Assembly: GCA_044892525.1 (NCBI GenBank) | Contig: CM097885.1 | Span: 22,632,001-22,696,000 of the forward strand | Length of the DNA stretch: 64,000 nucleotides | Source: Schmidtea polychroa | Taxonomy: Eukaryota | Reading direction: 5' to 3' | In this document: positions 1 to 64,000 of the stretch, one piece after another | Layout of the letters: each line of letters starts with the position of its first letter | How positions within the stretch are numbered: position 1 is the stretch's first letter | Notes under the pieces: model-generated | Seen by the model: only the letters and a program-made list of their open reading frames with translations | What the model was told of the DNA's origin: nothing | Database searches by the model: none | Made by a program: the position numbers and the translations under genes

Positions 1-1134
1 TTTTCATTTCAAGTTCGTCTTTTACTGGAACCCCTTCTGCCAACTATGTATTCTCGGGAACACACTATACTTTCGCATTTAGTAGGACCTTTTTTTTGCC
101 TAACAATCATAAAAACGATCGTTTTTTGGTATTTAAATCTAGTTTTAGATATCAATCAACCTTATCAATGCTCTTTGTTTACAAAATGATCTTCTTCATT
201 CTTCTTATTATCTGCTACTACTTTTAATAATTCGATTTTTTTAGTAACTTCTTTTGTTGATTTGACTTTAGTAATTTCTTCAGACACTTCAGTAGGCTTG
301 CTTGATTAGAAACATGAGTGTTGGAAAAAAGAAATTATATAAACAATTGATAATTTTTACATAGTAAAAATAGAGGTGAACTTTTGTATAATAAAAATTG
401 ATTAATTAAATACTATATTAAATTAAATTAAACCATACACATGAATAATTATTGATGATAAATATTATTTTTGAGAAATTCATCGTATTGATTAAACGAT
501 AAAACGGCAGATTTTGTATTTAAATAAATTTATATCAAAAAGCTTGGTATTATTCATAACAAAATTTTAAAAATGATAATTTATCGGAAAAACCCTTCCC
601 TTTTTGTTATCTTTGATGTTTTTATAATATAATTCAAAATTTTATCAATTGGAATTATACATAAAAAAAACTTATTGAATTTTCATCTATGCGCAAGAAA
701 TAGTAAAAGAACAACTTTGTTTCTATCACAAATTTTGAATAATAAAAACACGTTTTCTTTTACCTCTGATTTCTATTTATCAGTTGTTAAATATCTAAAA
801 GACGCAATAGAAATTGTTCCTTATTCTATTCATCTAGGTGTTAATCAAGTTTGCTAACATTATAAGTTACAATCCATCAATCTTAATGCATAAACTATTG
901 AAAATCTTCATATCAAACATCGATATTAAAAACTCTTTATTTAAGAAACTGGGAACAACATGATCGATCAATGGGATCAATGAAGACCCTAGATAAGCAG
1001 TTTTCAAACTTTTTGAGCTGCGGAGCCTTCCAAAGACACAAATTTGTTTACGGAACCCACAGTGCTTCACTAATGATTAATTGTGTCTATGTGCTAATCG
1101 ATGATGCCTAACTCCAAAGTGTAGTTTATTTTAG

Positions 1135-1250
1135 CTTTATGAATGCTGCCCATATCTTCACAAAGGATCTTGAAACGCAGTGATTGCAGGGGTTACGATT
1201 TAATGAAATTTATGATCTTTACAGAATCTTCAAGTTCATCTTTCAATAAC
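1135..1250 (-). pseudogene. hAT (Buster/Charlie-like) transposase fragment
   Basis: Manual minus-strand translation LLKDELEDSVKIINFIKS*PLQSLRFKILCEDMGSIHKA resembles the VKIVNFIKSRPLNSRLFxxLCEEMGS segment of Buster/ZBED5-type transposases; in-frame stop. Confidence 0.65.
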
Positions 1251-1317
1251 TTTATATATAAATATATTCAATCAAATGAAATAATTTTCGATTAGAAAAA
1301 TAATCTTTATCAATAAC

Positions 1318-1449
<132 letters not shown>

Positions 1450-1659
1450 ACGGGTCAGTTGCTAAAAAATTACGAGCACAAACAATTTAAGAAGAAATGT
1501 TTTACATTTTGTAAGAAATTCTATAACAATCTTCACCAAGTGTTAAATGATTAAAATTATATAGAATTTTTAATATAATTTTGCTTGCAAAGAATGCACA
1601 AAAATATTTGCCAATCAAAATTACACTAAATTCGCATAAATTTGCAAAATTCAACTTTA

Positions 1660-1935
1660 CCGGAGTATACATCATTCGAGGAACTTCATGAATATATCGA
1701 TTAAAATTTGGTCCAGATAAGTCAGAAGAATCCAGTTCCTGTGGCAATATTCCACTTTCCAGTTGTTTTTTGAATTCTTCAAAATCTGCTTTTGTACCTT
1801 TTAATTTATTTCATTTAATATTATAATTAGGTTGTTTTTCATTTACCAGTAAATACTTCGTAGGATTTATTAGTTTTTTTTTCGGGTCGGATTCTGTCAA
1901 ATGCCTTGATGAGTATATTTTTTGACGGCGAAGGA
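1660..1935 (-). CDS. Two candidate spliced host exons (~1935-1849 and ~1797-1660), product unknown
   Basis: AG/GT boundaries around a ~50-nt AT-rich intron; phase-consistent reading (G)PSPSKNILIKAFDRIRPEKKTNKSYEVFT-G-TKADFEEFKKQLESGILPQELDSSDLSGPNFNRYIHEVPRMMYTP then GTAAAG donor. Confidence 0.5.
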
Positions 1936-1998
1936 CCTAGATAATATGAATTAAGATTTCACTCAAGCTATGAAGTAATAAAGAACACATTAAATTAA

Positions 1999-2608
1999 CC
2001 CCTTTACCGTCAACTTCTTTTTCTAAAATCGACCCTTAATTGGCGACTTTATTTGCGACTATAAAAAAATTAATCTTATAATTATTTTTCTAACATCTTT
2101 ATCAACAATAACGAACAACTAATAACGAATAACAGTAAACAAATTATAACAAATAAAGCAGTTTTTAGTATTGTTGTAAAGTAATGAGTAGTGGATAACA
2201 AGGTACTGAATAAGATGAACAATTGTTTTGCAAGTTTTTGTGTCTTTTGCTCCAACCTTTTGTAAGACATTTTTTGTATTGTCTTCAATTTTATTTATCT
2301 GACACACTAGAACAGCATAATAATAGTTGTTGTGATGATTTAGCCTATAGCGATGGGGTAATACAGCTACATTGAGGTTTGAAACGTTTTCTGAGATTTC
2401 ATGGGAAATGTTTTTTGTATAATTTTTTATTTTGTTTTAGCCCTGCCATACATTCTTGCCCTCAGGAGGGCTAGAGTTGTAGTAGAGTGCATGGTTATTA
2501 TGGCTTGATGTTTCTAAATGACCTAGAACGAGTATACTCGGGTCTGCCGTGCTGCAATACGCTTTCAAATATATAAAACGAGTATCCTCGGGTCTACCGG
2601 TAAAGGGG
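1999..2608. mobile_element. piggyBac-type non-autonomous element
   Basis: TTAA on both sides; TIR CCCCTTTACCG / CGGTAAAGGGG; two subterminal ACGAGTAT-CTCGGGTCT-CCG repeats at the right end. Confidence 0.75.
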
Positions 2609-3080
2609 TTAAAAAACATGTATTCACATTATTGTAATTTCCTCATAAATAATTCATGATAATATAATCTTGCGCCACAAATAAGAAATGTATACAATAA
2701 TGTTTTCTCAACGTACAACTTTAATTTAGCTGAACATTTAATTTATACATAATTGTGGCAAATAAAAACAAAAAAACATTCACCATTCCAAAACATATCT
2801 CTAAAAGAAAAAAAAGCTAATAATATGTTAATAAAATTGAAATTAATTGTTTTCATGGAAAATTAGAAAATACAGTCATATTTCGATATAACGATGCCAT
2901 TTTATAACGATATCTTGTTAAAACGATTAAAATGATTAATGTTTGTATTCCAATATAGTAATCCAAATAAAATTCTCACTATTACTGTTAGATGTTGTTA
3001 TAACATCTTCATTTCTTTCACAATCAAAAGTCATTTTTTATTTATTATAATCAAGATAATATATCGTTTGTAGTGATATA

Positions 3081-3560
3081 CACCTAATTCTGTTTTTACA
3101 CGATAGATACGTTCCTAAAAAATTCGTGTAAAAAAAGATATTGGGTGAATGGAAAAATAGTAGATTGGTTCCAGACCTAAAAAAGCAACAAAAGTACAAT
3201 AAACAAACAAAAGTATAATAATAAATATAAAAATAATCATTGTTAGAGTTCACAAAAGAATTTATTTTTCGTGCTCACACATTTTAATTCATTAAATATA
3301 TTACATAATACAAAATAAATTATAATTTGGAAAAAAGAAAATAATATCAGAAATTCATTAATATAAAAAAAATAAAAATAATATAAATAATATAAACATA
3401 ACAAATATATAATCGACATAATCTAACTGAATTCTGAAGAAGTTAAAATGTATGTATACATAATTTGTGAAAAATGAAAATAAAAAAAAATTAATAGAAC
3501 ATCAAAAAAAATTCTTTTTAATTCGTGTAAAAACATTTCGTGTAAAAACAGAATTAGGTG
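3081..3560. mobile_element. MITE (TA TSD, Tc1/mariner superfamily type)
   Basis: Perfect 23-bp TIR CACCTAATTCTGTTTTTACACGA, TA both sides, internal TCGTGTAAAAA repeats. Confidence 0.85.
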
Positions 3561-4599
3561 TATTAACAATTTTAGAATGAGCAGTTTATTTTCATTTAAT
3601 CTAATTTTTATGTTTAATAATAAAAATATTTATTTAAAAATAACATTCGAAATTTTAAAATAACAAAACCAACTTTAACTAATTTAGCTTATTTAACATA
3701 TTTTAGATTTAAACTAATTTTATTTTTCCTTTAAAATACTTATTTAATTTAATTTAATTTTAAAGTTCATTGATAATTATATCCGAATATCCTCACAATT
3801 ACGATATCTGACTAAAATTATATTCTGATCCTAAAGATGAAATTTCTCACTTTTTTAATGTTACCACGAGTTTTGATGCTATTGAAACTTACTTAGTAAA
3901 TAATATGTATTCTCAACTGTATCTTAAAATAAGGAAAGTTAAAATCAAAAATCATTTCTAAAAGAGAAAAATTGCAAACAAAACTTACAAATTATCTCAT
4001 TACAAAGATTGAAACTAGCGAGTTGTTAAGAAGTCATTATTGAGCTACAACTGATGTTGATAAAATATTTATTTTCTTTGAATAAATACTTATTCGAGTG
4101 GAAATGCCCGCCTTCAGCATCTTTGTACTAAATATTCTTCATCTTGACGATGCTTGGCTTTTTAAAATCATTTTAGCATCAATCAGGACGTTATGACACT
4201 AATTATTTGAGAAAATAAAACTTGTGCTGTAAAAGACTTTGCCCCTTTATATAATGGATTACTAATGTATTATTTGTAATATTTTATAGATAATCACTTT
4301 TTTCAAATGTTACAAGCGGTTTAATAAATTGAAGTTTTGACGGGTCGTTTTTAATGCTAATCACACGCTGAATCCGATAAGATATTTATTAAAATTAATT
4401 AAATTTCTCAATAATATCTGGAAATAATTTTAATTAAATCCGTTTTATACGTTGTGAAATGTCATCACTCATTTCATCAAATGAGAAACATAAATATATT
4501 GCATTGTCATAAGTAAATGGACACGTGAAAAATTATAATTGTTAACACCCATGAACAAATACTGAGTCTTATCCATGATGAACAATTATATTTCGCTCT

Positions 4600-4696
4600 C
4601 TAATATCTCGTAGATTTTTTCCGTAGCATTAAAAATATCAGTTACATGTTGTGGCATTGAATGTATAAGTTTATTGATAGTTTCTTGGGGAATTGC
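4600..4696 (-). pseudogene. Tc1 transposase C-terminal fragment
   Basis: Translation AIPQETINKLIHSMPQHVTDIFNA matches the Tc1 C-terminal IPxExIxxLIxSMPxR motif. Confidence 0.6.
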
Positions 4697-5232
4697 TTAC
4701 CATTCCTCTTGAAGGGCGACCAATAGACTTACAGCTGATGTTTGCTTGCATTGTCACTTTCTTAAGACCTTATCCAAGAGAAATCAAACATTTTCAATGG
4801 GATATTACAGTTACCTTATTTATAAAATACAAAATTTCATTTATATATGATAATATCTATAAATATATTTTTAAAAAACACAATAGTGAATTTTTATAAT
4901 AAATTCTTCCAATAACAATATTCTCGTTATAGTGATGTACTTTATCAAGTCCCAAAGAAATCGTTATATCAAAATGACTGTAATTCTTTAATCAAATAAT
5001 TGCGCTTTATAAAATGGTTAACTTTTTAATAACTCAGAATATTTAAAATATTTTATATTCGTGCTATACAACAAATTTGTGATAAAATATTTAATATAAA
5101 AAACAGTTAATTGTAAAAGGATTTTTTAACATTTACTATTTCTATATCAATTACAAATGATTAATAACACTTGATAAAGGATATGGCGAAAATTTATGTT
5201 TCAATTTAATTTTTTGATTGTGATTTTACTAA

Positions 5233-6108
5233 GGGAACGTTCATAAATTACGTAACGCTAAAAATCGACTTTTTTGAACCTACTTCCCCTTGTAACAAAT
5301 CATAACAAATTCTGAATCCCCCCCTGTCGCGTAACGTAACAAAACATTTTAAAGTTCATATTTTGATAAAATAATTTTTTTTAAATCAATTTTAACTTAC
5401 TTTCATTTTATTTGTTCTCATCATTTTTCAATATATTATTTAACTTCAAAATTATTCATTCTCCCAGGGGCACTGAAATTGTTTATCTAAGCTTATTACT
5501 GGAATATTTCCTTCCACGACTGATTGTAAGATTATCGCATTGGCTAAGTCGAAATAATTTTCGTCAATCCATTCGCTTGTTTAAATTCCAACTGATTCTT
5601 CAGTTATAACCATAAATTCATCATTTCGTTTCTGTAGTACTCTTTTTGGCTGGATTATTGTTTTTATCATATCTTTTTCTTTTGTGTGTATTTTGCGGTG
5701 ATTATGGATTAATGTTAAGGAAGCAAAAAAAATTCCACATTTAGGACAAGTGCGAGATTTGATTTTTTGTTTGATACTTGGGCAACAGTTATCATAGGGC
5801 TTGTCAGCAACGCCGAATGCAAGACTTTGAAATAATGATGTATATTTGAAATTCTCGTTTTCAACTGAAGCTATGCCAATCATAGGCGAGTAACCCAGTG
5901 ATATTGGCGGTGGTAAAACTCGAGATTTGAGCACTTTTGGATTTTTGAAAACTTTTAATGAAGTCTAATAAATTTCCTTTGTTATTTGAAAATTTCTCTG
6001 TGTTACATAACAAAATCTTTGACCCCTATCCATTTGTAACTCTCCGTAACAAATTTCAAGACCCTTCTCCCTTCCCCTTTAAGCGTTACGTAATTTACGA
6101 ACGTTCCC
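5233..6108 (-). mobile_element. Internally deleted TIR DNA transposon with TAA TSD and C2H2-containing ORF remnant (5581-5934)
   Basis: 27-bp TIR GGGAACGTTC(A/G)TAAATTACGTAACGCT with one mismatch; TAA on both sides; remnant PYDNCCPS...CPKCGIFF...HNHRKIH. Superfamily not assigned. Confidence 0.8.
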
Positions 6109-6243
6109 TAATATAAAAATAGTAATTTTTAATTGGATCACAAACCAATTGACTTTATTTATTCGAAAAATTGACTTTATTTACCTCAAATAAATTTCAT
6201 CGTAATTTTCAATTTTTAAAAATGAATTACAATGAAAAAAATA

Positions 6244-6807
6244 CAAAAGTAACGCTCTATTTTATATATATTAAATTTTTTAATCTTAATCCCATTTTTT
6301 AAAATTAATCCCATATTCTAATAGCACGTGTTTCATATTTTTTCCATGCCAATCCTTAGCACTTTAGAAAGAACCAAACTGATGGAAATGTATTATTCTA
6401 ACGGAAAGTCGAATATTCTGACTCAAAGATCGTTTGCAAAATATTTTAATGTATCAAATATATCCTTCAAGATCCACTATTTTTCGACTTGTATCAAAGT
6501 TTGAAACATCGGGATCTGTTATAAACCTTCCAAAGATAGGACGACCAAGGTCTATCAGAATTTCAGATACGATTGAGTCCGTTGAGGATAGTGTTAGACT
6601 TCAACCACAAACATCAACAAGGAGACGATCTTCAGAACTTGGGATATCAAGAACGTCACTAAGAAGAATTTTAGCAATTGATTTAGAGATGGCAGCATAT
6701 AAGGTTCAAATCAGCCAAAAATTAAATACTGGGGATTATTCAAAAAGGCTTGTTCTGTCGATAGTTATTAAAAAAATAAAATAGAGCGTTACTTTTGGCC
6801 CACCCTG
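6244..6807 (+). mobile_element. Tc1/mariner (maT/DD37D-like) deletion derivative with N-terminal HTH remnant (ORF 6434-6784)
   Basis: PSRSTIFRLVSKFETSGSV...GRPRS...PQTSTRRRSSELGISRTSLRRIL paired-like HTH; right TIR ends CACCCTG-TA; left TIR CAAAAGTAACGCTCTATTTT truncated. Confidence 0.75.
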
Positions 6808-7049
6808 TACAAATATCTATTATAAATTTTGTTTAAAATTTTGTTTTTGGACAAAATATTTTTTAATATCAAAAAAATGCATTAACATTGAGTTGACTTC
6901 AATAAAAGCTGAATATAAAGAAAAACTAATTTCTCCGAATAGTTAAGTAATCTATACGGAGAAAGATTCGCAACTTATATATGTTGGAGGTCATTGGAGG
7001 TCATTGCAACGAGGTCAATTGTTTAATAATAAAACTTGAATATAAAATA

Positions 7050-7247
7050 CCAACTTAATTCGGCTGGTGGATTATTTGATATATTTTCTATTGATGACTT
7101 TGAATGGGATTTAATTGAATTGGAAGTCGTCAGTTTCAAATCAAGAACCAAACGTTCTTCATTCGATTTTAATTCTTTGAGTGCAGAAAAGTTTTCATGG
7201 CTGCGTGATACATGTATAGCAGTAATAGGTTCAGAAAGACAATGATT
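7050..7247 (-). CDS. Candidate host exon, product unknown
   Basis: Open minus frame NHCLSEPITAIHVSRSHENFSALKELKSNEERLVLDLKLTTSNSIKSHSKSSIENISNNPPAELS between TTCAG acceptor and GTATT donor. Confidence 0.35.
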
Positions 7248-7273
7248 CTGAATAGTAAATAACGAAATTTAAA

Positions 7274-7329
<56 letters not shown>

Positions 7330-8929
7330 GTAAAACGATACGAATAAACTTTAATAATTTTAGATGTTTCATTTTGATTTCTCTGATAAATTACTGTCAA
7401 AGTTATACAAAAAAAAACTATGTAAAAAGAAATTAAATTTAGAATTCATCAACATTTATTCAAAATAATGGCTTTATTTCGTTCGAAAACCCTTTGAAAG
7501 ATTTGGAATAAGTGTTCTGTTCATTTTGGGAATCTGTGTCGAAGGATTACATACAAATTCATCCAAATCCTTGGTGACTTAATTTACAAATTATTAATTT
7601 TTTCCGTTTCTTTTACATTAAATATTTTAAGCATACCATAGTAATGTGTTTCATAACTAATTTATATGTTCAGAAATTTCTAGTGCAATCAACTTATCTA
7701 TTCCTTAACCAGTCACTGCTAATTTTCTGTCTCCTGGGAATTCATTAACTTGGTTCGACTTGAACATTATCTTGATTTATGACCATGCGAAGATGAATAA
7801 ATTTTATCAGAATTTTTCACATAACCCTTTGATATTTTAATTTCATTTGCGATAAAACGAATAATTTACCAGAGCAATAATAGAACTGAATTTGCTCTGG
7901 GGCGGGGCGGGGCGGGGCGGGCGGTGTTTTAACCAATCTGACGAAATATGAAACTTCAAATCTTGATTCGAAATACCAGAAAATTTGTATAACAAATAAT
8001 TAATAAACAATACAAATTACAAGGACATGCTGGAATTGTCTAAATATCTTTATCCTTAAATTGCACCTTAATGACCAGCCAGCAATCGCAAAATATAATT
8101 TACATTTAATAATTAATATCTCAATCATTTATAAAACTTCAAAATTATTTAAGAATCATTAAGTAGCTTTAAAATAAACTATATATTAAATGTAATTATT
8201 TAAATATTGAATATAATTGGGAAAAGCATAATATTTGGAAAAACATACGGACTAAAATAATAACCGGACAATACACAAAATTATAAAATGATTTCATTAC
8301 AAAATTAATAATAGTTATGTTTTGTAATCATATTGCTACACAGTTTTCCAATTATTACATACCAGAAAACATAAATTTATTTACAAGAAAATTTAATTAT
8401 TATTAAACAAAAATAATAATAAATGTAAGAAAACATAACTGTCATTAATAATGCAAAACAAATGACAAATTTTATAATAATAAATATAAAAGGATTTAAA
8501 TGTCTGGTTTTGAGTGAAAAATTTATTAATGTTTGTTTAAATGAAATCAAATTAATAAAAACAACATTAAAATCTTGGGAAAATTTTCCAAAATACAAAA
8601 ATTCGAAAATTCCCTGTAATATTTCAAAAGATATAGTATCAAATTTCCTATGGAAAACATTCAGTAAAATTTTTTAATAATTTCCTATTCAAAAATTTGA
8701 AGTCAAAAATGTGAAATTTAAAACACCCATAAAACAAAATAGGAAGATCACTGAAACGTTTTCTTAAGGAAAAAATTGAAAAGTATTTCTCACAAAAGAC
8801 TGAGTGAAATCTTTTTTTAAAAGAAAACAAAAAATAATTTTTCCCCTGAAAAAATCTCATTTATAATTTATTTTAAACTTTTTTAAGGGCTAAATAAAAT
8901 TTATAAAAAGTTACGTAAGGAATCAACTA

Positions 8930-10188
8930 CAGTAACATCCTGCTTAAGTACGCAAAAAATTTGGTATGCATCCCGGCTAAGTACGCATAAAAAATATAAA
9001 AAACTTGGATCAATATTTATTATGCAAAAAATTAAAGAAACCCGAGCAAAATTATTTTATAAAATGGAAAACAGATAAGATAAAAGTTAACTATTAAATG
9101 AAAAGAAAAAAGACAGATTTACACTTTTAAGAATTTTTATTTAGAAACATATCATAAAGTGTCAACTGCACATTTTTTTTGTTTTTATTTTTTGAAATCG
9201 ATGCTATTTTCATAAATTTTTTTTGAAAGTTTTCAAAAGAGCATAGAAGATCACCACCTGCTGAATATCGAACATCTGGACATAATAGCTGATTTTCTAT
9301 GTTTATTGCCATTTCACACAAGTTGTCAAAGCCTGCAAACTTGATTAGACACTCGTTTTTTTTCTAAATCGAAATCGTCCGGTAGAGGCCTTTTATCTGG
9401 TACTTCTTCCACATTTTCCAAAACATCTTCTAAATCTTTGAGAATTTCTTGAATGTATTCTTCAGTATTTTCCTCGTCAATTTTTCAAAGTTCACAGCAT
9501 CGTTGACGTCAATTTCAATGCTTACTCTTGCAAACATTGAAATGATTTCATTTATCCATTCGTTCTCAGAATTCTCAGCAGGAACGGGTGTAAGTTTCAT
9601 TATCTCAACAGGAACAGGGGTAAGTGTCATTATCTCAGCTTTGGCAAAAGAGTTTCTGATTTTCTCTGCTGAGATGGTGTCCCATGCCTCCTTAACAAAA
9701 TTGGCAGCATCTAATAAATGTGCTGCATTATCAACACCAGCTGCACCCCTTGATAGTCGTTTTTCTTGAGCATCTTTGATGCTTTTTAAACTATCATCAA
9801 TTTCATAATACTTTAACACTTCTTTGAGATACAAATATTTATACCACTTTTTCAGGGCTGCAATAATACCCATATCACATGGCTGTTTCCAGCTCGTGCA
9901 ATTAGGTGGGAAAAATGCAACCTCCACATTACCTCATTCAAATGCCTCAAAATGTCCCGGTGCATTGTCCATAAGCAAGAGAACTGGCCTTTCAGTTCTC
10001 TTTTTGGTTTCTGGATAAACAACTGTATTAAACCACTTCCAACAGGTCGCAACATTAATCCAAGCTCTCGATTGAAAGAAATATTTAACCGGCCATTTTC
10101 GATTTCTTATGCATGCTGGACGTTTTGGTTTCCCAATAACTGTGCAAATTATTCTAGTAATACATTTTATTATATCCGGAAGTTACTG
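8930..10188 (-). mobile_element. pogo/Tigger-like element with degenerate DDE_1 transposase (ORF 9430-9927)
   Basis: VAFFPPNCTSWKQPCDMGIIAALKKWYK motif; imperfect TIRs TA-CAGTAACATCC / GGAAGTTACTG-TA. Confidence 0.8.
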
Positions 10189-10432
10189 TAATACTAAAAT
10201 CTTGTTGATGAAATCGAAACGTCTGAATAGCTTATACGTAGAGTAAAACTTGTATATCTATTTTACTACAATAAACCATGAAAACTAAATTACATTATCA
10301 ATATAAAGTTATACATTCTTTTTATGAGAAATTTCTGAATAATTTATTTGGTATTATATGACATAGAAAGGGCTTGCAAATATAAATATATGTTCTTTAT
10401 TATAAGAAATTTTTTTCCAATTTCATTTGAAT

Positions 10433-10515
10433 TCACTTGAAAAAGGCAGTGCCGAAAATTCGTGAATATCAACAAACATCGATATATTACTGATTTAGTC
10501 TTCAAGCTCTCTTTT
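10433..10515 (+). repeat. Dispersed repeat family (GGCAGTGCCGAAAATTCGTGAATATCAACAAACATCGATATATTACTGATTT)
   Basis: Related copies at ~47345-47415 (-), ~59927-60070 (+) and ~29592-29720 (-); associated AATCAGTGGTGAAAATTG motif also at ~18198. Confidence 0.75.
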
Positions 10516-11486
10516 TAATATATATGTTCTTTAATCTTTATATTATCAAACGATTTTAAGTTTGCTTAGGTGTCTAAAAGTTACAAATTTCTTCTCAGTT
10601 TATATTTAATTTAATAATCGAATAATTAAAACAAATGATACTCCAATTATTTTCTTTATTATTTTAACTTATTACAACGTTAACAATACCAAAAGGTTTT
10701 TATTAATATTAAAAAAGTAAATTAATTACACTATTTTTCATTAAGTTTTGCTACGTTTCAGAATTTATTAAGATTTTTAGGATCAGGAAATGAAACTGAA
10801 CCTATCATATATGTGGTTAATATTCTTGTCTTATTAGTCAATTACACAAGATTAAAAGAATTTTAAAAAGTTTTGTGGCATTAATCAAAAGAAACTTGTA
10901 CGTACAGATAAATGCGAAGTCATTTCAAATTTTAAAAGGACACTTGATTAATACATAAGTATTGACTACCCAGCGGCGTTTTGATTGAGTAGCAAAAGCA
11001 AATATTGCTTCAGGATTCATTTCAATATACAATTGTCAAATTTACCTCTGCAAAATCTTAAAAAATTATTTTTTGATAAATAAAAAATATAACACATTTT
11101 GGTTTAGAAACAAAAAAGTTTTAAATTGCATTTTATTTTTATACAAACGTATTTTTTGATTTATTTAAACTTATTCAAACTGTTTCTTGATATATTTCAT
11201 TAATACGAAAATATTTCAAAATGTTTAGCTGCCAAAGACACCAAAAATAAGTTTTCTTGTGGGCCTAAAATATATAGTTACACCACTGTGACAATTCCAG
11301 ATTTTTATGTTCATTTTAAACACAGCTTTGATCGAAAAAAGTTTGTGCCCGTTTATGATTCTCTATGGATATTTTGAAATATTGGTTAACCAGAAAAGAA
11401 CTATAACTTATATACTATTTTACACTATATACAGGGGTAATCATATTTTTCCGTACACATAAAAAATGTTTAAAAATAAAACTTCC

Positions 11487-13524
<2,038 letters not shown>

Positions 13525-13613
<89 letters not shown>
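13525..13613. repeat. (TAA)n microsatellite, right flank of Penelope-like element
   Basis: Direct tandem repeat. Confidence 0.95.
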
Positions 13614-13680
13614 CAAATAATAATCAAAAATAAATCAGATTATTAGCTAAAATAAAAAATAATAATAAAGAAGTACTCAC

Positions 13681-14770
13681 ATTATTTATATGCAAACTTT
13701 TACTAGAATCTGGCCTAAAAACGCCGATAATCTCATTGTAAGTGGCATGAGCCTGTGAGGAAGACAGTGCATCTTGAAAGATACTGGGATTAAAATAAAA
13801 TTTCAAATGAATATTATTGTCGTTGGTAATCAAATCATATTTGGCAGTACTAAAATCGGTTGATATAATTTCATTTCCGGTTCCTATTTTAGTTCGTTTA
13901 TGTGGACTTTCGATTCCAAATAACTTTACTTCACCGGCTTTAATTACAAAATCGTTGGCTTTCTAACATGAAAATAAAGTAAATTTACATAAAAATGCAA
14001 ACAAGAAACAACTTCATGACGAAGACTTTTCAAACGTTTACGAAACCGAGCACCACTATCAGTACTCTCCAAAATATAATCTTTGAAACTTTTAGAATAA
14101 ACCTACATTAAATATTTTCCATGAAGATAAAATAAAATATAAAACAAAAAATTTTATCAAAATAATTTGAGTAAGATTTAAATAACAAAGTCGAAGTATC
14201 GTTTTAGCTATGAAGTATTTCAAATCAGTTTTCAACATCCATTGAATAAATATATTGTTGATTTTAATGTAGAATAAAAACATTTACAAAAACAACAATT
14301 GTTCAAATATGCAGGTTAGTTTGCAAAATACATGCCAAATTGGTCAAAGTTGAAACAGGTTGGAATCTGAGTAGAACAAAATTAATCGTTTCATAACACT
14401 TTATTAAGTAAAGGTTGGCCTTATTTAAAATTTTTATAAGCAATGAGACAATTAATACAAAATTTATCTTACATGAACCAGATACCTTTAAATACACAAA
14501 TACAACTTTTAAACAAGTTGACAGAATTCAAATTTTGTAGCCAAACATCCTTGCTTAAAAATACGAGGAAAACCATTTCCATAGGTCGATTTCACTTTTG
14601 ACTGGATTCGGATGAATTCCAGTATTGCTAAAACTCCTAGCAATTGGTTTCAAAACGATTCTGTACCAAAGCTTACAAAATATTCTTAAGCACAGCACAT
14701 TGATAAAGTAAAAGTTGAATTTAGCATTTCTATAGTAAAAACTAACTGTGTTTTCTTCGATATACATATT
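13681..14770 (-). CDS. Cluster of candidate host exons (best supported ~13962-13681), product unknown
   Basis: Open frame KANDFVIKAGEVKLFGIESPHKRTKIGTGNEIISTDFSTAKYDLITNDNNIHLKFYFNPSIFQDALSSSQAHATYNEIIGVFRPDSSKSLHINN ending at GTGAGT donor; further GC-richer blocks separated by short AT-rich gaps. Confidence 0.45.
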
Positions 14771-16993
14771 CCAAATTATGCAATATTAGTCGATTGGAAA
14801 TATTGTCAAGACCTACGTTTTGTCTTTCTATTTAAGTTTTCCATACGAGTTTAAAAACAAATAAATTATAACTTATTTTACTAAAATTTAAAATCAACGG
14901 TTTTTCTATGTGCGTAGAAAGTGTGATGTCAAATTATAAGTTTAATAAATTTTACAAAAATAAGATATTCCAGTATCAAGGAAACTCTCCAAAATACCAA
15001 ACGAAAAGTCTATTAAAATGTTATTCAAAATAAAAAGAAATATGATAATGCTCTGTGATGAAAGAGAGAACTAATTTCCAAATTCAACTTGTTTTGTACG
15101 AAAACTTCCGTAACCATTATCGTCGTCATATTTAGTCGAGTGTGCCTTCTATTTATTGTTTACTTAAGCGAAAAAATCAACTGACGAGAAGACTTGAAAT
15201 AAAAACAAATACAAATATTTATATAATTAAAACACTGTAGTAAACATCAAGATGACCTCTGGTTGCGTGGAAAAATAATTACACAACAGATTCAGACTTA
15301 TATCAGTTAAAGTTTGTGAGAAAAATCTATTTCATAATTTTTGGGGGTTTATCATAATTATGGGGCGGCTTTGTTGCACAAATACACATATGAAAATTTG
15401 GAGACCATATCAAAAATGCCAGCGCAAATCAAAGGAATGTAGTTCCTAAGTCATTATATTGAATATGAATGTGAAATATCAACCTGTAACTGTTCCATAT
15501 GTGCAAAAATGGGTCTTAGGTACTTAGAAATACAAAATTCCACAGAAAGCTTTATTAACGTCATATTTAATAAATGTCGGAAACTTGTGTTATATATGTG
15601 TAATACTGGGTTTAACACGGTTATGAATCACATTAACTTCAATATTATCAATTTGTGCTCAATTTACAGCAATAACATAATTTAATAAATACCTAACTTT
15701 TCAATACTTAACTTATTCTTATGATATAAAGATTGATAAAGATCTTTGAGTATTGAGGTAAGGCATAGCACAAAATCCCGTCAGGAATCATCGGTATAGA
15801 TAATTAAATTAAAAAATATTTATAAATTAAAACTCAATGACATAACATAACAAATATTAAAAATATTAGATAAAATACTTAAACATTTTTACTACACTAA
15901 ATCGGGTTCTGCAGCGAATTCTTCAGAAAAATGAAGCAGAAACATTGTAAAGTTTCAATGGCAATCATAAATGTTTACAATAAAAATTGTTTATTTACAA
16001 GGTGTGTTACCGAACTAATAGATTTGCAAAGACTCCAATCCAATAAAATTATTTCAAAGTCTTGAATTCTATTTCTTTATCCACTCTTCAAACATTGCAG
16101 AAGTCATTCGAGTGAATAAATTTGCAATTTTTGGTGTTTTATTATAACTATATGTATATACTTTCAAATAATATATAAATAAGATTTACTTTTACATTAA
16201 AAACCCAATTAAGGCATCTCAAACTAAAATTGAAAATTTAAATATAATCACCAGGATTCCAATAAAAAATCATGTTGGTGTAACATATTATCAATGTCCT
16301 ACGAATATAATAAAATATGGTCTACTTATCAAAACTCTTTGGATAACAGCTTTAAATATTACAGAAAAAACGTTTATAGTCAAAATAACAGTAAAAACAA
16401 AAACAAAAAATTCGAACCTTTTCTTTGAATTGAATGATTTTTAGTTTGATCGGGATCCTTTCCAAAACAGATGGCTGCTTGATTAACTAAAACACTTTCA
16501 TTATGCATTGATAGGAAATTAAACAAAAAATAATAGAATGTTATACAAAGTAATAATAAAGTAAAATTGTAACCGATAAGGATAAATATATAAAAGAAAT
16601 AAAAGAAAAGTAACGTAACACGAATTATAATCCAAGAGATGCTAATAGTACCCAAAAAGATAAACGATGAATAGGCAAATTTGAAAAAAATACGGGACAT
16701 TTTCAAGAAAATACGGGACATTGTAAATGTTTTCATTAAAGCCGATTTAACCTGAACTTTAACGAATGCTCATGAATCAAATTTAAGTATTTTTAAAACG
16801 CTAAAAAAGTTAAAATTATATATCAAAATTTTAAATTTGATTCACAACTTGTAAAAAACACTAGTACAATGACAATTATGAATACAACAAATTTTTGTTA
16901 GTGCTGGTATTTAGCAGTTTACTTTTACTGATATTAAATATGAAAAATGCTCTTTTTTGAGATTTTATGGTAAAATTTTATGAAAATTGCAAA

Positions 16994-17489
16994 GGGGTTG
17001 CAAATCAAAAATGCCTACTAAGTTTTTCATTCCAATTTTAGTAAATTAATTTTTTTGGTAACTGAGATTGAAAAAAGTTACTACACTAACTACATTTTTG
17101 TAAAAACTGTTTTTTAAGTGTTATGTTGTAGTTCCTTCACGAATAAGACTAAAGTTTTACTTTTTGGACATAAAATAACAATTACTAATGTAATTAAAAG
17201 ATTATTTTTAATGCTGAAAATAGAATTTTTAATTTTTATGAAAATTTTTAATGAAGCTTTTATATTCATAATTGACTATAAACAATTGAAAATTATTAAC
17301 AACACATTAAAAGGCATATTTCAGTATAAAATATTGCAAATTGTGTAAAAAAATTCGAAAAATTGAAATAAAATTACTTTAAGTTAATAATTTTAGTGTA
17401 GTAACTTTTTTCAATCTCAGTTACCAAAAAATTTAATTTGCTAAAATTTGAATGAAAAACTTAGTAGGTATTTTTGATTTGCAACCCCC
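16994..17489. mobile_element. MITE-like element with ~95-bp inverted repeats, nested in a hAT-Blackjack-like relic (~16650-17637)
   Basis: GGGGTTGCAAATCAAAAAT...GTTACTACACTAA inverted at 17393-17489, third partial copy at ~17729-17795; surrounding relic has CGGGACA repeats and ends ATGGTCACCCTA. Confidence 0.65.
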
Positions 17490-19951
17490 TTGGAAAATTG
17501 GCTTAAAGTGGAAGAAAAAGTATAAAAATTCTAAAATTTTGAAAAATGCTAGACAAATTTTGCCAAAAACGGGACACTGGACATTTGATGAAAATACAGG
17601 ATTGTCCCTTGAAAATACCAGCAGATGGTCACCCTAACAATGAATAAACGTGAAATTCCGTTAGAATTCTTTAAATATATTTTAAAATAGACTTTATATA
17701 GTTAATGAATTAGACAACCAATATATATAAGCCAATTTTCCAAGGGGGTCGCAAATCAAAACTACCTACTAAGTTTTTCATTCAAATTTTAGCAACACAT
17801 TACAAGAGGTTAATAAGTTTATTTCTAAAATGCTCAAGTTTGAAATATGTAACATTAACTGGGTTTTTTACTCGAAGATTGTGAACAATTAGCATGAAAT
17901 TGTAGGGACCCGCTGACTTGAAATTCATTTTTGATTGTTAGGAACTTTTGTGTTCATCTTCTCATTAATGGATATTATATGAACAATATCTTTGAGAAGT
18001 AACTTGCTTTATTTCAGAATAACTTCGTAAATATACAACAGGTTGTTATTCGATGGGTCAGAATCTTTATACATTTTTTGGTCAGTATTTTAAATAAATG
18101 ATCAGTACCAAAATATTAAATGTCAGTAAGTAAAATAAATAATCGGTGTAGTTAAAATGAAGTATCAGTAATAATAATTACAATGCCAATTGAAAAGAAA
18201 TCAGTGGTGAAAATTGAAAAAAGTCCTTAAAATATTAACAAATATATATCAGTATTTTTATTTAATAAACAAAAATATGAATTATAAAGAAACCCCAAAA
18301 AGGTATAATACGTTTGTAATTTTTCTAGTTTTATCACAGGTTGGATTTATACTTCTAATTTACAATTGAACGTTCCAAAAGAAGGCGAAAAATGTAAAAT
18401 AAGTATTCTATAATAATAATATCCTTTCGGATATATAGAAGCACAAAACACAATTCCTCTAAGGATTGAAATGAGCATTACTCTTTAAAAGATAATAAAA
18501 TAAAGATAACACTTTATGTTGATAATGTTATTCTTTATTTTCAAAGTCATATTTTTAAGGTTTATTCTTATTTTTTATTCTTTTTTTTACATTTTGAAGG
18601 ATAAACCTAAGGATAAATTTAAAATTCAATAGTAAATCCTCACATATCTTATATAAAACAGGTTTAGTGTAAATAATGTTTCTTTTAACGTTATTTTTAG
18701 CAACACCCTGGGTTCAAGAACACAACAGAAATGTGTTAAACGTGATATGTATGTATAACATTTATTATGAGTTTTTCCGGTATGCATTTCAATGAAAAAG
18801 ATATTTTATTTCTAAAATAGTTGACACTCGATAATTGACATTAAGCTGAAATTTTCCCAAAAGGCAAATAAATCACACTAACTTATTATTGGACTTAACC
18901 GAATCGTTAAAAATAAAATTGCGACAAAAGACAATAGATGAAAATAATAAATTCTAACTTGATATGTAGAGCAGAGGTCTGACAGTAAATTTGACCGTAA
19001 ACGTGCTGCATAAAATAGGATTGATGATATTAAAATACCCATCTTACACACAATTCAACAGATTATTCTCTAGTTTTTTATTTGAAAATCACTTTTAGTA
19101 GGGACGATTTTACATCTGTATAAAGTAACTATGAAACGTGCTTTATTGTAGATTGTAAAAGTTACTTGTCCTTTAAGAAATGGTTGGAATTTAAAAACAA
19201 CCGTTGTAACCATTTGGAATTTTGACAAAAAATCGATGATTAAAAAAATGCACTTTATGTTCTGTGAAATATTGAGGCGAAAATTTAATTGAAAAACTTT
19301 TAGTAATTAATATTGCATGCAAATTAGCTATTATATAAATATAGATCTAACGAAAGACCTATTAGAAATATATTTTAATATTTTCGAACAAGTGAAAAGA
19401 ATAAACTTCCATGCCAATATAGAATATCATATACAAGTCAATTATAAAGTAATAAATGAAAAAAATTACCTTTTTACTAGGCGAAGTTTCCCTGAATAAA
19501 AATATAACAATGAAATCAAACAAAATAAAATAACTAAATGAGTTTTAAAATATAAACATTAGTAACTCAAAATTATAATTTCTATTTTTTATTTTGCCTT
19601 TTTAGAATTTAAAAATTGGGATTTTAATAAAAACTGTTAGAAGCTATAACATTTAATTCTTCTGTCATCAAAATAAATTACTAAGACTATTAAATCCAAA
19701 ATTATATTTCATTAAATCTGATTATATAAACAAATATTCTTGGGACATTTTCTAAATTTTAATTTCAACCAAATATCAACATACCATCGCATTCATACTT
19801 GAATTTCAATTTTATTAAAGATTATTTTATTTTAAAATTTCAATTATCATTTCAATTTTAATATCTTAAAATAATTTAAGTTTCAATTAAAATTTTACAA
19901 ATTTTAATCATGAACTAATTTAATTTAGTATTTTAATTTTAACTCCTCACA

Positions 19952-20970
19952 TCCCCCTTTTTTAAAATGTTTGATCTTCTCAACATTTCTGACTACCATC
20001 TTCCCATTTTGATCTTTAAGTAAGTAGCTCCGTTCATGTATTTTCTTTATCACTTTGTACGGCCCTTCCCACCTTGCATCGTCTTTATTTCGAATTTCTT
20101 GTTTGATCAAAACCAAATCTTCCATTTCAAAATCTCTCACTGTTTTGCTTATTTTTGGTTTTAGTGTTTTATCCTCTATTCTCTTTTCCATATCTTCTCT
20201 ATTTATTTCTTTATTCGAGTACCATTTCATTCTGTCGATTTTCCTCCCAAATATAATCTCTGCTGGCTTACTCCCGTTGTTTTTTGAACTGTTGCATTTA
20301 AAGTATATTCTATTTCTGGCACTATATCAGCCCAGTTTTTCCTTCCTCCTTCATTCAATGACGCGTTAACATACTCTCTGATTGTTCTGAATTGTCTTTC
20401 AATAATACCATTCGTGTTATGGTGATATGGGCTTGAGAAAATTAATTCAATGCCAGCTGCCTTTGCTAGTTCTTTTATACTTCTTGCTTCAAAGTTCTTC
20501 CCACAATCTACATGAAGTTCTTTTGGAGCTCCAAACGGTAATATCCATTTATTTAATAACGTCTCACTAATTGTTTTTTCGTCTTGCTTGTTTATGGCCG
20601 TTAATGAGATGTATTTACTATAGTGGTCAATGATTCCGCAAATATATTTCTTTTTGTTGAATGTTTCTTTCAATGGCCCACATATATCCATATATATCTT
20701 CTCGAATGGTTCTGTACTCTTTATTGTTTGAGTTTCCTCCTTTGTCTTGGTTGTTATCGTTTTCATTTTCTGACATCTTTCGCCGTTCTCAATTACCTTT
20801 TTTACTTCCGTTGCTAAATTTTCCATGTCGCAGTTATTCTGGATATATTTCGTTACTTTCTGTGCACCTGCATGGCACAGCAATACGTGTACTTCTTTTA
20901 TCATCCTCTGTCTATTATCTGACGGTATCCATATTTTACCTTGCTTAGTTAGTACCGTGTTGTTTTCCAT
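19952..20970 (-). pseudogene. Gypsy integrase, frameshifted relative to RT and again near 20230-20260
   Basis: H-x3-H zinc-binding region (one Cys replaced by G), MDICGP, IDHYSKY, HVDCGKNF, NGIIERQFRT, WEGPYKV (GPY/F). Confidence 0.88.
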
Positions 20971-21005
20971 TATGAACTTACAATCTTTATTTTCTAACTT
21001 ATTCT

Positions 21006-22514
21006 TTATTTCTTGGACCTCATATTGTCATTTTGCCACTTGTTATATCCGCCTTCTGCTGTTACTGTTAATATTCTGGTTTTAATTTTGCCGGTTTTTG
21101 GGTCTTCGTGTTCCATCATACACTGTACACATGTTCCGCATGTTTTCCTGGATAGCATATCCGCGTTTGTATGGCTTGTTCCTTTCCTGTATTCCATTTT
21201 AATATCCAGGCTGCTTAAATAGTTGATCCATGTCTGGAATTGAGCAGTTATTGGTTTCTTCGTTGTTACCATAAACGTAATAGCTTTATGGTCCGTTCTC
21301 AGTACGAATCTCTTACCATATAAGTAATGGTTGAAATGTTTACAAAAATAGTATATTGCCAATAATTCTTTTCTGGTAATGCAGTATCCTTTTTCGTGGC
21401 TGCTCATCGCATGTGAACCATATGCAATGACATGTTCATGTCCTTTTTCATCCTTTTGCGAAAGAACTGCTCCAATAGTATCGAAGCTCGCGTCTGTGTC
21501 TAATATAAATTCTTTTCTGAAATCTGGAAATACCAATACTGGGGCGGTTATCAATGCTTCTTTCATTTCCCCGAAAGCCTTTTCACACATCTCTGTCCAT
21601 CTTATTTTCTCATTGTTTTTTCCGCATATGCTTTTTAGTGCTCTTGCCTTCTTTGCATAGTCTTTTATGAACCGTCGATAATAGTTACATATACCCAGAA
21701 AGCTCCTCAGATTCTTTACACATTTTGGCTTTTGAAATGATTGTATTGCTTCTATCTTAGTATTATCTGTTTGTATGCCGTCTTTATTTATTATGTGTCC
21801 CAGAAATTTCACTTCTTTTCTAAATATTTGACATTTTTCGGGGTTCAATCTTAGTCCTGCTGTTGCGATCTTCCCTAGGACTTTTCCAAATATGTTATAA
21901 TGGTCTTCTTCTGTCTTTGTGAATATTAGGATGTCGTCTAAATATACCATCACTCCATCTTTCCACAAATCTTTCAATACTTTCGTCATTAATTCTTGAA
22001 ATGTTCCTGGTGCCGCTGCAATACCGAACGGCATCCTGTTAAAACAGAACTGTCCTTCTTTTGTTGAGAATGCTGTTTTCTCTTGAGATTCTTTATCTAA
22101 CTTCACTTGGTAATAAGCATTTCCCAAGTCGATTGAGCTAAAATATCTGGATCCGTGTAGGATGTCTAAAATTTCATCTACATTTGGCATTGGAAATGCT
22201 TGTCTTTCTGTTATCTTGTTTAATTGTCTGAAGTCTAGACAAAGCCTGATGTCTTTTTTCTCTTTCTTCCATACACAAACTAAAGGTGTGTTCCACGGTG
22301 AATTACACTTCCTAATTATTCCGTTGTTTTCTAGATTTTTTATTGCTTCCTCAATCTTGTCTTCCAAATTTATTGGCTGACGTCTCGGTTTAATCATTAT
22401 TGGCTCTCCTTTCGTGATGATCTTATGTTTTCTCAGATTGGTACACCCAATGTCCCATTTATCTGCCATAAAAACATTCTTGTTTGCCTGAAATATTTCT
22501 TTGGTTGAAATCAA
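21006..22514 (-). CDS. pol: Pol: reverse transcriptase + RNase H (no protease domain)
   Basis: RLCLDFRQLN, MPFGIAAAPGTFQ, VYLDDILI, DTDAS, KELLAI, TDHKA, NADMLSR. Confidence 0.93.
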   Translation of the reverse strand: MISTKEIFQANKNVFMADKWDIGCTNLRKHKIITKGEPIMIKPRRQPINLEDKIEEAIKNLENNGIIRKCNSPWNTPLVCVWKKEKKDIRLCLDFRQLNKITERQAFPMPNVDEILDILHGSRYFSSIDLGNAYYQVKLDKESQEKTAFSTKEGQFCFNRMPFGIAAAPGTFQELMTKVLKDLWKDGVMVYLDDILIFTKTEEDHYNIFGKVLGKIATAGLRLNPEKCQIFRKEVKFLGHIINKDGIQTDNTKIEAIQSFQKPKCVKNLRSFLGICNYYRRFIKDYAKKARALKSICGKNNEKIRWTEMCEKAFGEMKEALITAPVLVFPDFRKEFILDTDASFDTIGAVLSQKDEKGHEHVIAYGSHAMSSHEKGYCITRKELLAIYYFCKHFNHYLYGKRFVLRTDHKAITFMVTTKKPITAQFQTWINYLSSLDIKMEYRKGTSHTNADMLSRKTCGTCVQCMMEHEDPKTGKIKTRILTVTAEGGYNKWQNDNMRSKK

Positions 22515-22520
22515 TATTAC

Positions 22521-23642
22521 TTAGTAAATTGCTCCGATCAATGTCCCGTTTGACGGAGCGTGCTCGTTTGGGTCATTCTCCCTGTTATACTCGTCTAGCT
22601 GGCTTGACTGTTTTGTATTCATCATCTCATCATCAGACTCGATAGCTGCAATATCTTTTCTGTTATATTGTTGGTTTCCCCATTGTCTTTGATGTACGTT
22701 CCTTGATTGATACATATCTTCCCTTTGTTGATAGGTATTTCTTTGAATTCTTCCTCCTGACATCTTCCTTTGGTCTCGATCTCTTCCTTGATTTCGTCTT
22801 TCCATATTTGTGTAGCACTCTCTTTCTTTGTGTCCTCGTGCATTGCATCTATGACATTTGATTGTTGGGCATTCTCTTCGTATGTGACCTTCAACACCAC
22901 ATGCATAACATTGAAATCTTCTTTTTATATTACATTCTCTGCTACTGTGTCCCGGTTTTTGACACGTCCAGCATTCTATCACTTTAATTCTTGTCTCTGG
23001 TTTCCATTCGTTGATTTTTCTCTTCGTGGCTCCAACTTGTACTACATCTCTATAAGTTCTTCCCCCAGTTGTAGGTCGTATTGATCTCACCGTGTTTACT
23101 TGTTCAATAACCTTGTTAACTTTTTCTATCTTCTTTATAGTTTCTTTAATTTGTTCCGCCGTTTTGAGATCTTTCATTTCGATTTCTTTCCTGACTTCTT
23201 TATCTTTTACACAATGTGTCAATAAACATTTCTGAATTTCTTCCTCATTCCAAGTGTGTGAGGCCAATTTTTTAGTCATTTTTGATATTTTCTCTATAAA
23301 TATTTCCGCTGATTCGTTACCTTGCTCGTAGTTCAAGGCTTCTCTTAAGTCATCAATCAATGACGTTGGTCGATGAAAAGCTGCTCTTAATTTCTGTTCA
23401 ACGGTTTTACCTTCTGCGGTTTCATATTCTTCAATCAAAGTCCTGTCCAGAAGTGTAATAACTAGTACCATTTGTGTCTTCACTGGTGTCTTCGTTATTT
23501 CAAAGAACCTCTGACATTCTTTGATAAATAATTCGAGGTCATCTCCTCTGTGGAATTTTTCTGGAAGTAATCTTCCAATAAGCAGATCCGTTGGAATGGT
23601 CGCCATGTTAGAAGCTATAACATTTAATTCTTCTGTCATCAA
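22521..23642 (-). CDS. gag: Gag with three CCHC zinc knuckles
   Basis: CWTCQKPGHSSREC, CYACGVEGHIRREC, CHRCNARGHKEREC. Confidence 0.9.
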   Translation of the reverse strand: MMTEELNVIASNMATIPTDLLIGRLLPEKFHRGDDLELFIKECQRFFEITKTPVKTQMVLVITLLDRTLIEEYETAEGKTVEQKLRAAFHRPTSLIDDLREALNYEQGNESAEIFIEKISKMTKKLASHTWNEEEIQKCLLTHCVKDKEVRKEIEMKDLKTAEQIKETIKKIEKVNKVIEQVNTVRSIRPTTGGRTYRDVVQVGATKRKINEWKPETRIKVIECWTCQKPGHSSRECNIKRRFQCYACGVEGHIRRECPTIKCHRCNARGHKERECYTNMERRNQGRDRDQRKMSGGRIQRNTYQQREDMYQSRNVHQRQWGNQQYNRKDIAAIESDDEMMNTKQSSQLDEYNRENDPNEHAPSNGTLIGAIY

Positions 23643-26600
23643 AATAAATTACTAAGACTATTAAATCCAAAATTATATTTCATTAAATCTGATTATATAA
23701 ACAAATATTCTTGGGACATTTTCTAAATTTTAATTTCAACCAAATATCAACATACCATCGCATTCATACTTGAATTTCAATTTTATTAAAGATTATTTTA
23801 TTTTAAAATTTCAATTATCATTTCAATTTTAATATCTTAAAATAATTTAAGTTTCAATTAAAATTTTACAAATTTTAATCATGAACTAATTTAATTTAGT
23901 ATTTTAATTTTAACTCCTCACAAAAACCATTTTTATAAATGACTTTTTTCAAAATATACACTATTTCCATATTCAATATTCTATAAGCAAACAAATATGT
24001 ACAGTGCTTAATAGTTGCACACATACATTTTAGTGGTGCAGTCAAAACCACGGGGCAAATGGAAAATACATCTGGTTCTATCAACATAATTTAAAGTTAA
24101 TTGTGGTTTGAAATTATTTAACTATAAAAAATGTTACGTGAATATGACATAAATTTTGTCTACTTACAGCTAATTCAATTTGAAAATGGTGTAAAATAAT
24201 TTTAGAAACATGTTTAACATGTCGAATTTTCTCATGAATTATGGGTAGGGTTGTCATATTTCCTAAAATTCCAGGAGTTTACAGGAATTCGACCTAGTAA
24301 GAAGCGTACGTCTGGAATTAAGGAATTTTATGATTCGTAGATAATCGAGTTAAAATTATAATTATACTCCACACTTTTTTAGTGTATAAGCAATATTTCT
24401 TGATAATTTTAGGTTACTTATACCGTATTATGCTGAATTTTTTCTGCAATACAACTTCAATTAACAAGAATGTTAACTAAAGCACAGCAAAATTCAGCTG
24501 GAATACAAAAAATTAGCTTAGTAATGAAAAACAACTGAAATAAATCTTTGTTTCATACAGTTTTTTCGGCAATTTTCCAGAATCTCCCGAAAAGTTCAAG
24601 TCGTTTGGTACATTGAGTGATTATTGGCAAATTATGTTACTATTTAACAATTATATAATGAATAAAATAATTTATAAAAGATATTTTAGGCCTTTGAAGA
24701 ATGTTTAAAGTTTATTAGAAACAAAAGTCAGATTTTTCGACTATGAAATAGTTCTCTTCAATCTACTGCTACCAAGAAATACTCATTTTATATAAATTAA
24801 ATTATTAAAATTCTAAATTAAAACATGGAAATTAACCATTAATTATTTACTCAATTTAGTAATTCCAATTTGTAAGTGATATGGTGTTGAAAATATTTTC
24901 TAAAATGCCGAAACATCACAAAACTTGCAGAAATTTTGCCAAAAGCTTAAAATTATATTATTCCCTCAATTATTCGGAACTATTTTTATAACTCCGAAAC
25001 ATATCTCGATTCGATAAATTATTTTTTCAATATTATTAGTTTCTTATCAATAAATTTCTTCCAATATTCAACGATTAGATATCGCAAAATTAAATCATAG
25101 AAAACTAATCAGAAAAAAATGAAAAATATATTTTCATAAAAGAAATATTTTTGTTATAATCACTTAAAATAATTTTATAATAAATCGTCGGTAGCCCAGT
25201 TATTTATAAAAACATAATTCAAATAAACAGGGAAGCTTTATACGCATTGTTGATTAATTGAAAATTTTCGGCCAAAAATAGATTTTTTCATTCAAATATG
25301 AAATTTAGCTGATCTAAAAAACGAAAGAAGAAAATTAAAAGAAAATATTTCTAAAAAATCTTAAATTTCGTATTTCCGTTTAAGATAGAAAATATTTTAA
25401 TTTTTAACTCAACAAAATATTAACTGTTGATCGTAGCACACTTCTATAAACACGCCCATGAACATTTTCAAAACTGGCGTTCAAAGTCGAAATGTTTTTT
25501 TTTGCATAAATCAATGCTTTTAGCCTGAAGTATTTGTATATGATCTTTTCTGAATCAAATAATATATATATATATATATATATAAATACAATTTTCCTTT
25601 AAAAACAAAGCGCAGAGTTATTCCTTTTATATAAATATTTATATTTAACATTTCATACTTACGTACAACACTTTTACCCTGTTTAGTTATCTGGCTAAAC
25701 ACACTAAAAATTAACTTTTCCTTCTAAGTTTATTTTAAAATATTTTTTTTATTTATAAACAATTTTATTTTCTATAGTCTTTTAGAAGTATATAATTTAT
25801 ATTATATTAAATTAAATTAATATGTTTATAAAATATTTAAAAAAAATTTTTTTACTACGAAATAAAGTTTAATTATTGTATTATCATCGGGGCTACGTAA
25901 GTCTATTGGATGTGGAAGGTCATCAAAATTTGATTATACAATGTAACCTTAACAAACTAACACAGTTACATTTAAAGGAAGCACTATTAAATTATAAATT
26001 AACAATAATAAATTTCAAAGTCATACTAAGAAACGAAAAACATAATAGATCAGATAAACGTTTTATGGTGTAAAGTTACTATTATTTTTCAAATTTTATT
26101 TAAAAAACCCATTGAGCAACAAAAATAATTAAAAGAAATTTAAGAATTATATGAAGTAAAATTCAGCAATTCCCAGTAACAAATAAATGAACCTGAAAAA
26201 GAAAATGAATGTCCACCACTGATTTTGAATACGGAAGACCTTAATTGGTTTAAAGATGAATTTGATAATCAGAATGAACTTGTTCAGCGAACTATATCGG
26301 TACTACCATAGGTAAATATGAGCTCTTTAAGACAAATATAATCCCAATATCAGTGATAAAATTGATTAAGACAATTAAGTTATCATTACTCATGTACTGA
26401 CATGAAAGTTTTACCATAATTCAGTCAATGGAAGTATTTATCGATGAAATATATTTATCTATTTGAGATTAGTATGTTTTTGTTTTTCAATAAAATATAG
26501 TTTATACAATTTCAATTGTTATCGTTGATGTATTTTTGCATCACTAGTTTCTTCAACAATATCAAAACCTTTTAGTAAAATGAAAAAATACAAAAAATGC

Positions 26601-26990
26601 ATGACTACTGTAAAAATAGTGTCTATGTAGTGAATATGACATTGGATTTTGCTCATATCACTGCTTTAAGGACTGCTCCATAGCTGTACTTTTTAATTAC
26701 TGAATTTTGTTTAAATTATTGTGATAAAGAAATGAAATACTTTGAGAAAACCAATCCTTGTACTTGCTTTTTATTTGTCAAATAAGAAATTCAAAGAATA
26801 TATGAGCAAATGTAATTACGCACTTGTTAAAAAGAATAAACATAATTTCTTATTTCAAATTCCCACATATGCAATTGCTACATTTTTAATATTCTATTAA
26901 TTCCTCTTCCAGAAAAATCTCACAGACATACGATTAATGGATAAACAAATGCACTAAAACAAATATAAAACATATTTAAGGGGAAAAATA

Positions 26991-26998
26991 ATGCAAAT
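26991..26998 (+). promoter_or_regulatory. Octamer ATGCAAAT ~200 bp upstream of U1-like start (possible snRNA distal element)
   Basis: Exact octamer at -203 relative to 27194, the spacing typical of vertebrate snRNA DSEs; could be chance in AT-rich DNA. Confidence 0.4.
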
Positions 26999-27193
26999 TG
27001 ATTGCATACTTTACCTGCTATACTGGAAATCACATCACTTGCAAATTAGCTAAATCACAGAAAAAATAATTGCAAACTTGTAAACATGGCGTATGAAAAA
27101 TCATATTTGCCTCTGGAGACACCGTCTATATACAGAAACTGTTTACAAGTGCATTTTTACAAGTATGCAATAGAGTTGAATCAGCAATATTGT

Positions 27194-27310
27194 ATACTTA
27201 CCTGGCGCGAAGAGAAATGTTCGCTTCTCCTGCATAGTACTGATGAGAGCCAAAAGATCGAAACTAGTCTACTATTGGAATTTGCACTAGGTATCACAAA
27301 GCTTGTAATG
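27194..27310 (+). ncRNA. U1 snRNA 5'-headed RNA containing a minimal type I hammerhead ribozyme (27234-27275)
   Basis: ATACTTACCTGGCG start; hairpin GAGAA-ATGTTCGC-TTCTC; then ATAGTA-CTGATGA-GAGC-CAAAA-GATC-GAAA-CTAG-TC-TACTAT; ends at a (TA)n tract. Confidence 0.8.
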
Positions 27311-29527
27311 TTTATAATATATATATATATAGACTTACTTTTATAATTATGATAAAAATGAATGTTGTTGCCAGTATAAGAATTTGAGTAACAGTAGCAA
27401 AAATATAAAAACTAAAATGTAATTTTTTAATGATAGAATGTAAATATTTATATAAACTGAAATCATTTCCTTTTGATTATCAAGTTAAACCGTCAATAAA
27501 CACTTATTAACTATTTTTGAAAACGCAGGAAATCGTATTTTGACATCCACTTATTCCGACAAGAATCTGTGTTTTGTTGCTCTCAGTTTGTAGAAACCAG
27601 AAAAAACGAATATTAGATCATTTACTTTAACTTAAATTTACATATTTTCTATTTCCAAAAATCTTCTATCAAAAGTTTTTGGAATATTTTTTAATTAAAA
27701 ATATATTTTTTCGTATAATTTTTTTCGATGAAACATTTTCTAATTAGATATCAATTTCATACGAATTTTGGTTAACGCCCTAATACTCAAAAAATTAAAA
27801 ATATATTTCATACAAATCGTATTTGATGTAGTTTCATATTATTATTAATAATAATAATATAATATATTATATAACTTAGATACATTCCATGCTGGTTTTA
27901 TGCGGTTTATTTCTTTGCGATTTTTTTATGAGACATTTTTTATACAGTATTAGAAAACGCATAAAAAATTGCATAAAACTAAACCGTATGAAGTGTACTT
28001 TTAATACTTTAAATACCATAAATCGGTAACACTAACTAAATTATAGGTCTAAAAAAATAATTTCGGTTAAAAAATTATAAAATTAACTCTTCAAAAATAG
28101 GAAATTCTTCAATTCGCTTCGATCCTTCTGGCCACAACAAATCATTTTAGTTTTTTTAATAGGATTCCCATCAAAATAATTTCCAATAAATTTTTCCATG
28201 TGAAATATTTTCACTTAAATTTTTCACTTATTTTGTTTTTTAATTTTTGCTTTTCATTGAAATTCCCGTTTCTACTATTTACTTAATTTGTTTTAGGTTC
28301 CATTTTAGTGTAATAATCAATTTCATTTTATTGGTTCACTTGAAATTTATATTCTTATTTGTTATTTAATTCTTTTTGGTAATTGTTAATTGTTGGTAAT
28401 GTTATTACTATTTCATCTTAATTTTTATTTATTTACATTATTGCAACCTCAACTATATAAGAAATCATCATTTTATACTTATATACTAGTGGTACTCAAA
28501 CTATGTGTCGCTTTGAAATTTTTAATTTGAGTATAAAAAAACATTATTTCAGAATCTGTCAAAAAGTAAAATTAGATAAAAATAACAAAAATTTCCCCAA
28601 ATTTGGCAACAGAATGCAATTCAATTTTTCTTTCAGTTTTTTCAGATTTTTAAAAATTAGTAAACTTTTTTTTAATTTGTGCCCTGACATAATTTTGCAA
28701 TATTAAATATTATTTTTGTTTGGTTATTTAATTGTATTCAACTTATATATAGACCAAGCATTGAAAACTAAAAGACTAAATACTGATTAAATCCACTAAA
28801 TTTAATAAGTCCTGAATTATTGAATATAGTGGTATTTTGTTACAATTTATCAGCAATGAAACAAAAAATAAACAAACTTTATTTCTTCTGTGACGATATC
28901 AGTCATGGACAAAAATTCGTCATGGGATGTCAAGCTGCCTTGCCAGCCAATTGAGACATCTAAACGTATTTTAAAACAATAAAAGTTTTTCATCAGTAAA
29001 AAGTACAAAATAATTAATTTTAATTCGAATTTTCTGCCAACCTCTATTTAAATAGAAATGGAGCGATATTTACAATAAGTTACACGATAATGAGAAGATA
29101 TAAAAATCCGATTTTAACCACTTTATTGAAAAATATACCAATATTTCTTAAGTTCGAGTGAAAATAATCCCCGAGTTTAACCGTTGGATTAAATTTGGAA
29201 CCAGTTTTTCAGATGTAATTATAAATCAAAAATTATTAAAGAAAATTTACCATCCTTAATAAAATATATTTTTTATAATATAGTAAAAATAATATAGTTA
29301 CAATGGGAAACCGTTAAATTTCCCGCAGATGATCACAACTTTTAATTTACTTAAAGAAATATATTTAAAAAATCAAAAAGTTACATTTAAAAAAGTACAG
29401 AATTTGAGCAATTTGAAAGAATTTTCATAAATGTCATTCTAGTATACTATGTTGCAATACTGCATACTATAGCTAGATATAGTGTGCATTTTATTATTTA
29501 TTATTATTATTATTATTACATATCCTG

Positions 29528-29531
<4 letters not shown>

Positions 29532-29590
<59 letters not shown>
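29532..29590. repeat. (TA)n microsatellite
   Basis: Direct tandem repeat. Confidence 0.95.
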
Positions 29591-29595
<5 letters not shown>

Positions 29596-29773
29596 GACTT
29601 TTTTTCAATTTTCACCACTGATTTCTTTTCAATCGACATTGTATTTATTAAAATACTTGATTATGAATCAGTAAAGATATCGATGTTTTTATTATATTCA
29701 TGAATTTTGGAACTGCCTGTAAAGACAAGAAACTAACTTGCATAAAGTGTTCTTTGAAAATGATATTGAAAAC

Positions 29774-29960
29774 GATCAAAGAAATATTTGCTCCAGCAGT
29801 CAATGTTTCCACGAAAGCATGGTTACTTGATCTGGCGATTGTTATGAGATTATTGACCAACTCGCATTTGAGCATGTCAACTCCAGTATCGTATGATGTG
29901 AAAGTATTGGAATATTTATCTGGAACAACTTTGATCATTAACTTCTTTCGGTAATCGAAG
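29774..29960 (-). pseudogene. hsp90: Hsp90 N-terminal ATPase-domain pseudogene fragment, downstream part (interrupted by Polinton)
   Basis: KKLMIKVVPDKYSNTFTSYDTGVDMLKCELVNNLITIARSSNHAFVETLTAGANISLI aligns by eye to the Hsp90 segment ELxIxxIP...[44 protein letters not shown]. Confidence 0.85.
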
Positions 29961-30899
29961 AGTAGTGTGTATATATACCCAACCAACACAACCCTCCCAA
30001 CAAAAACATACCTCCATTACGCTTAAACCATTGGAAAAACAACATAAAACCTATGCTTTTATAGTATTTTAACCCCATATTTTAAACAACAACCACCCTT
30101 AATCTTTAAAGCCTCAAACTCAAAAGCTTCAAACTAAAAAGAGAATAGAAAAGAAAATGGCATTATGAAAAAGTTAGAGGGCTATTTGGGATAGGGCTAT
30201 ATACACACTACTGATCGTAATCAAACTCCGGAGTCGATCTTTATCAGATTATTAATTTTAAATTATAAAAATTAAAAAATAAATGAAAAATAGTAAAACT
30301 GCTCTGAGGGGACAGTGGTATTTTTTTTTTCACTGTCCCCTCAACAGTTTTTTTGATCCGGATCATTTCAACCTCTTTCGTTTATCAAATCTCTTCTAAT
30401 ATACAAGCTGGCCAGACTCATACATCAGAATCAATCCGATAATAGCAGCACACCTTATTATTCGCTTCTCGCTCGAATACGATTTCATCGGCGTTTTAAG
30501 TGTGCTGCTCGAAAGTACAAATGAATTCGAAAGTGAATCCGAAAGAGGTCCGAAAACAACTGAGAAATAAATGTGCACATTATGGAATCGATCCGGGGGT
30601 GTTCGAAAGACAGGTGGCGATAATTACCGGTTCGCCACCATCACCCGTTTCAATAATTTTTTTTTCATATTTATGTTTAAAAAATAAAATAAAATAAAAT
30701 AAATAAAATAAATAAAATAAAATAAAATAAAATAAAATATACAACTACTTTATAAATCTAAGATACCCACACTATTATTTTCAAATTTTTAATATTATTT
30801 TATGTTGAAAAAAAACTAACCACAGTTAGGATTTGAACCACCATCCATTTGAACCACTGTGCCAGTCTAGCCCACTGCGCTATCTAGGTTTGGATTTTT
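29961..30899 (+). repeat. Polinton left TIR (~940 bp)
   Basis: Reverse complement of 42275-43200. Confidence 0.95.
30808..30889 (-). ncRNA. tRNA-like Pol III unit A (left TIR copy)
   Basis: Minus strand: A box TAGCGCAGTGG, two GGTTCAAAT B-box motifs, T8 terminator. Confidence 0.6.
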
Positions 30900-31136
30900 C
30901 TCATTTTTTAGACTATAAATAATCGATTCAAGTTCTTTAACTCTTTCCTGTAATTGTTTCATTTTCTTCAATCTTATATCAGCAACATCTACAGCCTTCA
31001 TATAAAAATGTCGATACTTTTCATTATCTACCATCAACTCTTTGATGTATTCTAATGGTTCTTCTTCTCTTCTTTTCATTCTCTTATGTTTAACTTCATT
31101 CAATTCATTTCTCATTCTTTCTTTTAACTCATCCAT
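30867..31136 (-). CDS. Small coiled-coil Polinton protein, unknown function
   Basis: 89-aa charged helical ORF with AAAAATG start context; shares upstream ATATCCAATAAAA motif with polB. Confidence 0.6.
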   Translation of the reverse strand: MDELKERMRNELNEVKHKRMKRREEEPLEYIKELMVDNEKYRHFYMKAVDVADIRLKKMKQLQERVKELESIIYSLKNEKNPNLDSAVG

Positions 31137-31298
31137 TTTTATAAATATTTTTTTATTGGATATATTAATTTTTGGTAGCTTAAGTTAAAACGTTTTTGAT
31201 CTTAAATTTCCAAGAGTTGCCGTTGACCAATCACCTTAAAAATTTGTACAAGTACTAAATCGAGTATGCTGATCAATATTTCGTTAAAAAAAAATTTG

Positions 31299-31378
31299 AA
31301 AAAAAATGACCGAAATGGGATTTGAACCCATTGGTATTGGCAATGCAGTCGAGTGCTATTACCACAAGCTATTAGAGC
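31299..31378 (-). ncRNA. tRNA-like Pol III unit B (tRNA-Cys-like)
   Basis: GCTCTAA-TAGCTTGTGGTAATAGC-A-CTCGA-CTGCATT...ATGGG-TTCAAAT-CCCAT-TTCGGTCA-T8; D and T arms pair, anticodon and acceptor stems are poor. Confidence 0.65.
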
Positions 31379-31540
31379 TATACTCAATATAAAATAAGTT
31401 GTTAATGTGTGACTATTTATTGATGAAATTAATAATTAATTATTCATTTTCTCGACAACTACCACTCAGATCCATCTGAAAATTTAAATATATACTAAAA
31501 TCAGTACGCTGAATCAGATTCCGTTGAAAAAAAAATATCG

Positions 31541-31622
31541 AAAAAAATTGACCAAAATCGAAAATTGAACCCGGTACTCCCGGTGATAAAATTGAAGCCT
31601 ATTCCCACTCCGCTATAATGGC
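31541..31622 (-). ncRNA. tRNA-like Pol III unit C
   Basis: GCCATTA-TAGCGGAGTGG (A box) ... CCGGGTTCAATT (B box) ... GGTCAA-T7; contains internal T4 runs. Confidence 0.5.
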
Positions 31623-31678
31623 TTACATAATATATTTAATTAATCCTATTTTGTGTGTGTAAATTTTAATATATAAAA

Positions 31679-32817
31679 ATGAATCTCTTCAAACATCAAA
31701 CCCTATAGATATTTGTAATGCCAAATTATATTATAAAATCGAATTAGAAATTGAAGCAAACAAAGATATAACCCTAGAAAATAATTTCTTTCCAAATTTA
31801 TTCTCCAACATGAAATTAAAACTAGGATCATCAGAAATTGAAACTGTTTTACATCCAGGAGTATATTCTACAATGTTAAATTTTATTTTGACTGGTTGTG
31901 ATTATAAAAATGAATATGGTGAATTAACAGGCTGGATTCCTGATGTTAATAAAGGAGATTTAGATAAAAATGGTTTAGATATAAATTATGGTTACTATAA
32001 AAGAGCTGAACTTTATAAATCTAAAAAATTTGAAGGTTATTTTGAATTAAAACACTTATTTGGATTCATTCAAAACTATAATCGTATACTTCATAATGTT
32101 TTTATAGAATTAGTTTGTAATAGAGTAGAAGGTGATAAAAGATTGTTCTATGGAGCTGCAGATACAACAGCTAAATTAAAAATATCGACACTTGAATTGC
32201 ATATACCTGAATGGACATTAAATCCACATTCCGAAATCAAACTCCTTGAAAGATTAAATTCCAACAAGTCTATAAATGTAAATTATTTAAATAGAATCTG
32301 TAGTGAATTTAGTATGACAGAGGGTTCAACATATTCTATAAAGGTAGCAAATTTAGCATACCGACCAAGATATATCTTGATTGGATTCAAAGAAGTAGAT
32401 TCATCTTTCCAAAAAAATAACAACTTCTTTATTCAAAAGATTGGAGTTGATAATTTAAAAACAATCCAAATTCAATTAAATAGTTCTTATTATCCAATAA
32501 ATAGAATGGAATTTAATATTGAAAATAATGAAAACATATTCCCATATCTAAATTATATTGAAACATGTTATGATTTTAAAGTTAAACCACAATTAAGTTT
32601 AGAAGATTTCAAAAATTTATATTCTATATTTTGTATAAATGTTTCAGACCAAGATGATCGCCTAGCCATAAATAATGTTGATGTTACACTTCATATAACA
32701 AAGGATTCTAATTTTAAAGCTAAAGTATATACATTAATATTAGAAGAAAAGAAAATAGAAATGAAATTATATGGTGGAAAGATTTTAATAATCGAAAATG
32801 TTAGGGGAGATTCTTAA
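31679..32817 (+). CDS. Polinton major capsid protein (double jelly-roll/hexon-like), N-terminus apparently deleted or frameshifted
   Basis: ITLENNFFPNLFSNMKLKLGSSEIE...PG, LKHLFGF, RPRYILIGF, QIQLNSSYYP, YSIFCINVS resemble Polinton MCPs; upstream AAAAATG at 31679 is out of frame with the ORF. Confidence 0.8.
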
Positions 32818-32834
32818 TATTTTAACATTTTAAA

Positions 32835-34192
32835 ATGTCTCTCTATTGGAGATGTGAAAGTTGTAATTGTCAAGTTACAAGACATCATAAAGCAAGTCAT
32901 CTAAAAACTTAAAAACATATAGGAGGCGATCTACAATCTTCAAAAGTGACATCTTCAATATTAAAACCTTTTACTACAGAAAAATATCCAGGTGAAAGAC
33001 ATTTATTTAAACACAACTATACTGGACCAGGAACAAGATTAGATATTAGATTAGATGAAAATAATAATCCCAAACAAGGAGAAGAACCAATAAATAGAAT
33101 CGACCAAGCAGCTTTAAAACATGATATTGCTTACAATTCAGAAGATCTTAGAGATAGACATGTTGCAGATGTTAATTTAATACATGATTTAAATAGTATC
33201 CAAAATCCATCAACCCAAGAAAAGATTCAAAGAGCTCTAGTTAAATTAGCAATGAAAGGTAAGATTTTCATAGGTGCTAGTTTACCAAGGATGGCAAAAA
33301 ATGTTGCTAATAAAAAGATTATTGAACAAGCAGATGCTGAAAGATCCCTCGAGAATATATCCAAGACTAGTTTATTAACCCCAACAGAATCACAAATAAA
33401 ATATGCCAACGAATTACACCATGAATTTAGAAAAAATAAAAAATATTTAAAAGTTCAAGTACATGAAAAAGATCAAACATGGTCTGCAGATTTAGTCTTT
33501 ATGCCAACCAAATCATCAGACCCTGAAAAATATAAAATAATTTTAACTGTAATAGATTTATATACAAGATTTGCCTTTGCAAGGTGTTTAGAAAATAAAA
33601 CAGGATATTCCATTACAGAAGCATTTGAAAATATATTTGAAGAACATCAAAGAATTCCAAAATATTTATGGAGTGATAAAGGAACAGAATTTTATAACAA
33701 AGTTTTTACAAAGTTTTTAAATGAAAATGATATTAAATTATATTCAACAGAAAACGAAGGAAAAGCAGTTGTGGTTGAAAGATTAAATAGAACATTAAAA
33801 AATAAAATGTGGAAATATTTTACGGCTATTGGAAAACAAAAATGGAACAATGAATTGTTACAAAAGATTGTAAATGAATATAATAATGATGTACATAGTT
33901 CTATAAAATCAACACCTTTAAATGCTTCCATAAATCCTGAAACCATTAAAGTGGTAAATATTGAAAATGATGTTATTGAAAAACCAAAGTTTAAAATTGG
34001 TGACCGAGTAAGAATATTTAAATATAAAAATAAATTTGAAAAAGGATTCACAGCAAAATGGACAAATGAAATTTTTATTATAAATAAAATAAATTATACA
34101 ACTCCAATAACATATAGCATCATTGATTTAAATAATGAAAAAAAATATTAGGTAGATTTTATAATAATGAGTTACAGAAAACAGATTTCTAA
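32835..34192 (+). pseudogene. Zn finger + parvovirus-type PLA2 + retroviral-like (rve) integrase fusion
   Basis: ATG 32835 CESCNC..HKASH, in-frame TAA at 32910; NYTGPGT...INRIDQAALKHDIAY (PLA2); WSADLVFM, VIDLYTRF, WSDKGTEF, VVERLNRTLK (DDE); KFKIGDRVRI...FEKGFTAKWT; A-run frameshift near 34141. Confidence 0.9.
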
Positions 34193-34590
34193 AACAAACT
34201 TTTCCATATTTCAGCTTCTTCTCTATCCAAATAAATATAATTATATTTTTCTCTCCAATGATTATCAACAAACATATCAAACATATTCTTATCAGGTTCA
34301 ACATTTGAAAATAAATCATTATAAATCATATTCTTATCACGGCGATCTGATTTAAAAAATATAAAACAATTGGAATTATTTCTTATTGAATTTTTATCTA
34401 AAGCATAATATGTTTGAGATATATAAATAACATTACAATTATTATGTCTTCCTCTTGTAAAGTAACTCTTTTGGATCTCTTGATTTTTCATGTTAACAAC
34501 ATCATCAAATATAACTAGATTCTTTTTATCTTTAGGAAGTAAATCACAATGTAAAACATCTTCAGGTTTATTAGAGAATAAAACTTGAAT
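34189..34590 (-). pseudogene. A32/FtsK-like packaging ATPase, C-terminal half only
   Basis: KNLVIFDDV (Walker B), FTRGRHNNCNVIYISQTYY, IRNNSN; no Walker A upstream of ~34590. Confidence 0.85.
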
Positions 34591-34644
34591 CGTTAAGAAA
34601 GAAATGTTAAGAAAGAAGAAATTGATAAATATTTAAACTTAATT

Positions 34645-34907
34645 AATACATGGTAGTTCTAAAGCAAAACATATTCAAGATTTAAAGAATTATTTAAATA
34701 AAAATGAAAGGGGTTATGTTGTTACAGAGGGTAAGGAGATGCCTGTGGCTGCAAACCCAATCAATCTTTTTATTGAATTAAGAAAACTATTAGCAGCTAA
34801 AAAAGCAGGACATAATAATTTAGATTCTGATATTTTAAAGATTTCTAAAGATTTGTTAAAACAAGGAATAATTTCAAAAGATAAATTTAATAAGTATATA
34901 AAATGAC
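34645..34907 (+). pseudogene. C-terminal remnant of a conserved Polinton/adintovirus virion-core-type protein (gasderminX-like)
   Basis: Manual translation ANPINLFIELRKLLAAKKAGHNNLDSDILKISKDLLKQGIISK resembles the DPNELxxRLxLLxASKxAGNN...LxxxGII motif as recalled; no start codon. Confidence 0.55.
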
Positions 34908-35390
34908 TCCTTCAATATTAGATTTTTTAAAAACATTTGGAATAAATGCAAAAACAAATTTTGATTTAAAAGATTATGCAGATTATTTAAATTTAAAAAT
35001 AAAAATATTAATGAATAATGAATTGAAAGGTCCAAAGGTCAAAGGTCAAAGGGTCACTCCAAAGAATATAATAATCAATTATCAAAATTCAAATGAAAAA
35101 GGATCTCATTGGGTTTGTATATATATATGGACGAAGTCCCAATCTACTTTGATTCTTTTGGGATTAAACCCACTAAAGAAGTTGAAGACTATCTGTCCGG
35201 AGTAAGCTCGAAGAGAGACTATACTTTTAATTCTTTACAAGTTCAACCTAATAATACTAAAATATGTGATATTTTAAGCTTATATGTTTTGTATAGATTG
35301 AATAAATCTCAAGGGACTCTGTCCAAAGGGGACTACTGTTTCACTTCCTTAATCCAAGAAATTTATAATGATTTAAAATCTCTACTATAA
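34903..35390 (+). pseudogene. Adenain-like cysteine protease, frameshifted in an (AT)n run near 35120
   Basis: IIIN...GSHWVC, then YFDSFG..P and QVQPNNTKICD in the next frame. Confidence 0.85.
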
Positions 35391-35393
35391 GAA

Positions 35394-36132
35394 ATGGAAG
35401 ATAATTTAAAAAAAATGGTAAACATAATGTCAGATAAATATTCAAGAACTTTATCTATAAATTCAAAAGAATCAGACTTTACTATAAATTTTGAAGATTC
35501 AATAAAATTAGATCAAAATTTAAATTATGAATTAGGTCTATTATGGTTTTGTGCTTATAATACTATTTTTAATATAACTAAAGATATTAACACATTTAGT
35601 TATGTAAGCCCCCCCCCAAAACGGAGTATAACATAATAATAATAGAACCCGGGGCTTATGAGATAAAAATTTAAATAATATACTTTCTAAAAAAACAAAT
35701 GGAGCTATTGAAATTAAAATAGATTTACCAACTTCAAAATGTATAATGACTTTAAAGAATATAGGACTTAGGTTTCAAAATAATAGTTTCTTTAGAACAA
35801 TTTTAGGATTTACACAAAACCATTATACCACACCTGAAGTTACATCAGAAAATATTATAAAAATAATAAATACAAACACAATAAATATTCATTGCGATTG
35901 TATAACAGGTTCTTATAATAATGGTAAACAAAGTAATATTTTATATTCCTTTCCCTCAAACACAGTTCCTATGGGATATAAAATAGTTGAAAGAATGAAT
36001 CCTCCAAATTATTTACCTTTATGTAGAAAATATATAATGGATATTAATTTTAAAATTCTTAACCAAGAAGGAGAATTGATTGATTTTAATGGAGAAGAGA
36101 TTTCAATGTATTTACATTTGAAACAGGTTTGA
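35394..36132 (+). pseudogene. Minor capsid protein (penton-like single jelly-roll), frameshifted near 35610-35670
   Basis: SDFTINFEDSIKLD..YELGL, PGAYEI, INIHCDCITGSYNNGKQSNILYSF, ILNQEGELIDFNGEEISMYLHLK. Confidence 0.82.
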
Positions 36133-36156
36133 AGATTCATTTTAAATTATTAATAA

Positions 36157-37146
36157 ATGAGTTCTTATATTCCTTGTAATAGAGGTGGTGGAACAATAAA
36201 AACAGGGTTTAATACAGAAGAAATATTAACTTTAACAGAAAATAAATATATTAATGAAAGAGGTGATTCAATGAAGGGAGATTTAAATTTAAATGGACAC
36301 AAGATAAAAGATTTATCTTTACCAATTGATGAAGGTGATGCTGCTAATAAAAATTATACTGATTTAACAACAACAAGAATTGAAAGTTCATTAACAACAA
36401 AAATTGATTCAATGGAATCAAAGCTTAATAATATCGAACAACGATTTAATGATAAATTTGACAAGTTACAAAGTCTGTTAACTGAACAAGTTGTAAAGTT
36501 AAATACTAGTATATTAAATTCTAAAGATAAACAAATTATGAATACTAAATTTAATACAATATATAATATAATAAATGAGATGATTACATCATTTAATAAA
36601 AGACTTTCAAATTTAGAGTCTCATACAACACACATTAACACCACACATAGTATTAGAAAAAGAGCTGCTGAATTAGAACAGAATAAAACATTATTACCCC
36701 ATACATATAAACATTTTATAGAACCAACTTTAATAACAACAAATAGTAAAGAATGGAGTGTTTTTATGGCTGTAAAGATTATTGATCCTTATTTCTTTTT
36801 ATTTGATGATGATAATGAAAGAATGAAATGGTTTGTGAAATGTGATTATAATAGTAAGCTTGAAAAGGGTGATGTTATAATTACTGCTTATGATTTACCA
36901 CACGGAGATTGGTATGTTAATACTCATTCACATGGACTACATAAAGTTAAAAGTAAGAATATTATTTTTAAAAGCACACTTGTACAATATATAGATTTAA
37001 TATTTTATGAAAAAAAGGTTGATGTTGATGAAGTTCGTAAAGCATTGATGGAATTGTATAAAGATATTCTCTCAACAAGAGTTTCTTTTGATATCCGAGT
37101 ATTGGTGCCAGATGGTGCTCAGAAGAATAAAGTCTTATTTTTTTAA
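36157..37146 (+). CDS. Putative fibre/spike-like protein
   Basis: GDSMKGDLNLNGHKIKDL...DAANKNYTD fibre-type repeat, long coiled coil, unrelated C-terminal globular region; follows the penton gene. Confidence 0.6.
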   Translation: MSSYIPCNRGGGTIKTGFNTEEILTLTENKYINERGDSMKGDLNLNGHKIKDLSLPIDEGDAANKNYTDLTTTRIESSLTTKIDSMESKLNNIEQRFNDKFDKLQSLLTEQVVKLNTSILNSKDKQIMNTKFNTIYNIINEMITSFNKRLSNLESHTTHINTTHSIRKRAAELEQNKTLLPHTYKHFIEPTLITTNSKEWSVFMAVKIIDPYFFLFDDDNERMKWFVKCDYNSKLEKGDVIITAYDLPHGDWYVNTHSHGLHKVKSKNIIFKSTLVQYIDLIFYEKKVDVDEVRKALMELYKDILSTRVSFDIRVLVPDGAQKNKVLFF

Positions 37147-37154
37147 TTATTAAA

Positions 37155-37733
37155 ATGGAAGAAGTAAGAGAAGAAAAAATTTACCCAGAATTGTCATCAA
37201 GATATTATTCTTCCAAGGCTCCCTCAGCTCCCACAGAACTTGAAATTATGAGAGTAAAAGAATTTAAGTCAGAAACCTTACATTTACAAGATTTATTAAA
37301 GCATTATAAAAAAATTAAAAATAGATGGAATAAAGGGAATACAGTTTTAAAAGTTATAGGTTATTCTTTAGGATTTGCATCTGCAATATTAACAGTTATT
37401 TTACCTATAACTTTACCAGTTTTAACAATTGCACCTGTAATACTTGGAAGTATTTCAGTAGCTGATGGTTTCCTAACTGAAATAGTTTCACTATCTTATA
37501 CTTCTAAAAAGAAAAGTTTATATCGTGAAGTTTGTTTATCAATAGAATTAGGAATCTCTAAATTATTTTTATTTCAATTAAAAGCTTTGGAAGATGGAAT
37601 CTTAACTGATGATGAAATAATGAAATCAAATCAAATAATACAAGATATTAAAAATAATATTAATAGATTGAAAAGTGCTAATGTTATAACTAATAAAAAA
37701 ATTAAACGAGAGAAATGGTTAAAGAATTCTTAA
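37155..37733 (+). CDS. Polinton membrane protein with hydrophobic hairpin
   Basis: IYPEL..APSAP N-terminus; hydrophobic VIGYSLGFASAILTVILPITLPVLTIAPVILGSISVA; ALEDGILTDDE. Confidence 0.7.
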   Translation: MEEVREEKIYPELSSRYYSSKAPSAPTELEIMRVKEFKSETLHLQDLLKHYKKIKNRWNKGNTVLKVIGYSLGFASAILTVILPITLPVLTIAPVILGSISVADGFLTEIVSLSYTSKKKSLYREVCLSIELGISKLFLFQLKALEDGILTDDEIMKSNQIIQDIKNNINRLKSANVITNKKIKREKWLKNS

Positions 37734-37844
37734 AATTATAAATATATAAAATGGATGCATTTTTAAAAAAAGTAGATCAGGTTGCTATAGTTGCTTAAAT
37801 TAATTGTCGACATTTTATTATTAAAAAATTAAATATCGTTGGTT

Positions 37845-40800
37845 TCAGTTATGGTTGAAAGCCAACCTATGAATCATTAATTTATGATCTTTAAATTCTT
37901 TATCACTTAGACCTTTTATATATTCAGAATCAGTATTAAAATATTTAAGTTCTAAACATATAGGATTAAAAACTTGAGAATATAAAGGCTTCTCGATTTC
38001 TCTCTCGGGATAAATAATTTCAACATTATAAATATCAAGATCGGTAATATTTGTATCATATAACTTATTCAACTTTTCTAGATTTTTTATTATCGGTATT
38101 AAAATTTTTCCAATAGGTAGAGTTGTCTTTAAATCACTTAGGATGAATCTTTTATCATCATAATTTGATAATGATACTTTTTGAGATTCTATCAAGTGAA
38201 TATCATGGTTTTCACTTTTAAGTTGATGTATTTCATCAATTTTATCTTTATGATTTGGATTCAATGTATCTATATAATCTTGATGAGAAAGATTCTTTGC
38301 AACTGATTTCTGTATTCCTTTACATCTGTTATCCTTTACAGGTTTTTCTTCTTGTCCCTCTGGTCCTTTAGGAAATATAGGATATCTATGTGTAATGGTT
38401 TCTTCTGTTTCTGGAGTTTTAAATATAAATGATCTAGTTATAAATTCAGGGTTTCTAAATGTTTCGTATGAATATTGTTTAGCACGAATAAATATTCCAT
38501 TTTCTATAGGAGTAAAAGGTTTTTCATCTTTAAACGAAAATAATTCTCCAGATGAATTTATTAAATTTGAAAGTATAGGATTTTCGGCTATATCTCTTTG
38601 TAAATCATGAGTTCTTATTGTTAAAAACATTGAATCTGTATCCATTGCATGCATTGATATATTAGAACCATATATAGGTTGTAAGATGTTATAATATGTT
38701 TCATACATTTGTAATTTTGAAAGTTCTAAAATTGAAAACCCTATAAATATTGGTTTGTTGTATGTTTTCTCAAAATTCTTTAGTTCTATTGCAGTAAGAC
38801 TTTCAGAAAATACTTGTGCGTTTTTAAATGTAGGCTTTCCTAGCATACGATTATAACGCTTAATGTCTTTGGTAGTATTTGTTAGGAGTTCAATATGAGT
38901 ATATTTGTCTACATTTTCCATTGTCTTCCCAAAGACTGAATTGTTTAAAAGTTTATAATTATTATCTTTAAAAAGGTTACCTTCTCTTTTTGCAATGTTT
39001 CGACATCTAATGTTCTCTTCGATAAAAGCTTTCATGAATGGAGCTTGTTTAAATCTTATGACACTATGAACTTTTTTTAATATCATTCCTCGTGAGAGAT
39101 AAAATTGGAGGAGTCTATAGTGACAAAGATAATAAGTTCGATCTGTTTGATCACAAAGAAGTTTCATTGTTGGAGGTTTATCTTGTGAGATTTGCCATTC
39201 AGAAAGTTCGTTGATATCAATCTTTCTTCTTACAGGAGCTAAAGGAAAATATCTTGTTCCTGATTTTATATCATCTGGATATAATAAGTCACATTCTACA
39301 AAGTAACCTATTGGAAAATCTTTAGGAGTTGAAAGTATTTCTTTCATAAGGTCTTTTAAGGATTCTTCTGAGGAATCTTCAGAGTATATTTCATGAAAGT
39401 CACTCATTGGTAAATATTGAGTCATAATTCCTGAATATAAAGCTGTTGCATCTATATAAAGTATAAATATAGGATTTTTCATTGTTTCTAATAATTCTTT
39501 TAATTCCTCATTGTTAATTTTCATATATGGATCATCAGGGTGTTTAGAGAGTCTTCGGCTAGTAGTTATTGCATTTCTAGCTTTTATTTCTCTATTCCCC
39601 ATTACTGAAGAGACTCCTCCTCTAATGTTTGTTTTAATTTGATTAAACATATCGAGGTTAGTTAAAAGATCTATAATTTTATCAGATTCTTCTATATTTG
39701 AAGTCCAAATGGTATATAATAAAGTATCCCAAGCTAAAGAGGGTGCTGTTATATAATTGTAAGGTTTAAGAACAAAAGATTTTGTAAATTCTTCAAAGCA
39801 ATCTGCTAGAATATAAACATCCAAGGATAAATACATGTTGGTATATTCTCCTAAAGTTTTACACTTGAATAATTCCCACATTTTATTTGCTCGAGAATAT
39901 TCTTGATCTGTAATATGATATTTTTGAAGTTGTGAATAGAAATCTTTTTGGCTAGGAAGACTTGTTTCATTATATCTTTCAAATGAATCAACATAGTCAT
40001 AAGGATATATTCCTTTTGCTAAGCATGTAGAATATTCTTCTAGAGGAATATTATTTTTTTCCAAGAATTCTCGAGTGATTTTAAAATTTTCTGGTTTCAT
40101 TGTTTTTGCTACTGCATCTAGAGACATTTGGAGAAAGTTTAACGAGTCTATAAATTTTAATTTTCCATATTCAACTGATTTATATTTTTCCTTTGTAAGT
40201 CCTATAACTTTGAAAGAGTTTTTAGCATTTTCTGCTAATTGTTTAATAAATAGATGTATGTCATAACCAAAAAGATTATGAAATATAACAGGTACAAATT
40301 TAGGAGTATGACAATTAAGATTACAATTTTTATGAGCTGCTCCTCGATAATTATTTTCCTTTTTTAAATGATCATGATCGAGGACTTTTATATTCGGAGA
40401 CTCTTCAAATGGTTGTTTACACATCCAACAGTTGGAAGTGTTTTCATATTCTTGTTGTTGTTGATTAGAAATATTTTGAGGATAGTTTGTTTTTAATACT
40501 TTAAATATTTCATGTTCTAGATCATTTATACTTTTAGTAAAATGATTCAAGACTTCTGTTTCTGAAATTCCTCGAAATGTATATTCTCTAGATTCTATGA
40601 GTTCAGGATAATTACTTTTAAATAATAATTTATAAGCAGATGGTAATTGTTTAGTTTTTTTAACACTATTAGGTTTATTCCTTTTTCTTAGAAAGGCTTT
40701 CATCCTCTCTGGTTTCATCTTCTCTCCTGAGGAGTTCCAGGAATCCATGAGTTTATTTTTTTCTATTATTTTTAAATATTGTTTAACCAAATCTTGTTTA

Positions 40801-42185
40801 CGATTTATAGATTCAAAGTCCCCATAAAGCACTCCTACTGTTTGTAGTAAATTTGAAAAATTTTTAAAATACATCTTGGGGTTATTAGGCATTTTAATTA
40901 AAGCTGGATCATCTTTTTCACAAAATCTTGTATGTTTAATCATAGAGTTTTTAGTTGTTGAATAATGAAAACATCTTTTACATGTTCCTCCTCCACTAGT
41001 TGGATTCTCTGGTGATGTAAAAGCTTGAAAGTTTTTTATTAAAATATAATGTTGATTATTTTGTTGTTCCAAGATTAAAAGATATATCTCCCTAGTGTTA
41101 TCCTGGGGTTCGTTATCTCTAACTTCATAATCTGAAATATAAATTGGAATAATTTCTCTGCTATTAACATGTTTCCCTTTAACACGTTCATAAATATTAA
41201 TTTTAAGATTATTTAAACTTTCAAATTTTGGAATGTCTTCTAGTTTTATTGGATGTTTGAATCCTTTGGGAAATATTAATTCATTTTCATATTGTTTGTA
41301 TTTTGAAACTCTTTGAGGGTTTGATTCTTGAGGGTGTAAATGTGCAAGTATTGACCAGATGAAACATTTGTTATCATTATTCTGTATGTTTATAACATTT
41401 TTAGATTTAAAGGGTGTAGGAATATAAGATTTAGGATTAGGTGGTAATCCTCTCCAATAATCAATCACTAAAGTTTGGAAAGAGTTGAATACTAAGTTTG
41501 AATCTCCTAATTCATTTTCAACCTCTTCTTGTTTTGCTTCTACTGCTTGAATTATTTCTTTGATGGTTTTATCAAATCCTTTAGTTGAAAATAAATATTT
41601 AAAGGGTATTCCAATTTCAACATCTAAAGGTGTTGTCTTTTCTTCTGCTCCTCGCCAGTATTTTGCTTTGATTATAATTTTATATTTTATAACATTATAC
41701 CTTGTCGGTTTATAATTTTTTAAAGCTTCAGTGAAAGAATTTTTAATATTTTTTTTATTTTTATTTATATATTCTCCAGGAGTTATAGGTCCATTGATTT
41801 CTAATTGAAATTCATCTACATGATTAAAATCATCCCAGTTATATTTTTCTCTTTCAACATGATCAGGTTCTCCTTCTGAATGACATTCCTCATCGTCAGA
41901 ATTTTGTTTTTTATTTTTACATTCTTTTATATGTTCTAAATAATAGAAATTTACTTTTGTTGAAAAGTTACAGTGAGAACATGTAAATATTTCTCTATTT
42001 TTCCCGATACAATTTTCAAAATGTTTATTATATCCAGAATGTAGAAATCTTCCTTTACATTTAGGAAAAACTTTTGAATTTGTATCATTAAGATTGTTTT
42101 CTTTTAATAAATGAGCTTTCGATTTTAAGTGAGAAATTAATCCAGTTTTATTTTTAAAAACTTTATTACAAATATTACAATTCAT
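37845..42185 (-). CDS. polB: Protein-primed family B DNA polymerase with N-terminal C2H2 fingers and endonuclease VII-like insert
   Basis: Intact 1446 aa; YGDFES, FHNLFGYDIH, FIDSLNF, KGIYPYDY, YIDATALY, KLLNNSVFGKTMEN, MDTDS; CWMC...DHDH...YRGAAHKNCNL. Confidence 0.96.
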   Translation of the reverse strand: MNCNICNKVFKNKTGLISHLKSKAHLLKENNLNDTNSKVFPKCKGRFLHSGYNKHFENCIGKNREIFTCSHCNFSTKVNFYYLEHIKECKNKKQNSDDEECHSEGEPDHVEREKYNWDDFNHVDEFQLEINGPITPGEYINKNKKNIKNSFTEALKNYKPTRYNVIKYKIIIKAKYWRGAEEKTTPLDVEIGIPFKYLFSTKGFDKTIKEIIQAVEAKQEEVENELGDSNLVFNSFQTLVIDYWRGLPPNPKSYIPTPFKSKNVINIQNNDNKCFIWSILAHLHPQESNPQRVSKYKQYENELIFPKGFKHPIKLEDIPKFESLNNLKINIYERVKGKHVNSREIIPIYISDYEVRDNEPQDNTREIYLLILEQQNNQHYILIKNFQAFTSPENPTSGGGTCKRCFHYSTTKNSMIKHTRFCEKDDPALIKMPNNPKMYFKNFSNLLQTVGVLYGDFESINRKQDLVKQYLKIIEKNKLMDSWNSSGEKMKPERMKAFLRKRNKPNSVKKTKQLPSAYKLLFKSNYPELIESREYTFRGISETEVLNHFTKSINDLEHEIFKVLKTNYPQNISNQQQQEYENTSNCWMCKQPFEESPNIKVLDHDHLKKENNYRGAAHKNCNLNCHTPKFVPVIFHNLFGYDIHLFIKQLAENAKNSFKVIGLTKEKYKSVEYGKLKFIDSLNFLQMSLDAVAKTMKPENFKITREFLEKNNIPLEEYSTCLAKGIYPYDYVDSFERYNETSLPSQKDFYSQLQKYHITDQEYSRANKMWELFKCKTLGEYTNMYLSLDVYILADCFEEFTKSFVLKPYNYITAPSLAWDTLLYTIWTSNIEESDKIIDLLTNLDMFNQIKTNIRGGVSSVMGNREIKARNAITTSRRLSKHPDDPYMKINNEELKELLETMKNPIFILYIDATALYSGIMTQYLPMSDFHEIYSEDSSEESLKDLMKEILSTPKDFPIGYFVECDLLYPDDIKSGTRYFPLAPVRRKIDINELSEWQISQDKPPTMKLLCDQTDRTYYLCHYRLLQFYLSRGMILKKVHSVIRFKQAPFMKAFIEENIRCRNIAKREGNLFKDNNYKLLNNSVFGKTMENVDKYTHIELLTNTTKDIKRYNRMLGKPTFKNAQVFSESLTAIELKNFEKTYNKPIFIGFSILELSKLQMYETYYNILQPIYGSNISMHAMDTDSMFLTIRTHDLQRDIAENPILSNLINSSGELFSFKDEKPFTPIENGIFIRAKQYSYETFRNPEFITRSFIFKTPETEETITHRYPIFPKGPEGQEEKPVKDNRCKGIQKSVAKNLSHQDYIDTLNPNHKDKIDEIHQLKSENHDIHLIESQKVSLSNYDDKRFILSDLKTTLPIGKILIPIIKNLEKLNKLYDTNITDLDIYNVEIIYPEREIEKPLYSQVFNPICLELKYFNTDSEYIKGLSDKEFKDHKLMIHRLAFNHN

Positions 42186-42274
42186 TTTTAGAAAAAAAAT
42201 TTTTATTGGATATCCTGTTTTGATTTTTTATGTTTTTATATTTATTTTCATAATGTGACAGTATAAAAAATAAC

Positions 42275-43200
42275 AAAAATCCAAACCTAGATAGCGCAGT
42301 GGGCTAGACTGGCACCGTGGTTCAAATGGATAGCGGTTCAAATCCTAACTGTGGTTAGTTTTTTTTCAACATAAAATAATATTAAAAATTTGAAAATAAT
42401 AGTGTGGGTATCTTAGATTTATAAAGTAGTTGTATATTTTATTTTATTTTATTTATTTTATTAATTATTTTATTTTTAAACATAAATATGAAAAAAAAAT
42501 TATTGAAACGGGTGATGGTGGCGAACCGGTAATTATCGCCACCAGTCTTTCGAACACCCCCGGATCGATTCTTTAATGTGTACATTTATTTCTCAGTTGT
42601 TTTCGGACCTCTTTCGGATTCACTTTCGAATTCATTTGTACTTTCGAGCAGCACACTTAAAACGCCGATGAAATCGTATTCGAGCGAGAAGCGAATAATA
42701 AGGTGTGCTGCTATTATCGGATTGATTCTGATGTATGAGTCTGGCCAGCTTGTATATTAGAAGAGATTTGATAAACGAAAGAGGTTGAAATGATCCGGAT
42801 CAAAAAAACTGTTGAGGGGACAGTGAAAAAAAAAAAAAAATACCACTGTCCCCTCAGAGCAGTTTTACTATTTTTCATTTATTTTTTAATTTTTATAATT
42901 TAAAATTAATAATCTGATAAAGATCGACTCCGGAGTTTGATTACGATCAGTAGTGTGTATATAGCCCTATCCCAAATAGCCCTCTAACTTTTTCATAATG
43001 CCATTTTCTTTTCTATTCTCTTTTTAGTTTGAAGCTTTTGAGTTTGAGGCTTTAAAGATTAAGGGTGGTTGTTGTTTAAAATATGGGGTTAAAATACTAT
43101 AAAAGCATAGGTTTTATGTTGTTTTTCCAATGGTTTAAGCGTAATGGAGGTATGTTTTTGTTGGGAGGGTTGTGTTGGTTGGGTATATATACACACTACT
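42275..43200 (-). repeat. Polinton right TIR (~926 bp)
   Basis: Reverse complement of 29961-30899. Confidence 0.95.
42285..42366 (+). ncRNA. tRNA-like Pol III unit A (right TIR copy), divergent from polB
   Basis: A box TAGCGCAGTGG 42292-42302; GGTTCAAAT 42319-42327; GGTTCAAATCC 42335-42345; T8 42359-42366. Confidence 0.6.
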
Positions 43201-43298
43201 TCGAAGACATATGGGTCAGTCCAGCTGATACGGAAAATTTCTTTGGTCGAATAGAAGGTGTCGATGACAAAGGTTTCAGCTTCTCGAATGATTGCCAT
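43201..43298 (-). pseudogene. hsp90: Hsp90 pseudogene fragment, upstream part
   Basis: MAIIREAETFVIDTFYSTKEIFRISWTDPYVF resembles Hsp90 ETF...IINTFYSNKEIF...SLTDP with internal deletions; reads in frame into 29954 once one TSD copy is removed. Confidence 0.8.
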
Positions 43299-43504
43299 TT
43301 GTTTTTTGATGTGGGTTAGTGATTGAAATGGTGAAAGATGCATGAGTTCTTAATAATGCTTTTCTTTTTTTAAAATGGATTTTTTGAATATTTAAACAAT
43401 CAATTTAGTTTAATTAATTTAATGATATATAAGTTTAATTATTAAGTTGATATTTTGATTAATGTGGAAGGCAAAGACACTAAACTACCTTTGTCACGCG
43501 ATTT

Positions 43505-43632
<128 letters not shown>

Positions 43633-44618
43633 GATCATCATTGACTGACTATATAATTTATATATAGGTATATTTTTTCCAAAAGATTTTTCGTTTTGTT
43701 TATTGTGATCAATTTTGGTCATTTGATCCCGTGGCTTTATAACGATCAAGAGTGAAGGTGCATATTGAATCGAATCCACAACAAGGAAGATTATTAAATC
43801 ACCAGAGACAATTCACACGCAATGTAGGATTTCAAGAAACTCTTTCTTAAATTTGCATAATATTAGCAGAAATTGACTTTTTAATAAATATGTCGTGTAT
43901 ATTACATAAAAGTAAATGTTATTTTTCAATGGGTGCTTTAAGCACCTTACAACTAACTAGTATTTTAATAATTTTAGTTTACAGACACAATCAAGTTCTT
44001 ATGTAGAGAGTCATGTGTACTGTGGTTGTGAAGGGATCCGATAAATACAATTTATGATCTAATATGAAATGAAATAAAGATAAAATAAAAAATGAAAATA
44101 AATCAAAGGTGAAAAAAGCCCCCCTCCCCGCGTAATAATATATATATTCTTAAAGACATTCAACTGGATTGTTCTGACCTTCGAGCCATCTAATAACAGT
44201 ATCCAACATTTTTATAGCTTTGTTAATATATTTGTTATCTTAACATGTATATATTTACCTCTCTAACCAAGTTTTTTGTATGTTTATCATATTTGAAATA
44301 TATATCCACGTTATATCCGAGTACGCGCTATAAAGGGGCCTTATAAGCGGGGTCTACTGTATATTGCTTGTTGGGGTTAAAAAATAAAAGTTATTACAAT
44401 TTTTTTAAAAAGGATATAGAAGTGTAACAACTTACCCCTGTGAAGCGCTTATTTTCACCGTGTTCCGTCTATTTAAATATATTCATTTAATTATATATTA
44501 ATTCAAAGTTTATTAATTAAATTCATTGCATTACAACATATTTTATTAATTTTGAGTGAAACATTTTTAATCCTTTCAAGAACTTACTGATAGCAAATAA
44601 ATTTAATAGCAAATAAAT

Positions 44619-45197
44619 TTAACCTTCGAAAAGATTAGTTGAACTGCGAGAAATGTTCTCAGGAAGCACGGGCATCAATTTCGAGGAAATAGCAGACATG
44701 GAAAAACTAGGACTGTTATGAAAATTTGAAATCTCGATTTTCGGTACGGCCGAACTCAAAAGAGTATTACTTTCGAAAGGTTCTGGATTGCTTTCTAGAA
44801 CTGGTTCTGAAGAAATAAGTGATGGATTTTTGATATGTTTATTTGATCGATGACTGAGAACTCGATCAACTTTGCTAGTAGTAGCAACTTCAATGACACC
44901 GCACTTTGCTATGATCGAATCATCAAAGAATGGTTCTTGAGAAATGGGCTTGTAAATTTCAGTGTTCAAATCAGATTTTAAACTGTTGTCATTTTGCATA
45001 AAATTGATCATCGAAGACAAAGAAGATGAGTTCACTTGTTCTGGAATTCCTTTGAATTTCTCTGGGAGATTATTGAAAGTTTCAAGTATACATCCACAGC
45101 TGCTTGAACGAGATCGCCTGACATTGTTTCGGCTGACAATTTTTCTCTTTCCATCATTCTGAAAGAATCCAATTTTCTCTCGAATACTACCAACAGG
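44619..45197 (-). CDS. Large Ser-rich candidate host exon, product unknown
   Basis: ~190 open codons after a TTTTCTTTTGTTATTCAG acceptor (PVGSIREKIGFFQNDGKRKIVSRNNVRRSRSSS...STNLFEG); GC above background. Confidence 0.6.
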   Translation of the reverse strand, partial: PVGSIREKIGFFQNDGKRKIVSRNNVRRSRSSSCGCILETFNNLPEKFKGIPEQVNSSSLSSMINFMQNDNSLKSDLNTEIYKPISQEPFFDDSIIAKCGVIEVATTSKVDRVLSHRSNKHIKNPSLISSEPVLESNPEPFESNTLLSSAVPKIEISNFHNSPSFSMSAISSKLMPVLPENISRSSTNLFEG

Positions 45198-46199
45198 CTG
45201 AATAACAAAAGAAAAACTAAAATAAAAAAAAATAGCTCAACGAAAAACGAAATCTATTTATCGGACTATTTCATTGAAAATTGTAGTCCAACTTCAAATA
45301 GGGCGACATAATTTCTGTGTCTCTCTTACACTGTGCTCGTTGACAATTTCAGTTGATATTTATATAGACCAAATTATTTTTTTTTCCACAGTGGATTTTC
45401 GATAAAAAATCATCGAGTATGTTTAATTTAATTATTAGTTGTGACAACATTAGAATTTGAAAAAAAAATTATCCGATGATAATAATAGATTGAAAATTTC
45501 AGTCAGCCTTTATAGAGGAGTTGAATAATTAAATGATTTACATTAAATCGTAAAGATTTTTTTCTGTTAGAAAAATTTCTGAAAAAAGTTTACTTGAAAG
45601 GAAAAATATTATTGATTTTGTCGAAAAACAAAAATCGATTGAAAAAGTGCAAAATATCAATTAAATAAAATTTCAGAAAATCCTCAAATTATGTGATTAA
45701 TTTTTTTTTGAAGTAATCCATTAGTTTCAAAGGTTAAGTGAAAGTAAAATGGACCTACATAGATTTGTTAAAATATTTGTATTTATAGAAATTATTATTT
45801 ATTCAGATACTATTTACATAATGATTTCTGCGTACATACATATAAGTAGAAACTACTTATTAAACTACTGATCCAGCGTTATTTGCTTAACAGACTTATT
45901 CTTTTCCTCATAAAAGATAGTAATAGCAATGGCATTATTAGGATTCTAATCCGTAAGAACATTAATATCTGTTTGTAAATCACTAAATAATTCCAAAATT
46001 TTATTTAATAAATTATACACTCAAAAACTCATCTTTTCTTTTGTTTCTTATTTAAACAAATTTCAATTTTTCTTTTAAAATATTTTTAAAAATGTTAAAT
46101 TTCAATCTTCTTTTTAAAATATACTTCGATAAAAATATTTTTAAAATTTAACAAAATTTCTAATTAAAACTTTTAGAATTTTCCATCTTCCTCATAGGC

Positions 46200-47000
46200 A
46201 TCATTCACTGGTTTAGAAACTCTTGCAAATCGTTCTGTATGAAGCCAGCGAATCCAATCTCAATAATATTTAAATATTCAGCCATCTTCTTGGTTTCAAA
46301 CTTCTTCAGTTGTTCACTTTCTTGCTATTCTCTTTCAGATGCGGGAATTTCATCAAGAATTCGATGCTCAGTTATATTGAATAGCTGGTGATTAATTTGA
46401 CGACATCCTCTACTTTCAGATTTAGGTTAGGTTCTTTGTTAATTTTGACTAGTTTGTTAAAAACATTGTCAAATTCTTCAGTTTGCATATTATATGGGAT
46501 CAATTATGGGATGAGCTTATCCCATATGTTACTCATCGTAGATATTGCAATTTAACTCCAGAAATCACCCATATATTTTATGAGTTTTATAAATGTTAGA
46601 CTGTATCCACCAGAATTCGGTTTATGATTTGCCGCTTTGTCCACAAAAGATATAACTGTGTCTAAATGTGTTCCCTACGTAATACTTTTTAAATGTATGA
46701 ATTACACCTTCGTCCATTGGTTGAATATCGGATGTTGTATTTGATAGAATGAACATAATTTTTTTTGTTTTTACTATATTCACAAGATGGATGATCCGAA
46801 GCATTATCAACTAACAATAAAATGTTAAATGGAGAATTATTCTCTTTGCAAAACTTTTCACTTTAGTATAGAATGATGTCGAAACCAGTCTTCAAAGTTA
46901 TTTTGAATTATCTATGCACTTCGATTGAATTTCCAAATAACAGGTAGTGATGATTTAGAAATATTCTTCAAGACCCTTGGGTTTCCAACACGATAAATTA
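46200..47000 (-). pseudogene. pogo/Tigger DDE_1 transposase relic
   Basis: NTTSDIQPMDEGVIHTFKKYY motif; many stops. Confidence 0.7.
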
Positions 47001-49495
47001 GAACAAATTTAACTATTTTTCTATTTTAACTATTTGAATGTATAAAATAATAAGCATTGGAAATATTTTGTATTGTCAACGTCTTAATTTGTATTTGATT
47101 TTTCACAAGCCAAGAAAACAGTTATTCACATATAAAATGACCATATAAACGTAGCCGTTTAAAGAAAAAAGTTGTCTACTTATTTCAAATTTTAAGCATT
47201 GGCACTGAACTTTCCATGTGTTATTTCACTTGCTATAAGATTTAAAACATGCAGTGCTGAAAATTTATGTTAAGCATACAACTAAATGTAATATTTTAAG
47301 CGAGAAAAGTAGTTCAACTTTTATATAGTTGATTGGTATTGTATTTATTAAAATCAGTAAATATATCGATGTTTTGTTTGATATTCACAAATTTTCGGCA
47401 CTGGCTTTTTCAAGTGACTTTGGTATTGTTAATGTAAATATAATGCAGACATTTACAAAAGAAATAAAGTTTAAAATATTTATATAAAATGGATGATTAT
47501 ATTTTCCTCGCACTTAATGTACAGCTGGATAAAAAGGTATAGCCAAACGCGCTTTAAAGAATATTAGATAGGTATATAAAGAAAAAAAACCCTCTCTGTT
47601 TAAAGTGTTTCAATAAGTAAAACAATTTAATAACAATCGATGAAATGTATGATTTCTAATTATATTTCTACAACTAAAATGTGAAGAAAAAGGTGAAGAA
47701 CAATAAAATATTTCACTAGATTAAAGTGCAATATTTTCAATAATTGTTCCAAATACAGAATTCAGTAAAATAATAAAGCCCAAAATTGATTAATCAGGCA
47801 TTAATCAATTAATTAATCAGTTGCGAGTATCGATAAATCTATTAAATCAATACACAATCAATCATATCTACTGTAAAGAGTTTGATAAAATCCATTTTTA
47901 ACGTAATTAATAATTTTTTAAATAATTTATAAATAATTTAATTATACTGTAATGATTTTAAATTATAAAAAATAGAATCATAATAATTTAAACCGTAATA
48001 TTATAATTAATTCTTTCGCAGTTTTAGCGGTAATTAAATAAATTTTTATTTCAATTGGTTAGATTTTAATTTTTCAAGAATTTTGTAGACTTTAAATCGT
48101 TACAAAACGTAAAATAGTCAAAATCTGAAACTTTTTGTGAAATTTTATTGATTATAGGACTTTTTTATTGATTCCCATTAAATTATGATTTCCGCTTATC
48201 CATTTCACAATGGAAAAAGATATTTTCACTGTGTGCACGACATAAATAATATTATTTCCCAGTATTATAGCCCAACAATTGATGGATAAACATTTTAGTT
48301 TATTTTTATTTTGAAGAAATTTGATTTTATAAACAAAAATTTAAACTTCATATCTATAAAATAAATTATTCTTCAAACTCTGTTTATAATACCATATTTA
48401 GATTCAAAGTTAAATGTGAAAAAAAAATAAAATTAATAAAATATATATATATATATATATATATTAATTTGCATAGGTTCACGAGCTACGTTAAAAATTC
48501 AGGAGGCACTGTAATGGCTAATGGTGGAAATGTAATTTCAAGAGGTAATGCTAGCAAAGTTTCATCTATCAATTCTCAAAGTGATAATAGGAAACAATGG
48601 TCGACAATAGTGCATGTCCTGAAATTGAATCGACGTCTGAATAATACAATAATTATTTATTTTTTAAAATGAGTGATATGAACTTTAAATATTTATATAA
48701 AAATATTTATGTAGTATTTGAATAAGTTAAATTAATCATAATTAACTAATTATCTATGCTATAAACAAAATATACATGTGTATGTCTGACTGCCTGTCAC
48801 AAGAACTCCTTCCAAACGGTGAAGTGGCGATGAGACATTTACACATGTCATTTTGGTTACTATTTCTAGTTCAGCTGTTCTATTTTTAACTTTCAACTTT
48901 TTTTTCGCTCAAAGTCACTGACTTGGACTTAACAAGCGAGTACTTCTCACGTGGAAAGCTGTGAGCGGACCTAAATAATTTTATTCTGTTTTACGATCTA
49001 CGTCCTCTTTTTTAAAAATAGATGCATTATTCAATTAAAATCTAATAATAAAAAATGACATTTTCATTATATAAGCTGATTGTTAATAGAACTTGATGCG
49101 AGTGGTTTATATAATTTGTATTTGTAGTATTATTATTTAAGATATAGTTTTGTCAATGGAAGTGGTGAGAGGCCGACAGAGTCTCCGATTTATATTGGGA
49201 CAGTCGGGGTGATTGCGAATACGTATTTTAAATAACAGAACAAAATTAAACTTTACAATAAAATAATATTAAATAAAATTTGCGTTACAACAAACAACAG
49301 AACCATGAAAGTTTTACTTTGTATACCGAGTATGAATTGAGGTAAGGTAGGATGCTGTTAATATAATTAAATATGGAAAGTTAAAATATTTTCTTCTCTA
49401 TATCTGAATATTCTAAAGGAAGAGTTTGATCTTGTATGATTCGAGATATGAATAAACTGAATTGTATAGTGGCAGTATTTGAGGGAAGGTAGGAT

Positions 49496-52400
49496 TGTGA
49501 TATAGTACAAAATTAATCCCGCTCTTAAGATCGTCTTCTTTTAATTAATTTTTAAATTTTCTTCTGTATTCTTAAATTTCGATTTTTTATCTATTTTTCA
49601 ATTTTTCTAATTCTCTATAGTAATTTATTACAATAGAGAATTACTTTATATAGTTTTATTACTTTTTATGGGATATACACGACAAAAGGGAAAATTACGA
49701 TTGCAAATCGTAATAACAAGTAAGAAATTACAAATAAAAACTAACACCATGTTACATAACTTCCCCCTTTAAAACCTTAGGTTAACATGAATCAATAAAA
49801 AACAATAATGACAATTTTACAATAACCTTTTTTGTTGTTTTGTTATATTTTTATGTGTATTTTCAGTATTATTCAGTACGTATTTCCAAAAAGAATAAAA
49901 AATTGTACATTCAGCATTATTTGAGCATGTTCTCTGTTTATGTATGTTTGTATTTTTATTTAAAGTATTCGATGTATCGTATTTTGTATAGGGTTGTGAT
50001 TATTGTGTCTTTGTCGAAATGTTTTATTGAGTTTTTGTAGTTGAATGTGATGTTTTTGTGATTTGGTTGTGTTTTTGTTTGTGTTAGTGTTTTGTCTTTT
50101 GTGGGGTTGTTTGGAATGCTTTGGTTAATGTGGTAGGGTTTTATTTATATCTATTCTTGTTTTGATGGTCTTTTATTATTGTTGCTACATTTTTGTTAAC
50201 TTCGAGCATTTTGAATGGGCCTTCGTACTTAGGTTCGAATCCTTTTGTGAAGTGCTTTTTAATTAAGATGTAGTCCGTCGTCAGGACTACTTTTCCTCCA
50301 TTTCGAATTATCCTTTTTAGAATACTTTTTTGTTTTTTTTCGAGTTTTCACTGTTTTTGTTTGCTATTTGTTTGATGTTTTCTGTGTTTTTAGTTGTATT
50401 TGATTTGAGTGATAGAAGATTTGTCGATTTTCCGAAAACTTTGTATGCTGGACTCTCATTATCTGTTGAGTTTGGCTATTTCTCAGTCCGATTAGTATTG
50501 TGGATAGTTGATATAACCAATTTTAATCATTGCATTTTCTATGGAACCGTTCGACCTTTCCGTTTGATTGTGGGTTGTATGCTGTTGTTCGGTTCCTTTT
50601 GATGTTGTATTTGTTGAAAAGTATTTTGAACATTTCTGATTCGAATTGTCTGCATTGATCAGTTATGATTGTTTTCGATTGGCCATAGCGAGCTATCCAG
50701 TGTAGTTCGATCATTACACAAATATTTCTTGCAGTGATTTCTTTTAATGGGATCACTTCGGACCAATGGGTTTTTCTGTCTATAATTGTCAGTAGGTATT
50801 TGTAGTTGTCGTTTGGTAGTAGTGGTCCTACCACGTCTGTGTGTATTGTTTCAAACACTTCTCTGGTTGGGAAGTTTACTTTTTGTGTTTTGAGTTTTTT
50901 TGTTGCTTTCATTGGAGACATCGTGCTTTATTCCGTTGAGTTCTTCTAGTTTCAGACTGTGTTTAGTGGGGAGTTTGTTTATTGTATCGTTTTGTTTGGA
51001 TTTGATTTGATCCAGTTCGATTATTTCTCCGAATTCTAGAGCGTTTATATCACTTTCGATTCTGGATAAAGCATCTGCTGCAATGTTTGATTTTCCCGCT
51101 ACGTAGTTTATTGTAAAGTTGAAATTTCTTTGTATAATCTGCTTTTGTGAGGGAATTTTCATTTTAATTGCATTTGTTAGCGGTTTGTGATATGTGAATA
51201 TTTTGAGGGTTCATCCTTCGAGTGAATGTTGAAAGTGTTTTATTGCTTCGTCTATTGCTAGGAGTTCTCTGTCGAATGTTGAGTATCTCATTTGGTGTGA
51301 TTTTAGTTTTTTAGAAAAGAATCCCAGTGGTTGTTTGCTGAATTTGTTTTCCTGGAAAATTGTTGCACCCATTGCAAAACCTGAACAGTCTGTTGTTAGT
51401 TGGTAATCTAGCTCTGGATCTGGGTAACCGAGTAATGTTGCTGTTGAAAGACTTTCTTTGGCTTTATCGAATGTATCGGATGTTTGTTGTGTCCAGTTCT
51501 TTGTGGCATTTCGTTTTGTGGTGCTAGTAGCTTACTACAGTTTGGGATGTAAGAATGGTAAAAGTTTACCATTCCCAAAAATCTCCTCAATTCTCTTGTG
51601 TTTGCTGGCAGTTTGTAATTTTTTATGTTGCTTATTTTGTTTTCTATTGGTTGTGTTCCTTTGTCGTTTAGTGTGTGACCAAGGAAGTTTATTTCCATTT
51701 TCATGAATTCGCATTTTTGTGTGTTTATTTTCTATTTTGCTTTGTTCAGCGTTCCAACACTTTTTCCACGTCTTTTAGATGTGTTTCTTTATCTGGGTTT
51801 GTAATTAGAATGTCATCCAGATAAACGATTGTGTTTTTGTTATTTTTCATTGTTTGATCAATGCATCGTTGGAAAGTTGCCGCGGCGTTTCGTAAACAAA
51901 AGGGAATTCCATTGTACTCGAACATTTCGATCGGTGTTGTTATTGCTGTCTTTTTGACGTACTCTTTTCTAATTGGGATCTGGTGATATGCTTTTTGCAA
52001 ATCTATTTTTGAAAAGTATTTTGCGCCTTTTATTCCGTTTATTATTATGTTGGTCAATAGTCTGTAATTGTCACAAGCTCTCCATTCACCATTAGCTTTT
52101 TGTTTTAACATCAGAGCTGAAGATCATTCTGAGTTTGAATGTTTGACTATGTTTTTTATGATTTCTATTTTTTTTGGATCTAGTGGTCTTACCTTTGCAT
52201 GTACTGGGTTTCCATTTGTTAGTATTGCGTGTTCAGTAGTTTGTTCTGACTTGTCGTCAAATTGGACTGGTTCAATTAGTTCTTTATATCGTTCTAGTAT
52301 TTTGTTGATTTCTGGTGTAATTTTGTATAGATTGGTTTTGTTTTTTGAGTTTGAGGTTACGACGTCTATGTCAATTATGGGTTTCTCTCGATTGTTCGAG

Positions 52401-52697
52401 TTGTTTTGTGATGTTGTATTAGTATTTTCTAATATTTGTTTGTTTTTGCAATCCAGGATTGTGATATAGTACAAAATTAATTCCCCTCTTAGCATCGTCT
52501 TCTTTTAATTAATTTTTAAATTTTCTTCTGTATTCTTAAATTTCGATTTCTTTATCTATTTTTCAATTTTTTGTAATTTTCTATAGTAATTTATTACTAT
52601 ATAGAATTACTCTATATAGTTTTATTACTTTATATGGGATATTGCAAATCGTAATTACAAGTAGGAAATTACAAATAAAAATTAACGCCATACTACA
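49496..52697 (-). mobile_element. Old Ty3/Gypsy element lacking PBS, gag and protease
   Basis: Diverged LTRs 49496-49756 and 52460-52697; PPT AAAGGGGGAAG; fragmented RT (FSKIDLQKAYHQI, VYLDDIL), RNase H (NIAADALSR) and integrase (HTDVVGPL, ITDQCRQFES, SNGKVERFH). Confidence 0.9.
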
Positions 52698-54797
52698 CTA
52701 GTAAAGAAAAATGTCTAGCAAAGAATTTCAATAATAAATGTTGAAAAATAGCGATTTAAAGTTTATAAGATAATGATATCTTATATATAAAATATATAAG
52801 ATAATGATGACGAAAGAGAAATTATAAGTAAATTTTTAATAATCATTGTTAAATACTGTAAATCATTAAGGTAGCGCAAATAAAAAACTTTTATTCTAAT
52901 GTTAAAACATCAAAATTGTATAGATATGAACGTTCTTATAGATTATAATATATAGCAGCTCGTAGTAGAGATCATTGATCTTTGCACCTCTTATATTCCA
53001 GTAATGATCGAATAATAGACCATCAAAACATTATTTATGTGAATAAATTCAACTTAAAATTGATAAGATAATTTCAACTAAAAATAAGTATTAAAATTTA
53101 AATGTAAACTCGGGATCAGATGATTATTTCATGAGATCTAGAACTGATCCAGTATGATCAATAATTAATAAGCAAACTAAAGAAATGAAATAAAATTTGT
53201 TTGAATCTGAGGCACTCATCATGAGTAAAATCTCGTGTTAAAATAACCACCTGAAAATTTCAAAAGAAATAAAAAGTAATTCTCGAGAATAAAGAATTTT
53301 AATGAAATTTTAATAAAATAATAAAAATTTTTAATTAATTTAACAAAGTTATATAATAACAAAGCTTATAATATTTTTAACATTTCATTAATTTTCATTA
53401 CGAATATAGATAAAAAACGTAAAACAAATATTCGACACTGACTTTATCAAGTGTTATATAGCATTTTCATAATAGATTCAACTATTTTCAAAATCAATTT
53501 AAACTCTTTTATAATTATATAATTTAATTTAATCCTTATGAATAATAACAACTCAATTATTTCAGGCAAGGTTATGGAAGTCATTGAGGACGGATTAATA
53601 ATTGTGGCTGCTGCTGCTCAACTAAGAATAAAGGAAGGATCGGCTAGATGCATTATCGCAATGCACAAAGAAGCCAGAATCGAGCCTTTTACAAATTAAG
53701 AGCCTACAAGGAAAAAAGGCTAGCTAACGAAATCAATGATCAAGGTTTGTTGTACATTGTAAGTCTGATATCTCATGTACAACAATAATACTGAAAGATA
53801 TCCAAATAAAATGCTCTGTTAAATTTGGAATAGGAGTTGCTGTAGTACACAAATTATTAATTTGCATTGATAATGATCAATCTTTGCATAGATTTTGGGT
53901 TATTTTGAATAATTCCACAAAACATAAAACGGTTGATGTGAGGAGCCCGTTTGTGAATTCAGAAAAATGATCGTTAAATTTCTTATCACCTTTCTCGTAT
54001 ATGCTCAATTTTGTCGATCATGTGTTCTCCAAAATAAAGTTTTTTGTTAAAGGCAGACTTGCCTATAACCAGTATGATAATACTCAAAGTCTTGTTGGGT
54101 TGGTGAATATGGCGCTTGAAATTTTAACTTCTAAATATTTGAACAAGTATTTTGAACACATGATTCGAAATATTTCACTGACTTTAGTGAATCATGTTTT
54201 TGAATAAATACCTTATTTAATTTATTTTTCTTTATCCTTTACTGATTATATTGTAAAAGTATATTAATTTTAAAAATAGTTGAATCTATTATGAAAATAT
54301 TATAGTAATTTTAATATTTGAAAATCCAATAACTTTCAATTTTTATTTTCTGTCTTGAAAACTATTGATGTTATTTATATATTTAAAACAAACAGAAAAA
54401 ACGAAACAAAATTATGTAATAACAAAATAAATTCATCGTTAGTATCTTTAATAAAATTTTGAATAATTCACAACTTGTTCTAAAATTTCGCTATTTTTCT
54501 TTTTTGAAATATAAAATTGAAATTATTAAGTTGTCAAAATTCATTACGGAGACTTTTTTGAATAAACGGTATTTGTGATTAATTAAAAAGATTAGATCCT
54601 TACTTAAGAAGTTGAAATTTTGATATAGCCGTAGCATATAAAAGGCGTACATTCACCAATACATTAAGTTGTCTGATATATCATTTTAGAAATACGAAAA
54701 AAATTAAGTTGATATCAAAAGCTTTTAATTGTTTTAATGAAATAATATTATTTCCCCATAAAAATAATGTTTAATATTTAATACATTTCTTCTAGAT

Positions 54798-55074
54798 CAG
54801 TGGTTCTAAGTGAGCCGCAACCCTTCAAATCTGAAAATATGTCTACCGAACCCCATTGAAAAAATATGCTTCGGGTTTTTAATTTAGAAAAATATATTCT
54901 TTGCGAAATATATTGAGTACTTAAAAATATGTACATTTTATATATTAAATACAAAACAATATTATTTTTGTTAATGGCTAGAATCTAATTCAAGTAGTTT
55001 TCAAATATCGCAAAAATAATTTATATCGTTATATCGTTAGAGACGTTTCTCGAAACCCCAGTTACGAACCGCTG
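54798..55074. mobile_element. hAT (Charlie-like) MITE
   Basis: CAGTGGTTC ... GAACCGCTG termini with exact 8-bp TSD TTCTAGAT. Confidence 0.85.
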
Positions 55075-57779
55075 TTCTAGATGGAAATATTCTTCAAGAA
55101 ACCGTTAAGAAGGATTTCACGAAGTAAATTTTGATATTTTGTCAATCCTTTAAGGATTAAAAAGATGTGCGAATTCCACTAAAGAATAACAAAACATCTT
55201 GAAAATGATTCCAATAATTTAAGTTTTAAGTCAATTGGGTGCATATTCAGTTAAAGCATTCTTATCTTATTGATAACACAGTAATTATCGATAGAGGTTA
55301 ATAATTGGAGGTAGAAAGTAAGATAACGTTTTGCTTTTTTCGCGTATTGAGAGTAAGGAGATTGAAAAATATTGAAAAATATATCATAAAAATAATGTGC
55401 TTAATATAAAAATATTTATAATTCTGTAATACAAAAACCCAGTAGGAAATCGTTTGTGGAACCCTTCAGAACTTCTGTAAAACCCTATTTGAAGAACAAT
55501 GCTCTAGATATTCTCGAGACATAACTTGGAAATTGGCGAATTAAATTAATGAGCTGTTACTAATAGTTTGGTAGGATACATGAGGATTGGACTGGATGTG
55601 CTCTTGATCAAAAGAATAGCTTAATGTGAGAAACTTTCATTAATATCACAATTCACAATTTCTTTCAAATACTGATACAAACTTGACACTTGATAAACGA
55701 GCAGCTAACCCCAAGGGATACCACCTCACATATTTTATTAAATGAGTCTGATTTATTTATTCTTTCCCGTTTCAATTTATTACTTCTGGGCTTTATTAAT
55801 TTGAATCTCTTTACTTTGTCTCTTTGTAAATCTTTCTTCTTTCGTTCGCCCTAAAACCTTTTAGACTATGACTTTAGAAATTTTGAGTGACCTTTATATA
55901 GAACTTTCCGCTCCTCTAATTCAATTCGTTGCTCATTAGGAGTCGAAAAACTTAAAATAAATTAAATTAACTTGACAGACTCTGGGATCCGCCCTTAATT
56001 CAATTTATTTGTTTTCCTCAATTAATTAATTATTTAATTTGTATTTCTTAAATAATTTTGTACAGGTCTCCCAATCGATTTTATATTACCATATTCGTGT
56101 TTATCTCATCATTTGCCATCATTTGCTATACGTTATGCTGAAATATATTAATTTTTAATTTTTTTCAATTTTTAAATAATTTTTACATTTCATTTTAGTT
56201 TTGTGTTAATTTTTCACGTTTTGATCATCCTGTACACAACTCTATGTTACCTCCTTAATTATATATAACCCCAACAAAAAGATAAGTTTAAATTTTAAAG
56301 AGTTTTAAAACGTACACGCAAAATGACTCTGTAAATAAATACTAAAAATCTTTCAATTTCTTCACTAGTAATAAAAAATTATATATCTAATTAAACGACA
56401 AATAATTTGTGGATATCTTTAAGAATTTTATTTATTTATTGTTATTTAATAACAAAATCTAGTACTAAATACTTAATACCATATCAACCAAAAAAAACCA
56501 TAAAATGATTTGGAAATAGAATCGGAAAGATTTCAGATCGAAAATTTGGATTTGGAAAGTTATGAAAATTTTCCAGAAAAAAATCGGCTATATTTTTCTA
56601 AAGTAAACTTATGCATGATATTTCATTTATTTTCATTAAGAAAAAGTGTCAAAATTTTTGTTGTATAGAAAATTAATTTTTCATCTTTTTCACAAAAAAT
56701 AAATAAAAAAAAAGAAAAAAAATAATAAAAAAAAGAAAACATCGAAGACAAACAAAAGAATTAAAGATTTCACTGATAATAAATTTTAATATTTTCTTAT
56801 TAAAAAGCCGACTAGAAAATGAATGAAGACCAAAACATATAATGTCTATGAAAATGTCAAAAGAATTCCAAAAAATGTAAACAATACATCGATTTAACGA
56901 TTAATAAACTAGGAAAACAATAACATCACAGAAAAATCAATAGCCTAGAAATCCAAGTCACAGTTGACAAAAATAATTGATAAATAAACAACAAATATAC
57001 ACAATAATTGATAATTACTCGAAGCCGACTAATTAATCTGTTATTTTTTAATCGATCAATTATCAATAAATATATAAATTAGAATTTATTTACCCGGAAA
57101 AATAGCGACCGGAGAATCTGAAAAGTTTCTCAACTCCAATCAATCTTCATGTGTTGACATTAAGAGGAAATATTAAATACAAATATCAATAAAAACGAGA
57201 GAGAAAAAAAAACTTTTCCTCAAAATTGGTTTTTAAATAAATGAAAAAAAAATGAAATAAAAATCCGAGAAATGAATTTTATTTTCTCCCGCTTACATTG
57301 GATGTTTATCGAAATAAGTGGAGCTCGATAAGAAATAAAATATATTGACTATTATTATAATGTTCGATTAATTGTCTTATGTAAACAAAATATCAAACAA
57401 GTCGATCGCTCTATTTTTAGAAATTAGAAAAAATTAACAAAATTTAATGAAATGGATTTCATAATTCTCATTTATAAAACACGCATTTAATTGCCAGTGT
57501 CAAATATAATTATTATGATTTAATTAAAATATTTTTGTTTTAATAATGATTTGATTTTTTCAATTGTATTCAATTATTTAGTTATATGAATCTGTAAATA
57601 TTAGGTGGGAAGGATGTCATGATAGAATGTGAGAAATTGTCGATTCTAGGATCTGGGAAACTATATAAAACATTTACATATTCAGGCTGGGAGAGTGTTT
57701 GTTAATTTCCCCTAAATATTTCATTTAAATATTGTTCTATCCGATAAGAATTTCCAAAATATAATTTTCTTTCATTTTA

Positions 57780-58200
57780 TACGATTTAATAAAAATTATT
57801 CAGGAAGGAAAATTCCATTGTTCATGATAATTGCTGGTTTTGCTTTTGACGTGTTCGTTGAGTCTTGTTTGGAACGGTTGTATGTGTTTCACCTATGTAC
57901 GATGCGTCACAACTTGTGCAAGTAATTTGGTATAAAATGTTTTTTGAGAAACAAAGACATTCGGTGGAGGATTGGCATATACAATCTCGATGAAATGGGT
58001 CTGATGTTAGAGATTTTTGAGACTTACGAAGCTATGATTTCAAAGATGCAGCGGTTGTAAAAATTGGGCGGATATGAACTGGCCACTCCATATTGCGAAT
58101 GTAAGCTCTGATTGTATTACATGTCTAATTGTTTAAAAAAGGGAAGCGTGTGTATATTACTGGCATATTGACATGTTCCTTTTGCGTATTATGCCTAATA
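57780..58200 (-). pseudogene. Second Penelope-like element remnant (GIY-YIG region), not shown in ORF track
   Basis: Manual translation CLCFSKNILYQITCTSCDASYIGET...FQTRLNEHVKSKTS. Confidence 0.8.
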
Positions 58201-58897
58201 GAGTTATATTCACTCAACATGATTATATGTATATAAGAACAATAAAAAACAATCCACTAAATTGATGGCAGAAGTAAAGTTAAAGGAGATACCCCAACAT
58301 GTGTCTTATAAAAAAAAATTGTGTCAACAGAGAAATATTTATCCATCAACAATCATTATTTTAATATTTAGAGAAAACACAGGTCTTAAAAATAAAAAAA
58401 ACAATGAATAACTAACTAATCGATGCAACGACGAGAAAGACGACAAACAGCATTCAACAAAATCCTACATTGATATGGATAACATTATTTGGACTTTCAA
58501 GTAATTGGATCCAATCCGGAAGTATTCAAAAATAATAAAAAAACATTTTTATCTGAAAATCACACCAATCCACGTTTTTGAAAGACTAAATCTATTAAGG
58601 TATAAATTTGACTATGCCACTCAAAACAGTTTGCCCAAAATTTGGAAACCGGAATTTCATATGTTGAATGCAGTATATAGAATTGCCTAATGATTATTAC
58701 TGTACACAATTTTTAATTGTCTTCAGTGTATTATAGAAACTAATTATATTTCAATTACAATTATTATTTTTATTTTAATTGATCTGTTTTGAATTTTGAT
58801 TATTAATGAAGTTAAAGAATTGATCCATACATCACATTGTTTTGTTTTGTGAGTAAGATATGTGTAGTATGAGTGGCGGTGTTTACAATGAATTGTG

Positions 58898-59023
<126 letters not shown>

Positions 59024-59846
59024 AAATTATTAAAAATAAAGTTATGATCAATCTGTCGGAAAAAATAAAACATATATATAAAATATAAATTCAAATGTTT
59101 CAAAATTATAAAAAGAGATACTGAATTAAAACAGGAAATAAAAATACAATAAATTGAGATTAGTGACAAGAATCAGGAAGATATCTGAAAAAAATAATTT
59201 GCAAAGTTTATTGCAATTAACATTAAATAGAAATACAATAGAACTGTGATATCATAATTCAGAATTCCATAGAATTATTTGTAATCATTTTTAATTTAAC
59301 AATTCAAAACAAATTAAAATTTAGAAAAGAAGCTTTATATAATATATACAGTTGGATTTAGTAATGAATTATTATTATATGGCAAAGTACTTTGTCATCC
59401 ATTATATAGTTGAGATATAATTCCGTCAAATTGCCATTAATTTAGATGACTCGGGTAAAAACAAGATGTCGAAAACAAAAATGTGTAGACAGTTTATAAA
59501 TTGGAAGAAGTGATAAATCTGGTGAAAACAAAATTTCTGATTTTTACTTTATCTGAATTTTTATTAAAACTTTTATTAAAAACGCGACAATACTTTTGAA
59601 ATGACCTAATATTTTATTAGCATAACAATAACCTTCTGAAAGTCGTCTAAAGTTTCGTAAATCAGACCAAAATTAGATATACATACAAGGATTCATAATA
59701 TACAGCTTTCGGATAAATCCGATGGTATTCGAGATTATAAAGTTTGCTGAAACAGTTAATTTGAGTCATGAAAACGTTATCTATCTAATATAATAACTAG
59801 CTAGAGTCTATCTAGGGGCGATCTAATTAATTAGGTTATAAATAAT

Positions 59847-59849
<3 letters not shown>

Positions 59850-59926
<77 letters not shown>
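59850..59926. repeat. (TA)n microsatellite
   Basis: Direct tandem repeat adjoining a dispersed repeat copy. Confidence 0.95.
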
Positions 59927-59931
<5 letters not shown>

Positions 59932-62900
59932 GTGAAAAAAAGGCAGTGCCGAAAATTCGTGAGTATCAATAAACATCGATATATTACTGATTTATAGTCA
60001 TCAAACTCTCTTTTCAACTCAATGGATAAAATAATCAGTGGTGAAATTGGAAGAAATAAAAGTTCTTATAATATTACATACTACAAATACATAATTATGA
60101 AAAAGTTTACAATTTAGGTAAGATCTATATATAATACCAAATATAAAACATTTTTACATGCTATTGTCATTGAATTCAGTGGGAATATTTATAGTCAAGG
60201 CCCATTTAATAGCCATAATATTTTGTTGTCACAGTCCTTCATTATTTATATTTTTTATAAAATATCAATTTTTTATCACTTAACTGTTAAAACATAAATT
60301 CATTTATTTAAGAAATAAACATAAGGTCTAGAATTTGTTTTCCGAAATATATGGTTTTAACATATTCTGGCACCATTGATTAAGAATAACTGGTCTAATT
60401 GGCATAATATCTCACAAAACCAAAACTCAGAATCATTGATGATTTATCCGAAATTTTAACGTTTTTTATATAATAAATCACCAAATAATGTCTTTGAAAA
60501 AAACCCATTATTTTTTTAAATGAATTTTTTAAAATATTGCTGATAAAATTGTTTTACCGAAAACAAAAACTTTTCATCCAGAAGAAAATTGTTTTCAAAA
60601 TCATTTAATTTTTTTCATTACTAATTCTAAAAATTCATCAAAGTTTCCTAACTGACAATTTAAGAAATTTCCAATATTAAAATTAAGATATACACATTAC
60701 TTGTCAAATTTACCAATAATAAATTCATCAATTTCCTAGAAATATTTAAAATTTTTATGCCGGCTTCAAATTTTAAAAACGTTCAAGTTTCTATTCAAAA
60801 ACTATTATATTCATCGTAACAAGTTTTAAAATTTAAAAACAATCAATAATTATAATTATTTCAAATGTGAAAATCAATTTTCAAAAAATTAATAAACCAA
60901 TCATGTAAAAGTAATTTGAAATTTATTAATATAAAATTAATGTACGATACATATTACCATTGTATTTATTATATAATACGTATAATCTGTTGTAAATTGT
61001 AATTAAATAAATATTATGCATAAATTGTAAGTAATTAAATATTGATAGCTAATGATTATAAATAGATCAAATTAAAACAAAATAAAAACACTGGTAGACT
61101 GCCTATAGTGGCAAACAGCATGACGCGCGTGACTATACGATGTGAACTCTTGACCATTTACCGTAAAATAGAATATTTTTATGTGTTTTTCCGTCACATC
61201 GAGGACTCACGAACAGTGAAGCTCTGAACAAAAAAGAAAGAACGAAGCAGTTATATTTCGATTAAGATGAACATGTAATAGATCAAATAAAAGAGTTTTA
61301 ACAGTAGAATAATATATAATTACATATACGATGTATTACCAGTTGCTCTAAACTCTTAGTTTTGTGAACGAAATATTCATATTGTTAAATTTGCACGCTA
61401 TGAAATTTCTAAGTTCAGCTATGAAATCTTGAAATCTTCTGAATCACTTGAAATAGATCTTTCTTACCAAGAAAAATTGTTGAATTGTTTATTTTTGAAA
61501 ACTCTTTGAAGAATTGTGAGATAATATACTCATAAGCAATTTCTTTTTGTAGGAGTAGCATAAAAATGCACAAATAAATTTAAAAGTGCAAAAATTCAAA
61601 TGCAAAGAAGGTAAAACTCAAATTAAGAGTAAAACTAATTTAAAATTAATTAAAATAAAAAATCAATAATTTTGGAGGAAAATATGAGTGGGTAGAAAAT
61701 GAAAAATTAATGACTAATATAATTAGAAATTCGTGTGATTTTGCATGTAAAGATATTACAAAAAGACAAACTAATTAATTAATTCTTTAAAACAAATTTG
61801 TTATAATCCCGAATGTGGCAGATGAGTAGCGGTCTATTAGTTTGATGCAAAAGAGTGGATAATTAGATTTTTCTAGAGCTTGGAAGCCTTTGTTGAGAAA
61901 TGATTAGCTAATTTAAATTGGTTATCCCTCCAAATTTTATTGTTATTGTTATTATTTTTTTTGATTTTAATATTTTTATTCTAAGTTAATTTTAACTTAC
62001 TATAGAGAATACAAAAAAAAAGTTGATGAATTTAAAAAAAATTGACAATAGTTTAAAATTTTATTTTTCGTGAATATAAAACAATTAATTCAAAATTTAC
62101 CGACCTAGCCAAGTGACAGAAGTTTTTGCAAAAGAACATTTTAAGGGAGTAATAATTTCGGTGTCTTTGTTTGGTATCCAACTGTTGTGTTGGCATTTTG
62201 TGCATTTAATCTCAATCAAGAAAGAAACAAAGCTACAAATGCAATTAATTATTTATCATTTCGCCCCGAAAACTTTATCCTGGATTAAATTTAAATACCT
62301 AAATTTAAAGAAAACGAAAATACAAAATGCGTTTTACTTTTTTTATATTAATAAAGATTGTTAGTAATATTTATATTTGTAATTTTATTATTGTTTGTTA
62401 CTATAATTTTTTAGCATCGCATACTTAACATAACATACACCCCAATTGTCCTCACATTAGTTATTGAGTGACATTTTGGGCCCTATAGTTTCTCCCACAA
62501 CACATTGCAAAGCCAATGTAGCAATTACTAATAATAATACACAACATCCTGAAAACATACCCATAAAAGTAATTAACGGGTCTAAGGATTTGGTTTCATT
62601 GAACAAATTATGTTGACTTTTGGTATTTAGCCAGTAATTAGTTTTTATTCCAAACAGTATAAAGTCAGAGACAAAAGGACCAGAAACTATAAAGAGGTGA
62701 AACTATAATAAACTATAAAAGTCAGAAAAATTCTAAAGAAGTCATAAATCATAGAGTACTAAAAAGGAAATTATAGAATATTTATTGTTAAATAAAATTA
62801 TAAAGATTTTGTCAGAAAAAAATAGTTATTACTTGGTAAAATAACAAACATTTATGCAGGGCATATCGATTTTGATCAAAGCGGAGCTGGGAGTCTGTGC

Positions 62901-64000
62901 AAAGTTAAATCCTCAAACAAATAATGTTAAAACCCAACATTTTATGAACAATGTGATCATTTGAGATGACCAATTATTCAAATTGATAATAACATATACA
63001 TACATTATTTATAAATTGTGGAAAGAGAAAATAGTTTGTAAACAAATGAATAGATAAGAAGTTATTATTAATTGCAACTTTCAACAACAATAAACATTAG
63101 AATTCAGTAGTCACAAAGTTTTATATAAATTTGTATATTTTATTAAAATATCATTAAAATTTATTTTTATTTTTCGAGAAATTTTGAGGTGCAATATTAT
63201 GTAAAATTTTCAAAAAGAAAGATTATTAATTTACACATGAAAAATAACTATAAAAATTAAAAAATAATGTAATTTTATTATCATATTTGGTGTGTAGAAA
63301 ATAAAATTTTGCTTTATTATAAAACGGACAACCGTTATAAATTTCATACAATTTTATAACAGTAAACATTTACAATAGAATACTTTAAGTTTTGTAAACA
63401 TATTTGATAAAAGGAATTTGTTCAAAGATTGTTAACGTAAGTTGTATATAAAAGGGTGTATATGTGCGTAAGGAAGCTAGAAGTTTCTTGATTACAAAAG
63501 TCACATAATATCAGTAAAAACATATGCAAATCATAAATAAAACTAACGACTAAAATTCTTTTTGAAATCTCCCACGGTGAATCTTTCTGGGTTTGAAATA
63601 CAGGTTCCGGAGTAAAACCGCAAGAATCACGGTTAATGAGTATTTCCAATTTCACGCAATTGTTCCTGAAATTTGTAGTCACAATCAACCGAGATTTGAA
63701 TTTTAATTGCACAATTATTACTAAAATTTATTTTAATCAATTATTATGTGCAACTCCTTAACCTATAAATCCACTGCACATGAGGTTGAATGTAAGTCAA
63801 TTCTATGTCAATGTTTGTTAACTAACCACTAGCGGTTACTTAAAAACAAAAAATAAAATATTTATATAAAGTTATGAAAAATAGAAAAGGTGATTGAATC
63901 ACGATCTTACGGATCACGTTAGGTACACATGCGCGCTTTATTTCGAGTTTTCTCCCTTTTAAAGTCCTATATAAAAAAAGTTAAAATCATTTTTATTAAT

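Follow-up and report, generated by a model that had tools for sequence, protein, structure and literature searches.

A probable hammerhead retrozyme carrying a U1-like 5' end within its repeat unit in Schmidtea polychroa

How does the 5' end of U1 snRNA come to stand ahead of a hammerhead ribozyme motif, and might it still act there as a start of transcription? We investigated these questions at a locus (26991..27331) of the window, that is, the whole stretch of 64,000 nucleotides of Schmidtea polychroa DNA that was analysed. The original prediction had described it as a retrozyme- or SINE-like element that captured a U1 promoter and head. Its sequence identifies the locus as one copy, decayed and inverted on its 5' side, of a tandem repeat that has 372-378-nt units and a type I hammerhead motif; its features are as follows.

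26991..26998, + strand: ATGCAAAT octamer, in the flank, 2 bases outside the element, whose homology starts from 27001
27001..27154, − strand: inverted 5' piece of a monomer, about −181..−23 as counted from the U1 head (in blastn it matches the opposite strand of the L017 monomer, q122-280, 80.7%)
27036..27046, − strand: TTTGCAAGTG site, which is at −67, the position of an snRNA-gene motif, in uninverted copies and is here displaced and reversed
27163..27193, + strand: direct upstream part of the monomer (−31..−1); in full copies, the predicted pairing of −40..−22 with −6..+12 would conceal the head
27194..27209, + strand: U1 head, a 16/16 match to the start of the U1 variant L031/L033 of this genome
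27204..27227, + strand: GAAA-capped hairpin, 10 pairs in family copies, here with 2 substitutions (27219 and 27225)
27234..27275, + strand: canonical type I hammerhead with a palindromic helix III and a predicted cut after C27269 (C17); a C-to-A change at 27257 breaks helix II
27276..27315, + strand: 3' part, running as far as the nearer of the two fixed 3' ends (about +122), with TTTGCAC at 27281-27287 inside
27316..27331, + strand: AT-rich/(AT)n flank at the 3' junction, with (AT)n at 27317-27331 and no evident target-site duplication

The direct element segment (27163-27315) runs from −31 to +122 when the head is counted from +1, and the window copy is a partial solo copy. No open reading frame of at least 100 codons lies over the locus, and a 119-nt stretch taken alone folds no better than its shuffles (z 0.59). 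This copy is probably inactive, because its upstream part is inverted and its helix II is broken. The octamer at −203 had been taken for an upstream part of the element. However, the sequence between the octamer and the head is an inverted element piece, and the octamer is not part of the element; none of 46 other copies, some of whose loci overlap, has it at −230..−175, and its seven occurrences in the 64-kb window are not above chance.

The window also contains a Polinton/Maverick-like region (30800-42300) with a protein-primed DNA polymerase B (37845-42227, −), an integrase with a phospholipase A2-like domain (32913-34151, +) and a double jelly-roll protein (31663-32817, +). Broken Ty3/gypsy-like gag, RT/RNase H and integrase frames were recognised by eye from translations at 19925-23648 (−) and 50523-52504 (−). 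At another locus (L017), a young tandem copy of the repeat lies, by eye, near a Polinton-capsid-like frame (minus strand from the locus start).

We found the hammerhead elements where they had been placed: stem I ATAGTA/TACTAT (27234-27239/27270-27275), CTGATGA, stem II (27247-27259), GAAA and ACTAGT (27263-27268), with the C17 after which cleavage is predicted at 27269. An Infernal-type check with Rfam, as the original prediction had proposed, yielded a Hammerhead_1 match at 27234-27275 (24.5 bits, E 0.01), which is below the gathering score of 34, and no match to the U1 model. According to PMC4209133, canonical metazoan type I hammerheads have a 6-bp helix I, a 4-bp helix II and a short palindromic helix III, and they need a dimer. 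The motif had been called minimal, but by that definition it is canonical: copies of the family have a helix I of 6 bp, a helix II of 4 bp, the full core and a helix III of 1-2 bp with a palindromic loop. The single mismatch reported in stem II is indeed present here, but among eight aligned copies it is private to the window copy, as are the two hairpin changes. The predicted energy of the double hammerhead is −17.6 kcal/mol for a family copy versus −4.2 for the window copy.

A DNA likeness search of the species' own genome (781 Mb, four large contigs) gave 414 candidates, and the 40 that were scored are all 94-100% identical. The exact 28-nt family core occurs 943 times genome-wide and the exact 16-nt head 1,081 times, a few of the latter being true U1 genes, while reversed controls gave 0 in both cases. 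From 100 head and 87 core matches listed for the same 62 Mb, 37 of them shared, capture-recapture estimates a family of about 2,500 copies. The suggested BLAST-type check of copy number and boundaries thus returns about 1,000 exact motifs, an element boundary at 27001 and a 3' end at about 27315. Measured from cut site to cut site in tandem copies, monomers are 378 and 372 nt long; dimers and trimer(s) occur at a spacing of 371-383 nt, with one hammerhead per unit. Circular folds of three monomers are predicted to be 68-71% paired, with z values of −8.9, −6.6 and −8.7 against 40 dinucleotide shuffles each. Except for one fragment at L125, no attached Penelope frame was found in the element loci. 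The proposal of a non-autonomous retrozyme family is supported, and the repeat is very probably a retrozyme. We found no second U1-headed family in the genome: 18 and 56 matches with unusual bases before the head, 30 of the latter 56 having been fetched, belong to the same family. A metagenome scan for the head plus the hammerhead core gave at least 116 loci, with no convincing hammerhead among the matches listed. The canonical-hammerhead pattern with another helix II has one unrelated match in the genome, at L346 (G000:C1:174223318, minus); there helices I and II are closed and helix III is open, type III-like by eye, and no repeat context is seen.

The head motif ATACTTACCTGGCG at 27194 is the U1 5' end that had been predicted. 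The 16-nt head starts exactly at U1 nucleotide 1 and equals nucleotides 1-16 of a true U1 gene in the genome, and its match to another U1 variant is 18/20. The chance of the 16-nt match is about 6e-8 per monomer, and that of the five G/C bases past the donor-pairing part about 2e-4. Alternatively, the match might be an antisense consensus 5' splice donor that resembles U1 through complementarity, since the reverse strand of the head reads CAG/GTAAGTAT. We consider this very unlikely: the match begins exactly at nucleotide 1 and extends over those five G/C bases, it is 18/20 to the further U1 variant, and no joint at the donor is listed in the aligned contigs. The head very probably derives from U1. 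Its linkage to the hammerhead also holds in other copies, as had been predicted: among 30 core-picked loci (three of which share one array, and two pairs of which are related), 23 have it in register and the remaining seven are truncated or rearranged, and all 20 head-picked loci lacking an exact core belong to the family. Copies within the genome conserve the head no more strongly than the sequence next to it; the majority share in the head is 0.96 over nucleotides 1-11 and 0.87 over nucleotides 12-16.

Past the head, no U1 homology was detected against six U1 variants (p 0.24-0.69), and a U1 body (the four-stem structure, 70K and U1A loops, Sm site) was not found in the element. The hairpin predicted in the place of stem-loop I is present (27204-27227) but lacks homology to U1 stem-loop I. 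Likewise, TTTGCAC had been compared with the U1A loop; it is paired in the predicted monomer and altered in the consensus from a second organism, and we do not retain this assignment. An Sm-like run at +123 was also rejected as an Sm site, as it differs between subfamilies and the alignment past the head is at chance.

The true U1 genes comprise at least six strongly diverged variants, often paired (L031-L042, L116-L118). In some of them the splice-site-pairing end is changed (AAACTTACTTGG, AAACTAACCTGG) and could recognise non-consensus donors. On the minus strand of L033, some 190 bases past the L034 U1 variant, there is an orphan U1-like start, ATACTTATCTGGCGCGAAG; it is 18/19 identical to the repeat head and continues into unrelated sequence.

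Contigs of the second organism (organism B, run X6) bear on how the head has been kept. We aligned 147 of them to the L107 copy, in which the head is position 975. They align mainly from the head onward: four listed pieces start at L107 977, and in 13 contigs the sequence ahead of 977 (+3) is unlike that of L107. Over 977-1001 (+3..+27) no difference is listed, versus five near-fixed differences at 1002-1012. The head stays in register in the variants, a consensus of five contigs having CTTACCTGGCGC there and then an altered hairpin, and a low-depth relative aligns upstream of the head too. In organism B, the head thus appears to have been retained and the sequence ahead of it to have diverged, as judged from one run and from 30-letter consensuses with an agreement of 0.5-0.87.

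Retention of the head in organism B, together with about 1,000 exact copies, would fit a role at the RNA level. The released fragment or opened circle might pair with 5' splice sites or bind U1 snRNP proteins, or the head might mask the donor-like CAGGTAAAGTAT of the element so that its RNA escapes splicing. In the predicted +1..+76 fragment, nucleotides 1-10 are mostly unpaired and precede a hairpin, as in U1. However, the absence of homology to an Sm site, a 70K loop or a U1A loop argues against such a role, and in the circular monomer the head is predicted to pair with −40..−22, being paired in all three folds. Moreover, the donor-like GT is missing in 19 of 26 aligned positions at −35, and no RNA of the 76-nt size was seen. 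We regard an RNA-level function as unlikely.

We examined whether the head could instead mark a transcription start. The upstream regions of 13 distinct U1, U2, U4 and U5 genes share one positioned motif, (T/A)ATG(C/T)AAA, starting at −68 to −77, and a blind scan of the 13 snRNA promoters found one shared motif, at −78..−67, with a score of 87.5 versus 43-69 elsewhere. This motif, present at L031-L042, L061, L111, L113, L284 and L286, is a candidate proximal snRNA element of the lineage. In the repeat, TTTGCAAGTG stands at −67, the position of the snRNA motif. A hand-picked 7-site matrix gave p 0.006 for it, with sites chosen post hoc; this value is superseded by the blind matrix, with which the site scores 1.9 bits, a level reached by 21% of background windows. 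The site misses an A present in all 13 snRNA genes and scores lower in the youngest subfamily. In its favour, TTTGCAAGT[G/C] is the best site at −66/−67 in 12 of 28 element copies. The upstream region had been expected to resemble true U1 promoters, but it has no homology to any of 12 snRNA promoters (p 0.22-1.0). No repeat RNA is listed in runs on record as RNA. Contigs of three guessed-RNA runs (X1-X3) together span all 30 bins and close on themselves over 378 nt; we do not count them as evidence of expression, because tandem DNA also gives the 378-nt closure and these runs have no silent control. That the head is a working transcription start is a proposal that we hold tentatively.

The insertion ends indicate how the element moves. 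We compared 52 loci, consisting of 29 picked by likeness and 30 by core, minus seven duplicates. Their 3' ends fall at +122..+137 in 32 loci and at +153..+168 in 19, with one at +143. The 5' ends are spread, 18 of them lying past −201; an inverted piece is found in 20 of the 52 loci, and the flanks are often (AT)n or (ATA)n. None of the 52 loci has its 5' end at −4..+15; ends at +1 were found in two loci in a ±15 microsatellite test and in 5 of 48 preselected loci. The absence of a pile of 5' ends at +1 speaks against a SINE-like unit starting at the head, and a linear RNA starting there is therefore unlikely to be the usual template; a start in tandem arrays is still compatible with these ends. 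As 46 of the 52 copies begin upstream of +1 and continue through the cut site to +122 or further, we infer that the template is a circle or an uncut multimer.

Penelope-like elements are abundant in the genome (150 scored of 2,122 candidates). In five regions, frames 817-873 codons long occur along with a minimal hammerhead and a tail that has two ends. Intact RT/GIY-YIG frames, 873 codons long, carry the same two-end tail and are flanked by ATA. A two-site tail combined with AT-rich targets is described for a Penelope-like element in PMC11167929. Mobilisation by a Penelope RT, which the original prediction had raised as a possibility, thus gains support from the Penelope-type insertion marks and from an intact Penelope-like ORF in the genome. 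In blastn, the repeat has no homology to the one intact Penelope family examined, except for one neighbouring repeat copy, and no Penelope family sharing the repeat sequence was found among 30 loci. By eye only, the first Penelope end, GCGTTATCTTAT, resembles the first end of one subfamily of the repeat, ACGTTTATCTTAT. A degenerate, 5'-truncated Penelope-like element lies in the window itself (11616-13524), between two (ATA)n tracts and with a minimal hammerhead near 13462-13490; intact relatives occur elsewhere in the genome. Pfam returned nothing for the three broken Penelope pieces of the window.

Our preferred but tentative reading is that the repeat is a retrozyme moved by a Penelope-like RT, and that its head is a captured U1 start from which intact tandem copies are still transcribed. 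RNA synthesis would begin at the head under the control of an snRNA-type Pol II promoter lying within one unit. Two hammerheads would then pair via ACUAGU and cleave at +76 and again a unit further on, and the monomer set free would close into a circle in which a hairpin hides the head. On AT-rich DNA, a Penelope-like protein would use an internal priming site, at +122 or about +165, and copy its way round the circle. In this manner the upstream promoter would travel with the monomer, as it cannot do with a linear U1-headed SINE. A more far-reaching form of this proposal, which we regard as improbable, is that a selfish circular RNA took the start of a U1 gene (the promoter and first 16-19 nt) and kept it across species. 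Each round of transcription would then give a replicating ribozyme circle with its own snRNA promoter and a hidden U1 head, plus a capped 76-nt by-product whose free U1 5' end could compete for 5' splice sites.

Alternatively, the head may be a passenger of the same retrozyme. An RT template switch to the 5' end of U1 snRNA could have added it, a later fold-back could have made the pairing strand, and the head would be kept as part of the RNA fold while transcription came from read-through or another promoter. The end of U1 homology at the head, its pairing in all three circular folds, the frequent fold-back inversions of the family, the split promoter scores of the −67 site (0.006 post hoc, 0.21 blind) and the lack of a 5'-end pile at +1 are all consistent with this. 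On the other hand, organism B keeps the head while the preceding sequence and the 3' arm of the hairpin change, and the three subfamily-level hairpin differences all fall on the partner strand and none on the head, a weak indication from three changes only. We consider a passenger head doubtful, though somewhat more plausible than an RNA-level role; the element would then be an ordinary retrozyme with a curious scar. If, instead, the captured U1 start is still in use, the circularly permuted unit with its internal start would solve a puzzle noted for snRNA-headed retroelements in PMC4494074: since snRNA promoters are located ahead of the transcribed part, retrotransposition should leave them behind. 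This reading predicts capped 5' ends at the head. The transcription of animal retrozymes is largely an open question in the field. The roughly 1,000 exact U1 5' ends are also consensus splice donors on the other strand, which could bear on splicing for intronic copies.

To our knowledge, newt satellite 2 contains no U1 coding sequence. It is a hammerhead repeat that needs a dimer and is reported to be transcribed from an snRNA-type Pol II promoter of its own (Coats, Zhang and Epstein 1994, as cited in PMC2220036), whereas the promoter of the present repeat is only a candidate and the octamer at −203 is outside the unit. The Schistosoma Sm-alpha repeats (PMC2770079, PMC2220036) are likewise abundant flatworm repeats with a type I hammerhead and an internal promoter, the latter again a candidate here; unlike our repeat, they have a reported Pol III promoter and no U1 head in the descriptions available. 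The crocodilian SINEU elements (Kojima 2015, PMC4494074) share an snRNA-derived head, from U1 or U2, on a non-autonomous retroelement. In the text at hand, however, SINEU starts at its head, no promoter was found and the word hammerhead is absent, whereas the present repeat has only 16-19 U1-like nt inside a circularly permuted unit, and 46 of 52 copies extend upstream of +1. With Penelope-like elements that have hammerheads in their pLTRs, the repeat shares a pair of fixed 3' ends that follow the hammerhead at a spacing of about 40 nt, as well as AT-rich targets, 5' truncation with inversion and partial tandems (PMC4209133, PMC11167929). It differs from them in having no ORF and a canonical rather than minimal hammerhead, and its likenesses to the one Penelope family examined are short, AT-rich and confined to the ends.

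The closest relatives appear to be the metazoan non-LTR retrozymes (Cervera and de la Pena 2020, PMC7229834; Li, Clavereau and Pollet 2026, bioRxiv 10.64898/2026.07.22.740005), which have 150-450-bp units with one type I hammerhead each, low GC, tandem and solo copies, a self-paired predicted circle, co-occurrence with Penelope-like elements and no LTR. All of these are found in the present repeat, whose circle is a prediction and in which no target-site duplication was seen. A term search of the same texts, as available, gave no U1 or snRNA feature, and neither a U1 head on a hammerhead repeat nor the repeat family itself was found in the literature covered, mostly open texts without supplements and including PMC6466107. 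Unlike those retrozymes, the repeat has, 46 nt ahead of its catalytic core, an exact copy of the U1 5' end. The retrozyme class is therefore already known, and the U1 5' end inside the unit appears, at the level of sequence, to be its new feature.

Follow-up and report, generated by a model that had tools for sequence, protein, structure and literature searches.

Candidate structured Pol III RNA gene and tRNA-like promoter units in the terminal inverted repeats of a planarian Polinton

Both terminal inverted repeats (TIRs) of a 13.2-kb Polinton carry a candidate gene for a structured Pol III RNA, recognized by its fold and by covariation between related copies. In the left TIR this gene spans 352 nt (30295-30646, minus strand; positions refer to the window, that is, to the whole 64-kb stretch of Schmidtea polychroa DNA analyzed here), and its copy in the right TIR (42510-42866, plus strand) is the mirror of 30646-30295. 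A previous sequence-only reading had missed this segment, and proposed that four short tRNA-like units, U1 to U4, are analogues of the adenovirus VA RNAs. We find that the long TIR RNA is the best VA candidate in the element and that the four units, judged from their sequences, are real but of two origins, with U1 and U4 on the one hand and U2 and U3 on the other.

The element (29961-43200) ends in AGTAGT, is flanked by a 6-bp target-site duplication (29955-29960 and 43201-43206) and has TIRs of approximately 950 bp. The left TIR (29961-30914), made up of arms I1-I3 that are 95-100% complementary to 42260-43200, contains the long RNA gene and U1, and the right TIR (42260-43200) holds a further copy of this gene, together with U4. 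Long TIRs, (AGT)2 ends, which have been described for Mavericks (PMC8097293), and a 6-bp duplication identify it as a Polinton/Maverick, as do matches to PF03175, PF00665 and PF21738 above the Pfam cut-offs. These correspond to a double-jelly-roll capsid gene (PF21738; 31810-32817, plus strand), whose start is shortened in this copy (335 aa versus mostly 431-433 aa for the open frames of other copies), a retroviral-type integrase (rve; PF00665, E 2.2e-12; 33252-34151, plus strand) and a protein-primed type-B DNA polymerase (PF03175, E 1.3e-14; 37845-42185, minus strand). With respect to a packaging ATPase and an adenain-type protease, there are only short ORF pieces (34189-35390) with no Pfam match above cut-off, and no Pfam family was found for an 89-aa ORF (30867-31136, minus strand), which lies between U1 and the cassette described below and whose end runs into U1.

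A query of the genome with the capsid gene returned 2,936 first-look candidates, of which 120 were scored and are 96-100% identical, and a query with the unit region returned 2,276, of which 40 were scored; judged from these matches, the family is large and young. Genome searches with three distant capsid proteins returned the main family and nothing else, and capsid-protein searches of viral contigs found no relatives.

In either TIR the long RNA segment lies downstream of U1, at a distance of 162 nt, and it folds into several stems. On the minus strand of the left TIR it comprises an A box (30627-30637), a B-box-like motif of the GATCGA type (30584-30594), a 61-nt long hairpin of pre-miRNA-like size (30382-30442) and a terminal GC-rich hairpin followed by TTTT, the candidate terminator (30295-30347). 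The fold of the window copy has a z score of -7.2, with none of 100 shuffles as good, and z scores range from -4.6 to -9.5 in all nine variants that were folded. Eight of these measure 342-393 nt; the ninth, which carries a deletion, measures 269 nt. Six of the nine were aligned, omitting two near-duplicates of the window family and the copy with the large deletion, and the truncated copies L085 and L087 lie outside the folded set. Within this alignment 152 of 356 columns are invariant overall, as against 9/11 in the A box and 11/14 and 12/14 in the inner arms of the long hairpin, whose outer arms show compensatory changes. The B-box-like motif is invariant at 5/9 columns, and two of the six variants depart from the B-box consensus.

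The six variants, which are 68-96% identical in pairwise comparison, share a joint structure with an alifold value of -70.5, versus -16.1 +/- 3.5 in 60 column shuffles, and 475 of the 505 cells are paired across them. Two-sided changes are seen in 17 of 88 pairs, whereas the shuffles give a mean of 4.7 and a maximum of 10 and the slid-partner controls 1-5; the variants are related, so the 17 changes cannot be counted as independent events, and the alignment examined is also the one that yielded the structure. We thus regard the covariation detected in these sequences as strong but not tree-corrected. A conserved protein is excluded, since the indels do not come in triplets. Internal T4 runs are absent from three of the six variants, and T4 is missing from 2.4% of the 345-nt windows in the element; the window family itself shows a T4 within the RNA, at position 94, in L091 there are five such runs of T4-T7, and the avoidance is weak when measured against dinucleotide shuffles (P 0.03-0.6). 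Neither L070 (at the end examined) nor the L097 end carries the long RNA, both being also devoid of U1, and the RNA genes of L085, L087 and L090 are truncated or deleted. The existence of ends without U1 or an intact long RNA indicates that not every end requires the module.

In Rfam, no family reaches its cut-off with the long RNA, and adenovirus VA RNA (RF00102) is absent from the 20 weak matches. The long hairpin has no match above 11 nt elsewhere in the element that would suggest self-targeting, and the hairpin pattern gave 0 matches in viral contigs; one metagenome record that fits this pattern was set aside as an unrelated chance match. All of the sequence evidence on the units and on the long RNA comes from one genome.

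Contigs from four runs, whose RNA origin is only guessed, were also compared with the element. The long RNA is covered in part by pieces from X2 and X7 (30531-30640 and 30348-30531), X1 and X2 cover the U1 bin, an X1 piece lies over U2 and X10 covers nothing; U2 and U3 could be supplied by transcripts of the rDNA spacer. Summed depth peaks in the bins of the long RNA, but parts, strand and ends cannot be ranked by the depth of contigs, and TIRs outnumber internal genes, so that this coverage carries no weight in our conclusions.

All four A-box/B-box/oligo-T units described in the sequence-only reading are present, with their boxes and T7-8 runs, and its claim of a type-2 Pol III layout within a Polinton is confirmed as a sequence layout. 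A pattern of A box, B box and T4 has exactly four matches in the 64-kb window, corresponding to U1-U4, versus a mean of 0.11 and a maximum of 2 in 100 order-2 Markov simulations, a rarity that is somewhat overstated because the pattern was written knowing the units. Genome-wide, the A...B pattern has 7,891 matches, including the host tRNA genes that fit it, versus 11 for the reversed control. U1-U4 share with functional tRNA genes the A and B boxes at tRNA spacing and the T-run, but not the paired acceptor and anticodon stems. That none folds as a clean cloverleaf was rightly noted: ARAGORN finds 0 tRNAs, and the Rfam tRNA model scores U2 only, at 23 bits (cut-off 29), its acceptor and anticodon pairs being broken. 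U1 (z 0.08), U3 (z 0.32) and U4 (z -0.17) do not fold better than shuffled sequences, and U2 does (z -2.8).

Not all four units are independent. U1 (30808-30889, minus strand) sits inside the left TIR, so that U1 and U4 (42285-42366, plus strand) are a single unit seen twice, as mirror images. In sister families with TIRs 70-80% identical, there is a unit in which both boxes are the same and a T5-8 run is present, but the body is unrelated and in some cases A/C-rich and unstructured. Indeed, eight natural U1-type variants all keep the A box, GGTTCAAAT and the T5-8 run, with the terminator at a fixed distance, and their joint fold amounts to -0.7 kcal/mol (alifold). The unit is duplicated in tandem in two of eight subfamily copies and in L082, is missing at some ends (L070, L092, L097), and T4 avoidance in its bodies is not significant given their composition. 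A tDNA-type platform would be expected to show selection on boxes and terminator but not on the RNA, and boxes kept at a domain edge regardless of the RNA body, as expected of tDNA/TFIIIC barriers, are found in U1/U4. On this comparison of variants, U1/U4 is a promoter platform kept for its promoter and terminator and not for its RNA, and not a VA-like RNA. The TFIIIC/tDNA insulator, which had been offered as an alternative to VA-like RNAs, is the best fit for U1/U4.

The other pair lies in a 496-bp cassette (31172-31667, minus strand) that is optional in the family and common, at 95% identity, to the intergenic spacer of the host rDNA. U2 (31299-31378, minus strand) and U3 (31541-31622, minus strand) are degenerate tRNA-like units and belong to paralogous 243-bp modules; they are identical at 17/22 positions in the boxes, 19/33 in the middle and 43/60 in the downstream flank, whose score of 58 was reached by none of 1000 shuffles. 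The odd A box of U2 reflects a one-base loss private to the window copy, since all 29 other copies have an extra A. It had been claimed that only promoter and terminator are kept in the units, which applies to the U1 type, but not to U2 and U3, homologous over the whole module including the flanks. Comparing boxes to flanks, a check that had been suggested for the units, did not show the boxes to be clearly better kept in 29 close copies, where variation is too low and power accordingly low. The absence of the units from other copies, named beforehand as grounds for rejecting the proposal, is observed in part: the block between 31172 and 31682, and U2 and U3 with it, is lacking in 8/8 copies of one subfamily, picked by a different capsid query.

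The spacer upstream of an 18S gene matches 31667-31172 and carries U3 and three U2 in tandem, and this same array was found in all four rDNA contigs examined. The spacer match stops where the presence/absence junctions of the Polinton subfamily lie, with a 6-nt microhomology at the left junction, and beyond the junction, after about 170 nt, the spacer is followed by a satellite with 83% identity in the module. These three observations favor capture of the cassette by the Polinton from the rDNA spacer, a direction of transfer that we consider probable. Among the first 100 of 1,295 matches to the cassette junction, 89 have the continuation seen in the window and 11 that of the spacer, with no third kind; four of these 11 places were inspected, and proved to be two spacer pieces and two ends of another Polinton family, in which the cassette, whole or truncated, lies just inside the terminal hairpin. 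The same location is occupied in a third Polinton lineage by an older U2 module (87-88% identical), and the cassette takes other positions in other Polinton ends (L094, L097). The idea that the rDNA spacer segment is itself an old Polinton end is not supported by these sequences: extended likeness between the subterminal DNA of L097 and L098 and the spacer is marginal, being equalled in 53 and 78 of 2000 shuffles, and lies below the 95th percentile of AT-matched windows. As for an ultimate tRNA source, among the host tRNAs compared (Cys, Lys, Arg) U2 is equally like tRNA-Cys (45/72) and tRNA-Lys (46/72), and its flanks have no match to the host tRNA-Cys array, so that we assign no parent tRNA. 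Taken alone, U2 and U3 may be neutral passengers, a possibility that deserves weight although we lean somewhat against it.

In the sequence-only reading, the short RNAs of U1-U4 would themselves be VA-like decoys or tRNA mimics; RNAs of 75-80 nt could, for example, be sinks for La, Dicer or tRNA fragments. Consistent with such a role are the thousands of pattern matches, host tRNAs included, the D and T arms kept by U2, whose spacer copies pass the Rfam tRNA cut-off at 32-36 bits, and the invariable terminator distance in 8/8 U1-type variants, a feature relevant only if Pol III transcribes them. These points have to be weighed against U1-type variants that share neither fold nor body sequence, against the shuffle-like folds of U1, U3 and U4, and against U2 and U3 being optional, U3 moreover with three internal T4 runs; we judge short-RNA decoys improbable. 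The VA-analogue reading does not fit the short units, both because U1-type bodies have no shared structure and because U2/U3 form an optional cassette common to the rDNA spacer, while the broader idea of a VA-like RNA in a Polinton survives better in the longer TIR segment, with its fold and covariation. Another explanation is that the short units are all neutral passengers, U2 and U3 having been captured by chance from an abundant rDNA spacer and U1 being an older capture, and that they spread only through amplification of the element. The microhomology at the left cassette junction, the eight subfamily copies without the cassette, the 29 copies without a clear difference between boxes and flanks, and the U2/U3 identities in the boxes (17/22) and in the downstream flank (43/60) are all in line with this proposal, which we nevertheless find unlikely: U1-type boxes and T-run outlast complete turnover of the body, the cassette is located at different positions in three Polinton lineages, and the covarying long RNA would be left unexplained.

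With respect to the long segment, its hairpins could be single-stranded DNA structures involved in TIR replication, integration or packaging, with A/B-like motifs that bind TFIIIC only or are coincidental, and no RNA being made. The location in the TIR near the terminal palindrome would suit this interpretation, and covariation is expected for DNA hairpins too. The box-bearing strand, however, folds better by 7-26 kcal/mol in 6/6 variants, and G-U pairs are common (13-18 in each), which favors RNA over DNA hairpins; in addition, A box, B box and final T4 are ordered and spaced as in Pol III genes, the terminal hairpin involved in replication lies further out and is distinct from the segment, and there are ends without the segment. 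We hold a purely DNA role to be of low probability. It is less probable still, and indeed very unlikely, that the segment is a tRNA- or 7SL-derived SINE that was inserted in an ancestral TIR and has no role in the Polinton. Such an origin would account for the internal A/B promoter and the A-rich tracts near the 3' end, and another Polinton relative in the genome does contain a 7SL head, but the long RNA matches neither SRP RNA nor tRNA, so that a 7SL origin was rejected, and the compensatory changes imply selection on structure. Furthermore, the sampled divergent copies with enough context, including three divergent loci that were checked, all lie in Polinton-derived DNA, a statement about the sample and not a genome-wide count. 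The units resemble tRNA-derived SINEs in their degenerate tRNA-like sequence with A and B boxes and in their thousands of copies; unlike SINEs, the sampled unit copies travel inside Polintons or sit in the rDNA spacer, and neither for the units nor for the long RNA did the sample, which is not a census, contain free dispersed copies with target duplications of their own.

The reading that we prefer is that each TIR carries a two-part module pointing outward and served by host Pol III, with host TFIIIC binding both promoters, that of U1 and that of the long RNA. U1/U4 would recruit TFIIIC, TFIIIB and Pol III and, at the inner TIR edge, would most likely form a chromatin barrier or a loading site, either keeping this edge open against piRNA-guided H3K9 methylation or loading Pol III for its neighbor. 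The second internal promoter, 162 nt further downstream, would drive synthesis of a multi-hairpin RNA of approximately 350 nt ending at the TTTT that follows the GC-rich hairpin, with both ends of the genome, free or integrated, as sources of this RNA. Its long stems may occupy host Dicer/Argonaute as a decoy or feed them as a substrate, much as the VA RNAs of adenoviruses or the Pol III pri-miRNAs of retroviruses do, though the RNA is not a member of those families. U2 and U3 would add a further tDNA-type pair exchanged with the rDNA spacer, most likely taken from it, providing more promoter platform and being dispensable. Taken as a whole, this model, with a barrier U1, a decoy or miRNA-type long RNA and an exchanged cassette, has in our opinion an even chance of being correct. 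Among its parts, transcription of the long RNA by Pol III, predicted from the arrangement of boxes and terminator, is probable; a barrier role for U1 is plausible at slightly less than even chances, and much the same can be said of a decoy or miRNA role for the long RNA, which we would not quite call probable.

Planarian Polintons have been reported as targets of piRNAs and SMEDWI-2, and as repressed by the latter (PMC8532177). A transcribed tDNA can act as a heterochromatin barrier that requires TFIIIC and Pol III (PMC2040200), and in fission yeast a chromatin domain is bordered by B boxes that lie in inverted repeats (PMC7474672). The cen1 tDNA-Ala and IR-L/IR-R of this yeast resemble U1/U4 in having A and B boxes, or B boxes, at domain edges and in inverted repeats (PMC2040200, PMC7474672), but they are host chromosomal barriers that are not located on a mobile element, and IR-L/IR-R are occupied by TFIIIC but not by Pol III, silencing being supported within their domain. 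That these B-box repeats favor heterochromatin within the domain, and do not block it, counts against the barrier reading (PMC7474672).

Adenovirus VA RNA I and II have in common with the long candidate RNA an internal type-2 promoter layout, high structure, an oligo-T end and a related pPolB/jelly-roll lineage, whereas U1-U4 have no VA-like structure. PKR, the best-known VA target, is known from vertebrates only. In the long RNA the internal A/B promoter and oligo-T end are found as sequence layout only, with an imperfect B box in 2/6 variants, and it differs from VA RNAs by its length (352 nt versus approximately 160 nt), by its presence in both TIRs and by its lack of a match to the VA model. 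VA RNAs are described as Pol III products that also saturate Dicer (PMC4378190). The same paper describes the tRNA-pre-miRNA chimeras (TMERs) of murine gammaherpesvirus 68 (MHV68), which are similar in that a tRNA-like unit stands beside pre-miRNA-sized hairpins and the transcript has a poly-T end (PMC4378190); U1, however, has its own T8, 162 nt upstream of the second promoter, and is therefore not part of a co-transcribed TMER-type chimera, tRNA and hairpins here being on separate units that each have their own boxes. Pri-miRNA cassettes of foamy viruses transcribed by Pol III are also located in terminal repeats (PMC4378190), and a pre-miRNA-sized hairpin under a Pol III promoter, as in BLV and foamy viruses, is present as a structure in the 61-nt hairpin. 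In contrast to BLV, foamy virus and MHV68, the host is an invertebrate and the RNA is a candidate predicted from sequence and fold. If made, the long RNA would work like VA RNA, the EBERs, the MHV68 chimeras or the BLV and foamy-virus pri-miRNAs (PMC4378190).

In the mostly open-access literature searched, none of the titles and abstract beginnings listed concerned a non-coding RNA of Polintons, and nothing relevant was found on tRNA-like units in rDNA spacers. The terms tRNA, miRNA and noncoding do not occur in a survey of vertebrate Mavericks (PMC8097293).

A covarying, promoter-bearing RNA in the TIRs of a family that has about 2,900 candidates for the capsid gene in this genome offers a testable answer to how Polintons could blunt piRNA/RNAi control, and may represent a forerunner of adenovirus VA RNA. 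The shared cassette also shows that the rDNA spacer of an animal can hold a series of degenerate, tRNA-like Pol III units and exchange it with a mobile element. In its most far-reaching form, which we think rather unlikely, the proposal would be that of a VA-type anti-silencing system in Polintons, in which a multi-hairpin Pol III RNA from the TIRs jams or feeds Dicer/Argonaute and is shielded by tDNA barriers that are refreshed from the tRNA-like array of the rDNA spacer and possibly address the element to the nucleolus. If this were true, counter-defence by Pol III RNAs would be older in this viral lineage than the adenoviruses, with RNAi/piRNA and not PKR as its target.

The tRNA-like A/B-box units U2 and U3, which the Polinton carries in its rDNA spacer-like cassette, are found in the host rDNA spacer as a tandem array, antisense to the rRNA and 3-4 kb upstream of the 18S gene. 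In rDNA stretch L084 (contig G000:C218), the array spans 2997-4040 and comprises five units, namely three copies of U2, one of U3 and one further unit. All three spacer U2 copies score above the Rfam tRNA cut-off, and the array is present as well in the rDNA stretches L088, L089 and L095.

The array is bordered in L084 by 166-bp subrepeats and by degenerate inverted repeats (1868-2209 and 4208-4691, approximately 69% alike); together, these repeats possibly represent an old TIR element. A homologue of the U2 module (83-84%) is also contained in the 1.25-kb unit of a macrosatellite (L081; G000:C1 147000-148400), which matches the rDNA spacer over 462 nt.

Host tRNA genes (L031-L066) form long tandem arrays, with periods of 424 bp for Lys, 278 bp for Arg and 281 bp for Cys. 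Since the T runs that follow the tRNA-Cys gene never exceed four, a T4 run may suffice as a Pol III terminator in this host.

At their outer ends, the Polinton TIRs carry a terminal palindrome that occupies the outermost 200-250 bp and is limited by AGTAGT and ACTACT, both in the window (29961-30212) and at the ends of L067, L070, L073, L094 and L097. Its interior diverges widely among subfamilies, and it is often preceded by a small hairpin.

Regarding the coding part, the capsid gene of the window's Polinton is missing approximately 150 nt from its beginning (31682-31810), a stretch that other copies have, and at 34189-36132 the ORFs consist of short fragments. An 89-aa ORF at 30867-31136, which ends inside U1, the tRNA-like unit of the left TIR, encodes a charged product that is probably a coiled coil; this ORF is present in some copies of the subfamily and missing from others. 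TBP, a subunit of TFIIIB, was not found among the 12 scanned ORFs of this Polinton. Elsewhere in the window lie two LTR retroelements (19635-23905 and about 49491-52697), one of which has identical 300-bp LTRs and ORFs for gag, RT/RNase H and integrase, the other being older and fragmented.

Lastly, a match to the 7SL head (RF00017; 30.4 bits, E = 3.5e-06) was detected within a Polinton relative, at 157-200 of L100 (G000:C1 134300-134800). This 7SL head is a second Pol III gene fragment borne by these elements.
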